From NCBI GenBank assembly GCA_963822175.1, contig CAWGGJ010000008.1, positions 640,388-704,387 of the forward strand: a stretch of 64,000 nt of DNA, given 5' to 3'. The stretch comes from an uncultured Chloroflexia bacterium (GTDB lineage Bacteria > Chloroflexota > Anaerolineae > Anaerolineales > UBA4823). A program made the translations under genes and the position numbers. How positions within the stretch are numbered: position 1 is the stretch's first letter; each line of letters opens with the position of its first letter. The notes below the pieces were generated by a model. It did no database searches. It had not been told where the DNA came from and worked only from the letters and a program-made list of their open reading frames with translations. Positions 1-64,000 of the stretch are shown here, piece after piece.

Positions 1-82
1 CTGCAATTCAAGAATGAGTGATCCTTTGTGATCATCATCCCTTTTATTTTTCACGATTAAGAGTACAATTGTTCTGAATAGA

Positions 83-151
83 CCGATGAGTGACCCGTAG
101 GTTCTGCCCCGGATGGTGTGCATCCGGAACATTAGACAGACCGCTCATCGG
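83..151 (+). promoter_or_regulatory. Structured 5' leader upstream of ssb (nested inverted repeats)
   Basis: The outer 8-bp inverted repeat CCGATGAG (83-90) / CTCATCGG (144-151) encloses an inner hairpin CCGGATG (109-115) / CATCCGG (121-127). It ends just before the GGAGGA Shine-Dalgarno (155-160) and the ATG at 166. Confidence 0.3.
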
Positions 152-165
152 AACGGAGGATCCCC

Positions 166-588
166 ATGTATCACACAATTATTTTAGTTGGGAATCTAGG
201 TCGCGATCCCGAAATGCGTTACACCCCCAGCGGCCAGGCGGTTACGAATTTCAGCGTAGCAACGAACCGCCAGTATACCGGTAGCGATGGACAAGTAGTG
301 AAAGAAACTATTTGGTTTCGCATATCTACCTGGGGAAAGAATGCAGAGAACTGCAATCAATATCTCAAGCGAGGAAGTAAAGTTTTGGTCGAAGGCAGGC
401 TTGTTCCGGATGCAAGCACAGGTGGTCCACGCATTTGGAACCGCCAGGACGGTACACCGAGCGCTTCGTTCGAGATTAATGCCCAGATGGTTCGCTTCCT
501 TTCAACACGAGGTGAAGACGACGGCGGTGGAATGCCACCCGGCGAAGGTCCAAATCAAGCCGAGGATCCTGACGGCATACCATTCTAA
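166..588 (+). CDS. ssb: Single-stranded DNA-binding protein
   Basis: The 140-aa ORF has an OB-fold N-terminus (ILVGNLGRDPEMRYTPSG...NFSVATN), a Gly/Pro-rich linker and the acidic C-terminal tip DPDGIPF typical of bacterial SSB. A GGAGGA SD lies upstream. Confidence 0.92.
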   Translation: MYHTIILVGNLGRDPEMRYTPSGQAVTNFSVATNRQYTGSDGQVVKETIWFRISTWGKNAENCNQYLKRGSKVLVEGRLVPDASTGGPRIWNRQDGTPSASFEINAQMVRFLSTRGEDDGGGMPPGEGPNQAEDPDGIPF

Positions 589-600
589 AATCACTCCCCA

Positions 601-630
601 AAAAGGTGCAGAGAACTTTTCTGCACCTTT
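601..630 (+). terminator. Hairpin after ssb (possible intrinsic terminator)
   Basis: GGTGCAGA (605-612) pairs with TCTGCACC (620-627) around a 7-nt loop, flanked by AAAA and TTT. The U-tract is short. Confidence 0.5.
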
Positions 631-657
631 ATAGCTTCTGTATAAGGAATAACTATT

Positions 658-987
658 ATGTCCACACCTGCTCAGAACCGTCCAGCAGCACCACCCCCAC
701 CTACGTTGGAGGTTCCGTCTGATCTGAAGACGGATTATGCCAATGTTGTTCGCATTGCACATTCTCCTTCTGAATTGGTCTTTGATTTTGCTCATCTCCT
801 TCCCGGTGTCACACCTGCAAAGGTATGTACCAGGGTTGTTATGTCTCCATTAGGAGCAAAATTATTACAAAGAGCCCTGGCAGAAAACTTAGGTCGTTAT
901 GAAAAAGCGTTTGGTGAGATAAAAATCCCAGGTGAGAATTCATTGGCAGATTTCCTGTTTCGTCCGCCAACACCTCCAAAAGAGTAG
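658..987 (+). CDS. DUF3467 family protein
   Basis: The 109-aa ORF carries the motif YANVVRIAHSPSELVFDF characteristic of DUF3467. It lies 5 nt upstream of the next gene. Confidence 0.75.
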   Translation: MSTPAQNRPAAPPPPTLEVPSDLKTDYANVVRIAHSPSELVFDFAHLLPGVTPAKVCTRVVMSPLGAKLLQRALAENLGRYEKAFGEIKIPGENSLADFLFRPPTPPKE

Positions 988-992
988 GATCC

Positions 993-1643
993 ATGCCACA
1001 AAAATTGGAAGATATCGCTGAAAAAATCCACCAATCGTTTGAGATCTGCACCGCAGAACGTGACCGGGCTCTCACCCAAGCCCGGACGCTCACTCGCCAT
1101 TGTGCTAATGCCATCCGTGCCATCCACCGCAATGAGCATGATTTAGCCCAGCAGCATCTTGACGATGCCCGTCAGTTGGCTCAATCCCTGAGGGATAACT
1201 TGAAAGATTTCCCAGAGCTTTTTTATGCAGGTTATACACAGGATGCCCTCAAAGAATTTGCTGAAGCCAGCCTGGTGTATGCACTGATCAATAACGGTGA
1301 GTTCCCAACCCCCCATGACCTATCATTGGAACCTGCCACTTACTTGCAAGGATTGGCTGAGGCGGTTGGTGAGCTTCGCCGCCGTTGCCTGGATATGTTA
1401 CTTAATGATAATCCAAAGGAAGCTGAGCGCCTGATGAGTGAAATGGATGATATCTATGCCATATTGGTCACCATGGATTATCCCGATGCAATCACCGGTG
1501 GCTTACGGCGATTGACCGATGTTGCCCGTGGGATCATCGAACGGACACGAGGAGATCTTACCCTGAGTTTACGACAGGAACGGCTGGAAAACAACCTAAA
1601 GGAATTAGAAATCAGATTGGACGCCTACAACCAATCCGAATGA
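993..1643 (+). CDS. Translin-family (translin/TRAX, C3PO-like) protein
   Basis: The 216-aa all-helical ORF has segments YTQDALKEFAEA and YLQGLAEAVGELRR, matching the translin/TRAX family signature including the acidic E..E / GE positions. Its stop overlaps the next start (ATGA at 1640-1643). Confidence 0.75.
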   Translation: MPQKLEDIAEKIHQSFEICTAERDRALTQARTLTRHCANAIRAIHRNEHDLAQQHLDDARQLAQSLRDNLKDFPELFYAGYTQDALKEFAEASLVYALINNGEFPTPHDLSLEPATYLQGLAEAVGELRRRCLDMLLNDNPKEAERLMSEMDDIYAILVTMDYPDAITGGLRRLTDVARGIIERTRGDLTLSLRQERLENNLKELEIRLDAYNQSE

Positions 1644-1876
1644 AAATCGTTCGTGCCTCAGAAATAGGTACATACCAGTTTTGCCACCGTGCGTGGTGGT
1701 ATCAGCAACAAGGCTACGAGCCCGATAATCAAGCAGACATGGCAGTGGGGACAGAAATACATGAAAAACATGGGCGTGTTGTTTTGGCAAGCAACTGTAT
1801 CCAAATCGTCGCTTATGGGTTGTTATTGTTGGCCATCCTGATGGCAACAATTTGGTTCATAAAATTGATTTTATAA
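1640..1876 (+). CDS. Cas4/RecB-like PD-(D/E)XK nuclease, N-terminal piece followed by a TM helix
   Basis: TYQFCHRAWWY resembles the Cas4 N-terminal Fe-S cysteine motif, and GTEIHEKH resembles the GxxxH motif. A hydrophobic helix IQIVAYGLLLLAILMATIWFIKLIL follows. The ORF ends at TAA immediately after a T4 run (1869-1872). Confidence 0.6.
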   Translation: MKIVRASEIGTYQFCHRAWWYQQQGYEPDNQADMAVGTEIHEKHGRVVLASNCIQIVAYGLLLLAILMATIWFIKLIL

Positions 1877-2424
1877 GGGATGTTCAGAGAACAGGGTGTT
1901 GTATGTTCATCTTGTACTTATCGTTATTTTTCTTAGTGGTTGCCCTGGTTTTATTTTTTATTTCTGCCCGACAGAAGAAAAATGCTGGGATCCCAGGTGG
2001 CAGGGTGATCTATAGTGATACCACTCAATGGCGCAAGGTAGAGAAACCATTATTTGATCCAAATATCAGGTTGGCTGGCAAACCGGATTATCTGGTTGAA
2101 AGAGGAAAACAGGTGATTCCAGTTGAGATAAAATCTAGGCAAGCTCCACCAGCCCCTTTTGACTCGCATATTTATCAATTGGCAGCTTATTGCCTGCTTG
2201 TCCAGCACGAGTATGGCACTCGTCCTGATTATGGTATTATCCATTATCCCAACCGGACATTTGCAATCGATTTTACAACTGCCCTGGAAGAATCAACCAG
2301 GGGAACCATCCGCCAGATGCAGGAACGAAAAACCAATTCTCAAGTCGCTCGCTCACATGATAATCCACGCTGTTGTAAACGTTGTGGTTATCGGTCCATC
2401 TGTGATCAGTCTCTCAGGATATAA
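1852..2424 (+). CDS. Cas4/RecB-like PD-(D/E)XK nuclease, C-terminal piece (TM helix plus catalytic core plus Cys cluster)
   Basis: It contains TM helix MFILYLSLFFLVVALVLFFI, GKPDYLV...VIPVEIKS (D...ExK), YQLAAYCLL (QxxxY) and a C-terminal CCKRCGYRSIC (CxxCx5C). The likely internal start is the ATG at 1903. It is probably one gene with 1640..1876 (see findings). Confidence 0.7.
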   Translation: MVHKIDFIRDVQRTGCCMFILYLSLFFLVVALVLFFISARQKKNAGIPGGRVIYSDTTQWRKVEKPLFDPNIRLAGKPDYLVERGKQVIPVEIKSRQAPPAPFDSHIYQLAAYCLLVQHEYGTRPDYGIIHYPNRTFAIDFTTALEESTRGTIRQMQERKTNSQVARSHDNPRCCKRCGYRSICDQSLRI

Positions 2425-2434
2425 TTAGGCAATT

Positions 2435-3307
2435 ATGGCAGAACAGAATAACCCGATCAAGAGAGTCGCTATCGTCGGTCATCAAAAGCTTGCGAATACC
2501 GAGAAAGAATCCGGTGCGATCGCTGAATTCCTAAATCAGCGAGGAATTGAGACCGTACATGGATATCTTTATGATGAGGCAATTTACCGTAAAGTCAAGC
2601 AAGGTGAATTCGATTTGTTGATCGCCCTGGGTGGAGATGGCACCATGTTACGTGCAGGTCACCTCGGAGGTCCATCCAATGTACCTGTTCTGGGAATCAA
2701 TCTGGGTCGTTTCGGTTTTCTGACGGAGATCGAGCGTGATCATTGGGTTGAATTTCTTCCACGGATATTATCGGGTGATTACTGGTTGGAAAATCGGATG
2801 ATGCTATGCGCTGAACAATGGCGTGCAGATTCGTTACTTGGTAAATGGGATGTCTTGAATGAAGTTGTAGTTAGCCGAGGCCAGATCATCAGGCCGATCC
2901 ATGTTACTGCTCATGTCGATGGTCGATTTTTAACAACCTATGTTGCAGATGCATTGATCGCTGCCACGCCTACTGGCTCAACAGCTTATGCCCTGGCAGC
3001 AGGTGGACCCATCTTACCACCTGAGCTGCGTAATATACTATTGGTTCCAGTCGCACCCCACCTTTCTCTGGACCGGGCTATTGTTTTAGCAGAAGGGTCG
3101 TCAGTCAGCATTACGATCGAAGTGGACCACCAGGCAGTATTCAGTGTCGATGGTCAGGTGCCGATTGGCCTAACAAATGATGATCGGGTTCATGTATATG
3201 CTTCACCGTATGTAGTAAAATTCATTCGTTTTCAAGATCCAGGTTATTTTTATCGTAATCTTACTCCCCACATGGGGCAAAACCCATCAACGGGAAATCA
3301 TCATTAG
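2435..3307 (+). CDS. nadK: NAD(+) kinase
   Basis: The 290-aa ORF has the GGDGTML motif, TPTGSTAY and typical NAD kinase length. Confidence 0.92.
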   Translation: MAEQNNPIKRVAIVGHQKLANTEKESGAIAEFLNQRGIETVHGYLYDEAIYRKVKQGEFDLLIALGGDGTMLRAGHLGGPSNVPVLGINLGRFGFLTEIERDHWVEFLPRILSGDYWLENRMMLCAEQWRADSLLGKWDVLNEVVVSRGQIIRPIHVTAHVDGRFLTTYVADALIAATPTGSTAYALAAGGPILPPELRNILLVPVAPHLSLDRAIVLAEGSSVSITIEVDHQAVFSVDGQVPIGLTNDDRVHVYASPYVVKFIRFQDPGYFYRNLTPHMGQNPSTGNHH

Positions 3308-3310
3308 AGG

Positions 3311-3841
3311 TTGAACATGACAGAATCACCACCCGTACTGTACTGCGCTAATCATCCAAATACCGAGACGTCTTTACGATGTAATAATTGTGAAAAACCA
3401 ATATGTGCGAAATGCGCAGTTCTGACACCGACAGGATATCGATGTAAGGAATGTGTGAGGCAGCAACAAAAAGTGTTTGAAACCACCCTGTGGTATGACT
3501 ATCCGATCATGTTTATTGTTGTAGCTTTTCTGTCATACCTTGGTAGTCTGCTCGGAGCGTGGATCTCCGTTCGTTTTGGATTTTATATTATTGTCCTGGC
3601 TTTATTTTTAGCACCTGCCATAGGGGGAGTGATCGCAGAAATCGCACGAAGAGTGACAGGGCGGAGACGCTCAAAACGATTATTTCTACTTGCAGTGATT
3701 GCGGCGATCGTCGGGTGTCTGCCAATTAGCCTGCAGTTATTACAGAATTTTTACTTGTTTGGCGTTATATACCAGGTAATGTACGCAATATTAATGACAT
3801 CAACATTATATTACCGTCTGTCAGGGATCCGAATCGGTTAG
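3311..3841 (+). CDS. Membrane protein with N-terminal B-box/zinc-ribbon-like Cys motif
   Basis: CANHP..CNNCEKPICAKC....YRCKEC is followed by about 4 predicted TM helices. The ORF-track start is TTG at 3311; an ATG lies at 3317. Confidence 0.65.
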   Translation: MNMTESPPVLYCANHPNTETSLRCNNCEKPICAKCAVLTPTGYRCKECVRQQQKVFETTLWYDYPIMFIVVAFLSYLGSLLGAWISVRFGFYIIVLALFLAPAIGGVIAEIARRVTGRRRSKRLFLLAVIAAIVGCLPISLQLLQNFYLFGVIYQVMYAILMTSTLYYRLSGIRIG

Positions 3842-3843
3842 GC

Positions 3844-5588
3844 ATGCTGAGTGAATTACATATCGAGAATTTTGCCATCATTAATCACCTGGAGCTTGTT
3901 TTAATCCAGGTCTGAATATATTTACCGGTGAGACGGGGGCGGGCAAGTCAATCATCATCGATGCTGTAGAAACCATCCTGGGGAGCCGGGCAGATGCGAC
4001 CATGGTAAGGGTAGGGGCTGAGCACGCCCTGGTCGAAGCCAGCTTTAAAATACCAGATGAGATGAGGCATCCCATTCACCAAATCCTTGAAAGGGAAGGA
4101 CTCCTGGATGATTCGGATCAGCTCACCCTGGGGCGAGAAATTCGTAGAAATGGCCGCAGCTTTGCCCGTGTGAACGGGCGAAATGTCAACATTCACGTAT
4201 TAATTGAGTTAAGCGAATTTCTTGTGGATGTTCATGGTCAATCGGAACATTTATCCTTGTTGCATGTCAGGCAGCACCTGGGATTGCTGGATAGCTATGC
4301 ACACGTAGAGTTTGAATTAGCAGAATATCAGGCGGCTTATCACAAGCTAATTCAGGTGCGCAACCAGCTTGCGCAGCTGCGGGTTGCTGAACAGGATGCC
4401 AGCCGACAGATTGATATCCTTAAGTACCAGATCAACGAAATTGAGGCAGCCCATCTACAAGAAGCGGAAGAGGAAGAGCTGCGTGCAGAACGGACCCGCC
4501 TTGCGAACGCAGAAGGGATTGCTCTGTTAATCCAGGAGGCGATCCAGATATTAGATGAGGGTACATCCGAGACTCCATCCATTACAGACCTGATGGGACA
4601 AGTCACCAGCCTTTTAAATAACCTGATCAGATTAGATTCAATGCAAGAGAAATTAAGTGAGCGTTCACAGGGTTCTCTGGATGAGTTAACCGATCTTGTA
4701 GCTACCTTGCGCGATTACTTGGAAACGATAGAGTTTAACCCTGAGCGTTTAGATATTGTTGAAGATCGTATCAATTTAATTCAAAACCTAAAAAGAAAAT
4801 ACGGTGAAAGTATTCCCAAGGTACTTCAGTTTGCAGAACAAGCCCGGAGACAACTCGATACAATTACACATGTTTCTGATCGGATTGGCGAGCTTGAAGT
4901 TGAGGAAACTTCATTAATAGTAAAGGTTGGTGAATTAGGGGTAGTTTTATCTGACAAGCGGCATGCTGCTGCGGATCGTATGGAAAAAGAGGTTGAATCG
5001 GAATTGGCACACCTTAGTATGTCAGGAGCTCAGTTCAAGGTGGATTTTTCTGATCATCCATCAGAGGCTGGTGTCTTATTACAAGATGGGAGAAAGGTGG
5101 CATTTGATGCGGCAGGATTGGAACACATTGAGTTTTTAGTCGCACCGAACCCAGGAGAGGGATTAAAACCATTGGTGAAGATCGCCTCTGGTGGAGAAAC
5201 ATCCCGCCTGATGATGGCCATAAAAAATGTCCTGGCTCAGGCAGACCGAATTCCAACCTTGATTTTCGATGAGATTGATCAGGGAATAGGTGGTCGGGTG
5301 GGCATGGTCGTAGGTCGAAAGTTATGGGAGTTAGCCCGGCAACATCAGGTCCTATGTGTGACTCATCTCGCCCAACTGGCGGCCTTTGGTGAGCAACATT
5401 GGCGGGTTGAAAAACAGGTCAAAGATGGCAGGACAGAAACCCATGTGACAGCCCTGGCTGCAGACGATCGAATGATCGAGCTTGCCCAAATGATGGGGGA
5501 GGTGAGTGATGGAACTCGGCAATCTGCACAGGAACTGCTTAAGTCGGTGAACCAGATGCTCAAACAAAGACCCGTTCATGACGATTAA
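3844..5588 (+). pseudogene. recN: DNA repair protein RecN, reading frame broken near the 5' end
   Basis: ATG 3844 encodes MLSELHIENFAIINHLELV and then stops at 3913. In the neighbouring frame from 3903 the sequence reads NPGLNIFTGETGAGKSIIIDAVE (Walker A) and continues into the 528-aa ORF ending at 5588, which carries the SMC-like signature ASGGETSRLMMA and Walker B LIFDEID. One extra T in the T4 run at 3899-3902 would restore a single ORF. Confidence 0.85.
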
Positions 5589-5642
5589 CTCATCCCGTTC
5601 AATGATAGATAGCAAAAATTAGAGAAAATCCTCCTCAAGACC

Positions 5643-8552
5643 ATGCCCACAGTTCCGCAAACCATAAAATTTCGCAATCAACGAAGATTTAAAGAAAAAC
5701 GCAATCCATGGTTCAAGATTGGTCTGAGTTTTGGAATCGTTATCAGTATTATGCTGGCGGTAATTGGTCTGATTGGGTCCTGGTATTACGCCAACCTCAC
5801 CCACGATCTTCCATCGGTGGAAGTCGTTCCATCACTATTGGAACCACCGGATGGAACGATGCTCCAACCCACACGTATTTATGACAGGTTACATGAGAAT
5901 ATTCTCCTGACACTTGAAAACCCGGCTGTAGCAGGCAGGCAGTACCTGTATGTTGATGAAGACACTCAGGCAGGAAAGGATCAATTTCCTAAAAACCTCA
6001 TTGACGCCACAATTGCCGTTAATGAACCTGATTTTTGGACTAGCCCAGGCTTTTCCTTGTCTGGATTGTCGGAAGGCACACATCCGACGATAGCCCAACG
6101 GCTAATTTCCGACCTGGTTTTGGACGGTGAACCACCTTCGTTACAGCGAAACATTCGTGAACGTTTGCTGGCTGCCCAGATCACCGCTCAATTTGGGAGG
6201 CCGAAAATCCTTGAATGGTACCTGAATAGCGTTCAATATGGGAATCTTATCTATGGTGCAGATGCAGCTGCACGTGCATATTATGGAAAATCTGCATCTG
6301 AGATCAATCTATCTGAAGCTTCCATGCTTACAGCTATTAGCGAGATGCCAGCGATAAACCCATTATTTGGTTCACAAATATTACAGGATCAGCAGGAAAT
6401 AGTGATTGATTCGATGTTAGCCAACAGGATGATTAATCCCGGCGAGGCTCAAAAAGCCCTCTTCAAGAATATAAAATTCCGGGAGCAAATAGAAACTCAG
6501 TCCCGTGCTCCTGCATTTACTAATTTAGTCTTGATGCAGCTTAACCCGATAATACCCCTGGATAGAATCCGGAGAGGTGGTTATGAGATTGTAACCAGCC
6601 TGGATTATGACTTACAAATGCAAGCTGCCTGTGCCTCGCAAGCTCAGGTGGATCGGTTGAAAGGTTATGGTGAGCAATTAACCAAAGTCGATGGCAGCAC
6701 ATGTGAAGCAGCGCAATTACTCCCAACCTTACAATTAAACGGAAACGGTCCAATACAAGATGTTAAAGTTAATCTGGTTATTCAAGATCCACAATCAGGT
6801 CAGATTTTAGCTCTGGTAGGAAATGAAAGCTCTGAGATGGTTCCAGCGTATCCAGAAAAACATACTGCTGGAACGATCTTGTCTCCTTTTTTGTATCTTA
6901 CTGCATTTACACGTGGTATGAGTCCCGCAACACTGTTATGGGATATCCCTCAAAATAGAGAAAATGAGCTGACGGTGCTAAACCAGGCTGATACTAGTGA
7001 AATGCAGATTAGCTCTTACCATGGTCCGGTCAGTTTAAGGACGGCATTCGCCAACGACTATTTTGCTGCCGCTACAACTGTCTTGCAGCAAGTGGGAATT
7101 AATAATGTCTGGCTGACCGAAAAACGGTTTGGGATCGATACACCTGAACTGGACACAGGTTCAAAAGCAACATTGAGCGATCTATACTCTCAGTCAATTT
7201 CATTGACCAATGGCGCGCAGGCTTATGGAGTACTGGCAAATCAAGGCATCTTGTCAGGTCAGCCCAATAATATCTCTGGAGCTGAAGATAATGGCTTAAG
7301 CTCAACAAGCATCCTAAAGGTGATGGGAGTTGATGGAAGGATTTGGTTGGACTGGTCGATTCCACAATCTCGATCAATCATTAATCCTCAGTTAGCTTAC
7401 CTGGTTACCAACGTCCTGAGCGATGACTATGCTCGCTGGCGGAGCCTTGGTCATCCTAACTCCTTGGAAATTGGTCGACCGGCAGCAGCCAAGTTAGGGT
7501 TGACCGAAGGTGGCAATGAGGCCTGGGTGCTTGGGTATATCCCACAACTGGTTGTTGGGGTTTGGATGGGCGGAGAAAAAGATGATACTGGTGGCCTTTC
7601 TGCAGACATCCCTGCTGGACTCTGGCATGCCATTATGCAGTATTCATCCAAGCATATAGCAGTTCAGGATTTTGCTGTGCCAGAAGGAATCAGCTTAATT
7701 CAGGTTTGTGATCCTTCAGGATTACTTGTGTCTGACCTGTGCCCATCGATCGCTCAGGAGGTGTTTTTAACCGGAAATGAACCGACACAGGTGGATAACC
7801 TTTACCAGAAATACTTTATAAATCGTGAATCTGAGGCTTTAGCAACGATATTTACTCCTTCAGATATGTTAGCAGAAAAGGTGTACATGGTAGTGCCGCC
7901 GCAGGCAGAATCATGGGCAGAAGAAGCGGGCTTTCCTACTCCACCCGATACCTACGATGTGATCTATGCAGTCCAGGAACCATCCCCTCAGGTCAATATC
8001 ACCGACCCAGGGATGTTCGATCAGGTATCGGGTTTTGTAGATATTCTCGGCACTGCAGCAGGGAGTGATTTTTCCTACTATCGATTACAGGTTGGAAAAG
8101 GACTAAACCCTCAGCAATGGATCCAGATCGGTGAAGACGTTGAAAAACCGGTGCACGACGCAATCCTTGGAACCTGGGATAGCAGAGGTTTGGAAGGTTT
8201 ATACGTGGTGCAATTGCTGGTCGTGTATCAGGATCAACGTGTAGACCGGGATATCGTGCAGGTAACCATTGATAACTCGGTACCCCAGGTTAGAATCGTA
8301 ACTCCTACTGATGGCGAAGAAATTAAGTTTGACCAGGGGGATTCGATCATGATGCAGGTTGAGGCGACTGATAACCTCGTATTGGAGCGGGTTGAATTTT
8401 ATTTGGACGGATCTCTGGAATCAACGCTATTGGTAGAGCCTTTTATAATCCTGTGGCCATCGACACCAGGTGAGCATACATTGATTGTAAATGCTTACGA
8501 TTTGGCAGGTAACGCCAATGAAGCAGAAGTCTCATTTTCAGTGTTCAAATAA
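5643..8552 (+). CDS. Class-A penicillin-binding-protein-like protein (glycosyltransferase, degenerate transpeptidase, C-terminal Ig-like domains)
   Basis: The 969-aa ORF has an N-terminal TM anchor and a GT51-like region (NEPDFWTSPGF, RNIRERLLAAQ, ILEWYLNSVQYG). The PBP transpeptidase-like region has altered motifs: TILS for SxxK and KLG for KTG. Confidence 0.8.
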   Translation: MPTVPQTIKFRNQRRFKEKRNPWFKIGLSFGIVISIMLAVIGLIGSWYYANLTHDLPSVEVVPSLLEPPDGTMLQPTRIYDRLHENILLTLENPAVAGRQYLYVDEDTQAGKDQFPKNLIDATIAVNEPDFWTSPGFSLSGLSEGTHPTIAQRLISDLVLDGEPPSLQRNIRERLLAAQITAQFGRPKILEWYLNSVQYGNLIYGADAAARAYYGKSASEINLSEASMLTAISEMPAINPLFGSQILQDQQEIVIDSMLANRMINPGEAQKALFKNIKFREQIETQSRAPAFTNLVLMQLNPIIPLDRIRRGGYEIVTSLDYDLQMQAACASQAQVDRLKGYGEQLTKVDGSTCEAAQLLPTLQLNGNGPIQDVKVNLVIQDPQSGQILALVGNESSEMVPAYPEKHTAGTILSPFLYLTAFTRGMSPATLLWDIPQNRENELTVLNQADTSEMQISSYHGPVSLRTAFANDYFAAATTVLQQVGINNVWLTEKRFGIDTPELDTGSKATLSDLYSQSISLTNGAQAYGVLANQGILSGQPNNISGAEDNGLSSTSILKVMGVDGRIWLDWSIPQSRSIINPQLAYLVTNVLSDDYARWRSLGHPNSLEIGRPAAAKLGLTEGGNEAWVLGYIPQLVVGVWMGGEKDDTGGLSADIPAGLWHAIMQYSSKHIAVQDFAVPEGISLIQVCDPSGLLVSDLCPSIAQEVFLTGNEPTQVDNLYQKYFINRESEALATIFTPSDMLAEKVYMVVPPQAESWAEEAGFPTPPDTYDVIYAVQEPSPQVNITDPGMFDQVSGFVDILGTAAGSDFSYYRLQVGKGLNPQQWIQIGEDVEKPVHDAILGTWDSRGLEGLYVVQLLVVYQDQRVDRDIVQVTIDNSVPQVRIVTPTDGEEIKFDQGDSIMMQVEATDNLVLERVEFYLDGSLESTLLVEPFIILWPSTPGEHTLIVNAYDLAGNANEAEVSFSVFK

Positions 8553-8580
8553 AAAAAGTCGGGCTGAGAGCCCGACTTGT
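8551..8580. terminator. Bidirectional intrinsic terminator between convergent genes
   Basis: An 8-bp GC-rich stem GTCGGGCT (8558-8565) / AGCCCGAC (8569-8576) is preceded by A7 (8551-8557, which gives a U7 tail on the minus strand) and followed by TTGTT. Confidence 0.75.
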
Positions 8581-8599
8581 TAATACGGTGTTATTGTTT

Positions 8600-10249
8600 T
8601 TAGTAGTAAACGTAGAAAGAACTCCATATCTGTTCGACAGTGGCGCTGTCACCCGGGAAGGATTGAATTTCAAGCAGGATGATCGCCGCGGTTGGGTCTA
8701 CGATATCTACAGCACTGAGTACATAGGCATCATATCCATCAACCCCACCGCAGTTACTATAAGCGTCATATTTTCCACGGTATAGACCATCGTTATAATC
8801 ATAACGACCAACTAGAGTGCAATCGCCACTGTACCCATCGGTGTAATAGTCAAGGAATTGTACATAACCGCCATACTTGGCAAATGTGTCTGATGCCCCA
8901 AAGAAAAGGCCTTCTGCATCATAAAAACTTTGGAAATCCGAAAGGCTGGGGGCAGCAGATATGGCTACGCCAATATCTTCCCCTTCAAAATTCCATGAAG
9001 AGCCAAGTACATCTGTCCAATAATCAGGAACATCGACCTGGAGTGTTCCTGAATCATCCACACAAGTGAGCCAACCACTTACAGTACTGGCTTGGCAATT
9101 CGCCGGTATTGAACCTCCAGGTGTTGTCACTGGTGTTTGATCAGGCGAATCTTGTAAAGTTGAAACAACTTCCAGGGTACGGCCATTCAGCTGACCTTCC
9201 AGAATTTCCCCAGTTTGCCAACGAAGGACTTGAAGTGCCATGGTATCTTCTGGTTTTTTAGTGCGCAAGATATCACAGTATTCGTTCATTGTGCCGTCTG
9301 AAGCCAGGTATATATTTTCAAGGGAGGTAATAATATCGCCTGCTTTGACTCCGGCTTTGTCAGCAGGTGAGCCGGACTTTACTGAGCTAACCCAGATACC
9401 GGTTATAGATCCATCTTCGTTCGAAATGGCTTGACCATTGATTCCAATTAAATCAACATCCTTACCTGTCTTTAGCTGCTCAATAACCGGGGTTGTAGTA
9501 CCCCGATTGATAGCATAATACTGGTTTGTTGAGCTCGAACCGGCATAGTTCACCCCAACTACCTGGGCATTTTTATCCACCAAAGGTCCACCAGAGTTAC
9601 CAGGATTGATCGTCGAAGTGTGTTCAATAACCAAATCTACTGATGCCCAGGATGTTTCTCCATCGGCATTTTCCTTGGAAACGATACCATTAGTCAGCGT
9701 ATACTCCGGATCACCAAGCGGAAAACCTGCAGCAAAAACCTCTAAACCAACCGTAGCAGGTCCGTCATACCAGGAAAGATATGGGAAACCATCACCCTCA
9801 ATGTCAATGAGGGCAAGATCGGAACATTCAGACACGCCCAAAATGCGAGCGTTGTATACCTTGTTTTTATCGCCGCCAACCCAAACCTTGATCAAACCAG
9901 CACCAGTGACAACATGGTTGTTAGTCACTGCAAGCCCGGAAGGATCAATGATAAAACCTGATCCACGGCCTGCTGAATTGGCCAGGTAGCCAAATTCAGG
10001 GTCGACAAATGTGCCTTCTGCTTCGATCTGGATGGTTGCTTTCTTCAAATCGGGTAGTGAAGTAACGAGACCTGATGGCACCTCTGTTGGAGTGGGAGCA
10101 GAGGTCTCAGTGGGTGCCTTCTGGATGATAACCTCTGTCGGAGGAGTTTGTGTTGCTGTCTCTTTTGCCGATCCGCAGGCTGAACCAACGAGCATGAAAA
10201 ATATAACGGTCAATACAATGGATGTAAACGTTTTCCCGCGCATGAGCAT
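8600..10249 (-). CDS. Secreted trypsin-like serine protease (S1C/HtrA-like) with PDZ and a C-terminal extra domain
   Basis: It has a signal/lipobox-like N-terminus (LVGSACGS), TNNHV (His), DLALI (Asp), GNSGGPL (Ser) and a PDZ-like segment GSPADKAGVKAGDII. Confidence 0.85.
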   Translation of the reverse strand: MLMRGKTFTSIVLTVIFFMLVGSACGSAKETATQTPPTEVIIQKAPTETSAPTPTEVPSGLVTSLPDLKKATIQIEAEGTFVDPEFGYLANSAGRGSGFIIDPSGLAVTNNHVVTGAGLIKVWVGGDKNKVYNARILGVSECSDLALIDIEGDGFPYLSWYDGPATVGLEVFAAGFPLGDPEYTLTNGIVSKENADGETSWASVDLVIEHTSTINPGNSGGPLVDKNAQVVGVNYAGSSSTNQYYAINRGTTTPVIEQLKTGKDVDLIGINGQAISNEDGSITGIWVSSVKSGSPADKAGVKAGDIITSLENIYLASDGTMNEYCDILRTKKPEDTMALQVLRWQTGEILEGQLNGRTLEVVSTLQDSPDQTPVTTPGGSIPANCQASTVSGWLTCVDDSGTLQVDVPDYWTDVLGSSWNFEGEDIGVAISAAPSLSDFQSFYDAEGLFFGASDTFAKYGGYVQFLDYYTDGYSGDCTLVGRYDYNDGLYRGKYDAYSNCGGVDGYDAYVLSAVDIVDPTAAIILLEIQSFPGDSATVEQIWSSFYVYY

Positions 10250-10328
10250 CTCCTTAATTTAATTGATATCGATCATGGCTTTCAGTTGATTTTATTACTA
10301 TGGACTAAGTTTACCATTAAAATCAAAT

Positions 10329-10820
10329 TTATAAATACTTCGCTAATATCTGCCTTGTGGAAGCGAATGCCAAAGGTGGTAAATCATTAGGAGAAAAATA
10401 GGCAGCTTGATTTGCATCATCACCGGGTATTAATTCACCAGATAGGATCTTTGCCTGATACAGGATCAGAATACTTGCTCCACGGGGGTGTACTTGACTG
10501 AATATTACATCAAGCAACCGGATATCCTTAATCTTGAGGCCAGTCTCTTCGACACACTCGCGTTCAGCAGCTGATTTTGGATCTTCCCCCGAATCAATAA
10601 ATCCACTCGGCAAAGTCCAAAGCCCTTTTTGTGGATCATACTTGCGTTGAACCAACAACACCTGATCCTTATGATTGATCAGGACAGCCACAGCAACTTT
10701 TGGGTCGGGAAAATATACCCATTCACATTGCGGGCATGTTGGCCGAAGCCTGCCCGAATGTATTTTCTCGATGACCGCAGTTCCGCAACGCGGACAAAAC
10801 TTGATCGTACCGTTTATCAT
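10329..10820 (-). CDS. NUDIX hydrolase with N-terminal zinc ribbon
   Basis: CPRCG...CPQC is followed by the Nudix box GFIDSGEDPKSAAERECVEETG. Its start overlaps the upstream gene's stop by 4 nt. Confidence 0.85.
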   Translation of the reverse strand: MINGTIKFCPRCGTAVIEKIHSGRLRPTCPQCEWVYFPDPKVAVAVLINHKDQVLLVQRKYDPQKGLWTLPSGFIDSGEDPKSAAERECVEETGLKIKDIRLLDVIFSQVHPRGASILILYQAKILSGELIPGDDANQAAYFSPNDLPPLAFASTRQILAKYL

Positions 10821-11950
10821 CTGCCGGTGCGAACCCGAAGGATGATCGCTAGAATACCTGCAATGATGGCTATTGCAGCCAGGCTGATCTCAGCAGCAAG
10901 TACGAGATAGCGGATAAAACTAATATTTAGAGGAGAAGGATTTTCTCCAACAACAACTGCTTGTGTTGCAGTGGGATTGCCAGTATCCATCTCCTGATCA
11001 GGAAGTTGCTTTGCGGATGGTGCCGATTGCTCAGTGATCGGGGCAGCATTCATTAGCGGAGCAGGCGTATCCGATGGAGCAATGGAGGGATATGGAGTAG
11101 GAGAAGGTTCTTGAATAATAAATGGTAACGGAGTATCTGTTGGGATGAGGGTAGGAGCCGGAGAAGGTGTTGTGTTTAAGGTTAGGGTAAGAGTAATTGT
11201 TTCAGTGATGGTCACAGCTGGTGTTGGGTTAATCCCCTGTAAGGATAAGGATTGTTCTGAAGTAGGCGTGGGACAATCAAGTATATATGGTATCGTAGGA
11301 TATGCACCGCCAGCAAGATATACTTCACACGTGATCACGGTCGCCTTGGCTTGATCTCCCAATATGGTAGATGTTATTATCGGCGTGGCAGTTGGTGGAT
11401 AGGCGAAGAGGTAAATGGTAGTTGGAGTGGGATTTTGAACTTCATCAACTGGCAAAGTTTCCATAGGAAGAACTGAAGATTCAATCGCAGGTGCTTGCAT
11501 CATTACCGGTGGGGGAGCTTCGGTAGGTAATGGGGTTGACCCTTCACTGCGTGCTACCTCTTGTTGAACCGTTACTGATTCAGCGGGAGCTGAAGGAGCT
11601 AATGCAACCGGTGTAGTGGAAGTCAGGAACGTATCACCAAAGATTACCATCACCAGTAAGATTGTAGCAACCGCTGAAACGATCCCCATTGCAGGTGCCC
11701 AGCGCATGGGAGAACGACTTTCTACGGTCTTAGAAACAACCTGGGGGTTAATATAATAATTCCTGGGTGCCCGAATTTTTGGCATATTGTGTAATAATGA
11801 TCGGGTTTGAGCGAACGTGTTTAGCTCTTTCTGCAACGCAGGGTCAATTTTTAGGCGTGCTTCAAAGCGCTCACGCTCCTGGTTTCCCAACTGGTTATCC
11901 AGGTAAGCTGAGATTAGCTCATAATCACGTGATGTCATCTGGTTCTTCAT
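10817..11950 (-). CDS. Anti-sigma factor (single TM, Pro/Thr-rich extracytoplasmic region)
   Basis: The N-terminus YELISAYLDNQL...RFEARL is typical of anti-sigma domains. It has TM helices and lies immediately downstream of the ECF sigma gene. Confidence 0.65.
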   Translation of the reverse strand: MKNQMTSRDYELISAYLDNQLGNQERERFEARLKIDPALQKELNTFAQTRSLLHNMPKIRAPRNYYINPQVVSKTVESRSPMRWAPAMGIVSAVATILLVMVIFGDTFLTSTTPVALAPSAPAESVTVQQEVARSEGSTPLPTEAPPPVMMQAPAIESSVLPMETLPVDEVQNPTPTTIYLFAYPPTATPIITSTILGDQAKATVITCEVYLAGGAYPTIPYILDCPTPTSEQSLSLQGINPTPAVTITETITLTLTLNTTPSPAPTLIPTDTPLPFIIQEPSPTPYPSIAPSDTPAPLMNAAPITEQSAPSAKQLPDQEMDTGNPTATQAVVVGENPSPLNISFIRYLVLAAEISLAAIAIIAGILAIILRVRTGR

Positions 11951-11959
11951 CTTGCACCC

Positions 11960-12583
11960 TCATTCCAGACGAAATCCGGCAGGTAAAAGTTCCGCGAATC
12001 CATTCAGGCAATCTCTCAAACGCAACCGGGCACGTGCCAGGCGGCTTTTAATTGTCCCAATCGGTTTTTTTGCTGCTTGTGAGGCTTCAGAATAATCCAG
12101 TCCTTGGATATCCACCATGATCACAGCAGAACGAAATTCAACTGGCAAATTTTCCAGGCAATGCTGGATTGCGCGTTGAAGTTCCGCCCGTTCAGCTCGA
12201 TCTTCAGGTTGTTCAGCTGGATCAATCATCCATCGGGCAGACTCGACTTCTTCTCCAGTATCATCTAGAGGCTCCAGGGGCACTGTCGGCCGGCGTTTCC
12301 TGCGACGTAACTCATCATAGCAGGCATTGGTTACGATGCGGAGTAACCAGGCTTTGAATGAGCCTCCGCGAAATGAGCTTAGGTGATTATATGCCGATAT
12401 AAACGTGCTTTGGGTTGCATCGTCAGCTGCTTCACCTTCCCCCATCATCCGGTAGGCATGGTTATACACCATATCTTGATATGCCAGGACCAGGCGGTTG
12501 AATGAATCCACATCACCCTCCCTGGCAGCCTGGATCAATGAAGTCTCTTCCACAGTTATTATTCTAACGCATATTACATTCAA
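11960..12583 (-). CDS. ECF-type sigma-70 family RNA polymerase sigma factor
   Basis: Region 2 (FNRLVLAYQDMVYNHAYRM, KAWLLRIVTNACYDELRRR) and region 4 (EASQAAKKPIGTIKSRLARAR) are present. The true start may be internal. Confidence 0.85.
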   Translation of the reverse strand: MNVICVRIITVEETSLIQAAREGDVDSFNRLVLAYQDMVYNHAYRMMGEGEAADDATQSTFISAYNHLSSFRGGSFKAWLLRIVTNACYDELRRRKRRPTVPLEPLDDTGEEVESARWMIDPAEQPEDRAERAELQRAIQHCLENLPVEFRSAVIMVDIQGLDYSEASQAAKKPIGTIKSRLARARLRLRDCLNGFAELLPAGFRLE

Positions 12584-12633
12584 TAGCTATTGCTGGTAAC
12601 AGGAATGGGGTTTAAAATTTGAGGGAGGTATAT

Positions 12634-12747
12634 ATGAAAGAAGATAATCGCCGTATTCTCTTTTCATGCCTGATTATATTGATTGTTGTTGGCATATTTC
12701 TCAGTTTATTATTCATCATTGGAGCGGGGATCCTGATTTTTGGGTGA
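12634..12747 (+). CDS. Candidate 37-aa small membrane protein (below the ORF-track cutoff)
   Basis: The ATG at 12634 is preceded by GAGGGAGG at optimal spacing. The peptide is MKEDNRRILFSCLIILIVVGIFLSLLFIIGAGILIFG: a charged N-terminus and one TM helix. Confidence 0.35.
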   Translation: MKEDNRRILFSCLIILIVVGIFLSLLFIIGAGILIFG

Positions 12748-12768
12748 CTTACCGGGTAATGATCATAC

Positions 12769-13446
12769 ATGGCCATAGATTTTAGTCGGGTAAACGCTAT
12801 TTGTTTTGATGTTGATGGAACATTAAGTGATACAGATGATCAGTTTGTAAATAATCTGGTAAGGTTTTTGAAACCAGTTAGGTTTGTTTTCCACCAGCAG
12901 GATGTCCTTCCAGTTGCTCGAAAGCTAGTCATGTTTACAGAAGGTCCTGGAAGTTGGCTGTACCGCGTCGCAGATAAATTAGGATTGGATGGCAAAATTG
13001 TTACACTAGGTGATCGCCTTTATGAAATGGGCATCGGAGAGACTTCAGAACCTTATTGTCTAATAGACGGTGTTTGGCAGATGCTGGTAACGCTGCGCAA
13101 TCGATTTCCCCTCTCAATAATCAGCAATCGGGGACAGAAATCCACCCTTAGGTTTCTATTCCAATTCGAACTTGTCTCCTTTTTTACCGCTGTCGCCACT
13201 GGTCAGACCTGTAGACATACCAAACCCTATCCGGATCCAATTTACTGGGCTGCAGACAAGATGGGTGTTGCAGCCTCATCCTGTCTTATGATCGGTGATA
13301 CTGTTACTGATATCCTGGCGGGTAAAAATGCCGGTGCTCAGACCATAGGTGTCCTTAGTGGTTTTGGTGATGAAACAGAGTTACGACGTGCTGGTGCAGA
13401 TGCCATTTTAAAAAACACTGCGGATCTTGTTGACATGATTTACTAG
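12769..13446 (+). CDS. HAD-superfamily hydrolase (phosphoglycolate phosphatase-like)
   Basis: HAD motif I is FDVDGTLSDT. Motifs II to IV are also present (SNR..., K..P, GDTVTDILAG). Confidence 0.85.
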   Translation: MAIDFSRVNAICFDVDGTLSDTDDQFVNNLVRFLKPVRFVFHQQDVLPVARKLVMFTEGPGSWLYRVADKLGLDGKIVTLGDRLYEMGIGETSEPYCLIDGVWQMLVTLRNRFPLSIISNRGQKSTLRFLFQFELVSFFTAVATGQTCRHTKPYPDPIYWAADKMGVAASSCLMIGDTVTDILAGKNAGAQTIGVLSGFGDETELRRAGADAILKNTADLVDMIY

Positions 13447-13590
13447 AAATTTTAAAGTTTAACATTTAGAAATTCAGTTTACTGGGGGATGCGAATTTCT
13501 TCATTAATGAAATGCTTAAACAAGCACTAAATTACAATAATCTGCGTATTATTGTTTTATTATTTATTTCGTGGCTAGATGAGTATATTG

Positions 13591-15912
13591 CTAGGTCTCA
13601 GCCTGCAGCTCCACCAGCATTCGTTGATATAAGTTAATATTGTCCGGGTTGAGAGCAAGGATTGCCATTACGGACTCTATTGCTGCCTTCCGGTTACCAG
13701 TTTGTACAAACATCTCTTTAGCGATCACCAGCTGGTTAATGGCTTCATCTTTACGTCCTAAAAGCCGGTAAATCTCAGCCAATCGTTGGTTCAGTGCTGG
13801 TTGATTTTGGTTTTCCAGCATTTTATTGTTAAGCAACTCGAGTGCTTCTGTTGATCGATTTACACTGAGTAGGTAGTTGATGTAATTATCCAATTCAGAC
13901 ATAGCCTGACTGGATTGCCCAAGGCGAATGTTAAGGTCAAACAACATGTCACGCGCTTTTTCATCATCAGGATCAAGTGTACGAATTTGTTCGTAAACAC
14001 GAAGAGCATTGCGCCAATCCAGGCTTTGCATATCGATATCTGCCATGCGGTGCATCAGTTTCACTTTGGTTTCCCGTCCAACATTCGCCTGTTGGGCAAA
14101 GCGAAATGCCCTGGAGTATGTTTTTCGCGCCATGGTAAGATCTGCCAGGCTATAATATGTTTCAGCAAGCCTGGTAAATTCATGAATTGCATCCTGTGCT
14201 TTTCCACGCGCCATTAATAACTCAATCAGGTTGTTTCGGGCATCCAGATCCATCGGAGCTAATTCACTCACCCGCTTGAGTAAACTGATCGCCCGGTTTA
14301 CTTCTCCGCGGACGTTATAGCTCTTTGCAACGATGGAATACTTCAGTACAGCCTCTGGAACTCGATTTTCCTGAACCAACAAGTCCCCGATAGATATATG
14401 CAACGGTAGATACGTGGGAGCGAATTTCAGTGCAAAAAAGGCTTCTTCCATCGCACTCAATACCTTGTTGGCTCGTGCAAGCTGGTTCACCTTGGCAAGT
14501 GACTCAACCAATTGACTGCTGGTCGCTTCAGTAAGCATCTCGGCGAGCGGGATAGGTGGAGCACCGGATGGTTGGGCAGGGATTTGTTGCCTGGCAAGCC
14601 GGATTTGCTCTTTCCAATCTGGTCTGATAAGCATTTTGCTGATATTTTCACAAATCCTTTTTTGTAACTTTTGATCCGATTGGTGAGAATATGTCTCAAC
14701 CAGTGGCTCGTACAATTGGATCAATTCCTCAGCCTGGTCGGCAGGGACGCTTTCTGCATCAGCAATCCGCAAGGCCTCCAGGTATTCTATCGAAGCTTCC
14801 TTTATGAGTTCCATCTTATATAAGGTCAGTGCAAGAAGCAGACGCGCTCCCAGGCCGAATAATTCATGTTGAACTGATTTTCTGATATTTTGAACAGCGC
14901 TTTCATATTTCTCAGTTTTTGATTGGATAAAGCCCAGATCAAAATATGCTGCAGAACTATCCAACCCAGCATTCATAGCCTGTTCCAACTCTGCACCCGC
15001 TTGCGCATCCTGACCATGTGATTGCAAATCAATTGCCTGGCTTAAGTGAAGGATGATTTTTGTTTGATCGAATTGTTCTTGCCCCGAATCACCCATGCCC
15101 TTGACGATGGACGCTATTCCTTTTCTGGTTTGTGGAGCCTGCACTTCTTCCTGTTCAAAAAGCAGTTCGGCCAGCATAGTTAATGCTTTTTGTTTGGCGT
15201 CTTGAATGGGATCTAGCCTAGGTCGCTCATCCTTTATACTGGTTGAAGTTTCAGCATTGCGGACTTGAGACATTAACAATGGTCCTGTACCTCCTTTAGG
15301 ACGGCTTGGTCCTGGAAGTGATTTACCACTTTGCAACATTGCTAGTGCCTGGCTGGCCTCCTTGCTGTTCGGTACCACCTGTAAGGCATGTTTCATTGTT
15401 TGGATTGCTTTTTGCGTGTTCCCCTGACTCTGCAACAAACTGGCGATTGCTAAATATTCAACCATTGCTTCACTCGTGCGTTCCAGGCGTTCATAGACTA
15501 GCGCTAATCGCGTATGAGCTGCCAGGTGCTCCGGATTTAACACGATCACACGTGACCAGCTGCGGATAGCTTTCTCAATCTCCTTATTATGAGCATATAA
15601 TTCAGCGACATCCATATAAGTTTTAGTGGCTTTATCCAAATCTCCCATCCGCTCATAGATTTCTGCTACCTTCTGTGGAGGTACAGAATCATTAGGAGAT
15701 AATTGCGCTGCACGCTGGTAATATTCAAGTGATTCGTGGTATTTCTGCAGCTCAAAGAGCGCTAAAGCCAGGCTGGTAATTGCTATGCTATTTTCAGGAA
15801 ATTCGTCAATGGCAACATGATAATATGAACATGCCTTTTCCCAATCCTGGTCCCAGGCTGCTGAGTGACCCTGGTTCATCGCATTTTGAAAAACTTGTTG
15901 ATCACCACTCAT
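13591..15912 (-). CDS. Tetratricopeptide (TPR) repeat protein
   Basis: The 773-aa ORF shows repeated 34-aa A/Y/L periodic TPR-like units throughout. Confidence 0.8.
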   Translation of the reverse strand: MSGDQQVFQNAMNQGHSAAWDQDWEKACSYYHVAIDEFPENSIAITSLALALFELQKYHESLEYYQRAAQLSPNDSVPPQKVAEIYERMGDLDKATKTYMDVAELYAHNKEIEKAIRSWSRVIVLNPEHLAAHTRLALVYERLERTSEAMVEYLAIASLLQSQGNTQKAIQTMKHALQVVPNSKEASQALAMLQSGKSLPGPSRPKGGTGPLLMSQVRNAETSTSIKDERPRLDPIQDAKQKALTMLAELLFEQEEVQAPQTRKGIASIVKGMGDSGQEQFDQTKIILHLSQAIDLQSHGQDAQAGAELEQAMNAGLDSSAAYFDLGFIQSKTEKYESAVQNIRKSVQHELFGLGARLLLALTLYKMELIKEASIEYLEALRIADAESVPADQAEELIQLYEPLVETYSHQSDQKLQKRICENISKMLIRPDWKEQIRLARQQIPAQPSGAPPIPLAEMLTEATSSQLVESLAKVNQLARANKVLSAMEEAFFALKFAPTYLPLHISIGDLLVQENRVPEAVLKYSIVAKSYNVRGEVNRAISLLKRVSELAPMDLDARNNLIELLMARGKAQDAIHEFTRLAETYYSLADLTMARKTYSRAFRFAQQANVGRETKVKLMHRMADIDMQSLDWRNALRVYEQIRTLDPDDEKARDMLFDLNIRLGQSSQAMSELDNYINYLLSVNRSTEALELLNNKMLENQNQPALNQRLAEIYRLLGRKDEAINQLVIAKEMFVQTGNRKAAIESVMAILALNPDNINLYQRMLVELQAET

Positions 15913-15921
15913 AAAAACTCC

Positions 15922-18720
15922 CTATTCTTCCAATACTGATAAATCTCCCCAGTTATGACCGAAACGGGCTTCTGTTTTCAAGGGGATAACTAAATTATAG
16001 GCATTTTCCATCATTGTGCGAACAATTTTAACAGTCTTTTTTACTTCATCGGACGGGCATTCAAGAACAAGCTCATCGTGCACCTGAAGGAGAATATGAC
16101 CACCTAGGCCTGCATCCTTCAATCCTGCTGCCACCCGAAGCATTGCCAATTTCATGATATCAGCTGCTGTGCCCTGGATTGGTGCATTGATCGCCTCACG
16201 TTCTTCGCGTGCCCTTGTAGCAGGATTACCACCTGATTTTAGTCCAGGGAAATATCGACGACGTCCAAGTAAAGTCTCAACATAACCTTGCCTTGCAGCC
16301 ATCCGGCGCATATTATCCAAATAGGCTTTAACACCTGGGAATTGCTCAAAGTAGGCTTCAACAAAATCCTCCGCTTCGGCCAGGGTTAGCTCACTGGTCC
16401 GGGTGAGGCCGAATGCGCTCATCCCATACAACAGGCCAAAGTTGATTGCTTTAGCATTACGACGCTGCTCCTTGGTGACCTTATCCAGGGTCGTTCCCAG
16501 GATGGCAGCAGCCGTGGCAGTGTGAATATCCTGGTTAGCACGGAATGCTGCCAGCATCGCCTCATCACCTGACATGTGAGCAGCAATGCGCAACTCGACC
16601 TGTGAATAGTCAACCGATATCAAGGAGAAACCTTCAGCAGCTATGAAGGCTTGGCGTACCTGGCGACCCAATTCGGTGCGGATGGGTATGTTCTGCAGGT
16701 TAGGATCTGACGAGGCAATTCGCCCTGTGACGCTTCCGGCCTGGTTATAGGATGTATGAACGCGGCCAGTTACAGGATTCACCTGATCTGGTAGTGCGTC
16801 CAAATAGGTTGACTTGAGCTTAGAAAGCTCGCGATATTCAAGAAGCACATCCACAACAGGATGTTTACCCTTCATAGATTCAAGCACCTCCGCAGAGGTT
16901 GAATAATGACCTGAATCAGTTCGTCTGGTGCCATCGGGCGGACTGAGTTTTAGGCGGTTGAATAATGCATCGGATAATTGTTGCGTTGAATTAAGGTTAA
17001 ATCGTTCACCGATATAATCAAACACTTGTGTTTCAATATCACTCAAGCGACTTTGAAGCTCAGCGGACATTTTTTTAAGGAATTTTATATCCAAGGTAAT
17101 GCCGGTCATTTCCATGTCAGCAAGGACCGGGATAAGCGGCATCTCAAGCTGTTCAAAAAGCGACATGGCAGAGTTTGCTGTCAACTCCGCCTTGAGCCCT
17201 GGTAGTAATCTAATGACCGCAATTGCATCCTTGGCCGCATATGGTGCAGCTTTTTCAATTGGAACTTGCGCCATGGTGATCTGTTTCTTGCCAGTCCCAA
17301 TCAAGCTGCTGATTTCGTTCATGCGAAAATCGAGGCGAACCCAGGCTAAATTTTTTAATCCCAAATTATGCGATGTAGGGTTGGTCAACCATTCAGCAAC
17401 CATTGTATCGAAGGTGAGGGGAGATGGACGCAATCCATTTCTGGCCAGCAGGACAAAATCGTATTTGAGGTTATGACCGATTTTTGGGATATTGATATTT
17501 GTTAACGGGTCTCGTAATGCATCAATAACCTGTTGGATCGGTAACTGGCGATTATTTTCCCCTTCATGCCCAACAGGGATATACCACCCTTCGTTGGCAT
17601 CCATTGCCAGGGAAATTCCAACCAGATCTGCCCGCATCTGGTCAGTGGAGGTTGTTTCAGTATCAAAGGAAATGATCTTTGCGGATTGCATTCGCTGAAC
17701 TAGGCTGTCAAGTGCTTGTCCGTCATCTACGACATGAACGATGATTTCTCCTTCTTGTTCAGGTGCAGCACTAAGTGGCGGTGTGGAATGAGGGAACAAG
17801 GAAAGTTGTTCATCTTTTGTGGCTACAGATTTTCCAAAAGCTGGGTATAAGGCAGTCAGACGTCCCATTAAAGATCGAAATTCTAGCTCCCTAAACAACG
17901 CTTCAACGCGAGCAGGATCGAAATGTTCGGTCCGCGCCATATCCAGGTCCAGCTTGATTTTGAGATCAGTGATAATGGTCGCCAGTTTTTGACTTAGGTA
18001 TGCATATTCTTTACTAGCTTGGAGTTTTTTTCGAGTGGTTTCTGAGATATCATCCAGATGATTATAAATTTGGTCCAAATTCCCATAGGTAAGTAACAAA
18101 GATACAGCGGTTTTTTCACCAATCCCAACGACTCCGGGAATGTTATCTGATTTATCTCCCACCAGGGCTTTATAATCCACGACCTGGTCAGGTTTCACGC
18201 CGAGTAAATCAACGACATCTTTGGTAAAATAATCCTTTGCATCGGCAAGGGTTTTCCCAGGCAGATTAACCAGGATACGATCGTTCACAAGTTGTAACAA
18301 GTCCCTGTCGCCAGTGATGATTTTAATACCAAATCCTTCTTCAGCCAGGTGATGTGAAAGGCTTCCAAGGACATCATCCGCTTCATAGCCTTCCACCTCA
18401 AGTCGGGGGATATTAAATGCATCCACAATCTGGCGAATACGTTCCATTTGTGGTCGGAGGTCTTCCGGCATTTTTGCCCGTGTGGCTTTATATTCTGGGA
18501 ACAAAGCATCCCGAAACGTTTTCCCGGTATCAAAAGTGACTGCCAGATAATCAGGATGATCCTGTTCAAGCAGGCGGAGCAAAATGGAGGTAAAACCAAA
18601 TACGCCAGCAGTAGGTTCACCAGCATGGGTGGTGAAGGCGTTTGAAGAACCCCTTGTTAGAGCAAAGTATGCCCGGTATGCCAGGGCATGTCCGTCGAGT
18701 AAGTAAATAATAGGAGGCAT
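15922..18720 (-). CDS. polA: DNA polymerase I
   Basis: The 932-aa ORF has a 5'-3' exonuclease N-terminus (LLDGHALAYRAYFA), a 3'-5' exo region (SFDTETT) and polymerase motifs (DYSQVELRI, RRNAKAINFGLLYG, QVHDELV). Confidence 0.97.
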   Translation of the reverse strand: MPPIIYLLDGHALAYRAYFALTRGSSNAFTTHAGEPTAGVFGFTSILLRLLEQDHPDYLAVTFDTGKTFRDALFPEYKATRAKMPEDLRPQMERIRQIVDAFNIPRLEVEGYEADDVLGSLSHHLAEEGFGIKIITGDRDLLQLVNDRILVNLPGKTLADAKDYFTKDVVDLLGVKPDQVVDYKALVGDKSDNIPGVVGIGEKTAVSLLLTYGNLDQIYNHLDDISETTRKKLQASKEYAYLSQKLATIITDLKIKLDLDMARTEHFDPARVEALFRELEFRSLMGRLTALYPAFGKSVATKDEQLSLFPHSTPPLSAAPEQEGEIIVHVVDDGQALDSLVQRMQSAKIISFDTETTSTDQMRADLVGISLAMDANEGWYIPVGHEGENNRQLPIQQVIDALRDPLTNINIPKIGHNLKYDFVLLARNGLRPSPLTFDTMVAEWLTNPTSHNLGLKNLAWVRLDFRMNEISSLIGTGKKQITMAQVPIEKAAPYAAKDAIAVIRLLPGLKAELTANSAMSLFEQLEMPLIPVLADMEMTGITLDIKFLKKMSAELQSRLSDIETQVFDYIGERFNLNSTQQLSDALFNRLKLSPPDGTRRTDSGHYSTSAEVLESMKGKHPVVDVLLEYRELSKLKSTYLDALPDQVNPVTGRVHTSYNQAGSVTGRIASSDPNLQNIPIRTELGRQVRQAFIAAEGFSLISVDYSQVELRIAAHMSGDEAMLAAFRANQDIHTATAAAILGTTLDKVTKEQRRNAKAINFGLLYGMSAFGLTRTSELTLAEAEDFVEAYFEQFPGVKAYLDNMRRMAARQGYVETLLGRRRYFPGLKSGGNPATRAREEREAINAPIQGTAADIMKLAMLRVAAGLKDAGLGGHILLQVHDELVLECPSDEVKKTVKIVRTMMENAYNLVIPLKTEARFGHNWGDLSVLEE

Positions 18721-18726
18721 GCTAAT

Positions 18727-20442
18727 TTATTGGTATAAAGATGAATTATACACACCTTGATGCTCACGAATTTCATGAATGTATCTATTAACAAGGTGTG
18801 GTTGTATGGTTTGCTTGCCGCCAGAGATGAAGAAGCCGGGAGCCCAGAAATCTTCTGACGGGTTTTCTTCTGCCAGGGCTGGGAATTGGGAAAAGATATA
18901 CCGAGAGGTTTTCTGACGCAAGGTACGAACGAGTAAGGCTGGTGATGTTGTCAGTGGTGCTCCAGCAATCCATTGGATATGATCGGAGTGAATGGACAGA
19001 TGTTCCAGTCGCCAGCCAAAGGCTAAACAGAGCTGGCCCATCCATTTAAATAAATAAGACGCCAGGTTGCTATTTACAAGGTGCTGTGGCATACGGGGGA
19101 TCAGCAGGCAAGAATAGGTGATATATTGTCCAACAGATAATGGCGCTATCGTATTTTCTGATTCTAAATCGGTAATCGATCGAGTTTCATCAACTACAAT
19201 ATCAGGTGTTTTACTTGCTGTCTGGGAGACAAATTCAGAAATCTCATGATAATCAGAGATTTCACCTTCGATAGATTGAGTTGAATATCCTGCATTGGTC
19301 TCAATGTCGGAATCATTGGGTTTTGTAGCCGGTGAAGGTACCGCACTAGTTGTTTGTTGCTGTAAATCAGCTTGATAGGATGATGGAAATGGAAGAACAG
19401 AACTACCAGCAACAGTTTCAGTCTGAACTGATGGTAATTCGGTTGTTGCAGGCATGGGCTGATTTATTGAGGAATCGATAGTAGAGACAGGTTGAACTTC
19501 TTCAACAGTTTTCTTTATTGGCAGATTGCCACGATCGATTTCAGTTGTCCGGTACTCCAACAAAGAATTCTCTGGTGGTGATAATAAGCCGTGGGTAAGG
19601 TTTACAGTTTGTCGCCTGACTACGCTGAATGGGGTAGTTTGGTCAAACACTAGGGCGAGCATCATTTCCCTGGATAAAGAAACAACATACAAAAAATACC
19701 TGGTTTTAATAAATTCCAGTTGGATGAATCGAACAATATCACCATTTCCCACCCTTTGTTGGCTCTGGGAGATTTGCTTTTGTAGATTTTGGGAGGAAAT
19801 TTTACTAAAGCTATTGATCAGATCAACCAATTCCTGGATCGCAGCTGGGGGAAGCATTCCTGAATGGGTATAGAGCTGTTTTCTGCGCAAGACAAGGACT
19901 TCAAGAGCATCTGTTTTATCTGAAAGGTTGGTAAGCCTTTGATTCAGGTATGAAAATTCGTCCAATCTGGAATACGAGGTGAGGTTGCTTACTGGTACAA
20001 TCGTTGAAGCATGTTTTTGTGGTTGGACTGGGTCAGGATTGTGCAATTGTGAAGGAGGTGTTCCAGGTCTACCAATTTTTGGGGACGCATGCTGAAGTGA
20101 TGCAAATAATTGTGCTGAAGTAAAGGATCTTGGTAAGAATTCGTTTGGTTTTATGTTTATTATTTGAGACCGTGGGATACCATGCTCTGCAAGAATCAGG
20201 ATTAGGTGCAACCTTGGTGATAAATCCTTAAGTTCATTAATCACCTCAGGATCTTGAAAATCCGGATGTTGGGAATCAAGGATGCAGGCATCAACAGATG
20301 ATATTCGGGAATATTCCAGTGCTTCCAAAATGCCTTGGAATGGAATAGTTAAGTACCCACCGGCTTTATCCAATTCTTGTTGGATTCTCAAGACCATTTC
20401 AGGGGATGGAACAATTACCAATACGGTTGCTTCACCCTTCAT
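18727..20442 (-). CDS. Receiver-like N-terminal domain fused to an IS200/IS605 TnpA-like (HUH/Y1) C-terminal domain
   Basis: The N-terminus has a CheY-like layout (VLVIVPS...DACILDS...LILIL). A long S/T/Q/P-rich linker follows. The C-terminal ~120 aa parallels IS200-type TnpA block by block: YSC..., DHIQWI (for DHIHIL), RQKTSRYIFSQFPAL, FWAPGFFISGG, VNRYIHEIREHQ. Confidence 0.7.
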   Translation of the reverse strand: MKGEATVLVIVPSPEMVLRIQQELDKAGGYLTIPFQGILEALEYSRISSVDACILDSQHPDFQDPEVINELKDLSPRLHLILILAEHGIPRSQIINIKPNEFLPRSFTSAQLFASLQHASPKIGRPGTPPSQLHNPDPVQPQKHASTIVPVSNLTSYSRLDEFSYLNQRLTNLSDKTDALEVLVLRRKQLYTHSGMLPPAAIQELVDLINSFSKISSQNLQKQISQSQQRVGNGDIVRFIQLEFIKTRYFLYVVSLSREMMLALVFDQTTPFSVVRRQTVNLTHGLLSPPENSLLEYRTTEIDRGNLPIKKTVEEVQPVSTIDSSINQPMPATTELPSVQTETVAGSSVLPFPSSYQADLQQQTTSAVPSPATKPNDSDIETNAGYSTQSIEGEISDYHEISEFVSQTASKTPDIVVDETRSITDLESENTIAPLSVGQYITYSCLLIPRMPQHLVNSNLASYLFKWMGQLCLAFGWRLEHLSIHSDHIQWIAGAPLTTSPALLVRTLRQKTSRYIFSQFPALAEENPSEDFWAPGFFISGGKQTIQPHLVNRYIHEIREHQGVYNSSLYQ

Positions 20443-20502
20443 AATATCAGTTTATCACGCCCTCACTTTTGCTGCAAGGAATATTGACAACAGTGGTTAT
20501 AC

Positions 20503-22152
20503 ATGATATTGTTTAGTTGGATGGAAAAGCTTATACGACTTTTCCGAGTTTGTTTTGCATGCCTGTTCATTATGATGACGATACTTGGAACAGGTGTTGT
20601 TTACGCCGCTGAATCTTCCAATGAGGAAATAATACGTCAGGCAACCATCAATGTCTCTTACACACGCTACGAGTGGTGGTTACTACGCTGGTCAGATAAC
20701 CAAATCCTATGTTATGTGTATATCGATCATGAAGGATGGCCAACTACAGATGAAGTCCTGGCTGATTGCGGTACCAAGATCTATAACCAATGGATATATA
20801 CACAGCCTTGCAATGGGTTGGATCAAAACCAAATACCCACCAGTGATTGTTTAGGATTATATTTATACTTTTATGGAAGCTCAACCGCACAGAAGGAAAT
20901 TTTAGTAAATTTACCTCCATCACAGGTTTATGTGTCCTTAACTGGATGCAATCCTGTAGCTCCTGAAAACCTGTGTCCAACAATTCCCAAATTACACTTT
21001 ATTGGCGATGAACCACTACCCAATGAACAAATCAAAACCATCCATGTAATAATGGATGGAATTGAAACCGTTTGCCAGGGTGAAACTTGTGATATCCAGT
21101 TGCGACCAACGAATTTATCTGGAACGACGGTTGAATTTTGGGCAGATTCCAGTTTTGGTGATTCGAGCGAAAAATTCACTGCCCTGGTTCGGGTGATTGA
21201 TAGTGGGGTTAGTGCAACTCCCACGAGTGGTGGTTGGTATATTGACGTGATTTCTACTCAATGGGTGGGGAGTGAAATTGCCACCTGTGCCGATGTTTGG
21301 CAGGCATTTCCACCCGTAGGGGGCACCCCTGACTGGTTATCCACCCCTGAAGACCCAGCATTCCTTGAAACTGAAGAACCCTACGCATATCTTGCTGGTC
21401 GTTTGATTGCTGAAGGGGTGGTGGATGCATCTTCGTGTCCTAATGGCGGCTTATTATCGAATGGTTATGCGGATAATTGTGGACTTGAGATCGCAATGCC
21501 GGAAGTGATTATTTGGCAAAATCAATTTGATGACCAGATTATGCAGATTGCTTTAGAAACAAAGGTACCTGCACAGTTATTGAAGAATTTGTTTGCTCAA
21601 GAAAGTCAATTTTGGCCAGGTGTTTTCCGTCAACCTAATGAATATGGATTAGGCCAAATCACAGATAACGGGGCGGATGCTCTTCTGTTGTGGAATCCAT
21701 CCTTTTACAACCAGTATTGTCCACTGGTACTTACCGAAGATCAATGCTCGGTGGGTTATCTTAAGCTCGATGCTGAATACCAGGCATTATTGAGAGGCTC
21801 ACTGGCAACTACTGCGGATGCAGATTGCCAGAGTTGTGAGTACGGCATAGATCTAACTACGATTGATCAAAGTATCAACCTGGCTGCTCATTCCCTGCTT
21901 GCCAATTGCGAGCAGGTAGCTCAAATTGTTTATAATGCCACTGGTCAACTAGCTGGAAATGTAGCCAATTATGAAGAGTTGTGGAAATTTACTATTGCAA
22001 ATTATCACGTCGGGCCAGGATGCTTATCATATGCATTATATACAGCCTGGGCAGCAAGGGCTTCAATAGATTGGGAACATGTATCTACCTATCTCACGGA
22101 ACCTTGTGAGACAGTGATCCCATATGTGACTCAAATTACCATATCCCCCTAA
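20503..22152 (+). CDS. Secreted Cys-rich protein with C-terminal lytic-transglycosylase (SLT)-like domain
   Basis: It has a signal peptide. FAQESQFWPG...EYGLGQIT resembles the SLT catalytic E-S ... GLMQI motifs. Confidence 0.65.
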   Translation: MILFSWMEKLIRLFRVCFACLFIMMTILGTGVVYAAESSNEEIIRQATINVSYTRYEWWLLRWSDNQILCYVYIDHEGWPTTDEVLADCGTKIYNQWIYTQPCNGLDQNQIPTSDCLGLYLYFYGSSTAQKEILVNLPPSQVYVSLTGCNPVAPENLCPTIPKLHFIGDEPLPNEQIKTIHVIMDGIETVCQGETCDIQLRPTNLSGTTVEFWADSSFGDSSEKFTALVRVIDSGVSATPTSGGWYIDVISTQWVGSEIATCADVWQAFPPVGGTPDWLSTPEDPAFLETEEPYAYLAGRLIAEGVVDASSCPNGGLLSNGYADNCGLEIAMPEVIIWQNQFDDQIMQIALETKVPAQLLKNLFAQESQFWPGVFRQPNEYGLGQITDNGADALLLWNPSFYNQYCPLVLTEDQCSVGYLKLDAEYQALLRGSLATTADADCQSCEYGIDLTTIDQSINLAAHSLLANCEQVAQIVYNATGQLAGNVANYEELWKFTIANYHVGPGCLSYALYTAWAARASIDWEHVSTYLTEPCETVIPYVTQITISP

Positions 22153-22194
22153 CGCATTATTAACCTTAGTCGGGTAAAAAATCTTAGGAAATTA

Positions 22195-22386
22195 TTATTT
22201 TCCCAGCAATCGAATGAGCTGTTGGAATTCTTCCCATTCCTCGGTGAAGAAATGTACTGTGACGTTGTTCAATTCCAAATGATAGGTAGTTTCACCATCC
22301 GGTTCATCAGCTTTCCATATCTGATAATGAAGATTATCAGTTTCTGCAACCACCTGGGTCTTAAAATCCATGTCATTATCCGGCAT
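22195..22386 (-). CDS. Small acidic hypothetical protein (63 aa)
   Basis: It is an ORF only, in an otherwise empty gap, with non-random acidic composition. I recognise no motif. Confidence 0.4.
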   Translation of the reverse strand: MPDNDMDFKTQVVAETDNLHYQIWKADEPDGETTYHLELNNVTVHFFTEEWEEFQQLIRLLGK

Positions 22387-22437
22387 AGGTATTCCTTTCT
22401 TAAATGATCACATCTAGATAATACGAAAATAAAATAT

Positions 22438-23580
22438 TTATGGTGGCGGTAACACGTACCAGGGGCTGAGAAATCCACCCAAGTAGCGTGTTTCAAAATG
22501 AAGGTGTGTACCGGTTGAATTTCCAGTGCTGCCAACTGCCCCAATGTATGAACCTGAACCAACACTTTGACCACAGCCAACATTTACTGAACTCAGATGA
22601 GCATAAAGGGATTGGTAACCATTTCCATGGTCGATCATCACCATATTGCCATAACCACCATTAGACCAACCTGCAAAGACGACAACTCCTGCATCCGAGG
22701 CGAACACTCCATCACCATTTGATCCTGCAATGTCGATACCGAGATGACCAGACCAGTAGTCATTACCAGATAGGGCGTGGGAGGATGTCGGCCAGGAAAA
22801 GGCACCAGAGCCGTAAGCTCCGGAATAATCCCCCTCGCATGCACCTGGACCCAGGACTGATTTTGATACACCAGAGTTCGCCCGAGCGATGGTGGGAACA
22901 AGCCATTGGCGAAACTCGCGGTGCCCATTCGGAATCATGATCCATTGTTCAGGTTCCACTTGTGGATCGGTAAGATCAAAGTTGTTACCTTCCCAACCAA
23001 GGATATCTTCCACCTCGGCATCAAATTTTGCTGCAACAGAATCTATTGTGTCCCCTTCTTGCCACTGATAATATACACCATCGATAGGTGGAACATTAAG
23101 TTCCATGCCTGGATTAAGCATATCTGGAGAGTCATTCAATTGGTCATAATTTGCCCACAGAATGGTCTCCGGTTTTAGATTAAAGCCTTGAGCGATCCCA
23201 AACACAGAATCCCCGGTAGTGACTGTATAATCGATAATATTGGTGCGTGGTCTGGTAGGGATATTCGTATGCAGGGAAGTGCGACGAATTATTCCGTCTT
23301 CAGAAATTCCCCGATCAAACGTCGGTAGGGTGCTATCTTCAATATTTTCTAGTGAAAGAGTAACTTGGGTCAGACTGGATGCAGTAGAGGAAGGTTCGAG
23401 TGAGGCAGCCTTGGTGGTTTTTACCCGCCATCCAAGATAACCAGCTAAAAGCACGAGGCTCAAAGCTAGCATCCAGGTGCCGGTAAGCAGGATAGCATTT
23501 GGTTCTCGCCGATTACTCACCTTGGTTGATTCGGTTGGGCTAATATCTTGATTATATTTTTCATTCATGACCAATACCAA
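22438..23580 (-). CDS. LysM-domain M23 family metallopeptidase
   Basis: There are two LysM-like segments (YTVTTGDSVFGIAQGF, YQWQEGDTIDSVAAKF) and M23 motifs HLGIDIA, DHGNGYQSLYAHL, GSTGNSTGTHLHFE. Confidence 0.9.
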   Translation of the reverse strand: MVLVMNEKYNQDISPTESTKVSNRREPNAILLTGTWMLALSLVLLAGYLGWRVKTTKAASLEPSSTASSLTQVTLSLENIEDSTLPTFDRGISEDGIIRRTSLHTNIPTRPRTNIIDYTVTTGDSVFGIAQGFNLKPETILWANYDQLNDSPDMLNPGMELNVPPIDGVYYQWQEGDTIDSVAAKFDAEVEDILGWEGNNFDLTDPQVEPEQWIMIPNGHREFRQWLVPTIARANSGVSKSVLGPGACEGDYSGAYGSGAFSWPTSSHALSGNDYWSGHLGIDIAGSNGDGVFASDAGVVVFAGWSNGGYGNMVMIDHGNGYQSLYAHLSSVNVGCGQSVGSGSYIGAVGSTGNSTGTHLHFETRYLGGFLSPWYVLPPP

Positions 23581-23639
23581 TTAGATCCGCGTTTATTATA
23601 ACTGTTTAATCAATACCGCGGTTTTAACCAGTAAGTATA

Positions 23640-24920
23640 TTAGTCTTGATCTTCGTTTAAGGTTTCGAGGAAAGTCAGATTATTATCAGTCCTGGATAGA
23701 CGCTGCAGGATTGCCTCAGTTCCGGTAGCTGGATCCATTCCAGCCCCGAAAGGTGGTGCTGCAATCATCTGGTCATACATACGGCGCATCAACCAAACAC
23801 GCGGGGTAAGATCAGGCCCAAGTAATAACTCTTCACGTCGGGTTGATGACCGTTCAATATCAATTGCAGGGAAGACCCGGCGTTCCTGTAATCGGCGCGA
23901 AAGCAAAAGCTCCATATTCCCAGTTCCCTTGAATTCTTCATAAACTACATCATCCATGCGTGAACCTGTATCAACTAAACAGGTGGCGATAATGGTAAGG
24001 GAACCCCCCTCTTCAATATTACGGGCGGCACCAAAGAAGCGCTTGGGTGGATAAAGGGCGGATGGGTCGATACCACCGGATAATGTCCGCCCGGAAGGGG
24101 TGACAACCAAATTATATGCCCGGGCTAAACGAGTAATAGAATCCATTAGAATAACAACATCCCGCCCTGTTTCCACAATGCGCTTTGCGCGTTCCAAAGC
24201 CATCTCGGCAACCCGCACGTGTGAGGTCACTGGTTCGTCAAATGTTGAGGATATCACTTCAGCATCAACTGAGCGGTCCATATCGGTGACTTCTTCAGGA
24301 CGCTCACCGATCAATGCGACCATTAGATAGACATCTGGGTGGTTGGTTGATATTGCATTGGCAAGCTGCTTTAGAATGGTAGTCTTCCCTGCCTTGGGAG
24401 GTGAAACGATCAGACCACGCTGCCCGCGTCCAATTGGGGTGACCATGTCGATCAAACGCGTCGCCAGGGTATGTCGATCAGTTTCCAAATTAAAGCGCTT
24501 ATCAGGGAAAATTGGTGTCAGGCTTTCAAATGCAGGTCGGTTGCGAACCTCTTCAGGATCAATACCATTGACGGTTTCTACTTTGAGCAAACCGTAATGT
24601 TTTTCTGACTCCCGCGGGGGTCTGACATGACCAATGATCAGGTCACCATCCCGTAGACTATATCTACAAATCTGAGATTGAGATACATAGACATCAAATG
24701 CTCCAGGCTGATAATGACCTGATCGCAAAAATCCCATCCCATCACTCATGATTTCCAAGATTCCTCCACGCAGCTCAAGGCCATCTCTCTCAGCTTCAGC
24801 TTGCTGGATTTTTAGAATGAGATCATCTTTCTTTAATCGATTGGCACTTGGAACGTTGAGGTCCCTGGCGATCTGTCGGAGACGATCCAGGGGTGTGGTT
24901 TGTAATTCAATTACTTTCAT
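23640..24920 (-). CDS. rho: Transcription termination factor Rho
   Basis: The 426-aa ORF has the Rho N-terminal domain, Walker A PPKAGKT and the conserved C-terminal [10 protein letters not shown]. Confidence 0.97.
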
Positions 24921-25074
24921 ATGGTATCTTCTCTAAAGTAAAAATTTTGGATTTACACGATAATCTTTTAGGTCTAACCACAGCCTAATATCACATAATT
25001 ATATAAATCGAGGGCAGAAGTCAGATAAGTAAATAAGGCTAGTTACTGGTAATGGGGGGAAATTTAACAAGTAG

Positions 25075-25103
25075 ATTATAGCATGTATACGTGATTTATG
25101 CAA
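25075..25103 (-). promoter_or_regulatory. Sigma-70-type promoter candidate for rho
   Basis: On the minus strand: TTGCAT (25103-25098), a 17-nt spacer, then TATAAT (25080-25075). It lies about 150 nt upstream of the rho ATG inside a 534-bp AT-rich gap. Confidence 0.45.
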
Positions 25104-25454
25104 TCATTTCGCAAAGCATTTTGCTAATAAATTTGTGTATTTTATCCCAATGAAGTTTATTATCCTATCATGCTTATAAGTAGATATTGCAATTTAAAAG
25201 TATTCACGCTTCAAAGAAGACTAGCTTCGTCTTGCTTGCAGTAGGACGATATTTCCGCAATATAACCAATTATCTTCAGTTTTGAATTCTTTTTTTGGAT
25301 TTAATAATTTCTCGAGACTTTAACACCATGAAAAAAATGAATTCGTTGGTTATTGAAGTATTTAATCATAGACAGTTAAATTGATTAATACCAGCTATTG
25401 CTTAACATCGAAAATTTGAAAATATTCCGATACTTTCCATTCCACATATACGGG

Positions 25455-25880
25455 TTAATTTACATCTTTTATTGTATATTTATGCTCAATTTTACAGGCT
25501 TTGCTTAGCATCGCCTGTGCGGGACAGTATTTTGTTGCGGATAACTCAATTGATCGTTCAACTGCAGCTGGATCAATGTTACGCCCTTCTACGATATATT
25601 CAAGGAATATGTGCGTAAAGACTTTTGGAAACTCATCTGCTCGCTCTGCCCTTACCTGAACCTCGAAAGCAGTCACATCCTGTCTCTTTTTCTTCAGGAT
25701 GGAGATCGTGTCCATGCCTGTACATCCAGCCAAACCAATCGCAATCAATTCCATTGGTCTAAATCCAGTATTTTCACCTCCGGCCGATGCTTCACCATCC
25801 AATGGCAAGGTGAAATCACTTTCGCCGACCCCGGTAAAGGATAATTTATCATTCCAAATGACTTTTACAACCATAATCAT
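25455..25880 (-). CDS. OsmC/Ohr family peroxiredoxin-like protein
   Basis: The 141-aa ORF has the two conserved Cys contexts GLAGCTGMD and ATKYCPAQ. It overlaps the upstream gene by 4 nt. Confidence 0.85.
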   Translation of the reverse strand: MIMVVKVIWNDKLSFTGVGESDFTLPLDGEASAGGENTGFRPMELIAIGLAGCTGMDTISILKKKRQDVTAFEVQVRAERADEFPKVFTHIFLEYIVEGRNIDPAAVERSIELSATKYCPAQAMLSKACKIEHKYTIKDVN

Positions 25881-26446
25881 TGCTCCAGAAGTGGGGTCAC
25901 ATATTTTTCTAACATTTCCCGGTTAATTGGGCCTGTCCATGCAAGAATAACATTTCCATTGCGATCTATAACATACGAGCTTGGCAAATTCTCGTTTTTA
26001 AATGAAATCAAAGATTTCGTATTTGGATCCAACAAAACTGGGAAGGTTAATTCGTATTCCTCTGCAAATTTTACTACCTCTTCTTTGGGATCTCCTGCTT
26101 CAATCCCGAGTAACATAAATCCTTGTTCCGAATGCTCCTTATAGTACCTGGATAAGGTTGGCATTTCTGCTTTGCACGGAGGACACCACGTTGCCCAGTT
26201 GTTAATTAATATAATTTGATCTCGAAAATCTGAGATTGTTACTTGCTCTCCGTTGATATTATTCAGTGTCAGATCCGGGGCAGGATAATTTACTTCTGAT
26301 GGAATGACGGTGTAATCAGATGATATTCCATCAACTGAAATTAATTTGGCTGCGACCAATCCTAAAACGATCAGACCAACGCCAATTAATATCAGTGGGA
26401 TATAATAACTGAACCCTTTTTTCATTTTTCCTTTTTGCATAACCAT
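25877..26446 (-). CDS. Membrane-anchored TlpA/ResA-like thiol:disulfide oxidoreductase
   Basis: It has an N-terminal TM anchor and a thioredoxin fold with WATWCPPCKAEMP. Confidence 0.85.
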   Translation of the reverse strand: MVMQKGKMKKGFSYYIPLILIGVGLIVLGLVAAKLISVDGISSDYTVIPSEVNYPAPDLTLNNINGEQVTISDFRDQIILINNWATWCPPCKAEMPTLSRYYKEHSEQGFMLLGIEAGDPKEEVVKFAEEYELTFPVLLDPNTKSLISFKNENLPSSYVIDRNGNVILAWTGPINREMLEKYVTPLLEQ

Positions 26447-26458
26447 ATTACTTGAAAC

Positions 26459-27130
26459 CTACAAATTAGCTACCCGGCTTATTTCCTGAAGAAGATCATC
26501 TTCGGGTATTGCACCCACTACAACCCCTTTACCATTATTTATCGTAGTCTGAGGCACACCGCTGACATTATAATGCATTGAAAGTTCGTAAAACTCATTT
26601 GCAGAGACCATTTCAGCTGTAATATTGGGATTTTCCATTGCCAATTGATGGGCAAGCACCACGGCTTGCGGACAGTATGGTCAGGTTGGTGTTGCAAATA
26701 CTTTTAGATTTATGGGGCTTTTCAAATTGCGGAGTGTATTTCGCGTCTCTGATTTTAACCCCGAATCACGCCGTGAGACTAAAAGGATTGCCTGAATTAG
26801 CGAGCTAAATTCATAACCTGAAGGTTGACCAGCAAAACGTATCCCATAATCAATAACTTCATCTGGTTCATGTCCGGCAATTACAATGCTGGGGGCAAGA
26901 TCAACGTCATATTGTTGTGCCGTTTGAGGATCCTCATCAATACTGTATGCTTTAAGGAAAATTATTTTTGATAAATTGGAGAGTTCTTCCAATAATATTT
27001 TGGTATCTTCACAGGTATCACAGAAATCAGGTTTTGAAAATAAAATAATTTCTACTGGATGCACCAATTGGGCATCAAATATTTCCATGATTTGTTTTTC
27101 TAAATCTTCGTTAAGCACCTTGTCAGGCAT
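26459..27130 (-). CDS. Two-domain thioredoxin-fold protein disulfide oxidoreductase (glutaredoxin-like PDO) with an in-frame TGA at the CPYC position (candidate selenocysteine)
   Basis: ORFs 26681..27130 and 26459..26662 are in the same frame, separated by one TGA (26681-26683). Read-through gives ...KVFATPT-[TGA]-PYCPQAVVLAHQLAMENP...NVSGVPQTTINN. The N-terminal half has CDTC. Confidence 0.6.
26652..26669 (-). promoter_or_regulatory. SECIS-like hairpin 11 nt downstream of the in-frame UGA
   Basis: The mRNA reads UGA-CCAUACUGUCC-GCAAGC-CGUGGU-GCUUGC: a perfect 6-bp stem and a 6-nt loop containing GGU. Confidence 0.45.
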
Positions 27131-27236
27131 ATTTCTCCTCGTATATAATTTAGTGGTGGCTATTTTCTTACTATATTATGATGCTTGATCGTGTGATTCG
27201 TTACATATAATAAATTTATGCAATCCTTGTGTGTGG

Positions 27237-27245
27237 TGTTATAAT
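27237..27245 (+). promoter_or_regulatory. Extended -10 promoter candidate for the sortase-fusion gene
   Basis: TGtTATAAT lies about 63 nt upstream of the ATG at 27308. There is no good -35. Confidence 0.3.
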
Positions 27246-27307
27246 ATTTTAAGGTATACGTGATTTATTATTCCTTCTTCGCTTAATCGGAGACATCAAA
27301 GGTTAGG

Positions 27308-29059
27308 ATGGATAAACTTTCGAAAGCTAACAACAGGCCATTGATATTTATCCTGGGATTATTAATGTTGGGGGTTTTGCTGCTTATTCCGTTATCTGTG
27401 TCCTATGCCGAAGGTATTGTCAATCAAGGGATGATGCAAGGATTTGGCGATCCGAATGATGGCTCCACAATAAGACATTCATTCCTTCTTACTGATACAG
27501 TAACAGCAACTCCGACAATAACTCAAACTCTCACCCAGACACCCACGGATCTGCCAACCTTAACCGCCTCCCCAACCGAAACAGTATCTCAAACTATAAC
27601 AGCATCCCCAACCTTGACTGCCACTCCAACTGCAACAACAGCCCCAACCGAGACTGGGACATCTACACCAATTACTACGGGAACAGAAACTGCGACAAGT
27701 ACGCCCACCATCAAGCCAACACTAACACCAACGGTAACAGGTACTCAGCCTACAAAAACTGCGACCCCAACTGCAACCGGTACTTTGTCAGTTGTTCCTT
27801 CATTAAGAGTGCAGGTTCAGCCAACTGAAGCAAGAATTAATGAAAATTTCACCTTTGCAATTGAAGTGGGTAATATTGGCACTGGAGTTACCACCAACAA
27901 CGTCGTGATAGATGCCTTCCCGACTTATATTGATGTCCTGACTGTGACAACAGGTCGAGGGACAATCACCAAACTAGCTCACTCATTTGTGGTCACCATT
28001 GGAGATATCTCTCCGAATGAGAAGATCACCATTGTTGCAGGCGTAAAAGTAAACGCAACCCTTACCCGCACTGAAACGATAGTGAATGTTGTGACATTGA
28101 CTTACGATATTGGCAAGTCTATGACTGCGAGCGTTAATTACAAGGTGATTTACCAGACTTTGCCACCCACGGGTGAGTTGCCTTTGAATTGGCGAGATGG
28201 GAAAGTATACTCGTCCAGCATCGTGCCAGCTGTATTGCTGCTTGTTTTAGGCAGTATCCTACTATTGATAGGGATCTGGTTAAAGGTAACTGGTAAGAAG
28301 AACACCTTTTGGATGATTACAATTGGAAGTTTATTTGTGATCATTGGATTTGTAATCGGGACATCAGCCTTGGGGATACTGCAATCGTTTCAACAAGCAA
28401 ATCAAGACGAGTTTACTCCCACGGAAAGTGGCAGCCTTGCTCTAGCTCAACCGGAAGAACCAGCGGAGACTAATATACCTAGACTTCCTGCTTCAGCGTA
28501 CTCAACACCGGAAGCAGTACCAATTGTCACCTTACCTAATTATCCCATTCCAACACCTGTGATCACGATAACTCCAAAGCCAGGGGAATCAGGACCGGAT
28601 ACCAGCCCGATAGTGCGGATAGCAATCCCTGGCATTCTGCTAGATACAGAAGTTAAATATGTTCCTTATGATGGCGTCAGCTGGTTGATATCTGGCTTAC
28701 GGGAGGAGGTTGCATGGATGGGCAATACCTCCTGGCCTGGATTAGGTGGAAATACCGGTCTTGCTGGTCATGTGACTGTTGCTGGAATGGGAGATGGACC
28801 GTTTCGTCACCTGGACCAGTTAACCGCTGGTGAGGTTGTTATCCTCTACACAGAGAACAATGCTTATACCTATACGGTTAGGGAGAGTCGTATTACTGAT
28901 GATGGAGATATGTCGGTAACGCTGGCAACAAATAACCCACAAATTACGCTGATCACCTGTGTGAATTGGGATCAGGAAAGTCATACATACCTAAACAGAT
29001 TGGTCGTTTTTGCTGATTTGGTTCGAACAGATCCGATCAGGATGGGCACGGCGCCATAA
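27308..29059 (+). CDS. Fusion of an LPPTG-sorted DUF11-like surface protein with a sortase domain
   Basis: In order it contains a signal peptide, a Thr/Pro-rich linker, a DUF11-like repeat domain, LPPTG (28160-28174), a TM helix, KVTGKKN, a second TM helix, a linker, and a sortase core (LAGH..., TLITC with Cys codon 28958-28960, NRLVV). Confidence 0.8.
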   Translation: MDKLSKANNRPLIFILGLLMLGVLLLIPLSVSYAEGIVNQGMMQGFGDPNDGSTIRHSFLLTDTVTATPTITQTLTQTPTDLPTLTASPTETVSQTITASPTLTATPTATTAPTETGTSTPITTGTETATSTPTIKPTLTPTVTGTQPTKTATPTATGTLSVVPSLRVQVQPTEARINENFTFAIEVGNIGTGVTTNNVVIDAFPTYIDVLTVTTGRGTITKLAHSFVVTIGDISPNEKITIVAGVKVNATLTRTETIVNVVTLTYDIGKSMTASVNYKVIYQTLPPTGELPLNWRDGKVYSSSIVPAVLLLVLGSILLLIGIWLKVTGKKNTFWMITIGSLFVIIGFVIGTSALGILQSFQQANQDEFTPTESGSLALAQPEEPAETNIPRLPASAYSTPEAVPIVTLPNYPIPTPVITITPKPGESGPDTSPIVRIAIPGILLDTEVKYVPYDGVSWLISGLREEVAWMGNTSWPGLGGNTGLAGHVTVAGMGDGPFRHLDQLTAGEVVILYTENNAYTYTVRESRITDDGDMSVTLATNNPQITLITCVNWDQESHTYLNRLVVFADLVRTDPIRMGTAP

Positions 29060-29080
29060 TCCATAAATGATGGGACAAAA

Positions 29081-29109
29081 GCACTGGATTCACTATCCAG
29101 TGCTTTTTT
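29081..29109. terminator. Bidirectional intrinsic terminator
   Basis: The stem GCACTGGA (29081-29088) / TCCAGTGC (29096-29103) is flanked by AAAA upstream and TTTTTT (29104-29109) downstream. It lies between convergent genes. Confidence 0.7.
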
Positions 29110-30704
29110 AATCCATCACCGAGAATACCCATTCACCAGCAACCATCGTAGCAGTTGGTTTGATGTTTTTCAGCTCATCGGGTGGACAATTATATGGATC
29201 TTTGTTCAGTATTACTAAATCTGCCAGGAAACCAGGGGCAAGCTTTCCCAGACAGTCTTCCATGCATGCTGCATATGCAGGTCCAGCAGTAAAAGCAAGG
29301 ATCGCTTCTGCGATGCTCAGGCGTTGTTCTGGGTACCAACCCTGTTCTGAGGGTGCGCCATCGGTGCGACGACGAGTGACAGCAGCATGTAGGCCTAAAA
29401 ACGGATCGGGGGATTCGACGGGTGCGTCAGACCCAAATACCAGTGAACTACCATGCGTTAGGAGCTCTCGCCAGGCATAAGCAAATTTAGATCGCTTTCC
29501 CCAAAATCGATCTGCCATTAACATATCTGAAGTGGCGTGGATGGGCTGCATAGAGGCGATGATATTCAGGTTTGAGATCCGTTCGATATCATCAGGATGG
29601 ATGACCTGGACATGCTCAATGCGGTGACGAAGCTGGTGTTTCGATCGAGACGATATGAGGTCTTCATATTTTCTCAACTGCGCATAGGCGTTCAAAACTT
29701 CATGATTGGCGCGATCTCCGATGGCATGAACGGCAAGGCTGATGCCATTGGACGCTGCCTGGCGACCATACTCAAACAATTCCTCAGCATCCAACGTCAA
29801 GATTCCGCGATTCTGAGGATCATCCTCATAGGGCTGAAGCATGGCAGCGGTGCGTGGACCAAGTGCGCCATCGGCAAACAATTTTAACGCTCCAACACGC
29901 AGCATATCATCACCAAAACCAGAACGTAATCCCAAGTCAATGGCATCAGGTAAATTCGCCAGGGGAATGCTCTTAGTGATGCGGAGTTTTAATTTTTTTT
30001 CTGCATGGATAACTTGGAGAGCAGAAAAACATCGCCTTTGGTCAAAATCATGGACTCCAGTAAGCCCCATTTTCCATAGAATGGGTTGGGCTGATTGAAT
30101 GGAATTAACTACCTGGACCAAACTGGGTTCTGGTATGGCCCTATTGATGATTTCCATTGCTGATTCGAATACGATACCATCGGGTTCGCCATTGCGATGT
30201 CCGTCCAATGCGTCCACCAGGAGGGTCGGGTGTATTGTGATCAATTCCCGCTAAATTTAAAGCTTGTGTATTCACCCAGCCACAGTGAAGAGATTTGTGT
30301 GTAAGGTAAATTGGATTTTGTGGAGCAATTTCATCAAGCTGATTTGCTGACCCATATCCTTCTGCCCAACGATTTTGATTCCATCCATGACCCAATACCC
30401 AATCACCCATCGGTGTTTGCATTGTTCGAATTGCCACCCTTTGGATGCATTCCCCCTGCGTGACGGTCTCGCAATCAACTCGTTGCATACTGAGGGCATA
30501 ACTTTCCAGGTGCATATGAGCGTCAGTTAGACCTGGGATGATTGATTGACCGTGAAGGTTTAAAATATTTCTGGTGGAGAAAGAATCTTTGATTTCTGCA
30601 TCTGATCCAACAGCCAATACGCGATCATTGTCGATCGCAATTGCCGTTGCAATGGGCTGTGCTGGATTTTGAGTAAGGATATTGGCGTTGAAAATAACAA
30701 GCAT
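29108..30704 (-). pseudogene. Amidohydrolase-3 family metal-dependent hydrolase (COG1574-like), frame broken
   Basis: The N-terminal ORF 30141..30704 (PGLTDAHMHLE) and C-terminal ORF 29108..30244 (HAIGD, HRIEHVQV, GSDAPVE) overlap in different frames. The junction is near ...TPDPPGGRI / DGHRNGEPDG, around 30190-30215. Confidence 0.8.
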
Positions 30705-30715
30705 ATCAGATGGGG

Positions 30716-31594
30716 TCAGTCGGTTTGACCAAGTATGCGTAAGATGATTGCGTCCAATTCCTCATCGGAATAGTAATGGATTACCAATGTCCCACCCTGT
30801 TTGCGTGGGTGTAGATTTACCCTTGTACCCAATCGTTGACGCAATCTTTCCTCCAGGTAGGTTACATCTGGTTTTGGATTGATTTTTGTTTCTGCTGGTG
30901 GACGTTGGCCAAGTAATTTACGTACTAAATCTTCTGTCTTGCGAACATTTAATTCGTGTTTGATGATGGTTTGCAATGCTGCTGATTGTGCCTGGGTGGT
31001 TGGTAAACTGAGCAAGACACGTGCATGCCCTTCACTGATATCACCATTAGCAAGAGATTGGCGCACATCTTCAGGGAGTTTAAGCAGGCGTAATGTATTT
31101 GTGATCGATACGCGGCTTTTTCCTAATTGTTGCGCGATCTGCTCATGTGACAGGTTGAAATCATCTGCCAGCTGGCGATAGGCTTCTGCTGCTTCAAGAG
31201 GGGTGAGGTCAGTCCGCTGGACATTTTCGATCAGCGCCAGCTCGAGAAGTTTTTGTTCAGAAGCTTCTCGAATGAGCACAGGGACGGAATCCAAGCCAGC
31301 AAGACCAGCGGCCAATAGACGACGCTCGCCAGCGATTAGTGTGTATTTACCTGCATCATCACCAGGTGTGACGATGAGTGGCTGCAGGATGCCATTCTCA
31401 CGAATGGATGCAGCCAGCTCTGCAAGTTCCTCCTGGTCCATTTGAGAACGTGGCTGGCGCGGATTGCGGTTTATGGCTGTGATGGGTAATAATTCATAGC
31501 CACTGGATGGAGTTACAGGCAGGGATTCAGGAGTAAAATCTCCACTGGGGATCAGGGCATCAAGCCCTCTACCAAGACCGGTCTTTTTTGTCAT
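30716..31594 (-). CDS. parB: Chromosome partitioning protein ParB
   Basis: The ParB box GILQPLIV, LIAGERRLLAA and an HTH region are present. It overlaps parA by 4 nt. Confidence 0.92.
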   Translation of the reverse strand: MTKKTGLGRGLDALIPSGDFTPESLPVTPSSGYELLPITAINRNPRQPRSQMDQEELAELAASIRENGILQPLIVTPGDDAGKYTLIAGERRLLAAGLAGLDSVPVLIREASEQKLLELALIENVQRTDLTPLEAAEAYRQLADDFNLSHEQIAQQLGKSRVSITNTLRLLKLPEDVRQSLANGDISEGHARVLLSLPTTQAQSAALQTIIKHELNVRKTEDLVRKLLGQRPPAETKINPKPDVTYLEERLRQRLGTRVNLHPRKQGGTLVIHYYSDEELDAIILRILGQTD

Positions 31595-32400
31595 TCTGAG
31601 CTCACTAATGTCTGGAGGGTTTCTGTAATCAGGACACCATCACCAACCAGGATTTCGCGCGCCAGGTTGGAATACGCGATCGCACCATTAGATCCAGGAG
31701 CATAAACCGAGATTGGTTGCCCATAGGAAGGTGCTTCTGCCAGGCGGACTGAGCGCGGAATTATGGTGTTGAAAACCTGGCTTGGAAAATGACGATTTAT
31801 CTCATTCACAACATCTGCACTGAGCTTTGTGCGAACATCAAACATAGTTAATACTACCCCACGTACGCGTAAATTGGGGAATATGGCAGAACGGATGCGT
31901 GACAGGGTCTGGTTCAGTTGACCGATACCTTCCAAAGCAAGGTATTCACACTGAACCGGGATGATGACACCATCCTTGGCAGCCACAACGCCATTCAGGG
32001 TCAACAAACCAAGGGACGGTGGGCAATCTATGAGAATGTAATCATATCGCTCGGTCAGTGGGTGGAGCGCTTCCCTGAGGCGAGTTTCACGGGAGATGAC
32101 CGATACCAGCTCTACTTCGGCACCCGCAAGCGCAGGTGAGGATGGGAGGAGTGAAAGCTTTAATCTCTGGTTGTACAAGATATTATTAATGGCTGGAGAG
32201 GCTCCAATGACCACATCATAGATGCTATTTTTTACTGATTGTTTATCGATACCGAGGCAGGACGAAGCATTTGCCTGTGGGTCAAGATCCACCAGCAGGA
32301 TGCGCTGATCAAAAGTTGCCAGGAATGCACCCAGGTTGACTGCTGTCGTAGTCTTACCGACACCACCTTTCTGGTTAGCAATCGTATATATCCGGCCCAT
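31591..32400 (-). CDS. parA: Chromosome partitioning ATPase ParA/Soj
   Basis: The deviant Walker A is NQKGGVGKTTTAVNL. The length (269 aa) is typical and it sits next to parB. Confidence 0.92.
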   Translation of the reverse strand: MGRIYTIANQKGGVGKTTTAVNLGAFLATFDQRILLVDLDPQANASSCLGIDKQSVKNSIYDVVIGASPAINNILYNQRLKLSLLPSSPALAGAEVELVSVISRETRLREALHPLTERYDYILIDCPPSLGLLTLNGVVAAKDGVIIPVQCEYLALEGIGQLNQTLSRIRSAIFPNLRVRGVVLTMFDVRTKLSADVVNEINRHFPSQVFNTIIPRSVRLAEAPSYGQPISVYAPGSNGAIAYSNLAREILVGDGVLITETLQTLVSSE

Positions 32401-33248
32401 TAAAGAACCTCAATCGAATATTCCTTGACTTCTTCAGGGCTGGGTATGCCATCCAACCCCACGCGGGTTACCGAAGAAGATGCAACTTGGTTGGCAAAGC
32501 GGGCAGATTCCCAAGGATCTCGTGTTAGATATAGGCGGATGAAGAAAGCAGCAGCAAAGATATCCCCTGCACCCGTAGAATCAACCTCTTCCACCTGGGA
32601 TGGTCTGAACCTACGCACATCACCGTTCCAGTAAACTCTTGCACCGGCGGGCCCTTCTGTCACTACCAGCACTCGAGAAGCCGAGGCTAATTCTTCTATC
32701 CGGGACTCGTCTCCTTGAACGTCGTGTATGCTTAGGATGGCTGCACCGGATTGCTGTAAGGTAAACGCAGCTTCAGGCCATTCGGAATGGCGGACATGTC
32801 CAGCATTGTCCCATCTACGCATCCAACCTTGAGGGGTGACACCGACCAGGGAGGTAGGGAAGTGCCTGACCAAACCCGGTTCAACTTCCTGGGCTACAGG
32901 ACCCAGGTGCACGATGGGTGCCTGTCTCCACGGTTCAGGAATCATGTGGTAGTCCAATCGTGGAGCAACACTGTGAATAATTTGGATACGACCTTCTTCG
33001 GTGTAAATATTTTCAAAAGTCGTCGATTGATCGGAGGGGTAATTTATTATTGGGATAGGTCTCAAGTTACCCAACGGTAGTTCTGCTCCCCAAGAGGTGA
33101 CAATACCAACTCGTAGACCTAAAGCATGCGCAGTTAAACCTGAATATGCTGCTGTACCTCCTAGGCGTGGTCCTGCTGGAGTTAGATCTATTGTTAAATG
33201 GCCAATAACGAGGTAATTAATAGGTTCCAAAGGGGAGAGGCTGAACAT
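32400..33248 (-). CDS. PfkB-family carbohydrate kinase
   Basis: It has a ribokinase-like fold with the C-terminal motif DSTGAGDIFAAAF. Confidence 0.8.
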   Translation of the reverse strand: MFSLSPLEPINYLVIGHLTIDLTPAGPRLGGTAAYSGLTAHALGLRVGIVTSWGAELPLGNLRPIPIINYPSDQSTTFENIYTEEGRIQIIHSVAPRLDYHMIPEPWRQAPIVHLGPVAQEVEPGLVRHFPTSLVGVTPQGWMRRWDNAGHVRHSEWPEAAFTLQQSGAAILSIHDVQGDESRIEELASASRVLVVTEGPAGARVYWNGDVRRFRPSQVEEVDSTGAGDIFAAAFFIRLYLTRDPWESARFANQVASSSVTRVGLDGIPSPEEVKEYSIEVL

Positions 33249-33272
33249 GGATAAATTATACCTGAAACCAAA

Positions 33273-33306
33273 AAGATGCTGCCTTTTTTAGTAAAGACAG
33301 CATCTT
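33273..33306 (-). terminator. Hairpin downstream of jag (possible terminator)
   Basis: AAGATGCTG (33273-33281) pairs with CAGCATCTT (33298-33306). On the minus strand it is followed by TTTTTGGTTT. Confidence 0.5.
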
Positions 33307-33316
33307 GTTGAATAAG

Positions 33317-34090
33317 CTATTCTTTAGGGATGATCGTCACTTTACGATGTGGTTCTTCCCCAAGACTTTCGGTAGTGACGTGAGCATCATCCCGCAGTTC
33401 CATATGGATTATACGCCGTTCATTGGGTGGCATGGGTTCGAGGGTTTGTTTCCGTCCGGTCTTGACTGCCTGTTCCGCAATGCGATGGGCAAGCTGACGG
33501 AGTTGCCGCTCACGGCGGGTACGATATCCTTCCACGTCAAGGACAACAGTCAGGTTTTCCCCAAGCTCTTTGCTGATGATCAGGCGGGATATATATTGAA
33601 GCGCATTTAGTGTTTCTGATCGCTTACCAATTAATACACTCAAGTCTTTGCCAGTTATATCCACCAGGATGGCGCGGGTTCCACGGACGTCATCAACCTC
33701 CCCGAATGAAGCCGTCACTTCAGCCTGGATATCCATTTTCGCGAGCAGCTCGGTGACAGTTTCTTGGGCGACATGGAGAGAAATCTCTTCTTTTGTGTTT
33801 GCGGGCGGTATGCGAACAGGTTTGACGGTTAGTTCGTCCTCAGAAGTCTCTCCATAGGTAATATTATTAGTTGAGGATAATTCTGTATCGAATTCTTCCG
33901 GAATGTCTTGTTTTACGATCAGGCGGACACGCGCCTGGTGTGCTCCAAGGCCAAATAAACCGCGGCTTCCTTCATCTAATATCTCGATATCAACAGCATC
34001 ACGGGTCAAATCCAATTCAGCCAGTCCTTTTTCGATGGCATCATTGATTGTTGGAGCGATTATTTCAATGGTCGCACGTTGTAGGTTCAT
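33317..34090 (-). CDS. jag: Jag/KhpB RNA-binding protein (KH plus R3H domains)
   Basis: The C-terminal R3H-like segment is LEPMPPNERRIIHMELRD. It occupies the conserved position downstream of yidC. Confidence 0.85.
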   Translation of the reverse strand: MNLQRATIEIIAPTINDAIEKGLAELDLTRDAVDIEILDEGSRGLFGLGAHQARVRLIVKQDIPEEFDTELSSTNNITYGETSEDELTVKPVRIPPANTKEEISLHVAQETVTELLAKMDIQAEVTASFGEVDDVRGTRAILVDITGKDLSVLIGKRSETLNALQYISRLIISKELGENLTVVLDVEGYRTRRERQLRQLAHRIAEQAVKTGRKQTLEPMPPNERRIIHMELRDDAHVTTESLGEEPHRKVTIIPKE

Positions 34091-34126
34091 AAATAATTCC
34101 CAAATACCTTCATCTTGCAGAAGAAT

Positions 34127-34916
34127 TTACTTTGCAGGAGCAGCTTTTTTCTTTGGAAGCAGGTTGCTCCAGGTTACCTTGCCCATGATCGCATACTGAG
34201 CAATACCAAGGACATTGCTCATAATAAAATACAATGCCAAACCTGAAGCCAAGGTGTATGAAATCCATCCCATCAAGATGGGCATATACAGGTTCATCAT
34301 TTTTGACATTTGGGCACCCTGGTCGCCTGGATTTGCTGCCGGGGTCATCAGCTTGGATTGGAGCCAGGTGGTAATGACCACGATGATGGTCAAGATTGGT
34401 ATAGGAATAACCATCACCAATCGGTAAAATAAAAGGTGTTGACGAGGTTTCTGGTAATCCAAGGTTCATCCACAAGAACTGGCTATTCAATGGGATAAGT
34501 ACAGAAGCAGGAATGAAGGCATACAAATCACGGCTGAGGTTTAGTAGCTGGATGGGTGCTGAAGCCATGGCAAGCGAGATAGATTGATAGAGACCAATCA
34601 TGATGGGGAACTGAATGACTAATGGCAGACAGGAACCAAGAGGATTGATGCCCATTTCCTTATATATTGCCATTTGTTCCTGGGCTAGTTTTTCCTTGTC
34701 GTCTTTATATTTCTTTTGTATTTCCTGCCACTTTTTGGATCCCTGCAGTTCCTGCATTTTCTGTTGCCCTTTCAATTGCTGGGCAGTGAGAGGGTAGGTG
34801 AGCAAGCGGATGAGAATAGTGAAAATGATGATCGCCAATCCGAAATTATTCAGGATCAGGTCATATATCCAGATCAGGACATTTACCATGGGTGAAAGAA
34901 TGAACGTATTCCACAT
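34127..34916 (-). pseudogene. yidC: Membrane protein insertase YidC (short form), frame broken
   Basis: The N-terminal frame reads ...FTILIRLLTYPL..., MQELQ, CLPLVIQFPI, FLWMNLGLPE. It then drifts out of frame. The conserved C-terminus (IPIPILTIIVVITTWLQSKLM...MNLYMPILMGWISYTLASGLALYFIMSNVLGIAQ) is in ORF 34127..34462. The switch lies near two A4 runs at 34426-34434 (plus-strand coordinates). Confidence 0.85.
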
Positions 34917-34952
34917 AAGTAGTTATCTCCGTAGTCGTTTACGTAACTAGTC

Positions 34953-36029
34953 TTACTTTTTGGCTGGGGTGAATGTCCATTTCTGGTTGGCATCCATATT
35001 CATGGCAACCAGGAGTGAATCGAAATTGGTCGGTGCGACGAGGATTGTATCTCCCGTAATAACTGGAGACGAGTAGATCAGACCACCAATCACCTTACTG
35101 CTAAGCACGTCACCATTGGTGCTAATGATAAACAATGAGTCACCTTCGGTGGTTAGATAAATCTTGTCATCAAGTACTACTGGCTTGTCGACAATTGTAT
35201 TCTGCGGTTGAATGCGCCATAAAGATGTACCATCAGTTGCGTTCACGGCATAAAAATATCCAGACAGATCACCAAAATATAGGACATCATTGGCGAGAAC
35301 CGGTCCTGACCAAACCCAATCTTCGGTTTTGAAACGCCAAAGGATCGTCCCACTTTTACTGTCAAGAGCGAGCATTTCACTGCCGAACGTCCCCACAAAC
35401 AGAACTCCGTTTGAGCTGACTGCCGGTCCGCCAACCAATGCGCCATCAAGATCAGGGGTTTGCCACAATATGCGGCCTGTCTGGGCATCCATTGAATATA
35501 CTGAATGGTCCATGGAAGCGACGTATATGCATCCACAATCTGGATCTGTGGCTGGTTGTGCCCAGGCTGGTCCACCGGTTTCCTGCGACCAAACTTGTTT
35601 GCCATTCATATCTATCGCATAAATGAAACCATCAGCTGATGGTTGATAGATCATCGTCTCTGTGACCAACGGGCTGCCAATCAACCGGTTTTTGGAACCA
35701 CTGAAATTCCAATTCTCCGAGCCGGTCTTCGGATTGAGACTGTAAAGTTTATAATCGTAACTGGGTACAATCAGTTGACCATCGGGAGTAAGAACCGGGG
35801 GAGTATAAAATGTAATTTTTGCATTTGGCTTGTCGGGATATCTCCAGTTCTCGCTTCCAGATTTAACATCAATTGCATACACCTGGCTACCAGCAGCCAG
35901 GTATGCAGTATCTGAGTCGTTGGTTAGTCCATGCCAGCTTGTGGAGGCATATGCTGCACTGTTGCAGGCACTGAGAAAGATGCTAATTAAAACAAAGGGT
36001 AGTAAAAGTAATATTTTTTTTGATTTCAT
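34953..36029 (-). CDS. PQQ-like beta-propeller repeat lipoprotein (BamB-like fold)
   Basis: It has a lipobox-like LSAC N-terminus and repeated W..-containing propeller blades (ENWRY, ENWNF, VWSQ, ILWQT, ILWRF, SLWRI). Confidence 0.8.
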   Translation of the reverse strand: MKSKKILLLLPFVLISIFLSACNSAAYASTSWHGLTNDSDTAYLAAGSQVYAIDVKSGSENWRYPDKPNAKITFYTPPVLTPDGQLIVPSYDYKLYSLNPKTGSENWNFSGSKNRLIGSPLVTETMIYQPSADGFIYAIDMNGKQVWSQETGGPAWAQPATDPDCGCIYVASMDHSVYSMDAQTGRILWQTPDLDGALVGGPAVSSNGVLFVGTFGSEMLALDSKSGTILWRFKTEDWVWSGPVLANDVLYFGDLSGYFYAVNATDGTSLWRIQPQNTIVDKPVVLDDKIYLTTEGDSLFIISTNGDVLSSKVIGGLIYSSPVITGDTILVAPTNFDSLLVAMNMDANQKWTFTPAKK

Positions 36030-36041
36030 CGGTTATCTTTT

Positions 36042-36335
36042 CTATGGTACAGGATCAAAGCCGCCACGGTTGAAGGGGTTGCATCTTAAAATGCGCCAGG
36101 CAGCCATCAGGCTACCTTTAATCGCACCATATTTATAGATCGCCTGATAGCCATAATGCGAGCATGTTGGGTAAAACCTGCATGACCCATTAGGTATGGT
36201 AGGCGAAATCACTTTTTGATAGGCACGAATCATGGCTAATAGTGGGAACCGCGGCAAGTTCCAGATTGTTATGGGTAGGTCACGCAATCGAGGTTCTTTA
36301 TGATTTTCTGCCTCATGCAAAGTTTCATCGTTCAT
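36042..36335 (-). CDS. yidD: Membrane protein insertion efficiency factor YidD
   Basis: It contains YQKVISP...[31 protein letters not shown]. Confidence 0.88.
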
Positions 36336-36675
36336 TATTATTGCTTATCAGGTTTGCTTTCGAGAAAAGCTGGACCAGACAATCCTCTATCTCAGACAAT
36401 TTTGCAGTAAGTATTGGGTTTCGCGCGATTAGAACTATATCCCAGTTAAGTTTCAACTTGGGTAGGATAGTTCGAACAGCTTCACGCAGCATTCGCTTAG
36501 CGCGATTTCTCTGTACCGCATTTCCGACTGACCGACCTGCCATCACTCCAATACGTTTTTGTTCATCCGCACCTGCCAGCACAACCAGCACAACAAGCGG
36601 GTGGGCATAAGACTTGCCAAAACGCCTCACCCGCTTGAAATCGGTTGATTGTGTCAGACGAAAGTTGCGGTTCAC
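36325..36675 (-). CDS. rnpA: Ribonuclease P protein component
   Basis: The 116-aa basic protein has [12 protein letters not shown] and [15 protein letters not shown]. It lies downstream of rpmH with a GTGA overlap. Confidence 0.88.
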
Positions 36676-36848
36676 CCACGCCAGTTAATCTTCTTCACGT
36701 GGTTGTTCATGTTGACGGTTAGTCGATATCGTCCTTTTAACCGCCGTGCTTTCAATACTTTTCTTCCATCAGCTGTAGACATTCGTTGCCTAAAACCATG
36801 AACGCGCACACGGCGACGAATTTTGGGTTGATAAGTTCGCTTTGGCAT
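36672..36848 (-). CDS. rpmH: 50S ribosomal protein L34 (58 aa, not in the ORF track)
   Basis: My own translation of the minus strand gives [45 protein letters not shown] followed by the 13-aa tail [13 protein letters not shown]. Its stop overlaps the rnpA GTG start. Confidence 0.88.
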
Positions 36849-36927
36849 TCTGTATTACCTAAATCCTTTTTATGTAATTAACCACTAATAAAACGATTTT
36901 CGATTATACCCGATGGATGGGCTTTGG

Positions 36928-37962
36928 TCAAACATCAATCTGCGGATTATCGGAGGACTCTGGTTTTACTCCCACTCTTTCCAATGCACGCAGGGAAAAC
37001 ATTCCAAATAACAAGGGGATCCAGAATGTGATTCCCCGGAAACTCAGTGTGATTACTGCAGCATCTTCCAATGAAATATACATTGAGGTCAATGCAAGGG
37101 TAAGAGCACCTTCAACAACTCCAATCCCAGCGGGGGTCGGAGAGATAATCACGAATAATGAGCTAATGCTAAAACAGGCGATGATCGTTCCGATGGAAAT
37201 TGGCACTTTAAAGGCCAGGAAAATCAGGGTGAGAATGACAATCTGAAAAGCCTTATTTGTAAATGCCAGTAATAATGGCAGGAGCATAGCCCTTGGCCGG
37301 CTGCGCATTTGTACCAAACCTTCTGCAGCGTCGTGAGCAAATTCGTGTGCCCGTTGTTCTGAAAGGTAATCACGATGAATCAAAGGACGAGCGAGTTTAT
37401 TGAAAAAACGTGCCATTTTTGCTAATGCATTCCCCAACGCAACAGCTGATTGCATGCCAAGGTTCAACAAATAGGCGAATAACATGGCTAATGCAATTAA
37501 TGCGATTGAGGCGATGATCACGATTAACGTAAGGTCATTACGGCGGATCAGGATGACTAAACCCACCAGGAGGATGCTGATCAATCCCAGATAATCGAAT
37601 AACAAAAAAACCCCACCTGCCACTGCAGCCCGGGCAGAAGAATAATTCCTCCGCTTTGCTTCACTGACAAAGATTGCCACCCCGCTAACCCCTCCAGAAG
37701 GTGCAACTACATTGGCAAAATTTGCAGCAGTCACCATGAGAGCCAATGTTCCGATCTGCTCTTGGATCCCCATAGCACGGTAAATTGCCTGAAATGATGC
37801 TCCAGCATTAAGTACCCACAAGCACTCGACAATGAGCGCAAGACCGATATACCACCATATTCCTCTTTGAAGCGTCTCTGCAATAGATTTAAGCTCGGAA
37901 AATCTCCCGACAACAAAAATAAATCCCAGGAACAATGCAAGCGCGAGGATAAAATTTCGCAT
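36928..37962 (-). CDS. Flippase-like / lysylphosphatidylglycerol-synthase-TM-region family membrane protein
   Basis: The 344-aa polytopic membrane protein has an N-terminus and overall layout resembling the UPF0104/LPG_synthase_TM family. The assignment is from memory of the family. Confidence 0.6.
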   Translation of the reverse strand: MRNFILALALFLGFIFVVGRFSELKSIAETLQRGIWWYIGLALIVECLWVLNAGASFQAIYRAMGIQEQIGTLALMVTAANFANVVAPSGGVSGVAIFVSEAKRRNYSSARAAVAGGVFLLFDYLGLISILLVGLVILIRRNDLTLIVIIASIALIALAMLFAYLLNLGMQSAVALGNALAKMARFFNKLARPLIHRDYLSEQRAHEFAHDAAEGLVQMRSRPRAMLLPLLLAFTNKAFQIVILTLIFLAFKVPISIGTIIACFSISSLFVIISPTPAGIGVVEGALTLALTSMYISLEDAAVITLSFRGITFWIPLLFGMFSLRALERVGVKPESSDNPQIDV

Positions 37963-38033
37963 ATTTTGGATTATACCAACCTTCGAGGGGGATAACTGCT
38001 TAATCCCAACTGAAGATTGGTATCCAGGCAGTA

Positions 38034-38729
38034 TTACCGCCTCCGCCCGCTCACTCCACCGACCATGGAAATAAAATAAAGTAGCTGCATTACGGCGGCA
38101 AACAATCCCGCCACGTAGGTCAAGGCTGCTGCATTTAAAACATTATTCACTCCCCGTCGTTCATCCTCACCAGCAATCATACCTGTATTGGTTAGTAACT
38201 GTTTGGCACGGGAGGATGCGTTAAGCTCGACAGGAAGGGTTGCCAGGGCAAATAGGGCTCCTCCTGAAAAGACAAGCACTCCCAACCAGGCCAGGTTTGT
38301 CATACGCAGGATCAATCCAATGAAGATCAAGATCCATCCCAGGTAGGAGCCAATATTGACAGCTGGAACCATTGCAGCTCTCAGTCGTAGAGGGAAGTAT
38401 CCATCACGATCTTGCATGGCATGACCAAGCTCATGAGCTGTAATTGCCAGTGCAGCCACGGAGGAGCTATTATAAACACCCTCTGAGAGATGCAGAACTT
38501 TTTGGCGAGGATCATAGTTATCCGTGAGTTTCCCGTGAACACCTTCTACATCAACATCCAATCCCCCGGCAGAAATCAATCGTTGAGCTACCTCGGCTCC
38601 TGTCAACCGGCTCCGTGCCATTATCTGGCTCCATTTTCGATATGCACTATTCACATATCCTTGAGTAACCAGCATCAAAATAATGGCTGGTAACATATAA
38701 ATCATGTATGTTGGGTCAAAGAATAACAT
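38034..38729 (-). CDS. YugP-type zinc metallopeptidase (Zn_peptidase_2)
   Basis: It has MLFFDPTYMIY..., the HELGHAMQ zinc motif and C-terminal TM helices. Confidence 0.85.
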   Translation of the reverse strand: MLFFDPTYMIYMLPAIILMLVTQGYVNSAYRKWSQIMARSRLTGAEVAQRLISAGGLDVDVEGVHGKLTDNYDPRQKVLHLSEGVYNSSSVAALAITAHELGHAMQDRDGYFPLRLRAAMVPAVNIGSYLGWILIFIGLILRMTNLAWLGVLVFSGGALFALATLPVELNASSRAKQLLTNTGMIAGEDERRGVNNVLNAAALTYVAGLFAAVMQLLYFISMVGGVSGRRR

Positions 38730-38807
38730 TTGGTACCTCCTACCTCCTACCTTGTGCCTTACATTATTTACCGTTCTATTCTTACTAAAGTTTCATCACC
38801 GATTACT

Positions 38808-40019
38808 TCACGGTTGTGAAAGTATTTCAACTGCACGATCTAGCTGCGCGTCAATCCCAGCTTGGGCGTCTGTGTCTGTAATTGTGACTTCAACGTCGGG
38901 TGTTAGGCCTGCACCAGTGACATTACGACCATTGGGAGTGAGCCAGCGGGCAATCGTTACCCTGACTGCCCCTTCGTCGTCGGATAATGAAATCCAATTT
39001 TGGACGGTGCCTTTACCATATGTGGTTACTCCTACCAGCTGAGCCCTTCCACGGTCCTGTAATGCACCTGCCACCAATTCAGACGCGGATGCTGACCATT
39101 CGTTCACCAGCACAACCATCGGTATTTTTGTCGCGATCCCATCACCCGATACGTTGAATGTGTCACGGGTTCCATCACCATATTCTTCAAATGCTACCAC
39201 CCCATCTGGCAGAAATTCTGAGCCTACCTCTATCGCAGCATTGAGAAAACCACCCGAGTTATATCGCAAATCCAAGATCAAGCCTTTGGGATTTTGGGCC
39301 ATTAAATCTTGTAATGCAGCGTTGATTTCATCACCAGTCGTATTGCTGAATTGGTTTAAACGAAGGTAGGCGATTTCATTGTCCAGCATACGATACTCAG
39401 TGCTGGGGATGGATATCTGGGCGCGAGTGATTGGAACATCGAATGGTTGTTCGACCCCTTCTCGCATAACGGTAAGGATCACCTGGGTACCAGCTTCACC
39501 CAAAACTTTTTGCCGAGCCAGCTCAGGTAGTGTCCCGGTCATGTCAACACCATCGATGGCAATGATCTGGTCCCCTGCCTTCAATCCTGCCACCTCAGCG
39601 GGGGAATCTTTCATCGGTTCAGTAATGGTCAAAAATTCACCCTCCGTGTTGACCCAGGCACCAATCCCCGAATATCCCTCAAGCGGAGCGGTGGCATCAC
39701 TATATTCAGCTGGATCCATGTACGCCGAATGGGGATCATCGAGGGATTCCATCATGCCCCGAATTGCACCTTGCATCATTTTTTCATCATCAACTGGCTG
39801 AACCAGGTACTGGTCATGTACGATATCCCACGCTTCCCAAAATGGTTTAAAAAGCTGGTCATTATCTTCTGATACCACAGTACTGGAATTGGAAGCTATT
39901 TGTAGCGGTAGATTATTACTAAAACGACCAGCAATGAAACCTAATGCCAGACATCCGACGATTAAAACCACAATCACACAGCCGATGAGGATCTTATTAA
40001 AACTACGACCTTGTTCCAT
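38808..40019 (-). CDS. ctpA: S41A carboxyl-terminal processing protease with PDZ domain
   Basis: It has an N-terminal TM anchor, a PDZ domain (SPAEVAGLKAGDQIIAIDG), LDLRYNSGG and NEWSASASE..AGALQD. Confidence 0.88.
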   Translation of the reverse strand: MEQGRSFNKILIGCVIVVLIVGCLALGFIAGRFSNNLPLQIASNSSTVVSEDNDQLFKPFWEAWDIVHDQYLVQPVDDEKMMQGAIRGMMESLDDPHSAYMDPAEYSDATAPLEGYSGIGAWVNTEGEFLTITEPMKDSPAEVAGLKAGDQIIAIDGVDMTGTLPELARQKVLGEAGTQVILTVMREGVEQPFDVPITRAQISIPSTEYRMLDNEIAYLRLNQFSNTTGDEINAALQDLMAQNPKGLILDLRYNSGGFLNAAIEVGSEFLPDGVVAFEEYGDGTRDTFNVSGDGIATKIPMVVLVNEWSASASELVAGALQDRGRAQLVGVTTYGKGTVQNWISLSDDEGAVRVTIARWLTPNGRNVTGAGLTPDVEVTITDTDAQAGIDAQLDRAVEILSQP

Positions 40020-40080
40020 TTGAACTCCTGAATTAAAAGATAGTATATTCCAATATTATTTGAAGATTATCATAATTGGG

Positions 40081-40911
40081 TTAGAACGATTTAATATGGT
40101 GGGAAAGGTATGCATCAAATGAAACCTGGTCACTGACTTGTTCTGTGTATTCGAGAATTGCCTCTGCGTCCAGTGGATATAAGGGATGGCAGGAGGTCGG
40201 TGCTGCTCCCTTTGGCGCAAGGACAACTGCATGAACACATGGGGATACCAGGTCAGCTTTGGATAGCTCGGGTACGATCTCTTCTGCGGTAATGATCACC
40301 TTGTGCGCTGTCAGGCTTAGTTCGATGTCCACACCCTTATTATCACCAATCTGTGCATTTCCATCCTGATCAGCTTTCAATGCATGAATCACAGCAACAT
40401 CTGGTTGGATGGATGGAAATGCCACCAATTCTTCCCCACTGTATGGATCGATAATTGTTCGTACATCGGGGCGAAGGCGGAGGAGATCAGTTCCAAGCCA
40501 ACCGAGACCGGGCATGAATCCTACTGATGCCATCTGGGCACGTAATCCCATCGAAATGCTGGTTTCAGTTTCTTCAATAATATCTATCAATCCATTATTT
40601 GAAAATTCGGTAAACATGGGAGCAAACCCAAAGATTTCAAGACCGAAGTAACATGTCCGCACCTTAGTGACCAGTCCTGACCCGACCAACAGGTCACTTT
40701 CATATCCAGCAGTGAAAGCCAACAATGTCAGATCTAAAGGTTTTCCAGACAGATGGTGTCTTTGGATCAATGCCCGCACAAATGCGACTGGTCGCCGGTA
40801 CAAGGTCATGCCACCCAACGCCAACGTGCAACCTGGTTCAACCAGCTCAATTGCTTTTTGCATCGTAATGACTTTACCAGGCATAGAAATATTCAATCCC
40901 CCGTTAACCAT
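40081..40911 (-). CDS. CoA-transferase subunit A-like protein (glutaconate/3-oxoacid CoA-transferase family)
   Basis: GCTLALGGMTLYRRP, IIEETETS and the overall length match family I CoA-transferase A subunits. The start is possibly internal (MQKAIELV). Confidence 0.7.
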   Translation of the reverse strand: MVNGGLNISMPGKVITMQKAIELVEPGCTLALGGMTLYRRPVAFVRALIQRHHLSGKPLDLTLLAFTAGYESDLLVGSGLVTKVRTCYFGLEIFGFAPMFTEFSNNGLIDIIEETETSISMGLRAQMASVGFMPGLGWLGTDLLRLRPDVRTIIDPYSGEELVAFPSIQPDVAVIHALKADQDGNAQIGDNKGVDIELSLTAHKVIITAEEIVPELSKADLVSPCVHAVVLAPKGAAPTSCHPLYPLDAEAILEYTEQVSDQVSFDAYLSHHIKSF

Positions 40912-41543
40912 AATTCTGGCACATTTTCCTTGAGGTAGTGGAGGCTGGAGATGCTTCGATCAGCAGCAGGCTCAATGCCATTTTTCCCTACCAATACGGT
41001 GTAAAAACCCAGTTCATGGGCAGGATTTAGATTTCGTAATGAATCATCAAAAATGACGCATCGGGTTGGATCTTCGTCACCAGCGACAATTTGTGCCCGT
41101 TGGTAGGCAATTATTTCAGGTTTACAGGCGAAATCAACCGCACGAATATCGATGATTCCGGCGAAACAATCCTGGATACCAAGAATATTCAAGACCCTGC
41201 CAGCATGTTTATCATCTGCATTGGTAAAAATCCATCGCCGTTGGGGTAAGCTAAATAAAATCTTACGCAGCTCAGGGTCGGGCTTGATATATTTTTCAAG
41301 GGGAAGATCATGAACATAAGCAAGATACTCGTCTGCATCCACTTCGTAATGAGCTTGTAGACCGCGTAATGTCGTACCATACTGCTCCAGGTAACTTTGC
41401 CGTAATTTTATGATCTCCGGAAGTGGTAGATCAATAATCATCTGCATGTATTCATTCATTCGTTGGCGAATCGCATCCCATAAACCACTGCTGGGAGGAT
41501 AGAGAGTATCATCTAAGTCGAAGTATAGGCTGGTGAAAGACAT
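40893..41543 (-). CDS. HAD-superfamily pyrimidine 5'-nucleotidase-like hydrolase
   Basis: HAD motif I is YFDLDDTLY. I chose the start at MSFTSLYF (41543) rather than the upstream ORF-track start at 41615. FTNADDKHA and FDDS are also present. Confidence 0.78.
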   Translation of the reverse strand: MSFTSLYFDLDDTLYPPSSGLWDAIRQRMNEYMQMIIDLPLPEIIKLRQSYLEQYGTTLRGLQAHYEVDADEYLAYVHDLPLEKYIKPDPELRKILFSLPQRRWIFTNADDKHAGRVLNILGIQDCFAGIIDIRAVDFACKPEIIAYQRAQIVAGDEDPTRCVIFDDSLRNLNPAHELGFYTVLVGKNGIEPAADRSISSLHYLKENVPELWLTGD

Positions 41544-41583
41544 GCTGAGTATTATACGGGATATTGAGTGAAAAGCTACCCCT

Positions 41584-43392
41584 TTGTTATATAATACCCC
41601 TGTGCAAATACACATCTTACCCCCAGAAGTAGCCTCCCAGATTGCAGCTGGTGAGGTTGTTGAACGTCCAGCGTCGGTAGTAAAGGAATTATTGGAGAAC
41701 TCCCTGGATGCGGGAGCCAGGCAAATTACAATTCACATTAAAGAAGCAGGTCAAAGGCTGGTGGAGATTTCTGATGATGGATGTGGAATTCCGGCTGATG
41801 AGCTTGTTTTATCTGTGGAACGCCATGCAACGAGCAAGCTAAGATCAGCACAGGACCTGTATAAGATTGCAACATTGGGTTTTCGAGGTGAGGCGCTGGC
41901 ATCCATTGGATCGGTGGCAAGGTTGACCATAACCTCGAGGATAGATAAATCGCCCACAGGAGCACGTATCCACGTTGAAGGCGGGAAAGCAGGTAAAGTA
42001 CAAATTGTAGGAGCTCCGGTTGGTACAACAGTGCTGGTAGAAGATCTTTTTTATAATGTCCCCGCCCGGTTGAAATTCCTGAAGCATATATCCACAGAAC
42101 GCCGTCATATTGATGAAATGGTCACCAGGTATTCCTTGGCTTATCCTGAGGTACGCTTTCAGCTCTACCAGGATGATCGACCTGTGCTATTGACCAGCGG
42201 CAACGGTAACCGGTCTGAGGTTTTGGCGACTCTTTATGGTGTTGAAGTAGCCAGGCGGATGTTGAGTGTCCTTGCTGAGGAGGATGGATTATCCCTGACA
42301 GGATTTATCAGCCCGATCAGCCTTACCCGATCAAACAGGCGGGAGATCACTTTTTTTGTTAACGGACGCCCCGTCCAGGATCCTGCACTTGGAACTGCTT
42401 TGGTCCAGGCATACCATACACTACTGATGGTGGGAAGATATCCGTTAGCGATTTTATTCCTTCAGCTGCCAGCAGATACCGTTGACGTGAATGTTCATCC
42501 AACCAAGGCGGAGGTACGCTTCAAGGATGCTGACCTGGTCTTCCGAGGAGTCCAAAGGGCAATCAGGCGGGCATTATTGGCTCATTCACCAATCCCATCC
42601 GTCAGTGGGAATCTGTATTGGCAAGCATCACCTGCTAACCAGGCAAACGCCCGGCAGGTAGATCCTGCCTGGGGAATGTCTGCAAGCCTACAGGAATATC
42701 CTCCGCCTGCTACAACAGACTCACAATCAGCAACGCTACTGACATCAACAGCACAAACAAGTCTATCACGACCAGCTATTCCACTTTTACGCCTGGTTGG
42801 CCAGATTGCATCTGCGTATCTAGTTGCAGAAGGACCGGATGGGCTTTATTTGATCGATCAGCATGCTGCTCACGAGAGGGTTTTATTTGAGAGCTTTATG
42901 GCGATGTGGAGTCAAGCCAATCAATCCACGGATCAGACCAGCAGTAACCGGATTCCCGCACAGATGTTGCTGAAACCGGTGAGTATTGACTTACCGCCTG
43001 CAGCTGCGCGATTGATCGAGGAACAGCTTCCAGTGCTGAATAAGTTGGGATTTCAAATCGAACTTTTTGGAAGGGGCAGCTTTTTGGTCCGGGCGATACC
43101 TACCCTGTTGGCTGGGATGGATCCTACTGCTGCAGTGGGAGTGATCGTTGAGGATTTTGAGGAAGATGAAACTCCATTGCAAGCAGTATCAGAAGCCAGG
43201 ATCATCGCCAGGGTATGCAAGCGTGCGGCGATCAAAGCGGGACAAAATCTTACTTCACAGGAGCAATCGGCGTTATTAAACGACCTGGAAGCCTGCCAAT
43301 CTCCACGTACCTGCCCACATGGACGTCCAACGATGATTCACCTATCAGTGGACTTGCTGGAACGACAGTTCGGACGCAAGGGAGCGCGCTGA
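41584..43392 (+). CDS. mutL: DNA mismatch repair protein MutL
   Basis: It has the GHKL ATPase motifs IAAGEVVERPASVVKELLENSLDAG, DDGCGI and FRGEAL, plus a C-terminal dimerisation domain. The start codon is uncertain. Confidence 0.92.
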   Translation: MLYNTPVQIHILPPEVASQIAAGEVVERPASVVKELLENSLDAGARQITIHIKEAGQRLVEISDDGCGIPADELVLSVERHATSKLRSAQDLYKIATLGFRGEALASIGSVARLTITSRIDKSPTGARIHVEGGKAGKVQIVGAPVGTTVLVEDLFYNVPARLKFLKHISTERRHIDEMVTRYSLAYPEVRFQLYQDDRPVLLTSGNGNRSEVLATLYGVEVARRMLSVLAEEDGLSLTGFISPISLTRSNRREITFFVNGRPVQDPALGTALVQAYHTLLMVGRYPLAILFLQLPADTVDVNVHPTKAEVRFKDADLVFRGVQRAIRRALLAHSPIPSVSGNLYWQASPANQANARQVDPAWGMSASLQEYPPPATTDSQSATLLTSTAQTSLSRPAIPLLRLVGQIASAYLVAEGPDGLYLIDQHAAHERVLFESFMAMWSQANQSTDQTSSNRIPAQMLLKPVSIDLPPAAARLIEEQLPVLNKLGFQIELFGRGSFLVRAIPTLLAGMDPTAAVGVIVEDFEEDETPLQAVSEARIIARVCKRAAIKAGQNLTSQEQSALLNDLEACQSPRTCPHGRPTMIHLSVDLLERQFGRKGAR

Positions 43393-43409
43393 AGAAGGAA
43401 TCTGATAGC

Positions 43410-44375
43410 ATGCAAGTCATCTGGCTCGAAAAGCAAACGTTAAGTATTCGTGAGGATGTTCCTATACCAGATCCAGGAGAAGGTGAAGCACTGATCAAAA
43501 TCCTCCTGACAGGATTGTGTAGTACAGATCTTGAATTGGTGCGTGGGTACTATCCTTTTACAGGCATACCTGGCCATGAGTTTGTTGGCAGGGTGGTGAG
43601 TTCGCCAAGCGATCCAGCCTGGATCGAGAAGCGTGTGGTGGGTGAGATCAGTATTGCTTGTGGAAAGTGTGATACCTGTAAATCAGGTCTTAATCGACAT
43701 TGTGAGCGCCGGAAAACTTTGGGTATCCACGATTGGAATGGAGCTTTCGCTGAGTACCTGGTCCTGCCACTGGTAAATCTGCATGTTGTTCCAGATCATC
43801 TTCCAAATGAAGTCGCGGTATTCACTGAACCAGTGGCCGCTGCCCTCGAAATCCTGGAACAAACCAGCCTCGAAACCCGTGATCGGGTACTGGTGATAGG
43901 AGCAGGACGGCTTGGGCAATTAATTGCTTCGGTCATCCAGCGTGTTGGATGTCAGCTTGACGTGGTTGCACGACACCCCAGGCAGCGTGAGCTCTTGGCT
44001 GAACGTAATATTAATGTAATTGATGAGGATGCGATATTCACCCGAAAATATGATGTAGTGGTGGAAGCTACGGGTACAGCAGGGGGCTTTGAGTTAGCAA
44101 TGAAATCGATCCGTCCGCGTGGAAGGATTATTTTAAAAAGCACTTATAAAGGGAATGTGCAGGTGAATTTTTCACAGATCGTTGTGGATGAGATCACGCT
44201 TATTGGATCTCGCTGTGGTTCATTCGATCCAGCAATGAGATTATTGGCGGAGGGGAAAATAAACCCACATCGGTTGATTGAAGCAACCTATTCACTTGAT
44301 CAAGGAATCTCTGCTTTTGAACACGCTTCCAGACCAGGTGTGCTTAAGGTGTTATTACGACCTGGTGAGGCATGA
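43410..44375 (+). CDS. Zinc-dependent alcohol dehydrogenase family oxidoreductase
   Basis: It has GLCSTDLE, GHEFVG, the structural-Zn cluster CGKCDTCKSGLNRHC and the Rossmann motif VIGAGRLG. ATG 43410 has a GAAGGAA SD. The longer ORF-track start would overlap mutL. Confidence 0.85.
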   Translation: MQVIWLEKQTLSIREDVPIPDPGEGEALIKILLTGLCSTDLELVRGYYPFTGIPGHEFVGRVVSSPSDPAWIEKRVVGEISIACGKCDTCKSGLNRHCERRKTLGIHDWNGAFAEYLVLPLVNLHVVPDHLPNEVAVFTEPVAAALEILEQTSLETRDRVLVIGAGRLGQLIASVIQRVGCQLDVVARHPRQRELLAERNINVIDEDAIFTRKYDVVVEATGTAGGFELAMKSIRPRGRIILKSTYKGNVQVNFSQIVVDEITLIGSRCGSFDPAMRLLAEGKINPHRLIEATYSLDQGISAFEHASRPGVLKVLLRPGEA

Positions 44376-45567
44376 ATTCGCATTCTTTGGGAAGATGAAC
44401 AGTAAAAGTCGAGCCGATACCAACCGTACTTTCAACTTCAATTTTTCCTTTGTGTCCTTCAACAATTTGCCTGCAAATGGTTAAACCCAAACCAGTTCCC
44501 TTGGCGTTTTTTTCAAGGGTTGGAACGCGGAAAAATCGCTCGAAAAGATGGGGTAGATATTCTGCAGGGATACCCTGACCATTATCCTGGACACTGAAGG
44601 ATATACCCGCCGGGGATTCTTTCGCACTGACATGAATCTCACATTCTTGGGGGCTGTATTTGATTGCATTGTTTATCAGGTTAAGGCTAACCTGCTTTAT
44701 CTTATCTTTGTCAGCTGTTATCTGTAAAGGATAGGCGGGCAAATCCAGGTATATTTTGATTTCTTTACTCCCTGTTTGCATTCGCATTATATCTACGCTC
44801 TCTTTAAGCAGCTGTGCCAGGTCAAATAAGGTCGGTTTATATTTAACCCTGCCAGACTCAAAGCGGGCATAATCCAGGTAGGATGTAGTCAGGTTTGTTA
44901 GGCGGTTGAATTCAGCCTGGATCATCTGAGATATTTGCTCGTGTTTACTTTCAGGTAAATCAGGTCTTTGTAACAGGTAGAGGGCAGTATTGAGGGATGC
45001 CAGGGGAGTGCGTAATTCATGCACAAGCTCAGCTAAAAGATCTGATTGGAGAAATCGATATGTGTTATTGATGCATATTGCTGCCTGAGATGCAAATGAA
45101 GCCAGGATCTCATGGTCAAGCAGTGAAAAATCCCCGCTGCGCTTGTTCACAACTTCCAGAATACCCAATGGTTTATTTTTTACATAAAGTGGAACACTGA
45201 GTATCGAATGAAGCTCGATGTTTGGCAGATCGATCATACCCCCGTAATTATCATCCGACTTCTGTAGATCATTGATCATCACCGGCAAGCGATGGGAATA
45301 TACCCAACCTTCTAGGCTATTCTCCATTGAAATGGTAAATCCCCTGTTCAGAGTTTTATTGTTATACCAACCAGTTTCTAACGATAGCAATGGTTGATAT
45401 TGATCAGGTAATAAAATCCAGGAGCCTTCAGCATCACAGAGTGCCACTGCTGCTTCAACAATCTTTGTTATAAGAAGGTCATTGTTGAGTATTGACGCCA
45501 ATTCGTTCAATACAGTAAACAATTGCTGATATCTTTCAACAGCTGATAATGGATTATTGCCAGTCAT
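44344..45567 (-). CDS. GAF-domain sensor histidine kinase
   Basis: It has an N-terminal GAF-like region, the H-box HELRTPL, the N-box NLINNAIKY and the G-boxes DNGQGIP / GTGLGL. Confidence 0.88.
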   Translation of the reverse strand: MTGNNPLSAVERYQQLFTVLNELASILNNDLLITKIVEAAVALCDAEGSWILLPDQYQPLLSLETGWYNNKTLNRGFTISMENSLEGWVYSHRLPVMINDLQKSDDNYGGMIDLPNIELHSILSVPLYVKNKPLGILEVVNKRSGDFSLLDHEILASFASQAAICINNTYRFLQSDLLAELVHELRTPLASLNTALYLLQRPDLPESKHEQISQMIQAEFNRLTNLTTSYLDYARFESGRVKYKPTLFDLAQLLKESVDIMRMQTGSKEIKIYLDLPAYPLQITADKDKIKQVSLNLINNAIKYSPQECEIHVSAKESPAGISFSVQDNGQGIPAEYLPHLFERFFRVPTLEKNAKGTGLGLTICRQIVEGHKGKIEVESTVGIGSTFTVHLPKECEFMPHQVVITP

Positions 45568-46336
45568 CTAAAACCTCGCTTGCTATCAGTGGAAAAACAT
45601 CTACCACATCTGCCCTGATAATGAGATCGGCGCGAACATCAATATATGTATCAGCATGATTAATAATAATTATTCGGGCACCATTATCCAATGCAAGGAT
45701 GGGGAGCTTGGCTGAAGGTAACACTTCCAATGATGTACCAGCAATCAGCATCAGGTCACAGTGGCTGCTGGCTTCTTCGGCCTTCAACCAGGTTTTCACT
45801 GGCAATTGTTCTTCGAAGAGGATTATGTCAGGTTTCAGTATCCCTCCACATGTTTGGCAAAGCGGAATTGTACAGTAATTAATATATTCCTGGATGACGG
45901 TGTTTGATGCTACCTGCCTGAAGCATTTTATGCAGGTTAAAGTATTTAATGTCCCATGGATCTCCAGGACGTTATTTGCACCCGCACGGGTGTGCAGGCC
46001 ATCAATATTTTGAGTAATTATTGTCGAAATGTAACCGGAAGCTTGCAATCTTGCCAGGGCAACATGGGCGGTGTTCGGTGATGCTGATAACATATGAACC
46101 GCTAATGGATGAAGCCATTTGTAGAATAGTTCTGGATCATAGCGAAATGCAGACAATGAAGCCACTTCCATCGGTAAGAAGCGGGTCCATAAGCCAATCC
46201 CAGGACTACGAAAATCCGGTATGCCCGAGGGAGTAGAAATACCAGCGCCGGTGAGTACCACGACCCGGTGGGAATGTTTTAGCATGTCTGAAGCTAGATT
46301 GGTGGTATTAATTATCTCTTGGTAAGAACTGCTCAT
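45554..46336 (-). CDS. cobB: NAD-dependent protein deacylase (Sir2/CobB family)
   Basis: It has GAGISTPSGIPDFRS, QNIDGLH and the Zn ribbon CIKC...CQTCGG. It overlaps both neighbours. Confidence 0.88.
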   Translation of the reverse strand: MSSSYQEIINTTNLASDMLKHSHRVVVLTGAGISTPSGIPDFRSPGIGLWTRFLPMEVASLSAFRYDPELFYKWLHPLAVHMLSASPNTAHVALARLQASGYISTIITQNIDGLHTRAGANNVLEIHGTLNTLTCIKCFRQVASNTVIQEYINYCTIPLCQTCGGILKPDIILFEEQLPVKTWLKAEEASSHCDLMLIAGTSLEVLPSAKLPILALDNGARIIIINHADTYIDVRADLIIRADVVDVFPLIASEVLDDWQ

Positions 46337-47499
46337 TCTTTAGCGCGAACGCGTTTAGATATATTATCAGCCAGCTTGGCGAACTGCTGTGATGTCAGGT
46401 TGTCTGGATGTTGAATCACCAGGGGAACATTTGCTTTCGAACACTGGTAGGTAAGTTCAGGTGCAGCAGTAAAGACAATACTGATTGGATGTCGATATTC
46501 AGTTTGCACCTGCGCTAGTGAATATTGCATCTCTGTCCTCACCCGGTTGTATAAGACCGTATTAATTCTTCCTTCACCAAAGCCTTTCTTGGCTAGTTCC
46601 TCCACTAATTCCAGGCTACGCACGATTGTATTAGGAACTGGCTCCATGACAACTATGATTTCGTCACAGTGGGTAAGTATTTTATCTGTTATTGGCGTCA
46701 GTCCTGGCCCTAAATCAATCACAATATGTGAAGCCATATAAGCCAGGTATCTGGCGATCGCTTCAAAATGGTCGACAGAAATGATGTATTTTGCATTGGC
46801 TGGGTTGTAGGAAGACAATAATAACTTGACTCCTGATTTATGTAAGAAAAATTCGCCATCAATTGCATCCTGGGTGATGTTTTCGGGCGGGAGTAATAAT
46901 AACCGCGATAAACCTTCAGGATTTAAATACCCCAGGTCTAAAGCCATGCTCCCTTCACCTGGCCGAAATTCAGTAATGATCACATCCTTTTTACTACGTA
47001 ATTGCAAGCTGATCCCTAAATTCAATGCCAGTGTTGAAACACCTAATCCACCTTTAACTGCCATAACACCGGTCACATAACCTCGGTTTTTAGATTCGGG
47101 TGTTGTGGTTACTGGGGTTTGTGGTTTTTTCCCACGAGCAAGGACTGCTTTCACATGGGCGAAAAGTTCACGCGGTTGGGTTGGTTTGGTTAAATAATCA
47201 TCCGCCCCAGATTCAAATCCTTCTATTTTATCGTCCACCTGGGTTTTGGCAGTGAACATTATGATGGGTATATTCGTAGTAGTTGGATTAGCGCGCAGCT
47301 TACGAGCAACCTCATAACCATCCATGTCAGGCATCATGATATCTAATAGGACCATATCAGGTTTATCACCTTGCGTAAGAGCGATCGCTTGAATTCCGCT
47401 ATTAGCAGCAATGATCTTATAGCCTTGGTGTTGTAACATCAGCCCAACTAATCGCAATGTGTCCAAATCATCATCAACGATGAGGATTTTTTCCGCCAT
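46333..47499 (-). CDS. Response regulator receiver fused to a CpaE/TadZ-like ParA/MinD-family domain
   Basis: The receiver has ILIVDDD...DMVLLDIMMPDMDG...FTAK. The C-terminal P-loop-like motif is VKGGLGVSTLALNLG, with no Lys in the GK[ST] position. Confidence 0.85.
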   Translation of the reverse strand: MAEKILIVDDDLDTLRLVGLMLQHQGYKIIAANSGIQAIALTQGDKPDMVLLDIMMPDMDGYEVARKLRANPTTTNIPIIMFTAKTQVDDKIEGFESGADDYLTKPTQPRELFAHVKAVLARGKKPQTPVTTTPESKNRGYVTGVMAVKGGLGVSTLALNLGISLQLRSKKDVIITEFRPGEGSMALDLGYLNPEGLSRLLLLPPENITQDAIDGEFFLHKSGVKLLLSSYNPANAKYIISVDHFEAIARYLAYMASHIVIDLGPGLTPITDKILTHCDEIIVVMEPVPNTIVRSLELVEELAKKGFGEGRINTVLYNRVRTEMQYSLAQVQTEYRHPISIVFTAAPELTYQCSKANVPLVIQHPDNLTSQQFAKLADNISKRVRAKE

Positions 47500-47607
47500 G
47501 ATGCCAACTCCTTAGAATAAATTTAGTACTTTTATCACGATACAAGAGTATTACTAAATGGGCATTGAAAGAATAGCCTATTCATTATACGCTATAATTC
47601 TTTGTAG

Positions 47608-49035
47608 ATGCTCAAAAATATACCATTTATTTTACAATACGATTGTATATTGCAGCCTGAAGACCTTTTATTGGTCGGTGTTTCAGGGGGACCAGATAGT
47701 TTATGTCTGTTGCATGTATTACACCAAATTGGATATCCACTTATTGCAGTCCATGTAAATCATGGACTACGCCCTGAGGCAGATACTGAGGTAATAAACG
47801 TTGAAGAATTAACCCACCAGCTAAATGTAAAATTAGTTTCATGCCAGGCTGATGTATTAGGGTATTCACAAGAAAATTTAGTTTCAGTGGAAGAGGCTGC
47901 ACGTATTTTGCGTTATCGCATCCTTTTTGAGCAAGCAAAAATCCACAAGGCGCATGCAGTTGTGGTGGGTCATAATGCAGATGATCAGGTTGAAACCATA
48001 TTAATGCATTTGATCCGAGGCTCAGGTCTTGCTGGATTGAAAGGAATGGAATATCGGATATTACCCAATCCTTGGAGTGAGGTTATCCCGCTCGTTCGAC
48101 CTTTCCTATCCATATCGCGGGTCGATATCCAGAGGTATATTGTTGAGCATGCTCTCGTACCGATCTTGGATCGAAGCAATCTGGATATATCGTTCTTCCG
48201 CAACAGGATCAGGCATGAATTATTACCGGTTCTTGAAAGCTATAATCCATCCATTCGGCATGCATTATTACGGTTGGGACAGGTAGTAAAAGATGACTAC
48301 GCGTTGTTACAGAAATTAACTGAGGATTCCTGGGAATCGATATTAATCCAGAAAGGAGAATCATATCTAGAATTTAATAAAACCGAATTTATATCACTGC
48401 CGCTCTCCATTCAACGACTATTATTGCGAAAGGCAATCGCTTATCATCGCCCTGGACTCATTGATGTGGAATTTGACTGTATCGAACGAGGATTGGCACT
48501 TATTGCGGCAGACAAGTCAAGCACTCAGATGGATATGATTTCCGGTTTACGGTTGATCATTGAGAATCAATATTTCTGGTTGGCAGCATGGCATGCAGAC
48601 CTGCCAGGGAATGACTTTCCAAGGGTTTCACCAGGCGAGGGAAGGGTTTTACTAATCCCATCGTTGAATTTGCTGAATGATGACTGGAAATTGGAAGTAG
48701 AGCAGATCATTGACCTGGAATTGTCATATCAAGAAAGTCAGCTTAATTCCGACCCCTATCAAGCCTGGATGGATATCGGAGAATTGAAACATCCATTAAT
48801 TGTTCGTTCCCGTGAACCTGGAGATAAGGTTCAACCGCTAGGTATGAATGGACATTCAATAAAATTATCTGATTTAATGATCAATCTCAAGCTGCCTAAA
48901 CGGATTAGGTCATCCTGGCCACTCGTCTGTTCGGGAGATGAAATATTGTGGGTACCAGGCTTTCGATTAAGCCATCTGGTAAGACTCAATCAAAACACTA
49001 AAAAAGCCATTCACCTGAAACTATTCTGTAATTGA
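47608..49035 (+). CDS. tilS: tRNA(Ile)-lysidine synthase
   Basis: It has the PP-loop LVGVSGGPDS, HNADDQVET and a C-terminal TilS domain. Confidence 0.9.
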   Translation: MLKNIPFILQYDCILQPEDLLLVGVSGGPDSLCLLHVLHQIGYPLIAVHVNHGLRPEADTEVINVEELTHQLNVKLVSCQADVLGYSQENLVSVEEAARILRYRILFEQAKIHKAHAVVVGHNADDQVETILMHLIRGSGLAGLKGMEYRILPNPWSEVIPLVRPFLSISRVDIQRYIVEHALVPILDRSNLDISFFRNRIRHELLPVLESYNPSIRHALLRLGQVVKDDYALLQKLTEDSWESILIQKGESYLEFNKTEFISLPLSIQRLLLRKAIAYHRPGLIDVEFDCIERGLALIAADKSSTQMDMISGLRLIIENQYFWLAAWHADLPGNDFPRVSPGEGRVLLIPSLNLLNDDWKLEVEQIIDLELSYQESQLNSDPYQAWMDIGELKHPLIVRSREPGDKVQPLGMNGHSIKLSDLMINLKLPKRIRSSWPLVCSGDEILWVPGFRLSHLVRLNQNTKKAIHLKLFCN

Positions 49036-49926
49036 ACCACCTAATTTCTGCAGTTTTAGCCTTACTTCCCGCCATTGAATCTTGGAGAGACCCATTTTTT
49101 GGCGTACCTTGTTCGATTCCATACCATTTTTAATGTCACTCAAAGCACAGGTCCATCGGCACATCTCAAAGGAAAGATGTTTTGTAAGGCCTGCTTCTTC
49201 ACCAAGGTCTTCAAGGAGATATTCAAGACGTCGTTGCGACCATGGAAACACCCGGTCACTAACCTGATATTGTTGTTTATACTCTTGAAATGCATTTATC
49301 CACTCTTCCGATATTGGAATATTACGTTCCTTGTAGCGGTGTTGAGGACTGGCGTATCGAACAAAGATCAGAGGGCCATTGGTTTTATCTAAATCAATAT
49401 GGTTGGGACTGAGCGCAAGGCATTCACTCTTTTTTATGCCAGTCTCCAATAATAGGGCTAGAAGGGTGTAATAGCGTGCATCTGGCTGTATTGCATGCCT
49501 ATAATTGCTGGCCACTTTTAGCACAGCTTCCGTTTCTTCTGCAGTGAGTACCTGGGGAAGGGGACTGATCACTGATTGTTGTAATACTTTTTCAGCGGGG
49601 TCGACCAGTATTACCCCGTATTGTAACAGCCAGCGGAAAAATGCTTTGATCGAGGTAATACGCCTGGCTAAAGTTTTAGGGCTGCATGGAACCCCACGAT
49701 GTTTCTGCATCCAATCAAGGAAATTATTCAGCTCATTCGTGGTGATGGCACCCAGTGGCCTGTCAGGAGGCAGATAGGCTGCTAGGAGCAGCAGATCAGC
49801 AATGAAAGCTTTAATGGTGTGGGGGGATTTTCCCTGGTCGTTCAGGTAAATTCTCCAGAAGTTAATTGCAGGGACAAGGGGTGTATGGGCATTAACATGG
49901 GAAGGGATTTTGGTTTCTGGTGACAT
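49021..49926 (-). CDS. Tyrosine-recombinase (XerC/D, phage-integrase) fold protein with degenerate active site
   Basis: It has an N-terminal SAM-like core-binding region (YLNDQGKSPHTIKAF..DL) and a catalytic-domain layout. However, TGIKKSE replaces TGxRxSE and there is no Tyr in the last 47 residues. Confidence 0.65.
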   Translation of the reverse strand: MSPETKIPSHVNAHTPLVPAINFWRIYLNDQGKSPHTIKAFIADLLLLAAYLPPDRPLGAITTNELNNFLDWMQKHRGVPCSPKTLARRITSIKAFFRWLLQYGVILVDPAEKVLQQSVISPLPQVLTAEETEAVLKVASNYRHAIQPDARYYTLLALLLETGIKKSECLALSPNHIDLDKTNGPLIFVRYASPQHRYKERNIPISEEWINAFQEYKQQYQVSDRVFPWSQRRLEYLLEDLGEEAGLTKHLSFEMCRWTCALSDIKNGMESNKVRQKMGLSKIQWREVRLKLQKLGGSITE

Positions 49927-50085
49927 GCTTCCTCCAGGAGGGCTTGCGTATAGAATATTCGTATAGCCGATATCTCAGTTTAGCGTAATACCACTGGTTT
50001 GTCAACCAAAATCGGGTCCAATTAAATCCCAATAATTATGAAATTTATTCAAGCCAAGCTATGAATTCGGCGGAAATTAGCAGGT

Positions 50086-50643
50086 TTACCCGGCAAGACC
50101 TAGTTCAGGAGCAATGGTCCGCATCGCCAGGATCACATTTCCGACATGTTCCCAAAGATCGATATCAAATTCCTCGGCTGCTTTTGTTATTTCATCCCTG
50201 TTGGCACCGGCAGCAAAGGCTCGGTCTTTCCACTTCTTTTTTACCGAACTAGCTTCCAGGTCTGATAAGGAACGGGATGGTCGAACGAGAGCAACCGCTG
50301 TGATCAAGCCGGTAATCTCGTCGCAAGCGTAGAGAGCTTTTTCCATTCGGGTTTGCCTGGGCACGCCGGTATGATCAGCATGACTCAAAACAGCGTGAAT
50401 GATTTCCTCGGGTACACCTTTTTCATGCAGGATAGAAGCACCGGCAAGTGGATGTTCTTCCAAAGTTGGGTGTATCTCCCAATCAAAGTCATGCAAGATA
50501 CCAGTGATTCCCCAGGTTTCTTGATCTTCGTTGAATTTGGCTGCATAGAACCGCATGGCAGCTTCCACAGCCAGCATGTGCCTGACGAGGTTTTCATTTT
50601 TTACATACTCGTGTACGATCTCGAGTGCTTCAGCTCGGTTCAT
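50086..50643 (-). CDS. HD/HDIG-domain metal-dependent phosphohydrolase
   Basis: H...HD (GILHDFD) and later His/Asp residues are typical of HD-superfamily proteins. The ORF is 185 aa. Confidence 0.78.
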   Translation of the reverse strand: MNRAEALEIVHEYVKNENLVRHMLAVEAAMRFYAAKFNEDQETWGITGILHDFDWEIHPTLEEHPLAGASILHEKGVPEEIIHAVLSHADHTGVPRQTRMEKALYACDEITGLITAVALVRPSRSLSDLEASSVKKKWKDRAFAAGANRDEITKAAEEFDIDLWEHVGNVILAMRTIAPELGLAG

Positions 50644-50693
50644 TCTGGCTCCTTATAATCAGAACTTGCAGTGTAAATTGATAAGCATTATTC

Positions 50694-51356
50694 TTACTGA
50701 TTCGTTTCTGGAAAAATTGGCTCAGGTTCTCCTAAAACAGGTTCAGTCTGCAGGATGTATAGATCTAAGAATGCAGTCAATGTGGCAGGTAGCTCACGTA
50801 GATTCCAATAGACTTGAGACGCCGTACGGTACTCACGACGGTCAGAAGACACACCAACCGCTTTCAAGCCAAGCATATTGCAGGTGAATAGTGCCCGGGG
50901 TAAGTGGAAGCTTTGGGTGACCAGGACTGCTTGTTGAACACCAAAAATGGTACGAGCACGATAGCAGGTATCGTATGTGCGTCGGCCTGCATAATCCAGT
51001 ACGATAGCATCTTCAGGTACACCCAGGCTAATGGCATAGTCAGACATCGCACCAGGCTCATTGTAATCCAGGAAGCGATTATCACCGCTCATCAAGATTT
51101 TTTTAACTTTTCCTGCAAAGTATAGTTCCGCAGCGGTGCTAATCCGATCCCGTAAAACACTGGTGGGTGTACCATCCCTCCAGAGACCAGCACCGAAAAC
51201 AATGGCAACGGGCTGGGTGGGTAGATCATTAGCGGCATAGATGCGCGGTAAAGTATACAGGGCTGTGATCAATCGCGGTAGGATTAGTATTGCCAATCCC
51301 AAAACAAAAGCATATTTTATTATTTTTATGATCACTTTAATGGCTTTATTCAACAC
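50694..51356 (-). CDS. DUF218 (SanA/YdcF/ElyC-like) membrane-anchored protein
   Basis: It has an N-terminal TM anchor and the DUF218 core AIVFGAG..., ILMSGDN and YDTCYRA. Confidence 0.78.
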   Translation of the reverse strand: MLNKAIKVIIKIIKYAFVLGLAILILPRLITALYTLPRIYAANDLPTQPVAIVFGAGLWRDGTPTSVLRDRISTAAELYFAGKVKKILMSGDNRFLDYNEPGAMSDYAISLGVPEDAIVLDYAGRRTYDTCYRARTIFGVQQAVLVTQSFHLPRALFTCNMLGLKAVGVSSDRREYRTASQVYWNLRELPATLTAFLDLYILQTEPVLGEPEPIFPETNQ

Positions 51357-51447
51357 GCGCCTATTCTACCATGAAGATATTTCTCGAATTCTGTAACAAC
51401 CATTTCCCCTTCCCTAGAGAACAGCTAACGGTTACAATCTTTTAACC

Positions 51448-52794
51448 ATGAATGACGACAATGATGCATATATCACCGCACTAAATTACCTATATAGTTT
51501 TGTCGATTTCAGCTTACAAAAAGCCACGACCTATTCTCCTGCCAGGTTCAAACTTGAGCGGATGCAAGCCCTGGTTAATTCTCTTGGTAATCCCGAAAAT
51601 GCATTCCCATGCATCCACGTGGCAGGCACAAAAGGGAAGGGATCAGTTTCAGTATTATGTGCCAGCGCATTACATAATGCTGGGTATAAGGTCGGTCTGT
51701 ATACGTCTCCACATCTCGATGATTATGCAGAGCGGATTCAAATTGATGGAGAGTTCATCCCCCATTCTGACCTGGCTGAATTGGTTGATGAGATAAAACC
51801 TTATGTTGAAGCTATCCCTGAACTGACCACTTTTGAAATCACAACAGCTCTTGCGTTCATGTATTTTAATAAGCAAAACGTAACTGCAGCTGTCATCGAA
51901 GTTGGCCTTGGAGGTCGCCTGGATGCCACCAACATTATCACACCAGAAGTAAGCGTAATTACCTCGATTTCCTTTGATCATACATACCTATTGGGTGATA
52001 CCCTGGGTGAGATCGCAGGTGAAAAAGCTGGAATCATTAAACCGGGAATACCTGTGGTAGTGGCACCTCAGGAAGAAGAAGCTCGCATGGTAATTGAAAA
52101 AATTGCCGGTGAACGCAGTTGCTCACTATTACTGGTGGGCAGGGATATTTTATTTGAAGAGGTAACACACACTATGGAAGGGCAGAGTTTCCGTATCTGG
52201 CAGCCTGAAATGAAAGGTCATGGCCCGATGGTGTTATCCATACCACTTTTAGGACCACACCAGGTAACCAATGCAGCTGTTGCATACGCAGCTCTAACGA
52301 TATTTGACCAAAAGGGATATAAAGTTGGTCTGGAAGCGATTACAAACGGATTTGCAAATGCGTTCTGGCCTGGGCGATTCGAAGTTATTCAGAGAAAGCC
52401 TGCGGTAATCCTCGATTGTGCTCATAACAGAGATTCTGCTCAAAAATTGCGCATTACTCTAGAAGAATATTTCCCAGGTAAACATATCATAATGATCTTT
52501 GGTGCCTCAGAAGATAAAGATATACAAGGAATGTTTCTCGAGCTGATGCCGGTATTGAGCGAGCTTATTGTGGTTAAGTCATTTCACCCGCGGGCGATTG
52601 AGCCTGCCAAATTGGTAGAATTGGCAAAACCATTTAATCACCCAGTTCACATTGTTGACCATATCCCTGAGGCTTTGGAAAAAGGATTGCAGCTAACTGG
52701 TGATAACGAGGTGGTTCTGGTGACTGGGAGTATTTTTGTTGTGGCAGAAGCACGAAAATATTTGGAAAAGAAAGTAAATATCAGGAGATATTAA
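51448..52794 (+). CDS. folC: Bifunctional folylpolyglutamate synthase / dihydrofolate synthase
   Basis: It has the Mur-ligase-family P-loop HVAGTKGKGS, EVGLGGRLDATN and DCAHN. Confidence 0.9.
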   Translation: MNDDNDAYITALNYLYSFVDFSLQKATTYSPARFKLERMQALVNSLGNPENAFPCIHVAGTKGKGSVSVLCASALHNAGYKVGLYTSPHLDDYAERIQIDGEFIPHSDLAELVDEIKPYVEAIPELTTFEITTALAFMYFNKQNVTAAVIEVGLGGRLDATNIITPEVSVITSISFDHTYLLGDTLGEIAGEKAGIIKPGIPVVVAPQEEEARMVIEKIAGERSCSLLLVGRDILFEEVTHTMEGQSFRIWQPEMKGHGPMVLSIPLLGPHQVTNAAVAYAALTIFDQKGYKVGLEAITNGFANAFWPGRFEVIQRKPAVILDCAHNRDSAQKLRITLEEYFPGKHIIMIFGASEDKDIQGMFLELMPVLSELIVVKSFHPRAIEPAKLVELAKPFNHPVHIVDHIPEALEKGLQLTGDNEVVLVTGSIFVVAEARKYLEKKVNIRRY

Positions 52795-55316
52795 TGAAAG
52801 ATAGCGATTGGTATTATCACGACGATGATGACGATTTTGGTGAAGCAGTCCATCGTCGTACAGAAGAATTATATAAGGTCCCCGATGCAATAATTGGCGA
52901 AGATGGCTTAATCGAGTGCCCGGTTTTACCATTACGTGACCTGGTGATCTATCCGCATATGGTTGCTCCAATATTCGTCGGTCGTGAAGCATCCTTGCTT
53001 GCCATTGAGGAAGCCCAGATGGACAATCGCACCATGATCGCTTTATGCCAGAGTGATCCATCCATCGATAACCCTTTGGAGAAGGATTTCATATCGGTGG
53101 GCGTTGAAGTTGCTGTCGGACGGATGATCAGCATGCCAGATGGATCATCCTCAGCATTGGCACAGGGTCGGCACAGAGTGAAAGTTGTCCAGTTTATCCA
53201 ACAGGATCCATTTATGGTGGCACGAGCGCGTCCGTTGCATGATAGTGCCCGCCTGGATCGTGAGATCGACGCAACCATGCGAACTGCTTTGGAGCTATTT
53301 CAAAAATGTGTGCAACTTAATCGCAGCCTACCTGATGAAGCCTATTTATATGCTTTGAACATAGAAGAGCCGGGATGGTTGGCTGATATGATTGTTACCA
53401 CTATTGGCCCCTCGATGGAAGAGCGATTAAAACTACTACAATTACTCGATCCTTCTGAACGCTTAAAGTATGTGGTTGCCTTATTAGCTCAGGAAGTGGA
53501 TGTTCTTGAGCTAGAAGATCAAATTCACACCCGTGCCCAAAGTGAAGTAGATCGCACGCAGCGCGAGTTTTATCTACGGGAACAGTTGCGGATTATCCAG
53601 GCTGAGCTGGGTGAATCTGACCCATGGGTGCGCGAAATATCAGACTTACGAAAACGAGTGGAAGGCATCAGCCTGCCTGAAGAAGTCATGCTTCGCGCTT
53701 TAAAGGAAATCGATCGGTTGAATCAGATGCCTGCCATGTCTCCAGAGGTGGGTATCATACGAACATATATCGACTGGATTCTTGACCTGCCATGGATGAC
53801 GACCACAGAAGATAACCTGGATGTATCTCATGCAGGTGAAATCCTTGAGCAATATCATTACGGATTGCCACGCGCCAAGGACCGCATCCTTGAGTATATT
53901 GCCGTCAAAAGTTTAAGACCAAAGCGCTCAAAACAACCAATTCTCTGCTTTGTAGGCCCGCCTGGAACGGGAAAAACATCACTCGGTCGATCAATCGCTG
54001 AAGCATTGGGTCGAAAATTCGTGCGTTTGTCATTGGGAGGGGTGAGGGATGAGGCCGAGATTCGCGGGCACCGGCGGACATATATTGGTGCACTCCCTGG
54101 ACGAATTTTACAGACCATGCGCAGGGCTGGTACGGTCAATCCATTATTCATGCTGGATGAGGTGGATAAACTTGGGCAGGATTTTCGCGGAGATCCATCA
54201 TCTGCGTTATTGGAAGTGCTAGATCCGGAGCAAAACCATACTTTCTCAGACCATTATCTCGAACTGGCTTATGACCTATCTAAAGTAATGTTTATCACCA
54301 CCGCCAACTATATTGGTCCTGTACCCCCGGCGTTACTTGATCGCATGGAGATCATTGAATTTCCCGGCTATATCGAGGAAGAAAAACTGGAGATTGCCCA
54401 CCGATTTTTACTTCCACGCCAGCTGGAGGAAGCCGGATTGGATGGCGATAAGCTCCAATTTCAAGACCAGGCATTACAACGCATCATCCGTGAATACACT
54501 TATGAGGCTGGGGTACGTAATTTTGAGCGTGAGATTGGCATGGTCTGTAGAAAGATTGCGCGGGCAAAAGCCCAAGGTAAACATTATCCAACCAGGGTCA
54601 CGCCAGCCGCAATGGAAAAATTCCTTGGACCTCCGCAATTCTTCAATCTGGAAGCTGAGCGCCAAGATGAAGTGGGGGTTGCAACCGCGATCGCCTGGAC
54701 AGAAAATGGTGGTGAGATAATGCCTGTGGAAGTATTGCTAATGGATGGCAAAGGTAACCTTCAGATCACCGGGCAGATCGGTAATGTCATGCAGGAATTT
54801 GCTCAGGCAGCACTTTCTTATCTGAAATCGCGCTCTCGGCAATTTGGAATTGACCCTGAGGTTTATGAAAACCTGGATATCCACATACATATCCCGGAAG
54901 GTGCCATTCCCAAGGATGGTCCCAGCGCAGGAATTACAATTTGTACTGCGTTGATTTCCGCCTACACGGGGCGGGAAGTTAGAAAAGACGTGGGCATGAC
55001 CGGTGAGATCACCCTCAGAGGTCATGTTCTACCTGTGGGTGGGATTCGTGAGAAATTCTTGTCAGCCCACCGTTCAGGTTTAAAGACAGTGATCATGCCG
55101 AAACGAAATGCCAAGGATTTGATCGATGTTCCCAAACGCGCCAGGAATGAGATGCACCTTGTTTTAGTAGATCATATCGATCAGGTGCTCGAGGTAGCTT
55201 TACGACCTCTAAAATCCGAGGCAAATCATCATCAACGTGTGTCTCGGAAATCAAAGAAAAAAGCAGAGGATAAGGTTGTTGAAGCAACCCAGGTGTCAAA
55301 TCCTGATCCCAGGTAA
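52794..55316 (+). CDS. lon: ATP-dependent Lon protease
   Basis: It has the LON N-domain, the AAA+ Walker [10 protein letters not shown], Walker B MLDEVDK and the protease Ser [10 protein letters not shown] with the downstream Lys. Confidence 0.96.
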
Positions 55317-55526
55317 TTAATCTATCTACAAACGACAAATCACAAAATACCCCTACATTTCCTAAAAGTAAATGATATGGACCTGATCCATAATCATATG
55401 GAGACGGGAATGTTGGTATGAATTTAACCTGGTGAGATAAGTAGAAATGATACCAACTTGGATCAAGAAAAAATCAATAATATTAGCCTACAAATGTTAA
55501 TTAGCTCATCAAATGGATAACATCAT

Positions 55527-56670
55527 TCAGGGGCACTCGTTAGCTACATGCTCTTCAAATGATTCAGCAAACAGATGATATCCCGATCCATCACAGGCAG
55601 AACGAAAATAGAAGTAGGGTGTTTGGGCTGGAAATGCAACAGCCTCAAGCGCAGATTGCCCTGGGTTGGAAATTGGTCCAGGGGGAAGTCCGTTATATAT
55701 ATATGAATTATAGGGAGAGTCCACCTTCAAATCCTGCAGGGTGAGTGGATTTGTCCACCAGGTGTGTTGTTCCTGGTTATACCCCAAGGCATACTGGACG
55801 GTTGGATCAGATGCCAATGTACTACCTGCATCTAATCGATTATAGAAAACAGATGCAATTTGTGGCATCTCGTCATCCTGCATAGCTTCACGCTCCACAA
55901 TGGAAGCCAGTGTAACCGCCTGGCATAGATTCAAGCCTTGTGAGCTATAGCCATTCCGCATCTCCGAGGTGACATTGCTTTCAAAATCCATCAAAATCCG
56001 TGAAAGTACCTCACTCATCGTGGTTTCACGAAGTAATACGTAGCTCGACGGATATAAAAAACCTTCCAGGTTATTTTCAGCCAGGCAACCAGAAAAGCTG
56101 TATCCTTCAGGTTGTTGATTCACTGCCTGCAGAAATTCTTCGGGGGTTATAGTTAACCCTGTGCTGGGTAATGAGCTGGCAATTTCCTCACTACGCCATC
56201 CCGGTAATATCGTTAAAAGTTACATAGGGTGAATTGGAGATTTGCATTTCTTTTACGATGTCAATAACTGACATTGCTGGGCTAAATCGGTATTCACGAG
56301 CTTGTAGCTGTGTATCCAGACCTGAATACTGCAGGTAATTACGAAACAAACCTGGATCCGATATTAAACCTGCCTTATAAAGCTTCTCGATAATGGATGG
56401 CACAGATTCTCCCTGGTCAATGGTAATGCTTACGTCAGAACCGTTGGAATTGATCGGCTGAGTAAGGTCTTTGTATCGAAGGACAAGCAATGTGGAGAGA
56501 TACAAGCGCTCGGTAGCACTTAACTGAGGGGTGGGGGTTCCAATGAGTTGTTCTGCTCGCTTGCTAATAATCTGCGGAACCAAAATGATAGAAACGAACA
56601 AAATACAAACAAAGAGGATGAACAAAAGGAAGCAGGTTACAACCCGTGAGCGAGGATGATGCTGAGCCAT
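55527..56670 (-). pseudogene. mltG: Endolytic murein transglycosylase MltG (YceG-like), frame broken
   Basis: The N-terminal ORF 56191..56670 (TM anchor, LysM-like part) stops at ...PYVTFNDITGMA*. The next frame continues LTILPGWRSEEIASSL... into 55527..56123 (ASIVEREA, YNSY...GLPPGPISNPG). Removing one base from the A4 run at 56215-56218 (plus strand) restores one ORF. Confidence 0.85.
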
Positions 56671-56674
56671 ATGA

Positions 56675-57088
56675 TTATTTCACGTTTTCATCCAGATAGG
56701 ATTGCAGGATGATAGCGGCTGCCAGGTCATCCAGGTGACCATGCCGTTTTTTACGAGTTGTACTCAGCGCTATTCGAGCGCTCCGGGCTTGTTGTGTGCT
56801 AAAACTCTCATCCCAAAATAACACTTGAAGCTCACTCTGTTGGTGGATGGCTTCAGCCAGATGATCTGCTTGCTTGCTTTGAAGTGTGGATGCTCCATCT
56901 TCGTCCAGGGATTTTCCGATAATAATGATTCCTACCTGGTTTTGATGCGCAAGATCTGCTATCGCTGCCGCATCCAACCGGCGGGAAATATGCTTTAACA
57001 CCACCAGAGGGCTGGCAATCGTGCCTGTCGGATCGCTAATGGCGATCCCAATGTTCTTTTCACCCGGATCTACAGCTAATATTCTCAC
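56675..57088 (-). CDS. ruvX: Putative pre-16S rRNA nuclease / Holliday-junction-resolvase-like RuvX (YqgF)
   Basis: It has VRILAVDPGEKNIGIAISD. I chose the GTG start at 57088 because it overlaps the upstream stop (GTGA). The ORF track extends to 57145. Confidence 0.85.
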   Translation of the reverse strand: MRILAVDPGEKNIGIAISDPTGTIASPLVVLKHISRRLDAAAIADLAHQNQVGIIIIGKSLDEDGASTLQSKQADHLAEAIHQQSELQVLFWDESFSTQQARSARIALSTTRKKRHGHLDDLAAAIILQSYLDENVK

Positions 57089-58593
57089 TTGGTTTCTGCC
57101 TGAATGACCTGAATGCGGATCGGTAAGTATGGTAAACGAGGCCACCAGCTGGGTGTCAGCCTGACCTGGGTGTGTTCATCCAATGGAAAAGTATTATTTA
57201 GGATTTCAATAGCCAATGGGATTGATAACCCCTTGACCAGATCTGTAGCTTGGCCTGCAGGGATATCGGGTTGAACTTGCCGCTTAGCCTGAAGTGTCCA
57301 TTGAGCATTTCCATCTTCACCAAGCGAGGGTGTGGTTAGTGGTTTTAGTTCCAAAGTCTCTGGGATGGGTGTATATTTTGAAAGTATGTTTGCATCCATA
57401 ATGGGAACAACCAGGCTGCGTAAGACTTCTCCTGAAACTACCTGGGTTTGAAACTTCAGGCGCATCCGCAGGTCAAGCTGTTTACCAGGCTCACCCACAC
57501 CAGGAGTATAAAATTCCTCCAATTTTTCCACAATTCTTATAGTGGGTGTGATGACCATATCCTCAGAGGGTAGTTTCGATTGGATTTGTGTCAAGGCATC
57601 TTTGGTTAATATTTCGCTTAAACTTTCACGGAGCATACGTAAATCCAGATTGTTTGGCGTAGGAACTGGAGCATCGGAACCTCCGTGAGATGCTAATAGG
57701 TTGGTTACAGATAATTCTAATCCTAAATCTCCCTCGATTGCCACCAGCGAATTTGGGGGTAAGTTGCCGGATACACCGGGTTGAACTGCATGTGCGCTGA
57801 GGTTGACTGATTCACCAGGATCGACAGTAATGCTATCCTTTGATGAAGTTATAAACCGTATGGGTTCGTTACCAAGTGTGGTTACTACTGTTCCGACCGG
57901 AATATTTTGTTTTTGGTTGGAATTATTCGTAAAACGAAGAGTTGCAACGGATACCTGATCTGGAATAATCGTTGTACCGGTTGTCCTACGGCTATCACGT
58001 CCTTCCACGACCACTTCAAGGGTGTATACAGGAACATTTCCCGTAGAAAGGTTGACAGTTTTTAAGGATGGATCAGCACTAAGTGATAAAGTGATGGATT
58101 GGTAATCGGTTGCCGGGTACAGTACAAGCGTGGCACTGGGTAGAATAAAAATCGCCAAAATAAACAAGGCAAGCACACTTAATCCAAAACTAGTCAATTG
58201 GATTGTTGGGTGTTTTAACCAGGAAGTAGATTGCGGTTGAACTAATTTGCCAAGGTCTTCTCTACGAGTCTGTGTTTCACGAAGATGTAGGTCCAGGTTT
58301 TTTCGTCTACCGATTCGCCAATGAGACTCCTGCGCACGGCGGGGGCTTTCGAAGACCGGGATTCCAATCTCCTGAGCGATAAATCGTACTTGTGAAGATC
58401 GAGAGACGAGAGCCAATTGAGCTCCAAGCGTGTTGGCGTGACGATTGACCAGATTTAGCTCAAGGTGTGTCTCAAGTACATGCCCCTCCCTTGGCCAAAC
58501 CAAGAGTATCCGCCCAGTTTGACTCCAGCTCATCTTATCACGAACCGAGATGTAATCATCATTCTTATTGAGCTGGATGATTTGGGTTTTCAC
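57085..58593 (-). CDS. Hypothetical single-pass membrane protein with possible baseplate-J/gp47-like domain
   Basis: The 502-aa ORF has one TM helix (LTSFGLSVLALFILAIFIL). The segment AVQPGVSGNLPPNSLVAIEGDLGLELSVTNLLASHGGSD resembles the conserved core of baseplate J-like proteins. This is recalled from memory, not verified. Confidence 0.6.
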   Translation of the reverse strand: MKTQIIQLNKNDDYISVRDKMSWSQTGRILLVWPREGHVLETHLELNLVNRHANTLGAQLALVSRSSQVRFIAQEIGIPVFESPRRAQESHWRIGRRKNLDLHLRETQTRREDLGKLVQPQSTSWLKHPTIQLTSFGLSVLALFILAIFILPSATLVLYPATDYQSITLSLSADPSLKTVNLSTGNVPVYTLEVVVEGRDSRRTTGTTIIPDQVSVATLRFTNNSNQKQNIPVGTVVTTLGNEPIRFITSSKDSITVDPGESVNLSAHAVQPGVSGNLPPNSLVAIEGDLGLELSVTNLLASHGGSDAPVPTPNNLDLRMLRESLSEILTKDALTQIQSKLPSEDMVITPTIRIVEKLEEFYTPGVGEPGKQLDLRMRLKFQTQVVSGEVLRSLVVPIMDANILSKYTPIPETLELKPLTTPSLGEDGNAQWTLQAKRQVQPDIPAGQATDLVKGLSIPLAIEILNNTFPLDEHTQVRLTPSWWPRLPYLPIRIQVIQAETK

Positions 58594-58727
58594 AAAGGCC
58601 TGTAACTTACGCAGTCTGGATTGGTGATCAATTCTGCGCTGATATCATCCCGGGTGATCGCGTGCTCGAGTGCGAGATGATCGAATCTCATGATTGATGG
58701 TATTCTGCAATCACACTGATAACCTAA

Positions 58728-61472
58728 TCAGGGATGGACTTGTTTTTCTCTCACCCAGGTTTCAACGCCTTCCAGGGCTTGATCCAACTGGGTAGCATCC
58801 TTTCCACCAGCCTGAGCCAGGGAAGGCTTTCCACCACCACCACCACCCAGAGGTGCTGCCACAAATTTAATCAACTCAACAGCATTCAAACCCAGCTTGA
58901 TTAAATCATCTGTGATGGCAGCAACAATCATTGGACGACCATCCTTGACACTGGCCAGGACCGCTACTCCATTTGTTGGATATTGCTGGCGAAAGCGATC
59001 GACCATCTGCCGTAATGTCTCTGTATCTGCGTCATTCAATTTAGTAGAGATTACCCGCACATCACCAATTAATTTGACTTCCAGTAGTTTTTGATCAAAC
59101 TCAACTAAAGTCTGGTTTTGCCGCAAGGCAGCGATTTGCTTGCGTAAACTACTTAAGTCATTTAATATGCTAGTAACTTTTTCTGGAAGAACCTCTGGGT
59201 TGCTTTCCAGTACGTTTGCTACCTGGTTAAGTGTTTTGAAGCGATTTTGTATAAGCTCATAGGCTTTTCGCCCTGTAACTGCTTCAATTCGACGAATTCC
59301 TGCTGCAACACTGCCTTCACTGGTGATGAGGCAGATACCTATATCTCCTGTATCATCCACGTGCGTGCCACCACATAATTCATATGAAAAAGGATGCTCG
59401 CCACCAATGGTGATGGTGCGAACTGTCTCCCCATATTTCTCACTGAATAACGCCATCGCTCCTTCACTAACAGCTTGATTATAGGGTTTTATCCTTGTAG
59501 AGAGTTGAAAATTACCAAGGATATCCTGGTTCACACCAGCTTCTACCTCGGCAAGTTGGCTTGGAGTGACTGCTTCGGGATGGGTGAAGTCAAAGCGCAG
59601 CCGATCCGGTTCAACCAAGGAACCAGACTGGTGGACATGTTCACCGAGCACCCGCCGTAACTCGGCATGCAGTAAGTGAGTGGCAGTGTGGTTGCGCATT
59701 ATATCTCTGCGTCGCTGGATATCCACCGTTGCGATCGCATCATCGCCTACTTTCGGGTTGCCTTTAACCACCTGGCCGACGTGCACAATTACACCAGCTG
59801 CAGGTTTACGCATCTCCTGCACTTCGACTTCCCAATCACCAGTTACAGACATAATGATACCGGTATCAGAAACCTGGCCACCTGATTCAATATAGAAACA
59901 AGAATTAGGCAGGATGATTTCGATTTCATCGCCAGCTTTTGCTTCTTTTACTGGATTGCCACCACTTAGTAAGGCCAATACTTTTCCTGATCCTTCCAAA
60001 CTGCTATATGGATCGTAACTGACTCCATCTTTAGATAGCATCCCTTGATTTTCCAGGTCAGCAATAAGCTGGCGATATATTTCTACATATTCACCGCCCA
60101 TTTCTCCAATGGCCTTGCCACCACCTGATGCCCGGCTGTGTTCTTCCATGTATTGGTCAAATCCAACCTTATCCACATTGAATCCACGTTCACTGACAAT
60201 ATCGCGTGTGATCTCAAAAGGCATTCCGAAGGTAGTGTATAAAATCCCCACATCTATGCCAGGCAGCACATTGTTCCCGGTTTTAATTACCTCATCGAGC
60301 ATATTTTCAAGCTGGGTCATTGCCCGATCCAGTGTTTTTTGGAATTGTTTTTCTTCTTCAGTTATGGTTGATAAGATAGATTTCCGGTTTTGTTTCAGCT
60401 CCGGATAGAAGTCACCATAGCTACGAACCACTACATCCGCTACCTTGGAAAGGAATGGCTCGTTCAATCCAATCTTACCGCCAAAGCGATAAGCCCGGCG
60501 GATGATCATGCGGGTGACATAATTCCGGCCAGTATTTCCTGGAATAACATGGTCTGCGATCAGGAATGCGGCAGCCCTGGCATGGTCTGCAATCACCCGG
60601 TAGGGTGTGAAGTTGGCTTCACGCTGCTCATCTGTTTGCCCGGTGAGCTGTTGGGTTTTCAGGATGAGCGGCCATAACAGGTCTGTTCGATAATTTGAGT
60701 CAACATCCTGAAGTACCGATACGATGCGCTCAAACCCCATCCCTGTATCAACATGTTTTGCAGGTAGTGGTTCAAACTTAGTTTCGCTGAGGCGGTTATA
60801 TTGGATGAAAACCAAATTCCAAAGTTCCAAAAAGCGCAGGCAATCCCCATTCACACGACAAATATGCCCTGGAATCGACTGCTTATCGCAATACTTGATA
60901 CCCCGGTCGAGATGGATCTCACTACATGGTCCACATGGTCCAGTATCAGCCATTTCCCAGAAATTATCTTTGCGCCCAAAGAATAATACCTGTGCTGGGT
61001 TTATACCGGGTTGTCTACACCAGGCTTCAGCAGCTTCATCATCCTGAGGAATATCGCCTTTATCATCACGGAAAACAGTTGTCCAGAGATTTTCTTTGGG
61101 TAATCCCCATACATCAGTGAGTAGCTGCCACGCCCATTCGATGGCTTCGTTTTTATAATAATCGCCAAACGACCAGTTTCCAAGCATCTCAAAAAATGTG
61201 TGGTGGATATTATCTTGTCCAACATCTTCGAGATCATTATGTTTCCCGGCGACACGTACACATTTTTGTGAGTCTGCCGCACGTTTATAAGGTCGTTTAT
61301 CCGTTCCAAGAAATACATCCTTAAACTGCACCATCCCTGCATTGGTAAAGAGCAGTGTTTGATCGCCTCCCGGGACAAGGGACGCAGATGGGACAATCGT
61401 ATGTCCTTGTTCAGAAAAGAAATCTAGAAAATCCTGGCGAATCTGTGCGCCTGTTGGTTTAATGGATACCAT
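58728..61472 (-). CDS. alaS: Alanine--tRNA ligase
   Basis: The 914-aa ORF has class II motifs (FTNAGM, FEMLGNWSFGDY), the editing domain HTATHLL and a C-terminal DHHA1-like domain with GGGGGKP. Confidence 0.97.
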   Translation of the reverse strand: MVSIKPTGAQIRQDFLDFFSEQGHTIVPSASLVPGGDQTLLFTNAGMVQFKDVFLGTDKRPYKRAADSQKCVRVAGKHNDLEDVGQDNIHHTFFEMLGNWSFGDYYKNEAIEWAWQLLTDVWGLPKENLWTTVFRDDKGDIPQDDEAAEAWCRQPGINPAQVLFFGRKDNFWEMADTGPCGPCSEIHLDRGIKYCDKQSIPGHICRVNGDCLRFLELWNLVFIQYNRLSETKFEPLPAKHVDTGMGFERIVSVLQDVDSNYRTDLLWPLILKTQQLTGQTDEQREANFTPYRVIADHARAAAFLIADHVIPGNTGRNYVTRMIIRRAYRFGGKIGLNEPFLSKVADVVVRSYGDFYPELKQNRKSILSTITEEEKQFQKTLDRAMTQLENMLDEVIKTGNNVLPGIDVGILYTTFGMPFEITRDIVSERGFNVDKVGFDQYMEEHSRASGGGKAIGEMGGEYVEIYRQLIADLENQGMLSKDGVSYDPYSSLEGSGKVLALLSGGNPVKEAKAGDEIEIILPNSCFYIESGGQVSDTGIIMSVTGDWEVEVQEMRKPAAGVIVHVGQVVKGNPKVGDDAIATVDIQRRRDIMRNHTATHLLHAELRRVLGEHVHQSGSLVEPDRLRFDFTHPEAVTPSQLAEVEAGVNQDILGNFQLSTRIKPYNQAVSEGAMALFSEKYGETVRTITIGGEHPFSYELCGGTHVDDTGDIGICLITSEGSVAAGIRRIEAVTGRKAYELIQNRFKTLNQVANVLESNPEVLPEKVTSILNDLSSLRKQIAALRQNQTLVEFDQKLLEVKLIGDVRVISTKLNDADTETLRQMVDRFRQQYPTNGVAVLASVKDGRPMIVAAITDDLIKLGLNAVELIKFVAAPLGGGGGGKPSLAQAGGKDATQLDQALEGVETWVREKQVHP

Positions 61473-61485
61473 TTATCACCGTGTG

Positions 61486-61917
61486 CTACTTGAGTTCAGA
61501 AGTGCAATTAGGGCATCGTGTAGCTGGAATTGGGATTTGGGTAAAGCAGTATGGGCACTCTTTTGTGGTAGGTGCTGCCGCGGCGGGTTGCTCTTTCATT
61601 TTATTCATTTGGCGAATAATCATAAAAACTACAAATGCAACAATCAGAAAGTCGATGATGGTATTGATGAACACACCATAATTGATTGTGGGAGCTCCAG
61701 CTGCCTGAGCGATGGCGAGTGATGCGTATTGATTTCCATCTAAAGAAATGAATAAATCAGTGAAGTTTACATTACCCAGCAGCATACCTATCGGGGGCAT
61801 AATGATGTCATTGGTAAACGAGGTGACGATCTTACCAAAAGCAGCCCCGATGATCACTGCTACAGCCAGATCAAGAACATTTCCCTTCATTACAAATGCC
61901 TTGAATTCTTTTAACAT
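61486..61917 (-). CDS. mscL: Large-conductance mechanosensitive channel MscL with C-terminal zinc-ribbon tail
   Basis: It has [31 protein letters not shown]...DIIMPPIG. The C-terminus is CPYC...CPNC. Confidence 0.9.
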
Positions 61918-62041
61918 AACAATTTCCTCCTTAAGATTAACGATTGCTCCAAATATACATAAAATTATAATCTCTAAATTGCGAAAAAAAGATACGAATT
62001 ATTGTTATAACGATTTGTAAATAAAAGAAAATACTTCAGGT

Positions 62042-62070
62042 TTGTGAGAATTTCGGCTGTAGGATATAAT
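62042..62070 (+). promoter_or_regulatory. Sigma-70-type promoter candidate
   Basis: TTGTGA (62042-62047), a 17-nt spacer, then TATAAT (62065-62070). It lies about 29 nt upstream of the ATG at 62099. Confidence 0.4.
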
Positions 62071-62098
62071 CCGTTCGTTATCGACTAAAACAAAGAAC

Positions 62099-63690
62099 AT
62101 GGATCCTATGAAATTACCATCCATTCAAGAGAATAAAAAAAGTTACCTTTACTTTACCGTGTTTTGTGCAGGGATGACCAGCCTGGCGATCGAGTTTGGT
62201 GCTGCACGGTTATTGGGTAATACCTTTGGGACAAGCAACCTGGTTTGGGCAAGCATCATTGGGCTGATCTTGATTTACTTGACTTGTGGGTATTTTATCG
62301 GTGGGTACTGGGCAGATAGGTCACCAAAACTTAAGACCATGTATGGGATCCTGGCCTGTGGTGCTTTTGCTGCCGGATTGGTGCCTTTTATTGCCCGCCC
62401 GGTGTTACGCTTAGCCGCAGATGCATTTGACCAGCTTAAAGTGGGTATCCTGTTTGGATCGTTCACGGCAGTGTTGGTATTGTTCGTTATCCCGGTGACG
62501 TTATTGGGGATGATTTCCCCCTTCGCTATCCGGCTGGCCATCGTTGACTCACGCCAGGCAGGGCGAATCTCGGGGCAAATTTATGCAGTATCGACTTTGG
62601 GTTCTTTCATCGGTACTTTTTTGCCGGTCTTAGTGTTGATACCCCTTGTAGGGACGACGATGACATTCCTGATTTTTAGTTTGTTCCTTACCATGGTCGC
62701 ACTGGTTGGTATGTATAAAGCTACTGGCTGGCGAAATACGATTAAATGGATATGGATGCCGATAATTTTATGTTTACTGGGAGTTTTATGGGGGAGTGGA
62801 CCGATCAAGAAAACTGCAGGCGAGATCTATGAGAGAGAATCGTCATATAACTATATCCAGGTGATCGAGAAAGACGGTTATCGCTATTTAAGATTGAATG
62901 AGGGGCAGGGGATTCATTCCATTTGGAACTCAACTGACCTGAATTATGGTGGTCCATGGCAGGAATTCCTGGTTGCCCCTTTTTTAATCAGCCACCTTAT
63001 AATATCAGCCAGGTGAAAAATATGGCAATCATAGGGCTGGCGGCAGGGACGGTTGCCCGGCAAGCAACGGAAGTCTTCGGGAATGTTCCCATCGATGGTT
63101 ATGAAATCGATCCTGCCATCATTGAAGTTGGCCAGAAATACTTCGATATGAATTTACCGAATTTAAATGCCATTGCACAAGATGGTCGGGTAGGCTTGGA
63201 ACAGAGTGAGAAAACCTACTCTATCATCGGTGTGGATGCATATCGACCTCCATATATTCCACCACATCTGACCACCAGAGAATTTTTCCAGGCAGCGAAA
63301 GACCATTTAACAGCTGATGGGGTTTTGGTTGTTAATGTAGGCAGGTCACCAACAGATCGGGCATTAGTCGACCAGATAGCAAGCACAATTCAATCAGTTT
63401 TCCCATCTGTATATATTGTGGATGTACCGGGTTCTTTTAATTCCATGATCTATGCCACACTCCAGCCAACTGATATTCAGAATCTAAATGTGAATCTGGA
63501 GCTTCTAAAAGCAGAAGCAGGTACGGCTGAACTGCTTATGCAATCATTGCAGGTGGCAAAGGATAATCTTCAACCCACGCCCCCCAAGAGCGTGGTATAT
63601 ACTGACGACTGGTCACCCATTGAATGGGTGACAAACAGCATGATCCTGAGCTATGTTATGTTTGGGAATCTGGAAGAGATTGGACATTAA
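62099..63690 (+). pseudogene. Fused polytopic-membrane / spermidine-synthase-like (aminopropyltransferase fold) protein, frame broken
   Basis: The N-terminal ORF 62099..63016 (about 7 TM helices, then YNYIQV...YLRLNEG) and C-terminal ORF 62956..63690 (IIGLAAGT, GYEIDP, IGVDAY methyltransferase-fold motifs) sit in adjacent frames. The junction is at the C4T6 run 62976-62985. Confidence 0.8.
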
Positions 63691-63725
63691 ATGACAACAA
63701 ACATCCTGAATGATAAGGCGCTGAA

Positions 63726-64000
63726 ATGAAAACTCTGTATAAAATTCTATCTTGGATCGTTGCATTGATCCTTCCAGTAGTGATCGTGTTATCGGTTGTT
63801 CGATTGGTGATTAATCCATGGTACCTGGAATTCGAATACCATACACCTGGATTTCCAGCAGATCCTTATGGATTTAGCTTACAAGATCGCTTGACTTATG
63901 GAAGGTATGCGGTTGATTACTTGGTCAATTCAGCAGGAATTTCTTATCTAGGTGACCTACATTTTCCAGCAGGGCAACAAGCCCCAGAGACATCATGCCA
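63726..64000 (+). CDS. Hypothetical membrane protein, 5' part only (runs off the window)
   Basis: ATG 63726 begins MKTLYKILSWIVALILPVVIVLSVV..., an N-terminal TM helix. It may belong to the TIGR01906/DUF1461-like family, but that is uncertain. Confidence 0.5.
   Translation, partial: MKTLYKILSWIVALILPVVIVLSVVRLVINPWYLEFEYHTPGFPADPYGFSLQDRLTYGRYAVDYLVNSAGISYLGDLHFPAGQQAPETSC

Follow-up and report, generated by a model that had tools for sequence, protein, structure and literature searches.

We have analyzed a 64-kb stretch of DNA, here called the window, from an uncultured Anaerolineae-like member of the Chloroflexota. It is an origin-proximal housekeeping region, containing rnpA-yidC-jag, parAB, rho, polA, mutL, lon and alaS. 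On the minus strand, two open reading frames lie in one frame, 26681..27130 (149 aa) and 26459..26662 (67 aa, with a GTG start). An earlier note on this DNA had taken them as the halves of one gene interrupted by a candidate selenocysteine (Sec) codon, and sequence and translation bear out its description of the locus. The gap between the frames consists of a TGA codon (26683..26681) and six sense codons, CCA TAC TGT CCG CAA GCC, and reading through the TGA gives a product of 149 + 1 + 73 = 223 residues. A CDTC motif is found at residues 37-40 (27022..27011, minus strand). The TGA stands in the context KVFATPT-TGA-PYCPQAVVLAHQLA, i.e., at the first Cys of a C-terminal CPYC motif, and in the read-through translation the surroundings of codon 150 are KVFATPT-[TGA]-PYCPQAVVLAHQ. 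The UGA is followed by 11 nt (CCAUACUGUCC) and then by GCAAGC-CGUGGU-GCUUGC, a perfect stem of 6 bp closed by a loop of 6 nt. The features of the locus are as follows, where PDO stands for protein disulfide oxidoreductase.

27011..27022, minus strand: CDTC motif of the N-terminal domain, the second of the CxxC sites that characterize PDO proteins, aligning with the CQYC region of the P. furiosus protein (PfPDO)
26681..26683, minus strand: in-frame TGA, codon 150, very probably read as Sec; first position of a UPYC motif (26672..26683)
26652..26669, minus strand: bSECIS-like hairpin, separated by 11 nt from the UGA; 17 nt lie between UGA and loop, and the loop starts C-G-U
26459..27130, minus strand: predicted PDO-type selenoprotein gene, 223 codons and a TAG stop; two thioredoxin (Trx) folds, 'glutaredoxin-like'
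25877..26446, minus strand: membrane-anchored ResA/TlpA-like thiol-disulfide oxidoreductase with a WCPPC motif, downstream of the PDO gene
25455..25880, minus strand: OsmC-family peroxidase-like protein, the third gene of the cluster (OsmC, E = 9.2e-33)

The read-through protein, with Cys put at the TGA, was compared with the NCBIfam models. It matches TIGR02187.2, 'PDO_seleno_TRX' (protein disulfide oxidoreductase), at equivalog level, scoring 249.6 bits (cutoff 185) in an alignment that spans positions 2-208 of the 209-position profile. Pfam matches on the C-terminal half are to Thioredoxin_3 (residues 141-217), Glutaredoxin and Thioredoxin. The likeness to PDOs that had been suggested from the letters alone is upheld by full-length homology to the P. 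furiosus enzyme 1A8L (E = 2.5e-38, residues 11-217). More generally, the hyperthermophile PDOs (P. furiosus 1A8L, P. horikoshii 1J08, Aquifex aeolicus 2AYT/2YWM and Aeropyrum pernix 2HLS) are homologous with E = 2.5e-38 to 1e-30 and align over residues ~5-219. They have two Trx folds, with CxxC in the N-terminal and CPYC in the C-terminal fold, and alignment with 1A8L, 2AYT, 1J08 and 2HLS places two tandem Trx folds, the C-terminal one bearing the redox motif, within ~220 aa of the window protein. However, they have Cys where the window has UGA, the N-terminal motif of PfPDO is CQYC and not CDTC, and the window host is a bacterium of 45% GC. Both in 1A8L and in Cys-type homologs, the residue matched to the TGA is the leading Cys of the C-terminal CPYC, an arrangement of the UxxC kind; CPYC is present in all four of the Cys-type homologs inspected (P0003-P0006).

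The N-terminal domain of AhpF (1HYU, 1ZYN, 4O5Q), which passes electrons to a peroxidase, is a homologous double-Trx module (E = 1e-9 to 7e-11), and the AhpF model TIGR03140 is matched with E = 1.8e-21. However, that match scores 76.3 bits against a cutoff of 502.9, from which we conclude that the window protein is not AhpF; with 223 aa as against ~520 aa, it is also without the fused TrxR-like flavoprotein domain.

Among the best 120 homologs, 117 are continuous proteins with lengths of 216-263 aa. The two halves are thus normally fused, as the earlier note had supposed, and the two frames of the window constitute one gene and not two. The three exceptions (P0001, P0002 and P0061) come from the three closest relatives (L003, L002 and L001, respectively), and all three have TGA, not Cys, at the same codon. 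P0002, from an ENA assembly of MEGAHIT style, has 93% amino acid identity to the window protein, and its product was called as 149 aa. P0061, on a 73-kb contig of an ENA long-contig assembly, has 82% identity and was also called as 149 aa. P0001, from a JGI assembly and with 80% identity, reads TPTWPYCP, in which the codon underlying the Trp is TGA. In the DNA of all three relatives the TGA is followed by the same hairpin as in the window. Over 20.5 kb the window is collinear with L001, and the nucleotide identity of 87% marks the two as distinct organisms.

The pattern of substitution indicates that the region beyond the TGA is translated. In comparisons among the window, L001 and L003, third codon positions account for 23/38, 22/38 and 25/35 of the differences in the 73 codons 3′ of the TGA, and for 46/74 of those in the codons 5′ of it, while the reading frame and the position of the stop are unchanged. 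Since the third-position pattern is alike on both sides of the TGA and the frame is kept, we conclude that the downstream part is translated in frame with the upstream part. Over this downstream region as a whole, 45% of third positions vary among these three sequences; the span of the hairpin, from +10 to +32, contains no variable nucleotide.

This hairpin had been likened to the SECIS of E. coli fdhF, and the comparison holds for its geometry. In both cases a stem-loop lies immediately 3′ of the UGA. Published bSECIS criteria (as in bSECISearch) call for a loop of 3-9 nt, a stem of 4-16 bp, a G among the first two loop nucleotides, a distance of 16-37 nt between UGA and loop, and a minimum free energy (MFE) of −7.5 kcal/mol or lower. 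The window hairpin, with a loop of 6 nt, a stem of 6 bp, G then U at loop positions 2-3, a spacer of 11 nt and a loop distance of 17, lies within all of these limits except the last, energy, on which it is borderline: −7.3 kcal/mol in isolation against the threshold of −7.5; in context, energies of −8.4 kcal/mol (hairpin-only centroid) and −10.4 kcal/mol (MFE over 43 nt) were obtained. It differs from the fdhF SECIS in lacking a bulged U, and its SelB site is putative. We know of no primary-sequence similarity between the two elements.

Taken alone, the window hairpin is statistically unremarkable and only suggestive. In isolation z = −1.97, with 11 of 200 shuffles equally good, and in contexts of 43-61 nt z is ~ −0.7; measured against 2000 synonymous ways of encoding the peptide, P is ~0.06. 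The case against chance comes from comparison: ~200 homologs among the matches listed have a TGA conserved at the same codon.

These homologs were found by scanning GTDB genomes and JGI metagenomes with the pattern CCNACNTGACCNTAYTGYCC, each scan yielding at least 120 matches. By blastp against the read-through protein, ~200 of the 240 matches listed are true homologs spanning the TGA, with 29-64% identity. Among the matches listed, TGA-bearing homologs occur in more than 10 phyla. The carriers listed within the Chloroflexota belong to the Anaerolineae, Dehalococcoidia, Thermomicrobia and Ktedonobacterales, and others among the matches listed to the Acidobacteriota, Methylomirabilota, Rokuibacteriota, Dormiibacterota, Ignavibacteria, Desulfobacterota and Bacillota. 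The gene is also carried by cultured bacteria, namely Sulfobacillus thermotolerans Kr1, Alicyclobacillus tolerans, A. mengziensis and Anaeromyxobacter oryzae.

With this set the RNA structure could be examined across the family. Each of the 196 distinct downstream sequences among the matches listed has a stem of 4 bp or more; closure falls at +17 in 97 of them, and there is a G among the first two loop nucleotides in 166. The register of the hairpin differs by clade, from the 6-nt loop of the window to a 5-nt loop (CCGGGC-CGUGA-GCCUGG) and a shifted form (GGCC-AGGUU-GGCC). Pairing was tested on 62 sequences, chosen solely for protein identity of at least ~45%. In the register of the window 84.7% of cells are paired; sliding the 3′ partner lowers this to 23-50%. 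That the position of the hairpin is kept, with compensatory changes, is borne out in this set by one pair that occurs as G-C, A-U or C-G (19 cells); with the register fixed, two-sided compensation is confined to this one pair of the six.

This compensation couples codon 5 to the third base of Leu codon 9, and the two co-vary as stem partners in the combinations CAA-CTT (18), CGA-CTC (31) and CCA-CTG (3). The change in codon 5 alters the amino acid (Gln, Arg and Pro, respectively), and its Leu partner changes synonymously. Selection at the level of the protein gives no account of this coupling. The family set has a mean MFE of −13.12 kcal/mol, compared with −10.45 ± 0.19 kcal/mol for synonymous recodings generated with the codon usage of the respective gene, and none of 100 recoded sets was as low. 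RNAalifold applied to the 62-sequence alignment returned a meaningless structure of four pairs, a consequence of clade-specific hairpin registers in a gap-free codon alignment. Rfam gave no match, either for the whole window at gathering thresholds or for 26400-26900 at E ≤ 10; it apparently has no usable bacterial SECIS model, and the lack of a match carries little weight.

Six Cys-type relatives (L244-L249) served as a control, in which the hairpin was expected to be missing. All six pairs of the hairpin are formed in two of them, five pairs in one and three pairs in the other three, where the loss results mainly from the Arg codon CGC in place of CGA. The two with intact hairpins are L249 and L244, the latter having TGT followed by GCAAGC-CGUGUU-GCUUGC. 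The proposed tie between hairpin and Sec form thus stands in part: the hairpin is clearly missing in three of the six Cys-type relatives, yet intact in two, and in this small sample it is no clean discriminator between Sec and Cys forms. The hairpins retained in Cys-type genes may be relics of recent switches from Sec to Cys, a reading that six sequences leave ambiguous.

We also looked for the machinery of Sec insertion. No selA, selB, selD or tRNA-Sec was found within the 64-kb window, and ARAGORN detected no tRNA-Sec in the window or in ~250 loci of homologs. In 1.5 Mb of sequence flanking the relatives' loci, a selD probe found no match, and a selA probe matched in four loci (L042, L078, L155 and L137), each time ~4 kb upstream of the Sec-type PDO gene. 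In the first three of these selA was verified with NCBIfam TIGR00474, at 516-548 bits against a cutoff of 268. The presence of selA beside a Sec-type PDO gene in three Anaerolineae loci indicates that Anaerolineae carrying the gene do have Sec biosynthesis. The Chloroflexi were already named among Sec-using phyla in the 2006 census.

Could the UGA be decoded as something other than Sec? Insertion of a standard amino acid (Trp, Cys or Gly), whether through near-cognate suppression or an alternative code, would agree with the W given by the JGI pipeline at the orthologous codon of P0001, and with a window in which Sec machinery was not found. We regard it as highly unlikely. TGA terminates 17 of the 44 long open reading frames in the window and is no general sense codon, so a code in which TGA has sense is excluded and the code is standard; genetic codes 4 and 25 were rejected on this usage of stop codons. 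A Trp or Gly residue where CPYC has its nucleophilic Cys would leave the site inactive. Moreover, the position of the codon, the UxxC motif and the hairpin downstream fit the catalogued Sec family, and selA is present in related genomes that bear the Sec form.

There is, in our estimate, a very slight chance that the UGA is a true stop, giving a separate N-terminal protein of 149 residues and a 67-residue fragment that starts from the GTG at 26662. The ENA gene callers give exactly the 149-residue product for P0002 and P0061, and because RF2 competes at any Sec codon, some truncated product is to be expected. However, a fragment started at the GTG would lack the entire UPYC active site and the first β-strand of its fold, and the single-protein form of 117 of the best 120 homologs stands against such a division. 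The six codons between TGA and GTG are kept as PYCPQA, which would be inexplicable if they were untranslated.

The probability that the TGA marks a pseudogene created by a nonsense mutation, or stems from faulty base calling or assembly of a gene that normally encodes Cys, is negligible. In favor of such a reading, TGT becomes TGA by one substitution, the Cys-type L244 has local sequence that is otherwise near-identical, and other genes of the window are broken (a frameshift interrupts an amidohydrolase near 30193-30198, and YceG is divided at ~56124-56190). But those breaks are private to single assemblies: the amidohydrolase is intact in L001, and polA, fragmented in L001, is whole in the window. 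The TGA is common to four independent assemblies of distinct organisms and to the ~200 distant homologs among the matches listed, which excludes error and pseudogenization for practical purposes, and the 73 codons past it remain in frame with changes that are mostly at third positions.

The conclusion that emerges is that this is very probably a single PDO gene in which the UGA at codon 150 is decoded as Sec by virtue of the bSECIS-like hairpin downstream, with a product that would act in a redox relay. Sec insertion at UGA-150 is strongly supported; for this organism itself we infer it from sequence. The product would be a cytoplasmic oxidoreductase of the PDO or AhpF-N-terminal-domain type, with two Trx folds and a C-terminal U-P-Y-C site. 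During translation the hairpin 11 nt past the UGA would function as the bacterial SECIS. By analogy with the E. coli fdhF paradigm, SelB carrying GTP and Sec-tRNA(Sec) would bind the apical loop and deliver Sec in competition with RF2. The selenolate is then likely to be the attacking nucleophile of a UxxC selenenylsulfide/dithiol center, as in Sec-thioredoxin (Treponema denticola) and Sec-glutaredoxin (Clostridium). These proteins share the Trx fold and have Sec for the N-terminal nucleophilic Cys of CxxC; however, they are single-domain proteins of ~100 aa from other Pfam families and are experimentally supported, whereas the PDO type is predicted.

A family of this kind is already known. 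Reviews credit the UxxC selenoprotein family to Kryukov and Gladyshev (2004), with ABB15282.1 of Carboxydothermus hydrogenoformans as its representative, and class the PDO-type family as 'predicted with high confidence'; no experimental incorporation of Se was found for it in those reviews. The 2006 census held two bacterial members, from C. hydrogenoformans and Symbiobacterium thermophilum, compared with at least ~200 among the matches listed here, and a 2026 review places the family also in Asgard archaea. The window protein shares with this catalogued family of PDO/AhpF-N-terminal-like Sec proteins its NCBIfam model, a UxxC motif with Sec first and a two-domain architecture of ~220 aa; its host, however, is outside those listed. 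As the gene agrees with the family in every feature open to testing, it is a mis-called new member, from an uncultured Anaerolineae-like Chloroflexota. The family having been catalogued since 2004, the call made for the window is right and the gene itself ordinary, even if gene callers routinely cut it short. It does entail a correction of the annotation, since the ENA callers end the gene at codon 149, and so lose the active-site half of the protein, and the JGI call turns the UGA into Trp. The TGA gene also marks the organism as a probable user of selenocysteine.

What goes modestly beyond the literature examined is the breadth of the Sec form, the possible relic hairpins in Cys forms, and a conserved context of PDO, redoxin and OsmC genes. 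The first of these, based on two scans with at least 120 matches each and more than 10 phyla, suggests that Sec-type PDO is far commoner in Chloroflexota, Acidobacteriota, Methylomirabilota and acidophilic Bacillota than early censuses showed. Neither the breadth of the family nor its thiol/peroxide defense cluster alters the current understanding of Sec decoding.

The context is that of the two genes downstream of the PDO gene. The redoxin encoded by 25877..26446 matches the ResA subfamily with E = 4.8e-33, and since the score is under the cutoff we claim similarity only. The OsmC gene, 25455..25880, overlaps the stop of the redoxin gene by 4 nt. The order PDO, redoxin, OsmC is kept in the Sec-type L001 and in the Cys-type L244 and L246-L249. 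The N-terminal domain of AhpF transfers electrons to AhpC, and archaeal PDO transfers them to a peroxiredoxin. From this analogy and the conserved order of PDO, TlpA/ResA-like redoxin and OsmC genes, the most likely role of the protein would be to relay reducing equivalents to a module that defends against peroxide and disulfide stress, with the neighboring gene products as its putative partners. We advance more tentatively, as a proposal we think rather doubtful, that Sec PDO, far from being confined to a few thermophilic anaerobes, may be among the most widespread of environmental Trx-fold selenoproteins, with repeated flips between Sec and Cys, and that in Anaerolineae it may head a peroxide-defense module of PDO, TlpA-like and OsmC genes. 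If true, this would constitute a selenium-dependent pathway of peroxide defense not yet described, in which an OsmC-type peroxidase has Sec PDO as its dedicated reductant. Directly upstream of the PDO gene, several relatives carry a gene for an ECF sigma factor, sometimes together with a zf-HC2 anti-sigma factor.

The predicted bSECIS-like stem-loop that follows the UGA codon is found in at least three registers among the loci with a Sec-type PDO gene (for example L137, L181, L217 and L061), when the codons are aligned without gaps. Positions are nucleotides downstream of the UGA:

stem closed at +17, loop of 6 nt
stem closed at +17, loop of 5 nt
stem closed at about +21/22, sequence GGCC-AGGUU-GGCC

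This variation within a gap-free codon alignment indicates that the putative SECIS has evidently been rebuilt inside one coding sequence in different clades. Two Cys-type relatives also carry a complete SECIS-like hairpin, located immediately 3′ of the Cys codon:

L244 492..1163, PDO gene with a TGT codon, hairpin GCAAGC-CGUGUU-GCUUGC
L249 1501..2166, PDO gene, hairpin GCGAGC-CGUGGU-GCUUGC

An intact hairpin directly after a Cys codon suggests a recent Sec-to-Cys conversion in both loci, in which the RNA element would not yet have decayed.

At four loci with a Sec-type PDO gene, selA (TIGR00474) lies about 4 kb upstream on the same strand as that gene:

L042 4343..5782, minus strand
L078 5436..6797, minus strand
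L155 4510..5925, plus strand
L137 about 4386..5096, minus strand

The intervening genes encode a PepQ-like peptidase and TsaD, together with an ECF sigma factor in L042 and L078, and three or four Anaerolineae loci share the order from selA to the PDO gene. The flanks examined at the four loci showed no selB, selD or tRNA-Sec.

In many relatives an ECF sigma factor gene, often accompanied by a zf-HC2 anti-sigma factor, lies directly upstream of the cluster of PDO, redoxin and OsmC-family genes:

L247 440..703
L248 330..1183
L249 186..1038
L042 1417..2013
L078 2550..3149

This recurrent adjacency hints that a stress sigma factor controls the cluster. The corresponding place in the window is occupied instead by a divergent sortase-domain gene (27308..29059).

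The selenoprotein is mishandled in public gene calls of the three nearest relatives. The ENA calls for L001 (10001..10450) and L002 (127..576) both end at codon 149, while the JGI call for L003 (Ga0566174_0525117, 383..916) translates the TGA as Trp (TPTWPYCP), as though genetic code 4 applied.

Several other genes are, or may be, disrupted in the window:

29108..30704, minus strand, amidohydrolase, ORFs of 378 and 187 aa that overlap
55527..56670, minus strand, YceG/MltG-like, two ORFs with a break around 56124-56190
62099..63690, plus strand, ORF of 305 aa overlapping a spermidine-synthase-like one of 244 aa

The amidohydrolase gene is split by a frameshift near 30193-30198 and its L001 ortholog (6583..8010) is whole, at 475 aa; polA is unbroken in the window (15922..18720) and lies in five pieces in L001. 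Each of these two genes is broken in one assembly only, and the breaks look like indel errors private to an assembly and not like pseudogenes that both share. The YceG/MltG-like ORFs of 159 and 198 aa match profile positions 1-74 and 103-272, respectively. The third pair may be another frameshift; a T-run (CCCCTTTTTT) lies close to the overlap, at about 62975.

A 502-aa ORF (57085..58593, minus strand) that weakly resembles Baseplate_J (E = 1e-7) sits between alaS and ruvX, overlapping the ruvX ORF start; no further phage genes lie near it in the window. Adjoining polA is a gene whose product, of about 500-570 aa, carries an IS200-like Y1 transposase domain at its C-terminus (window 18727..20442, minus strand; L001 16934..18418). 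It occupies the syntenic position in both, and resembles a resident gene, perhaps a domesticated one, more than a mobile insertion.
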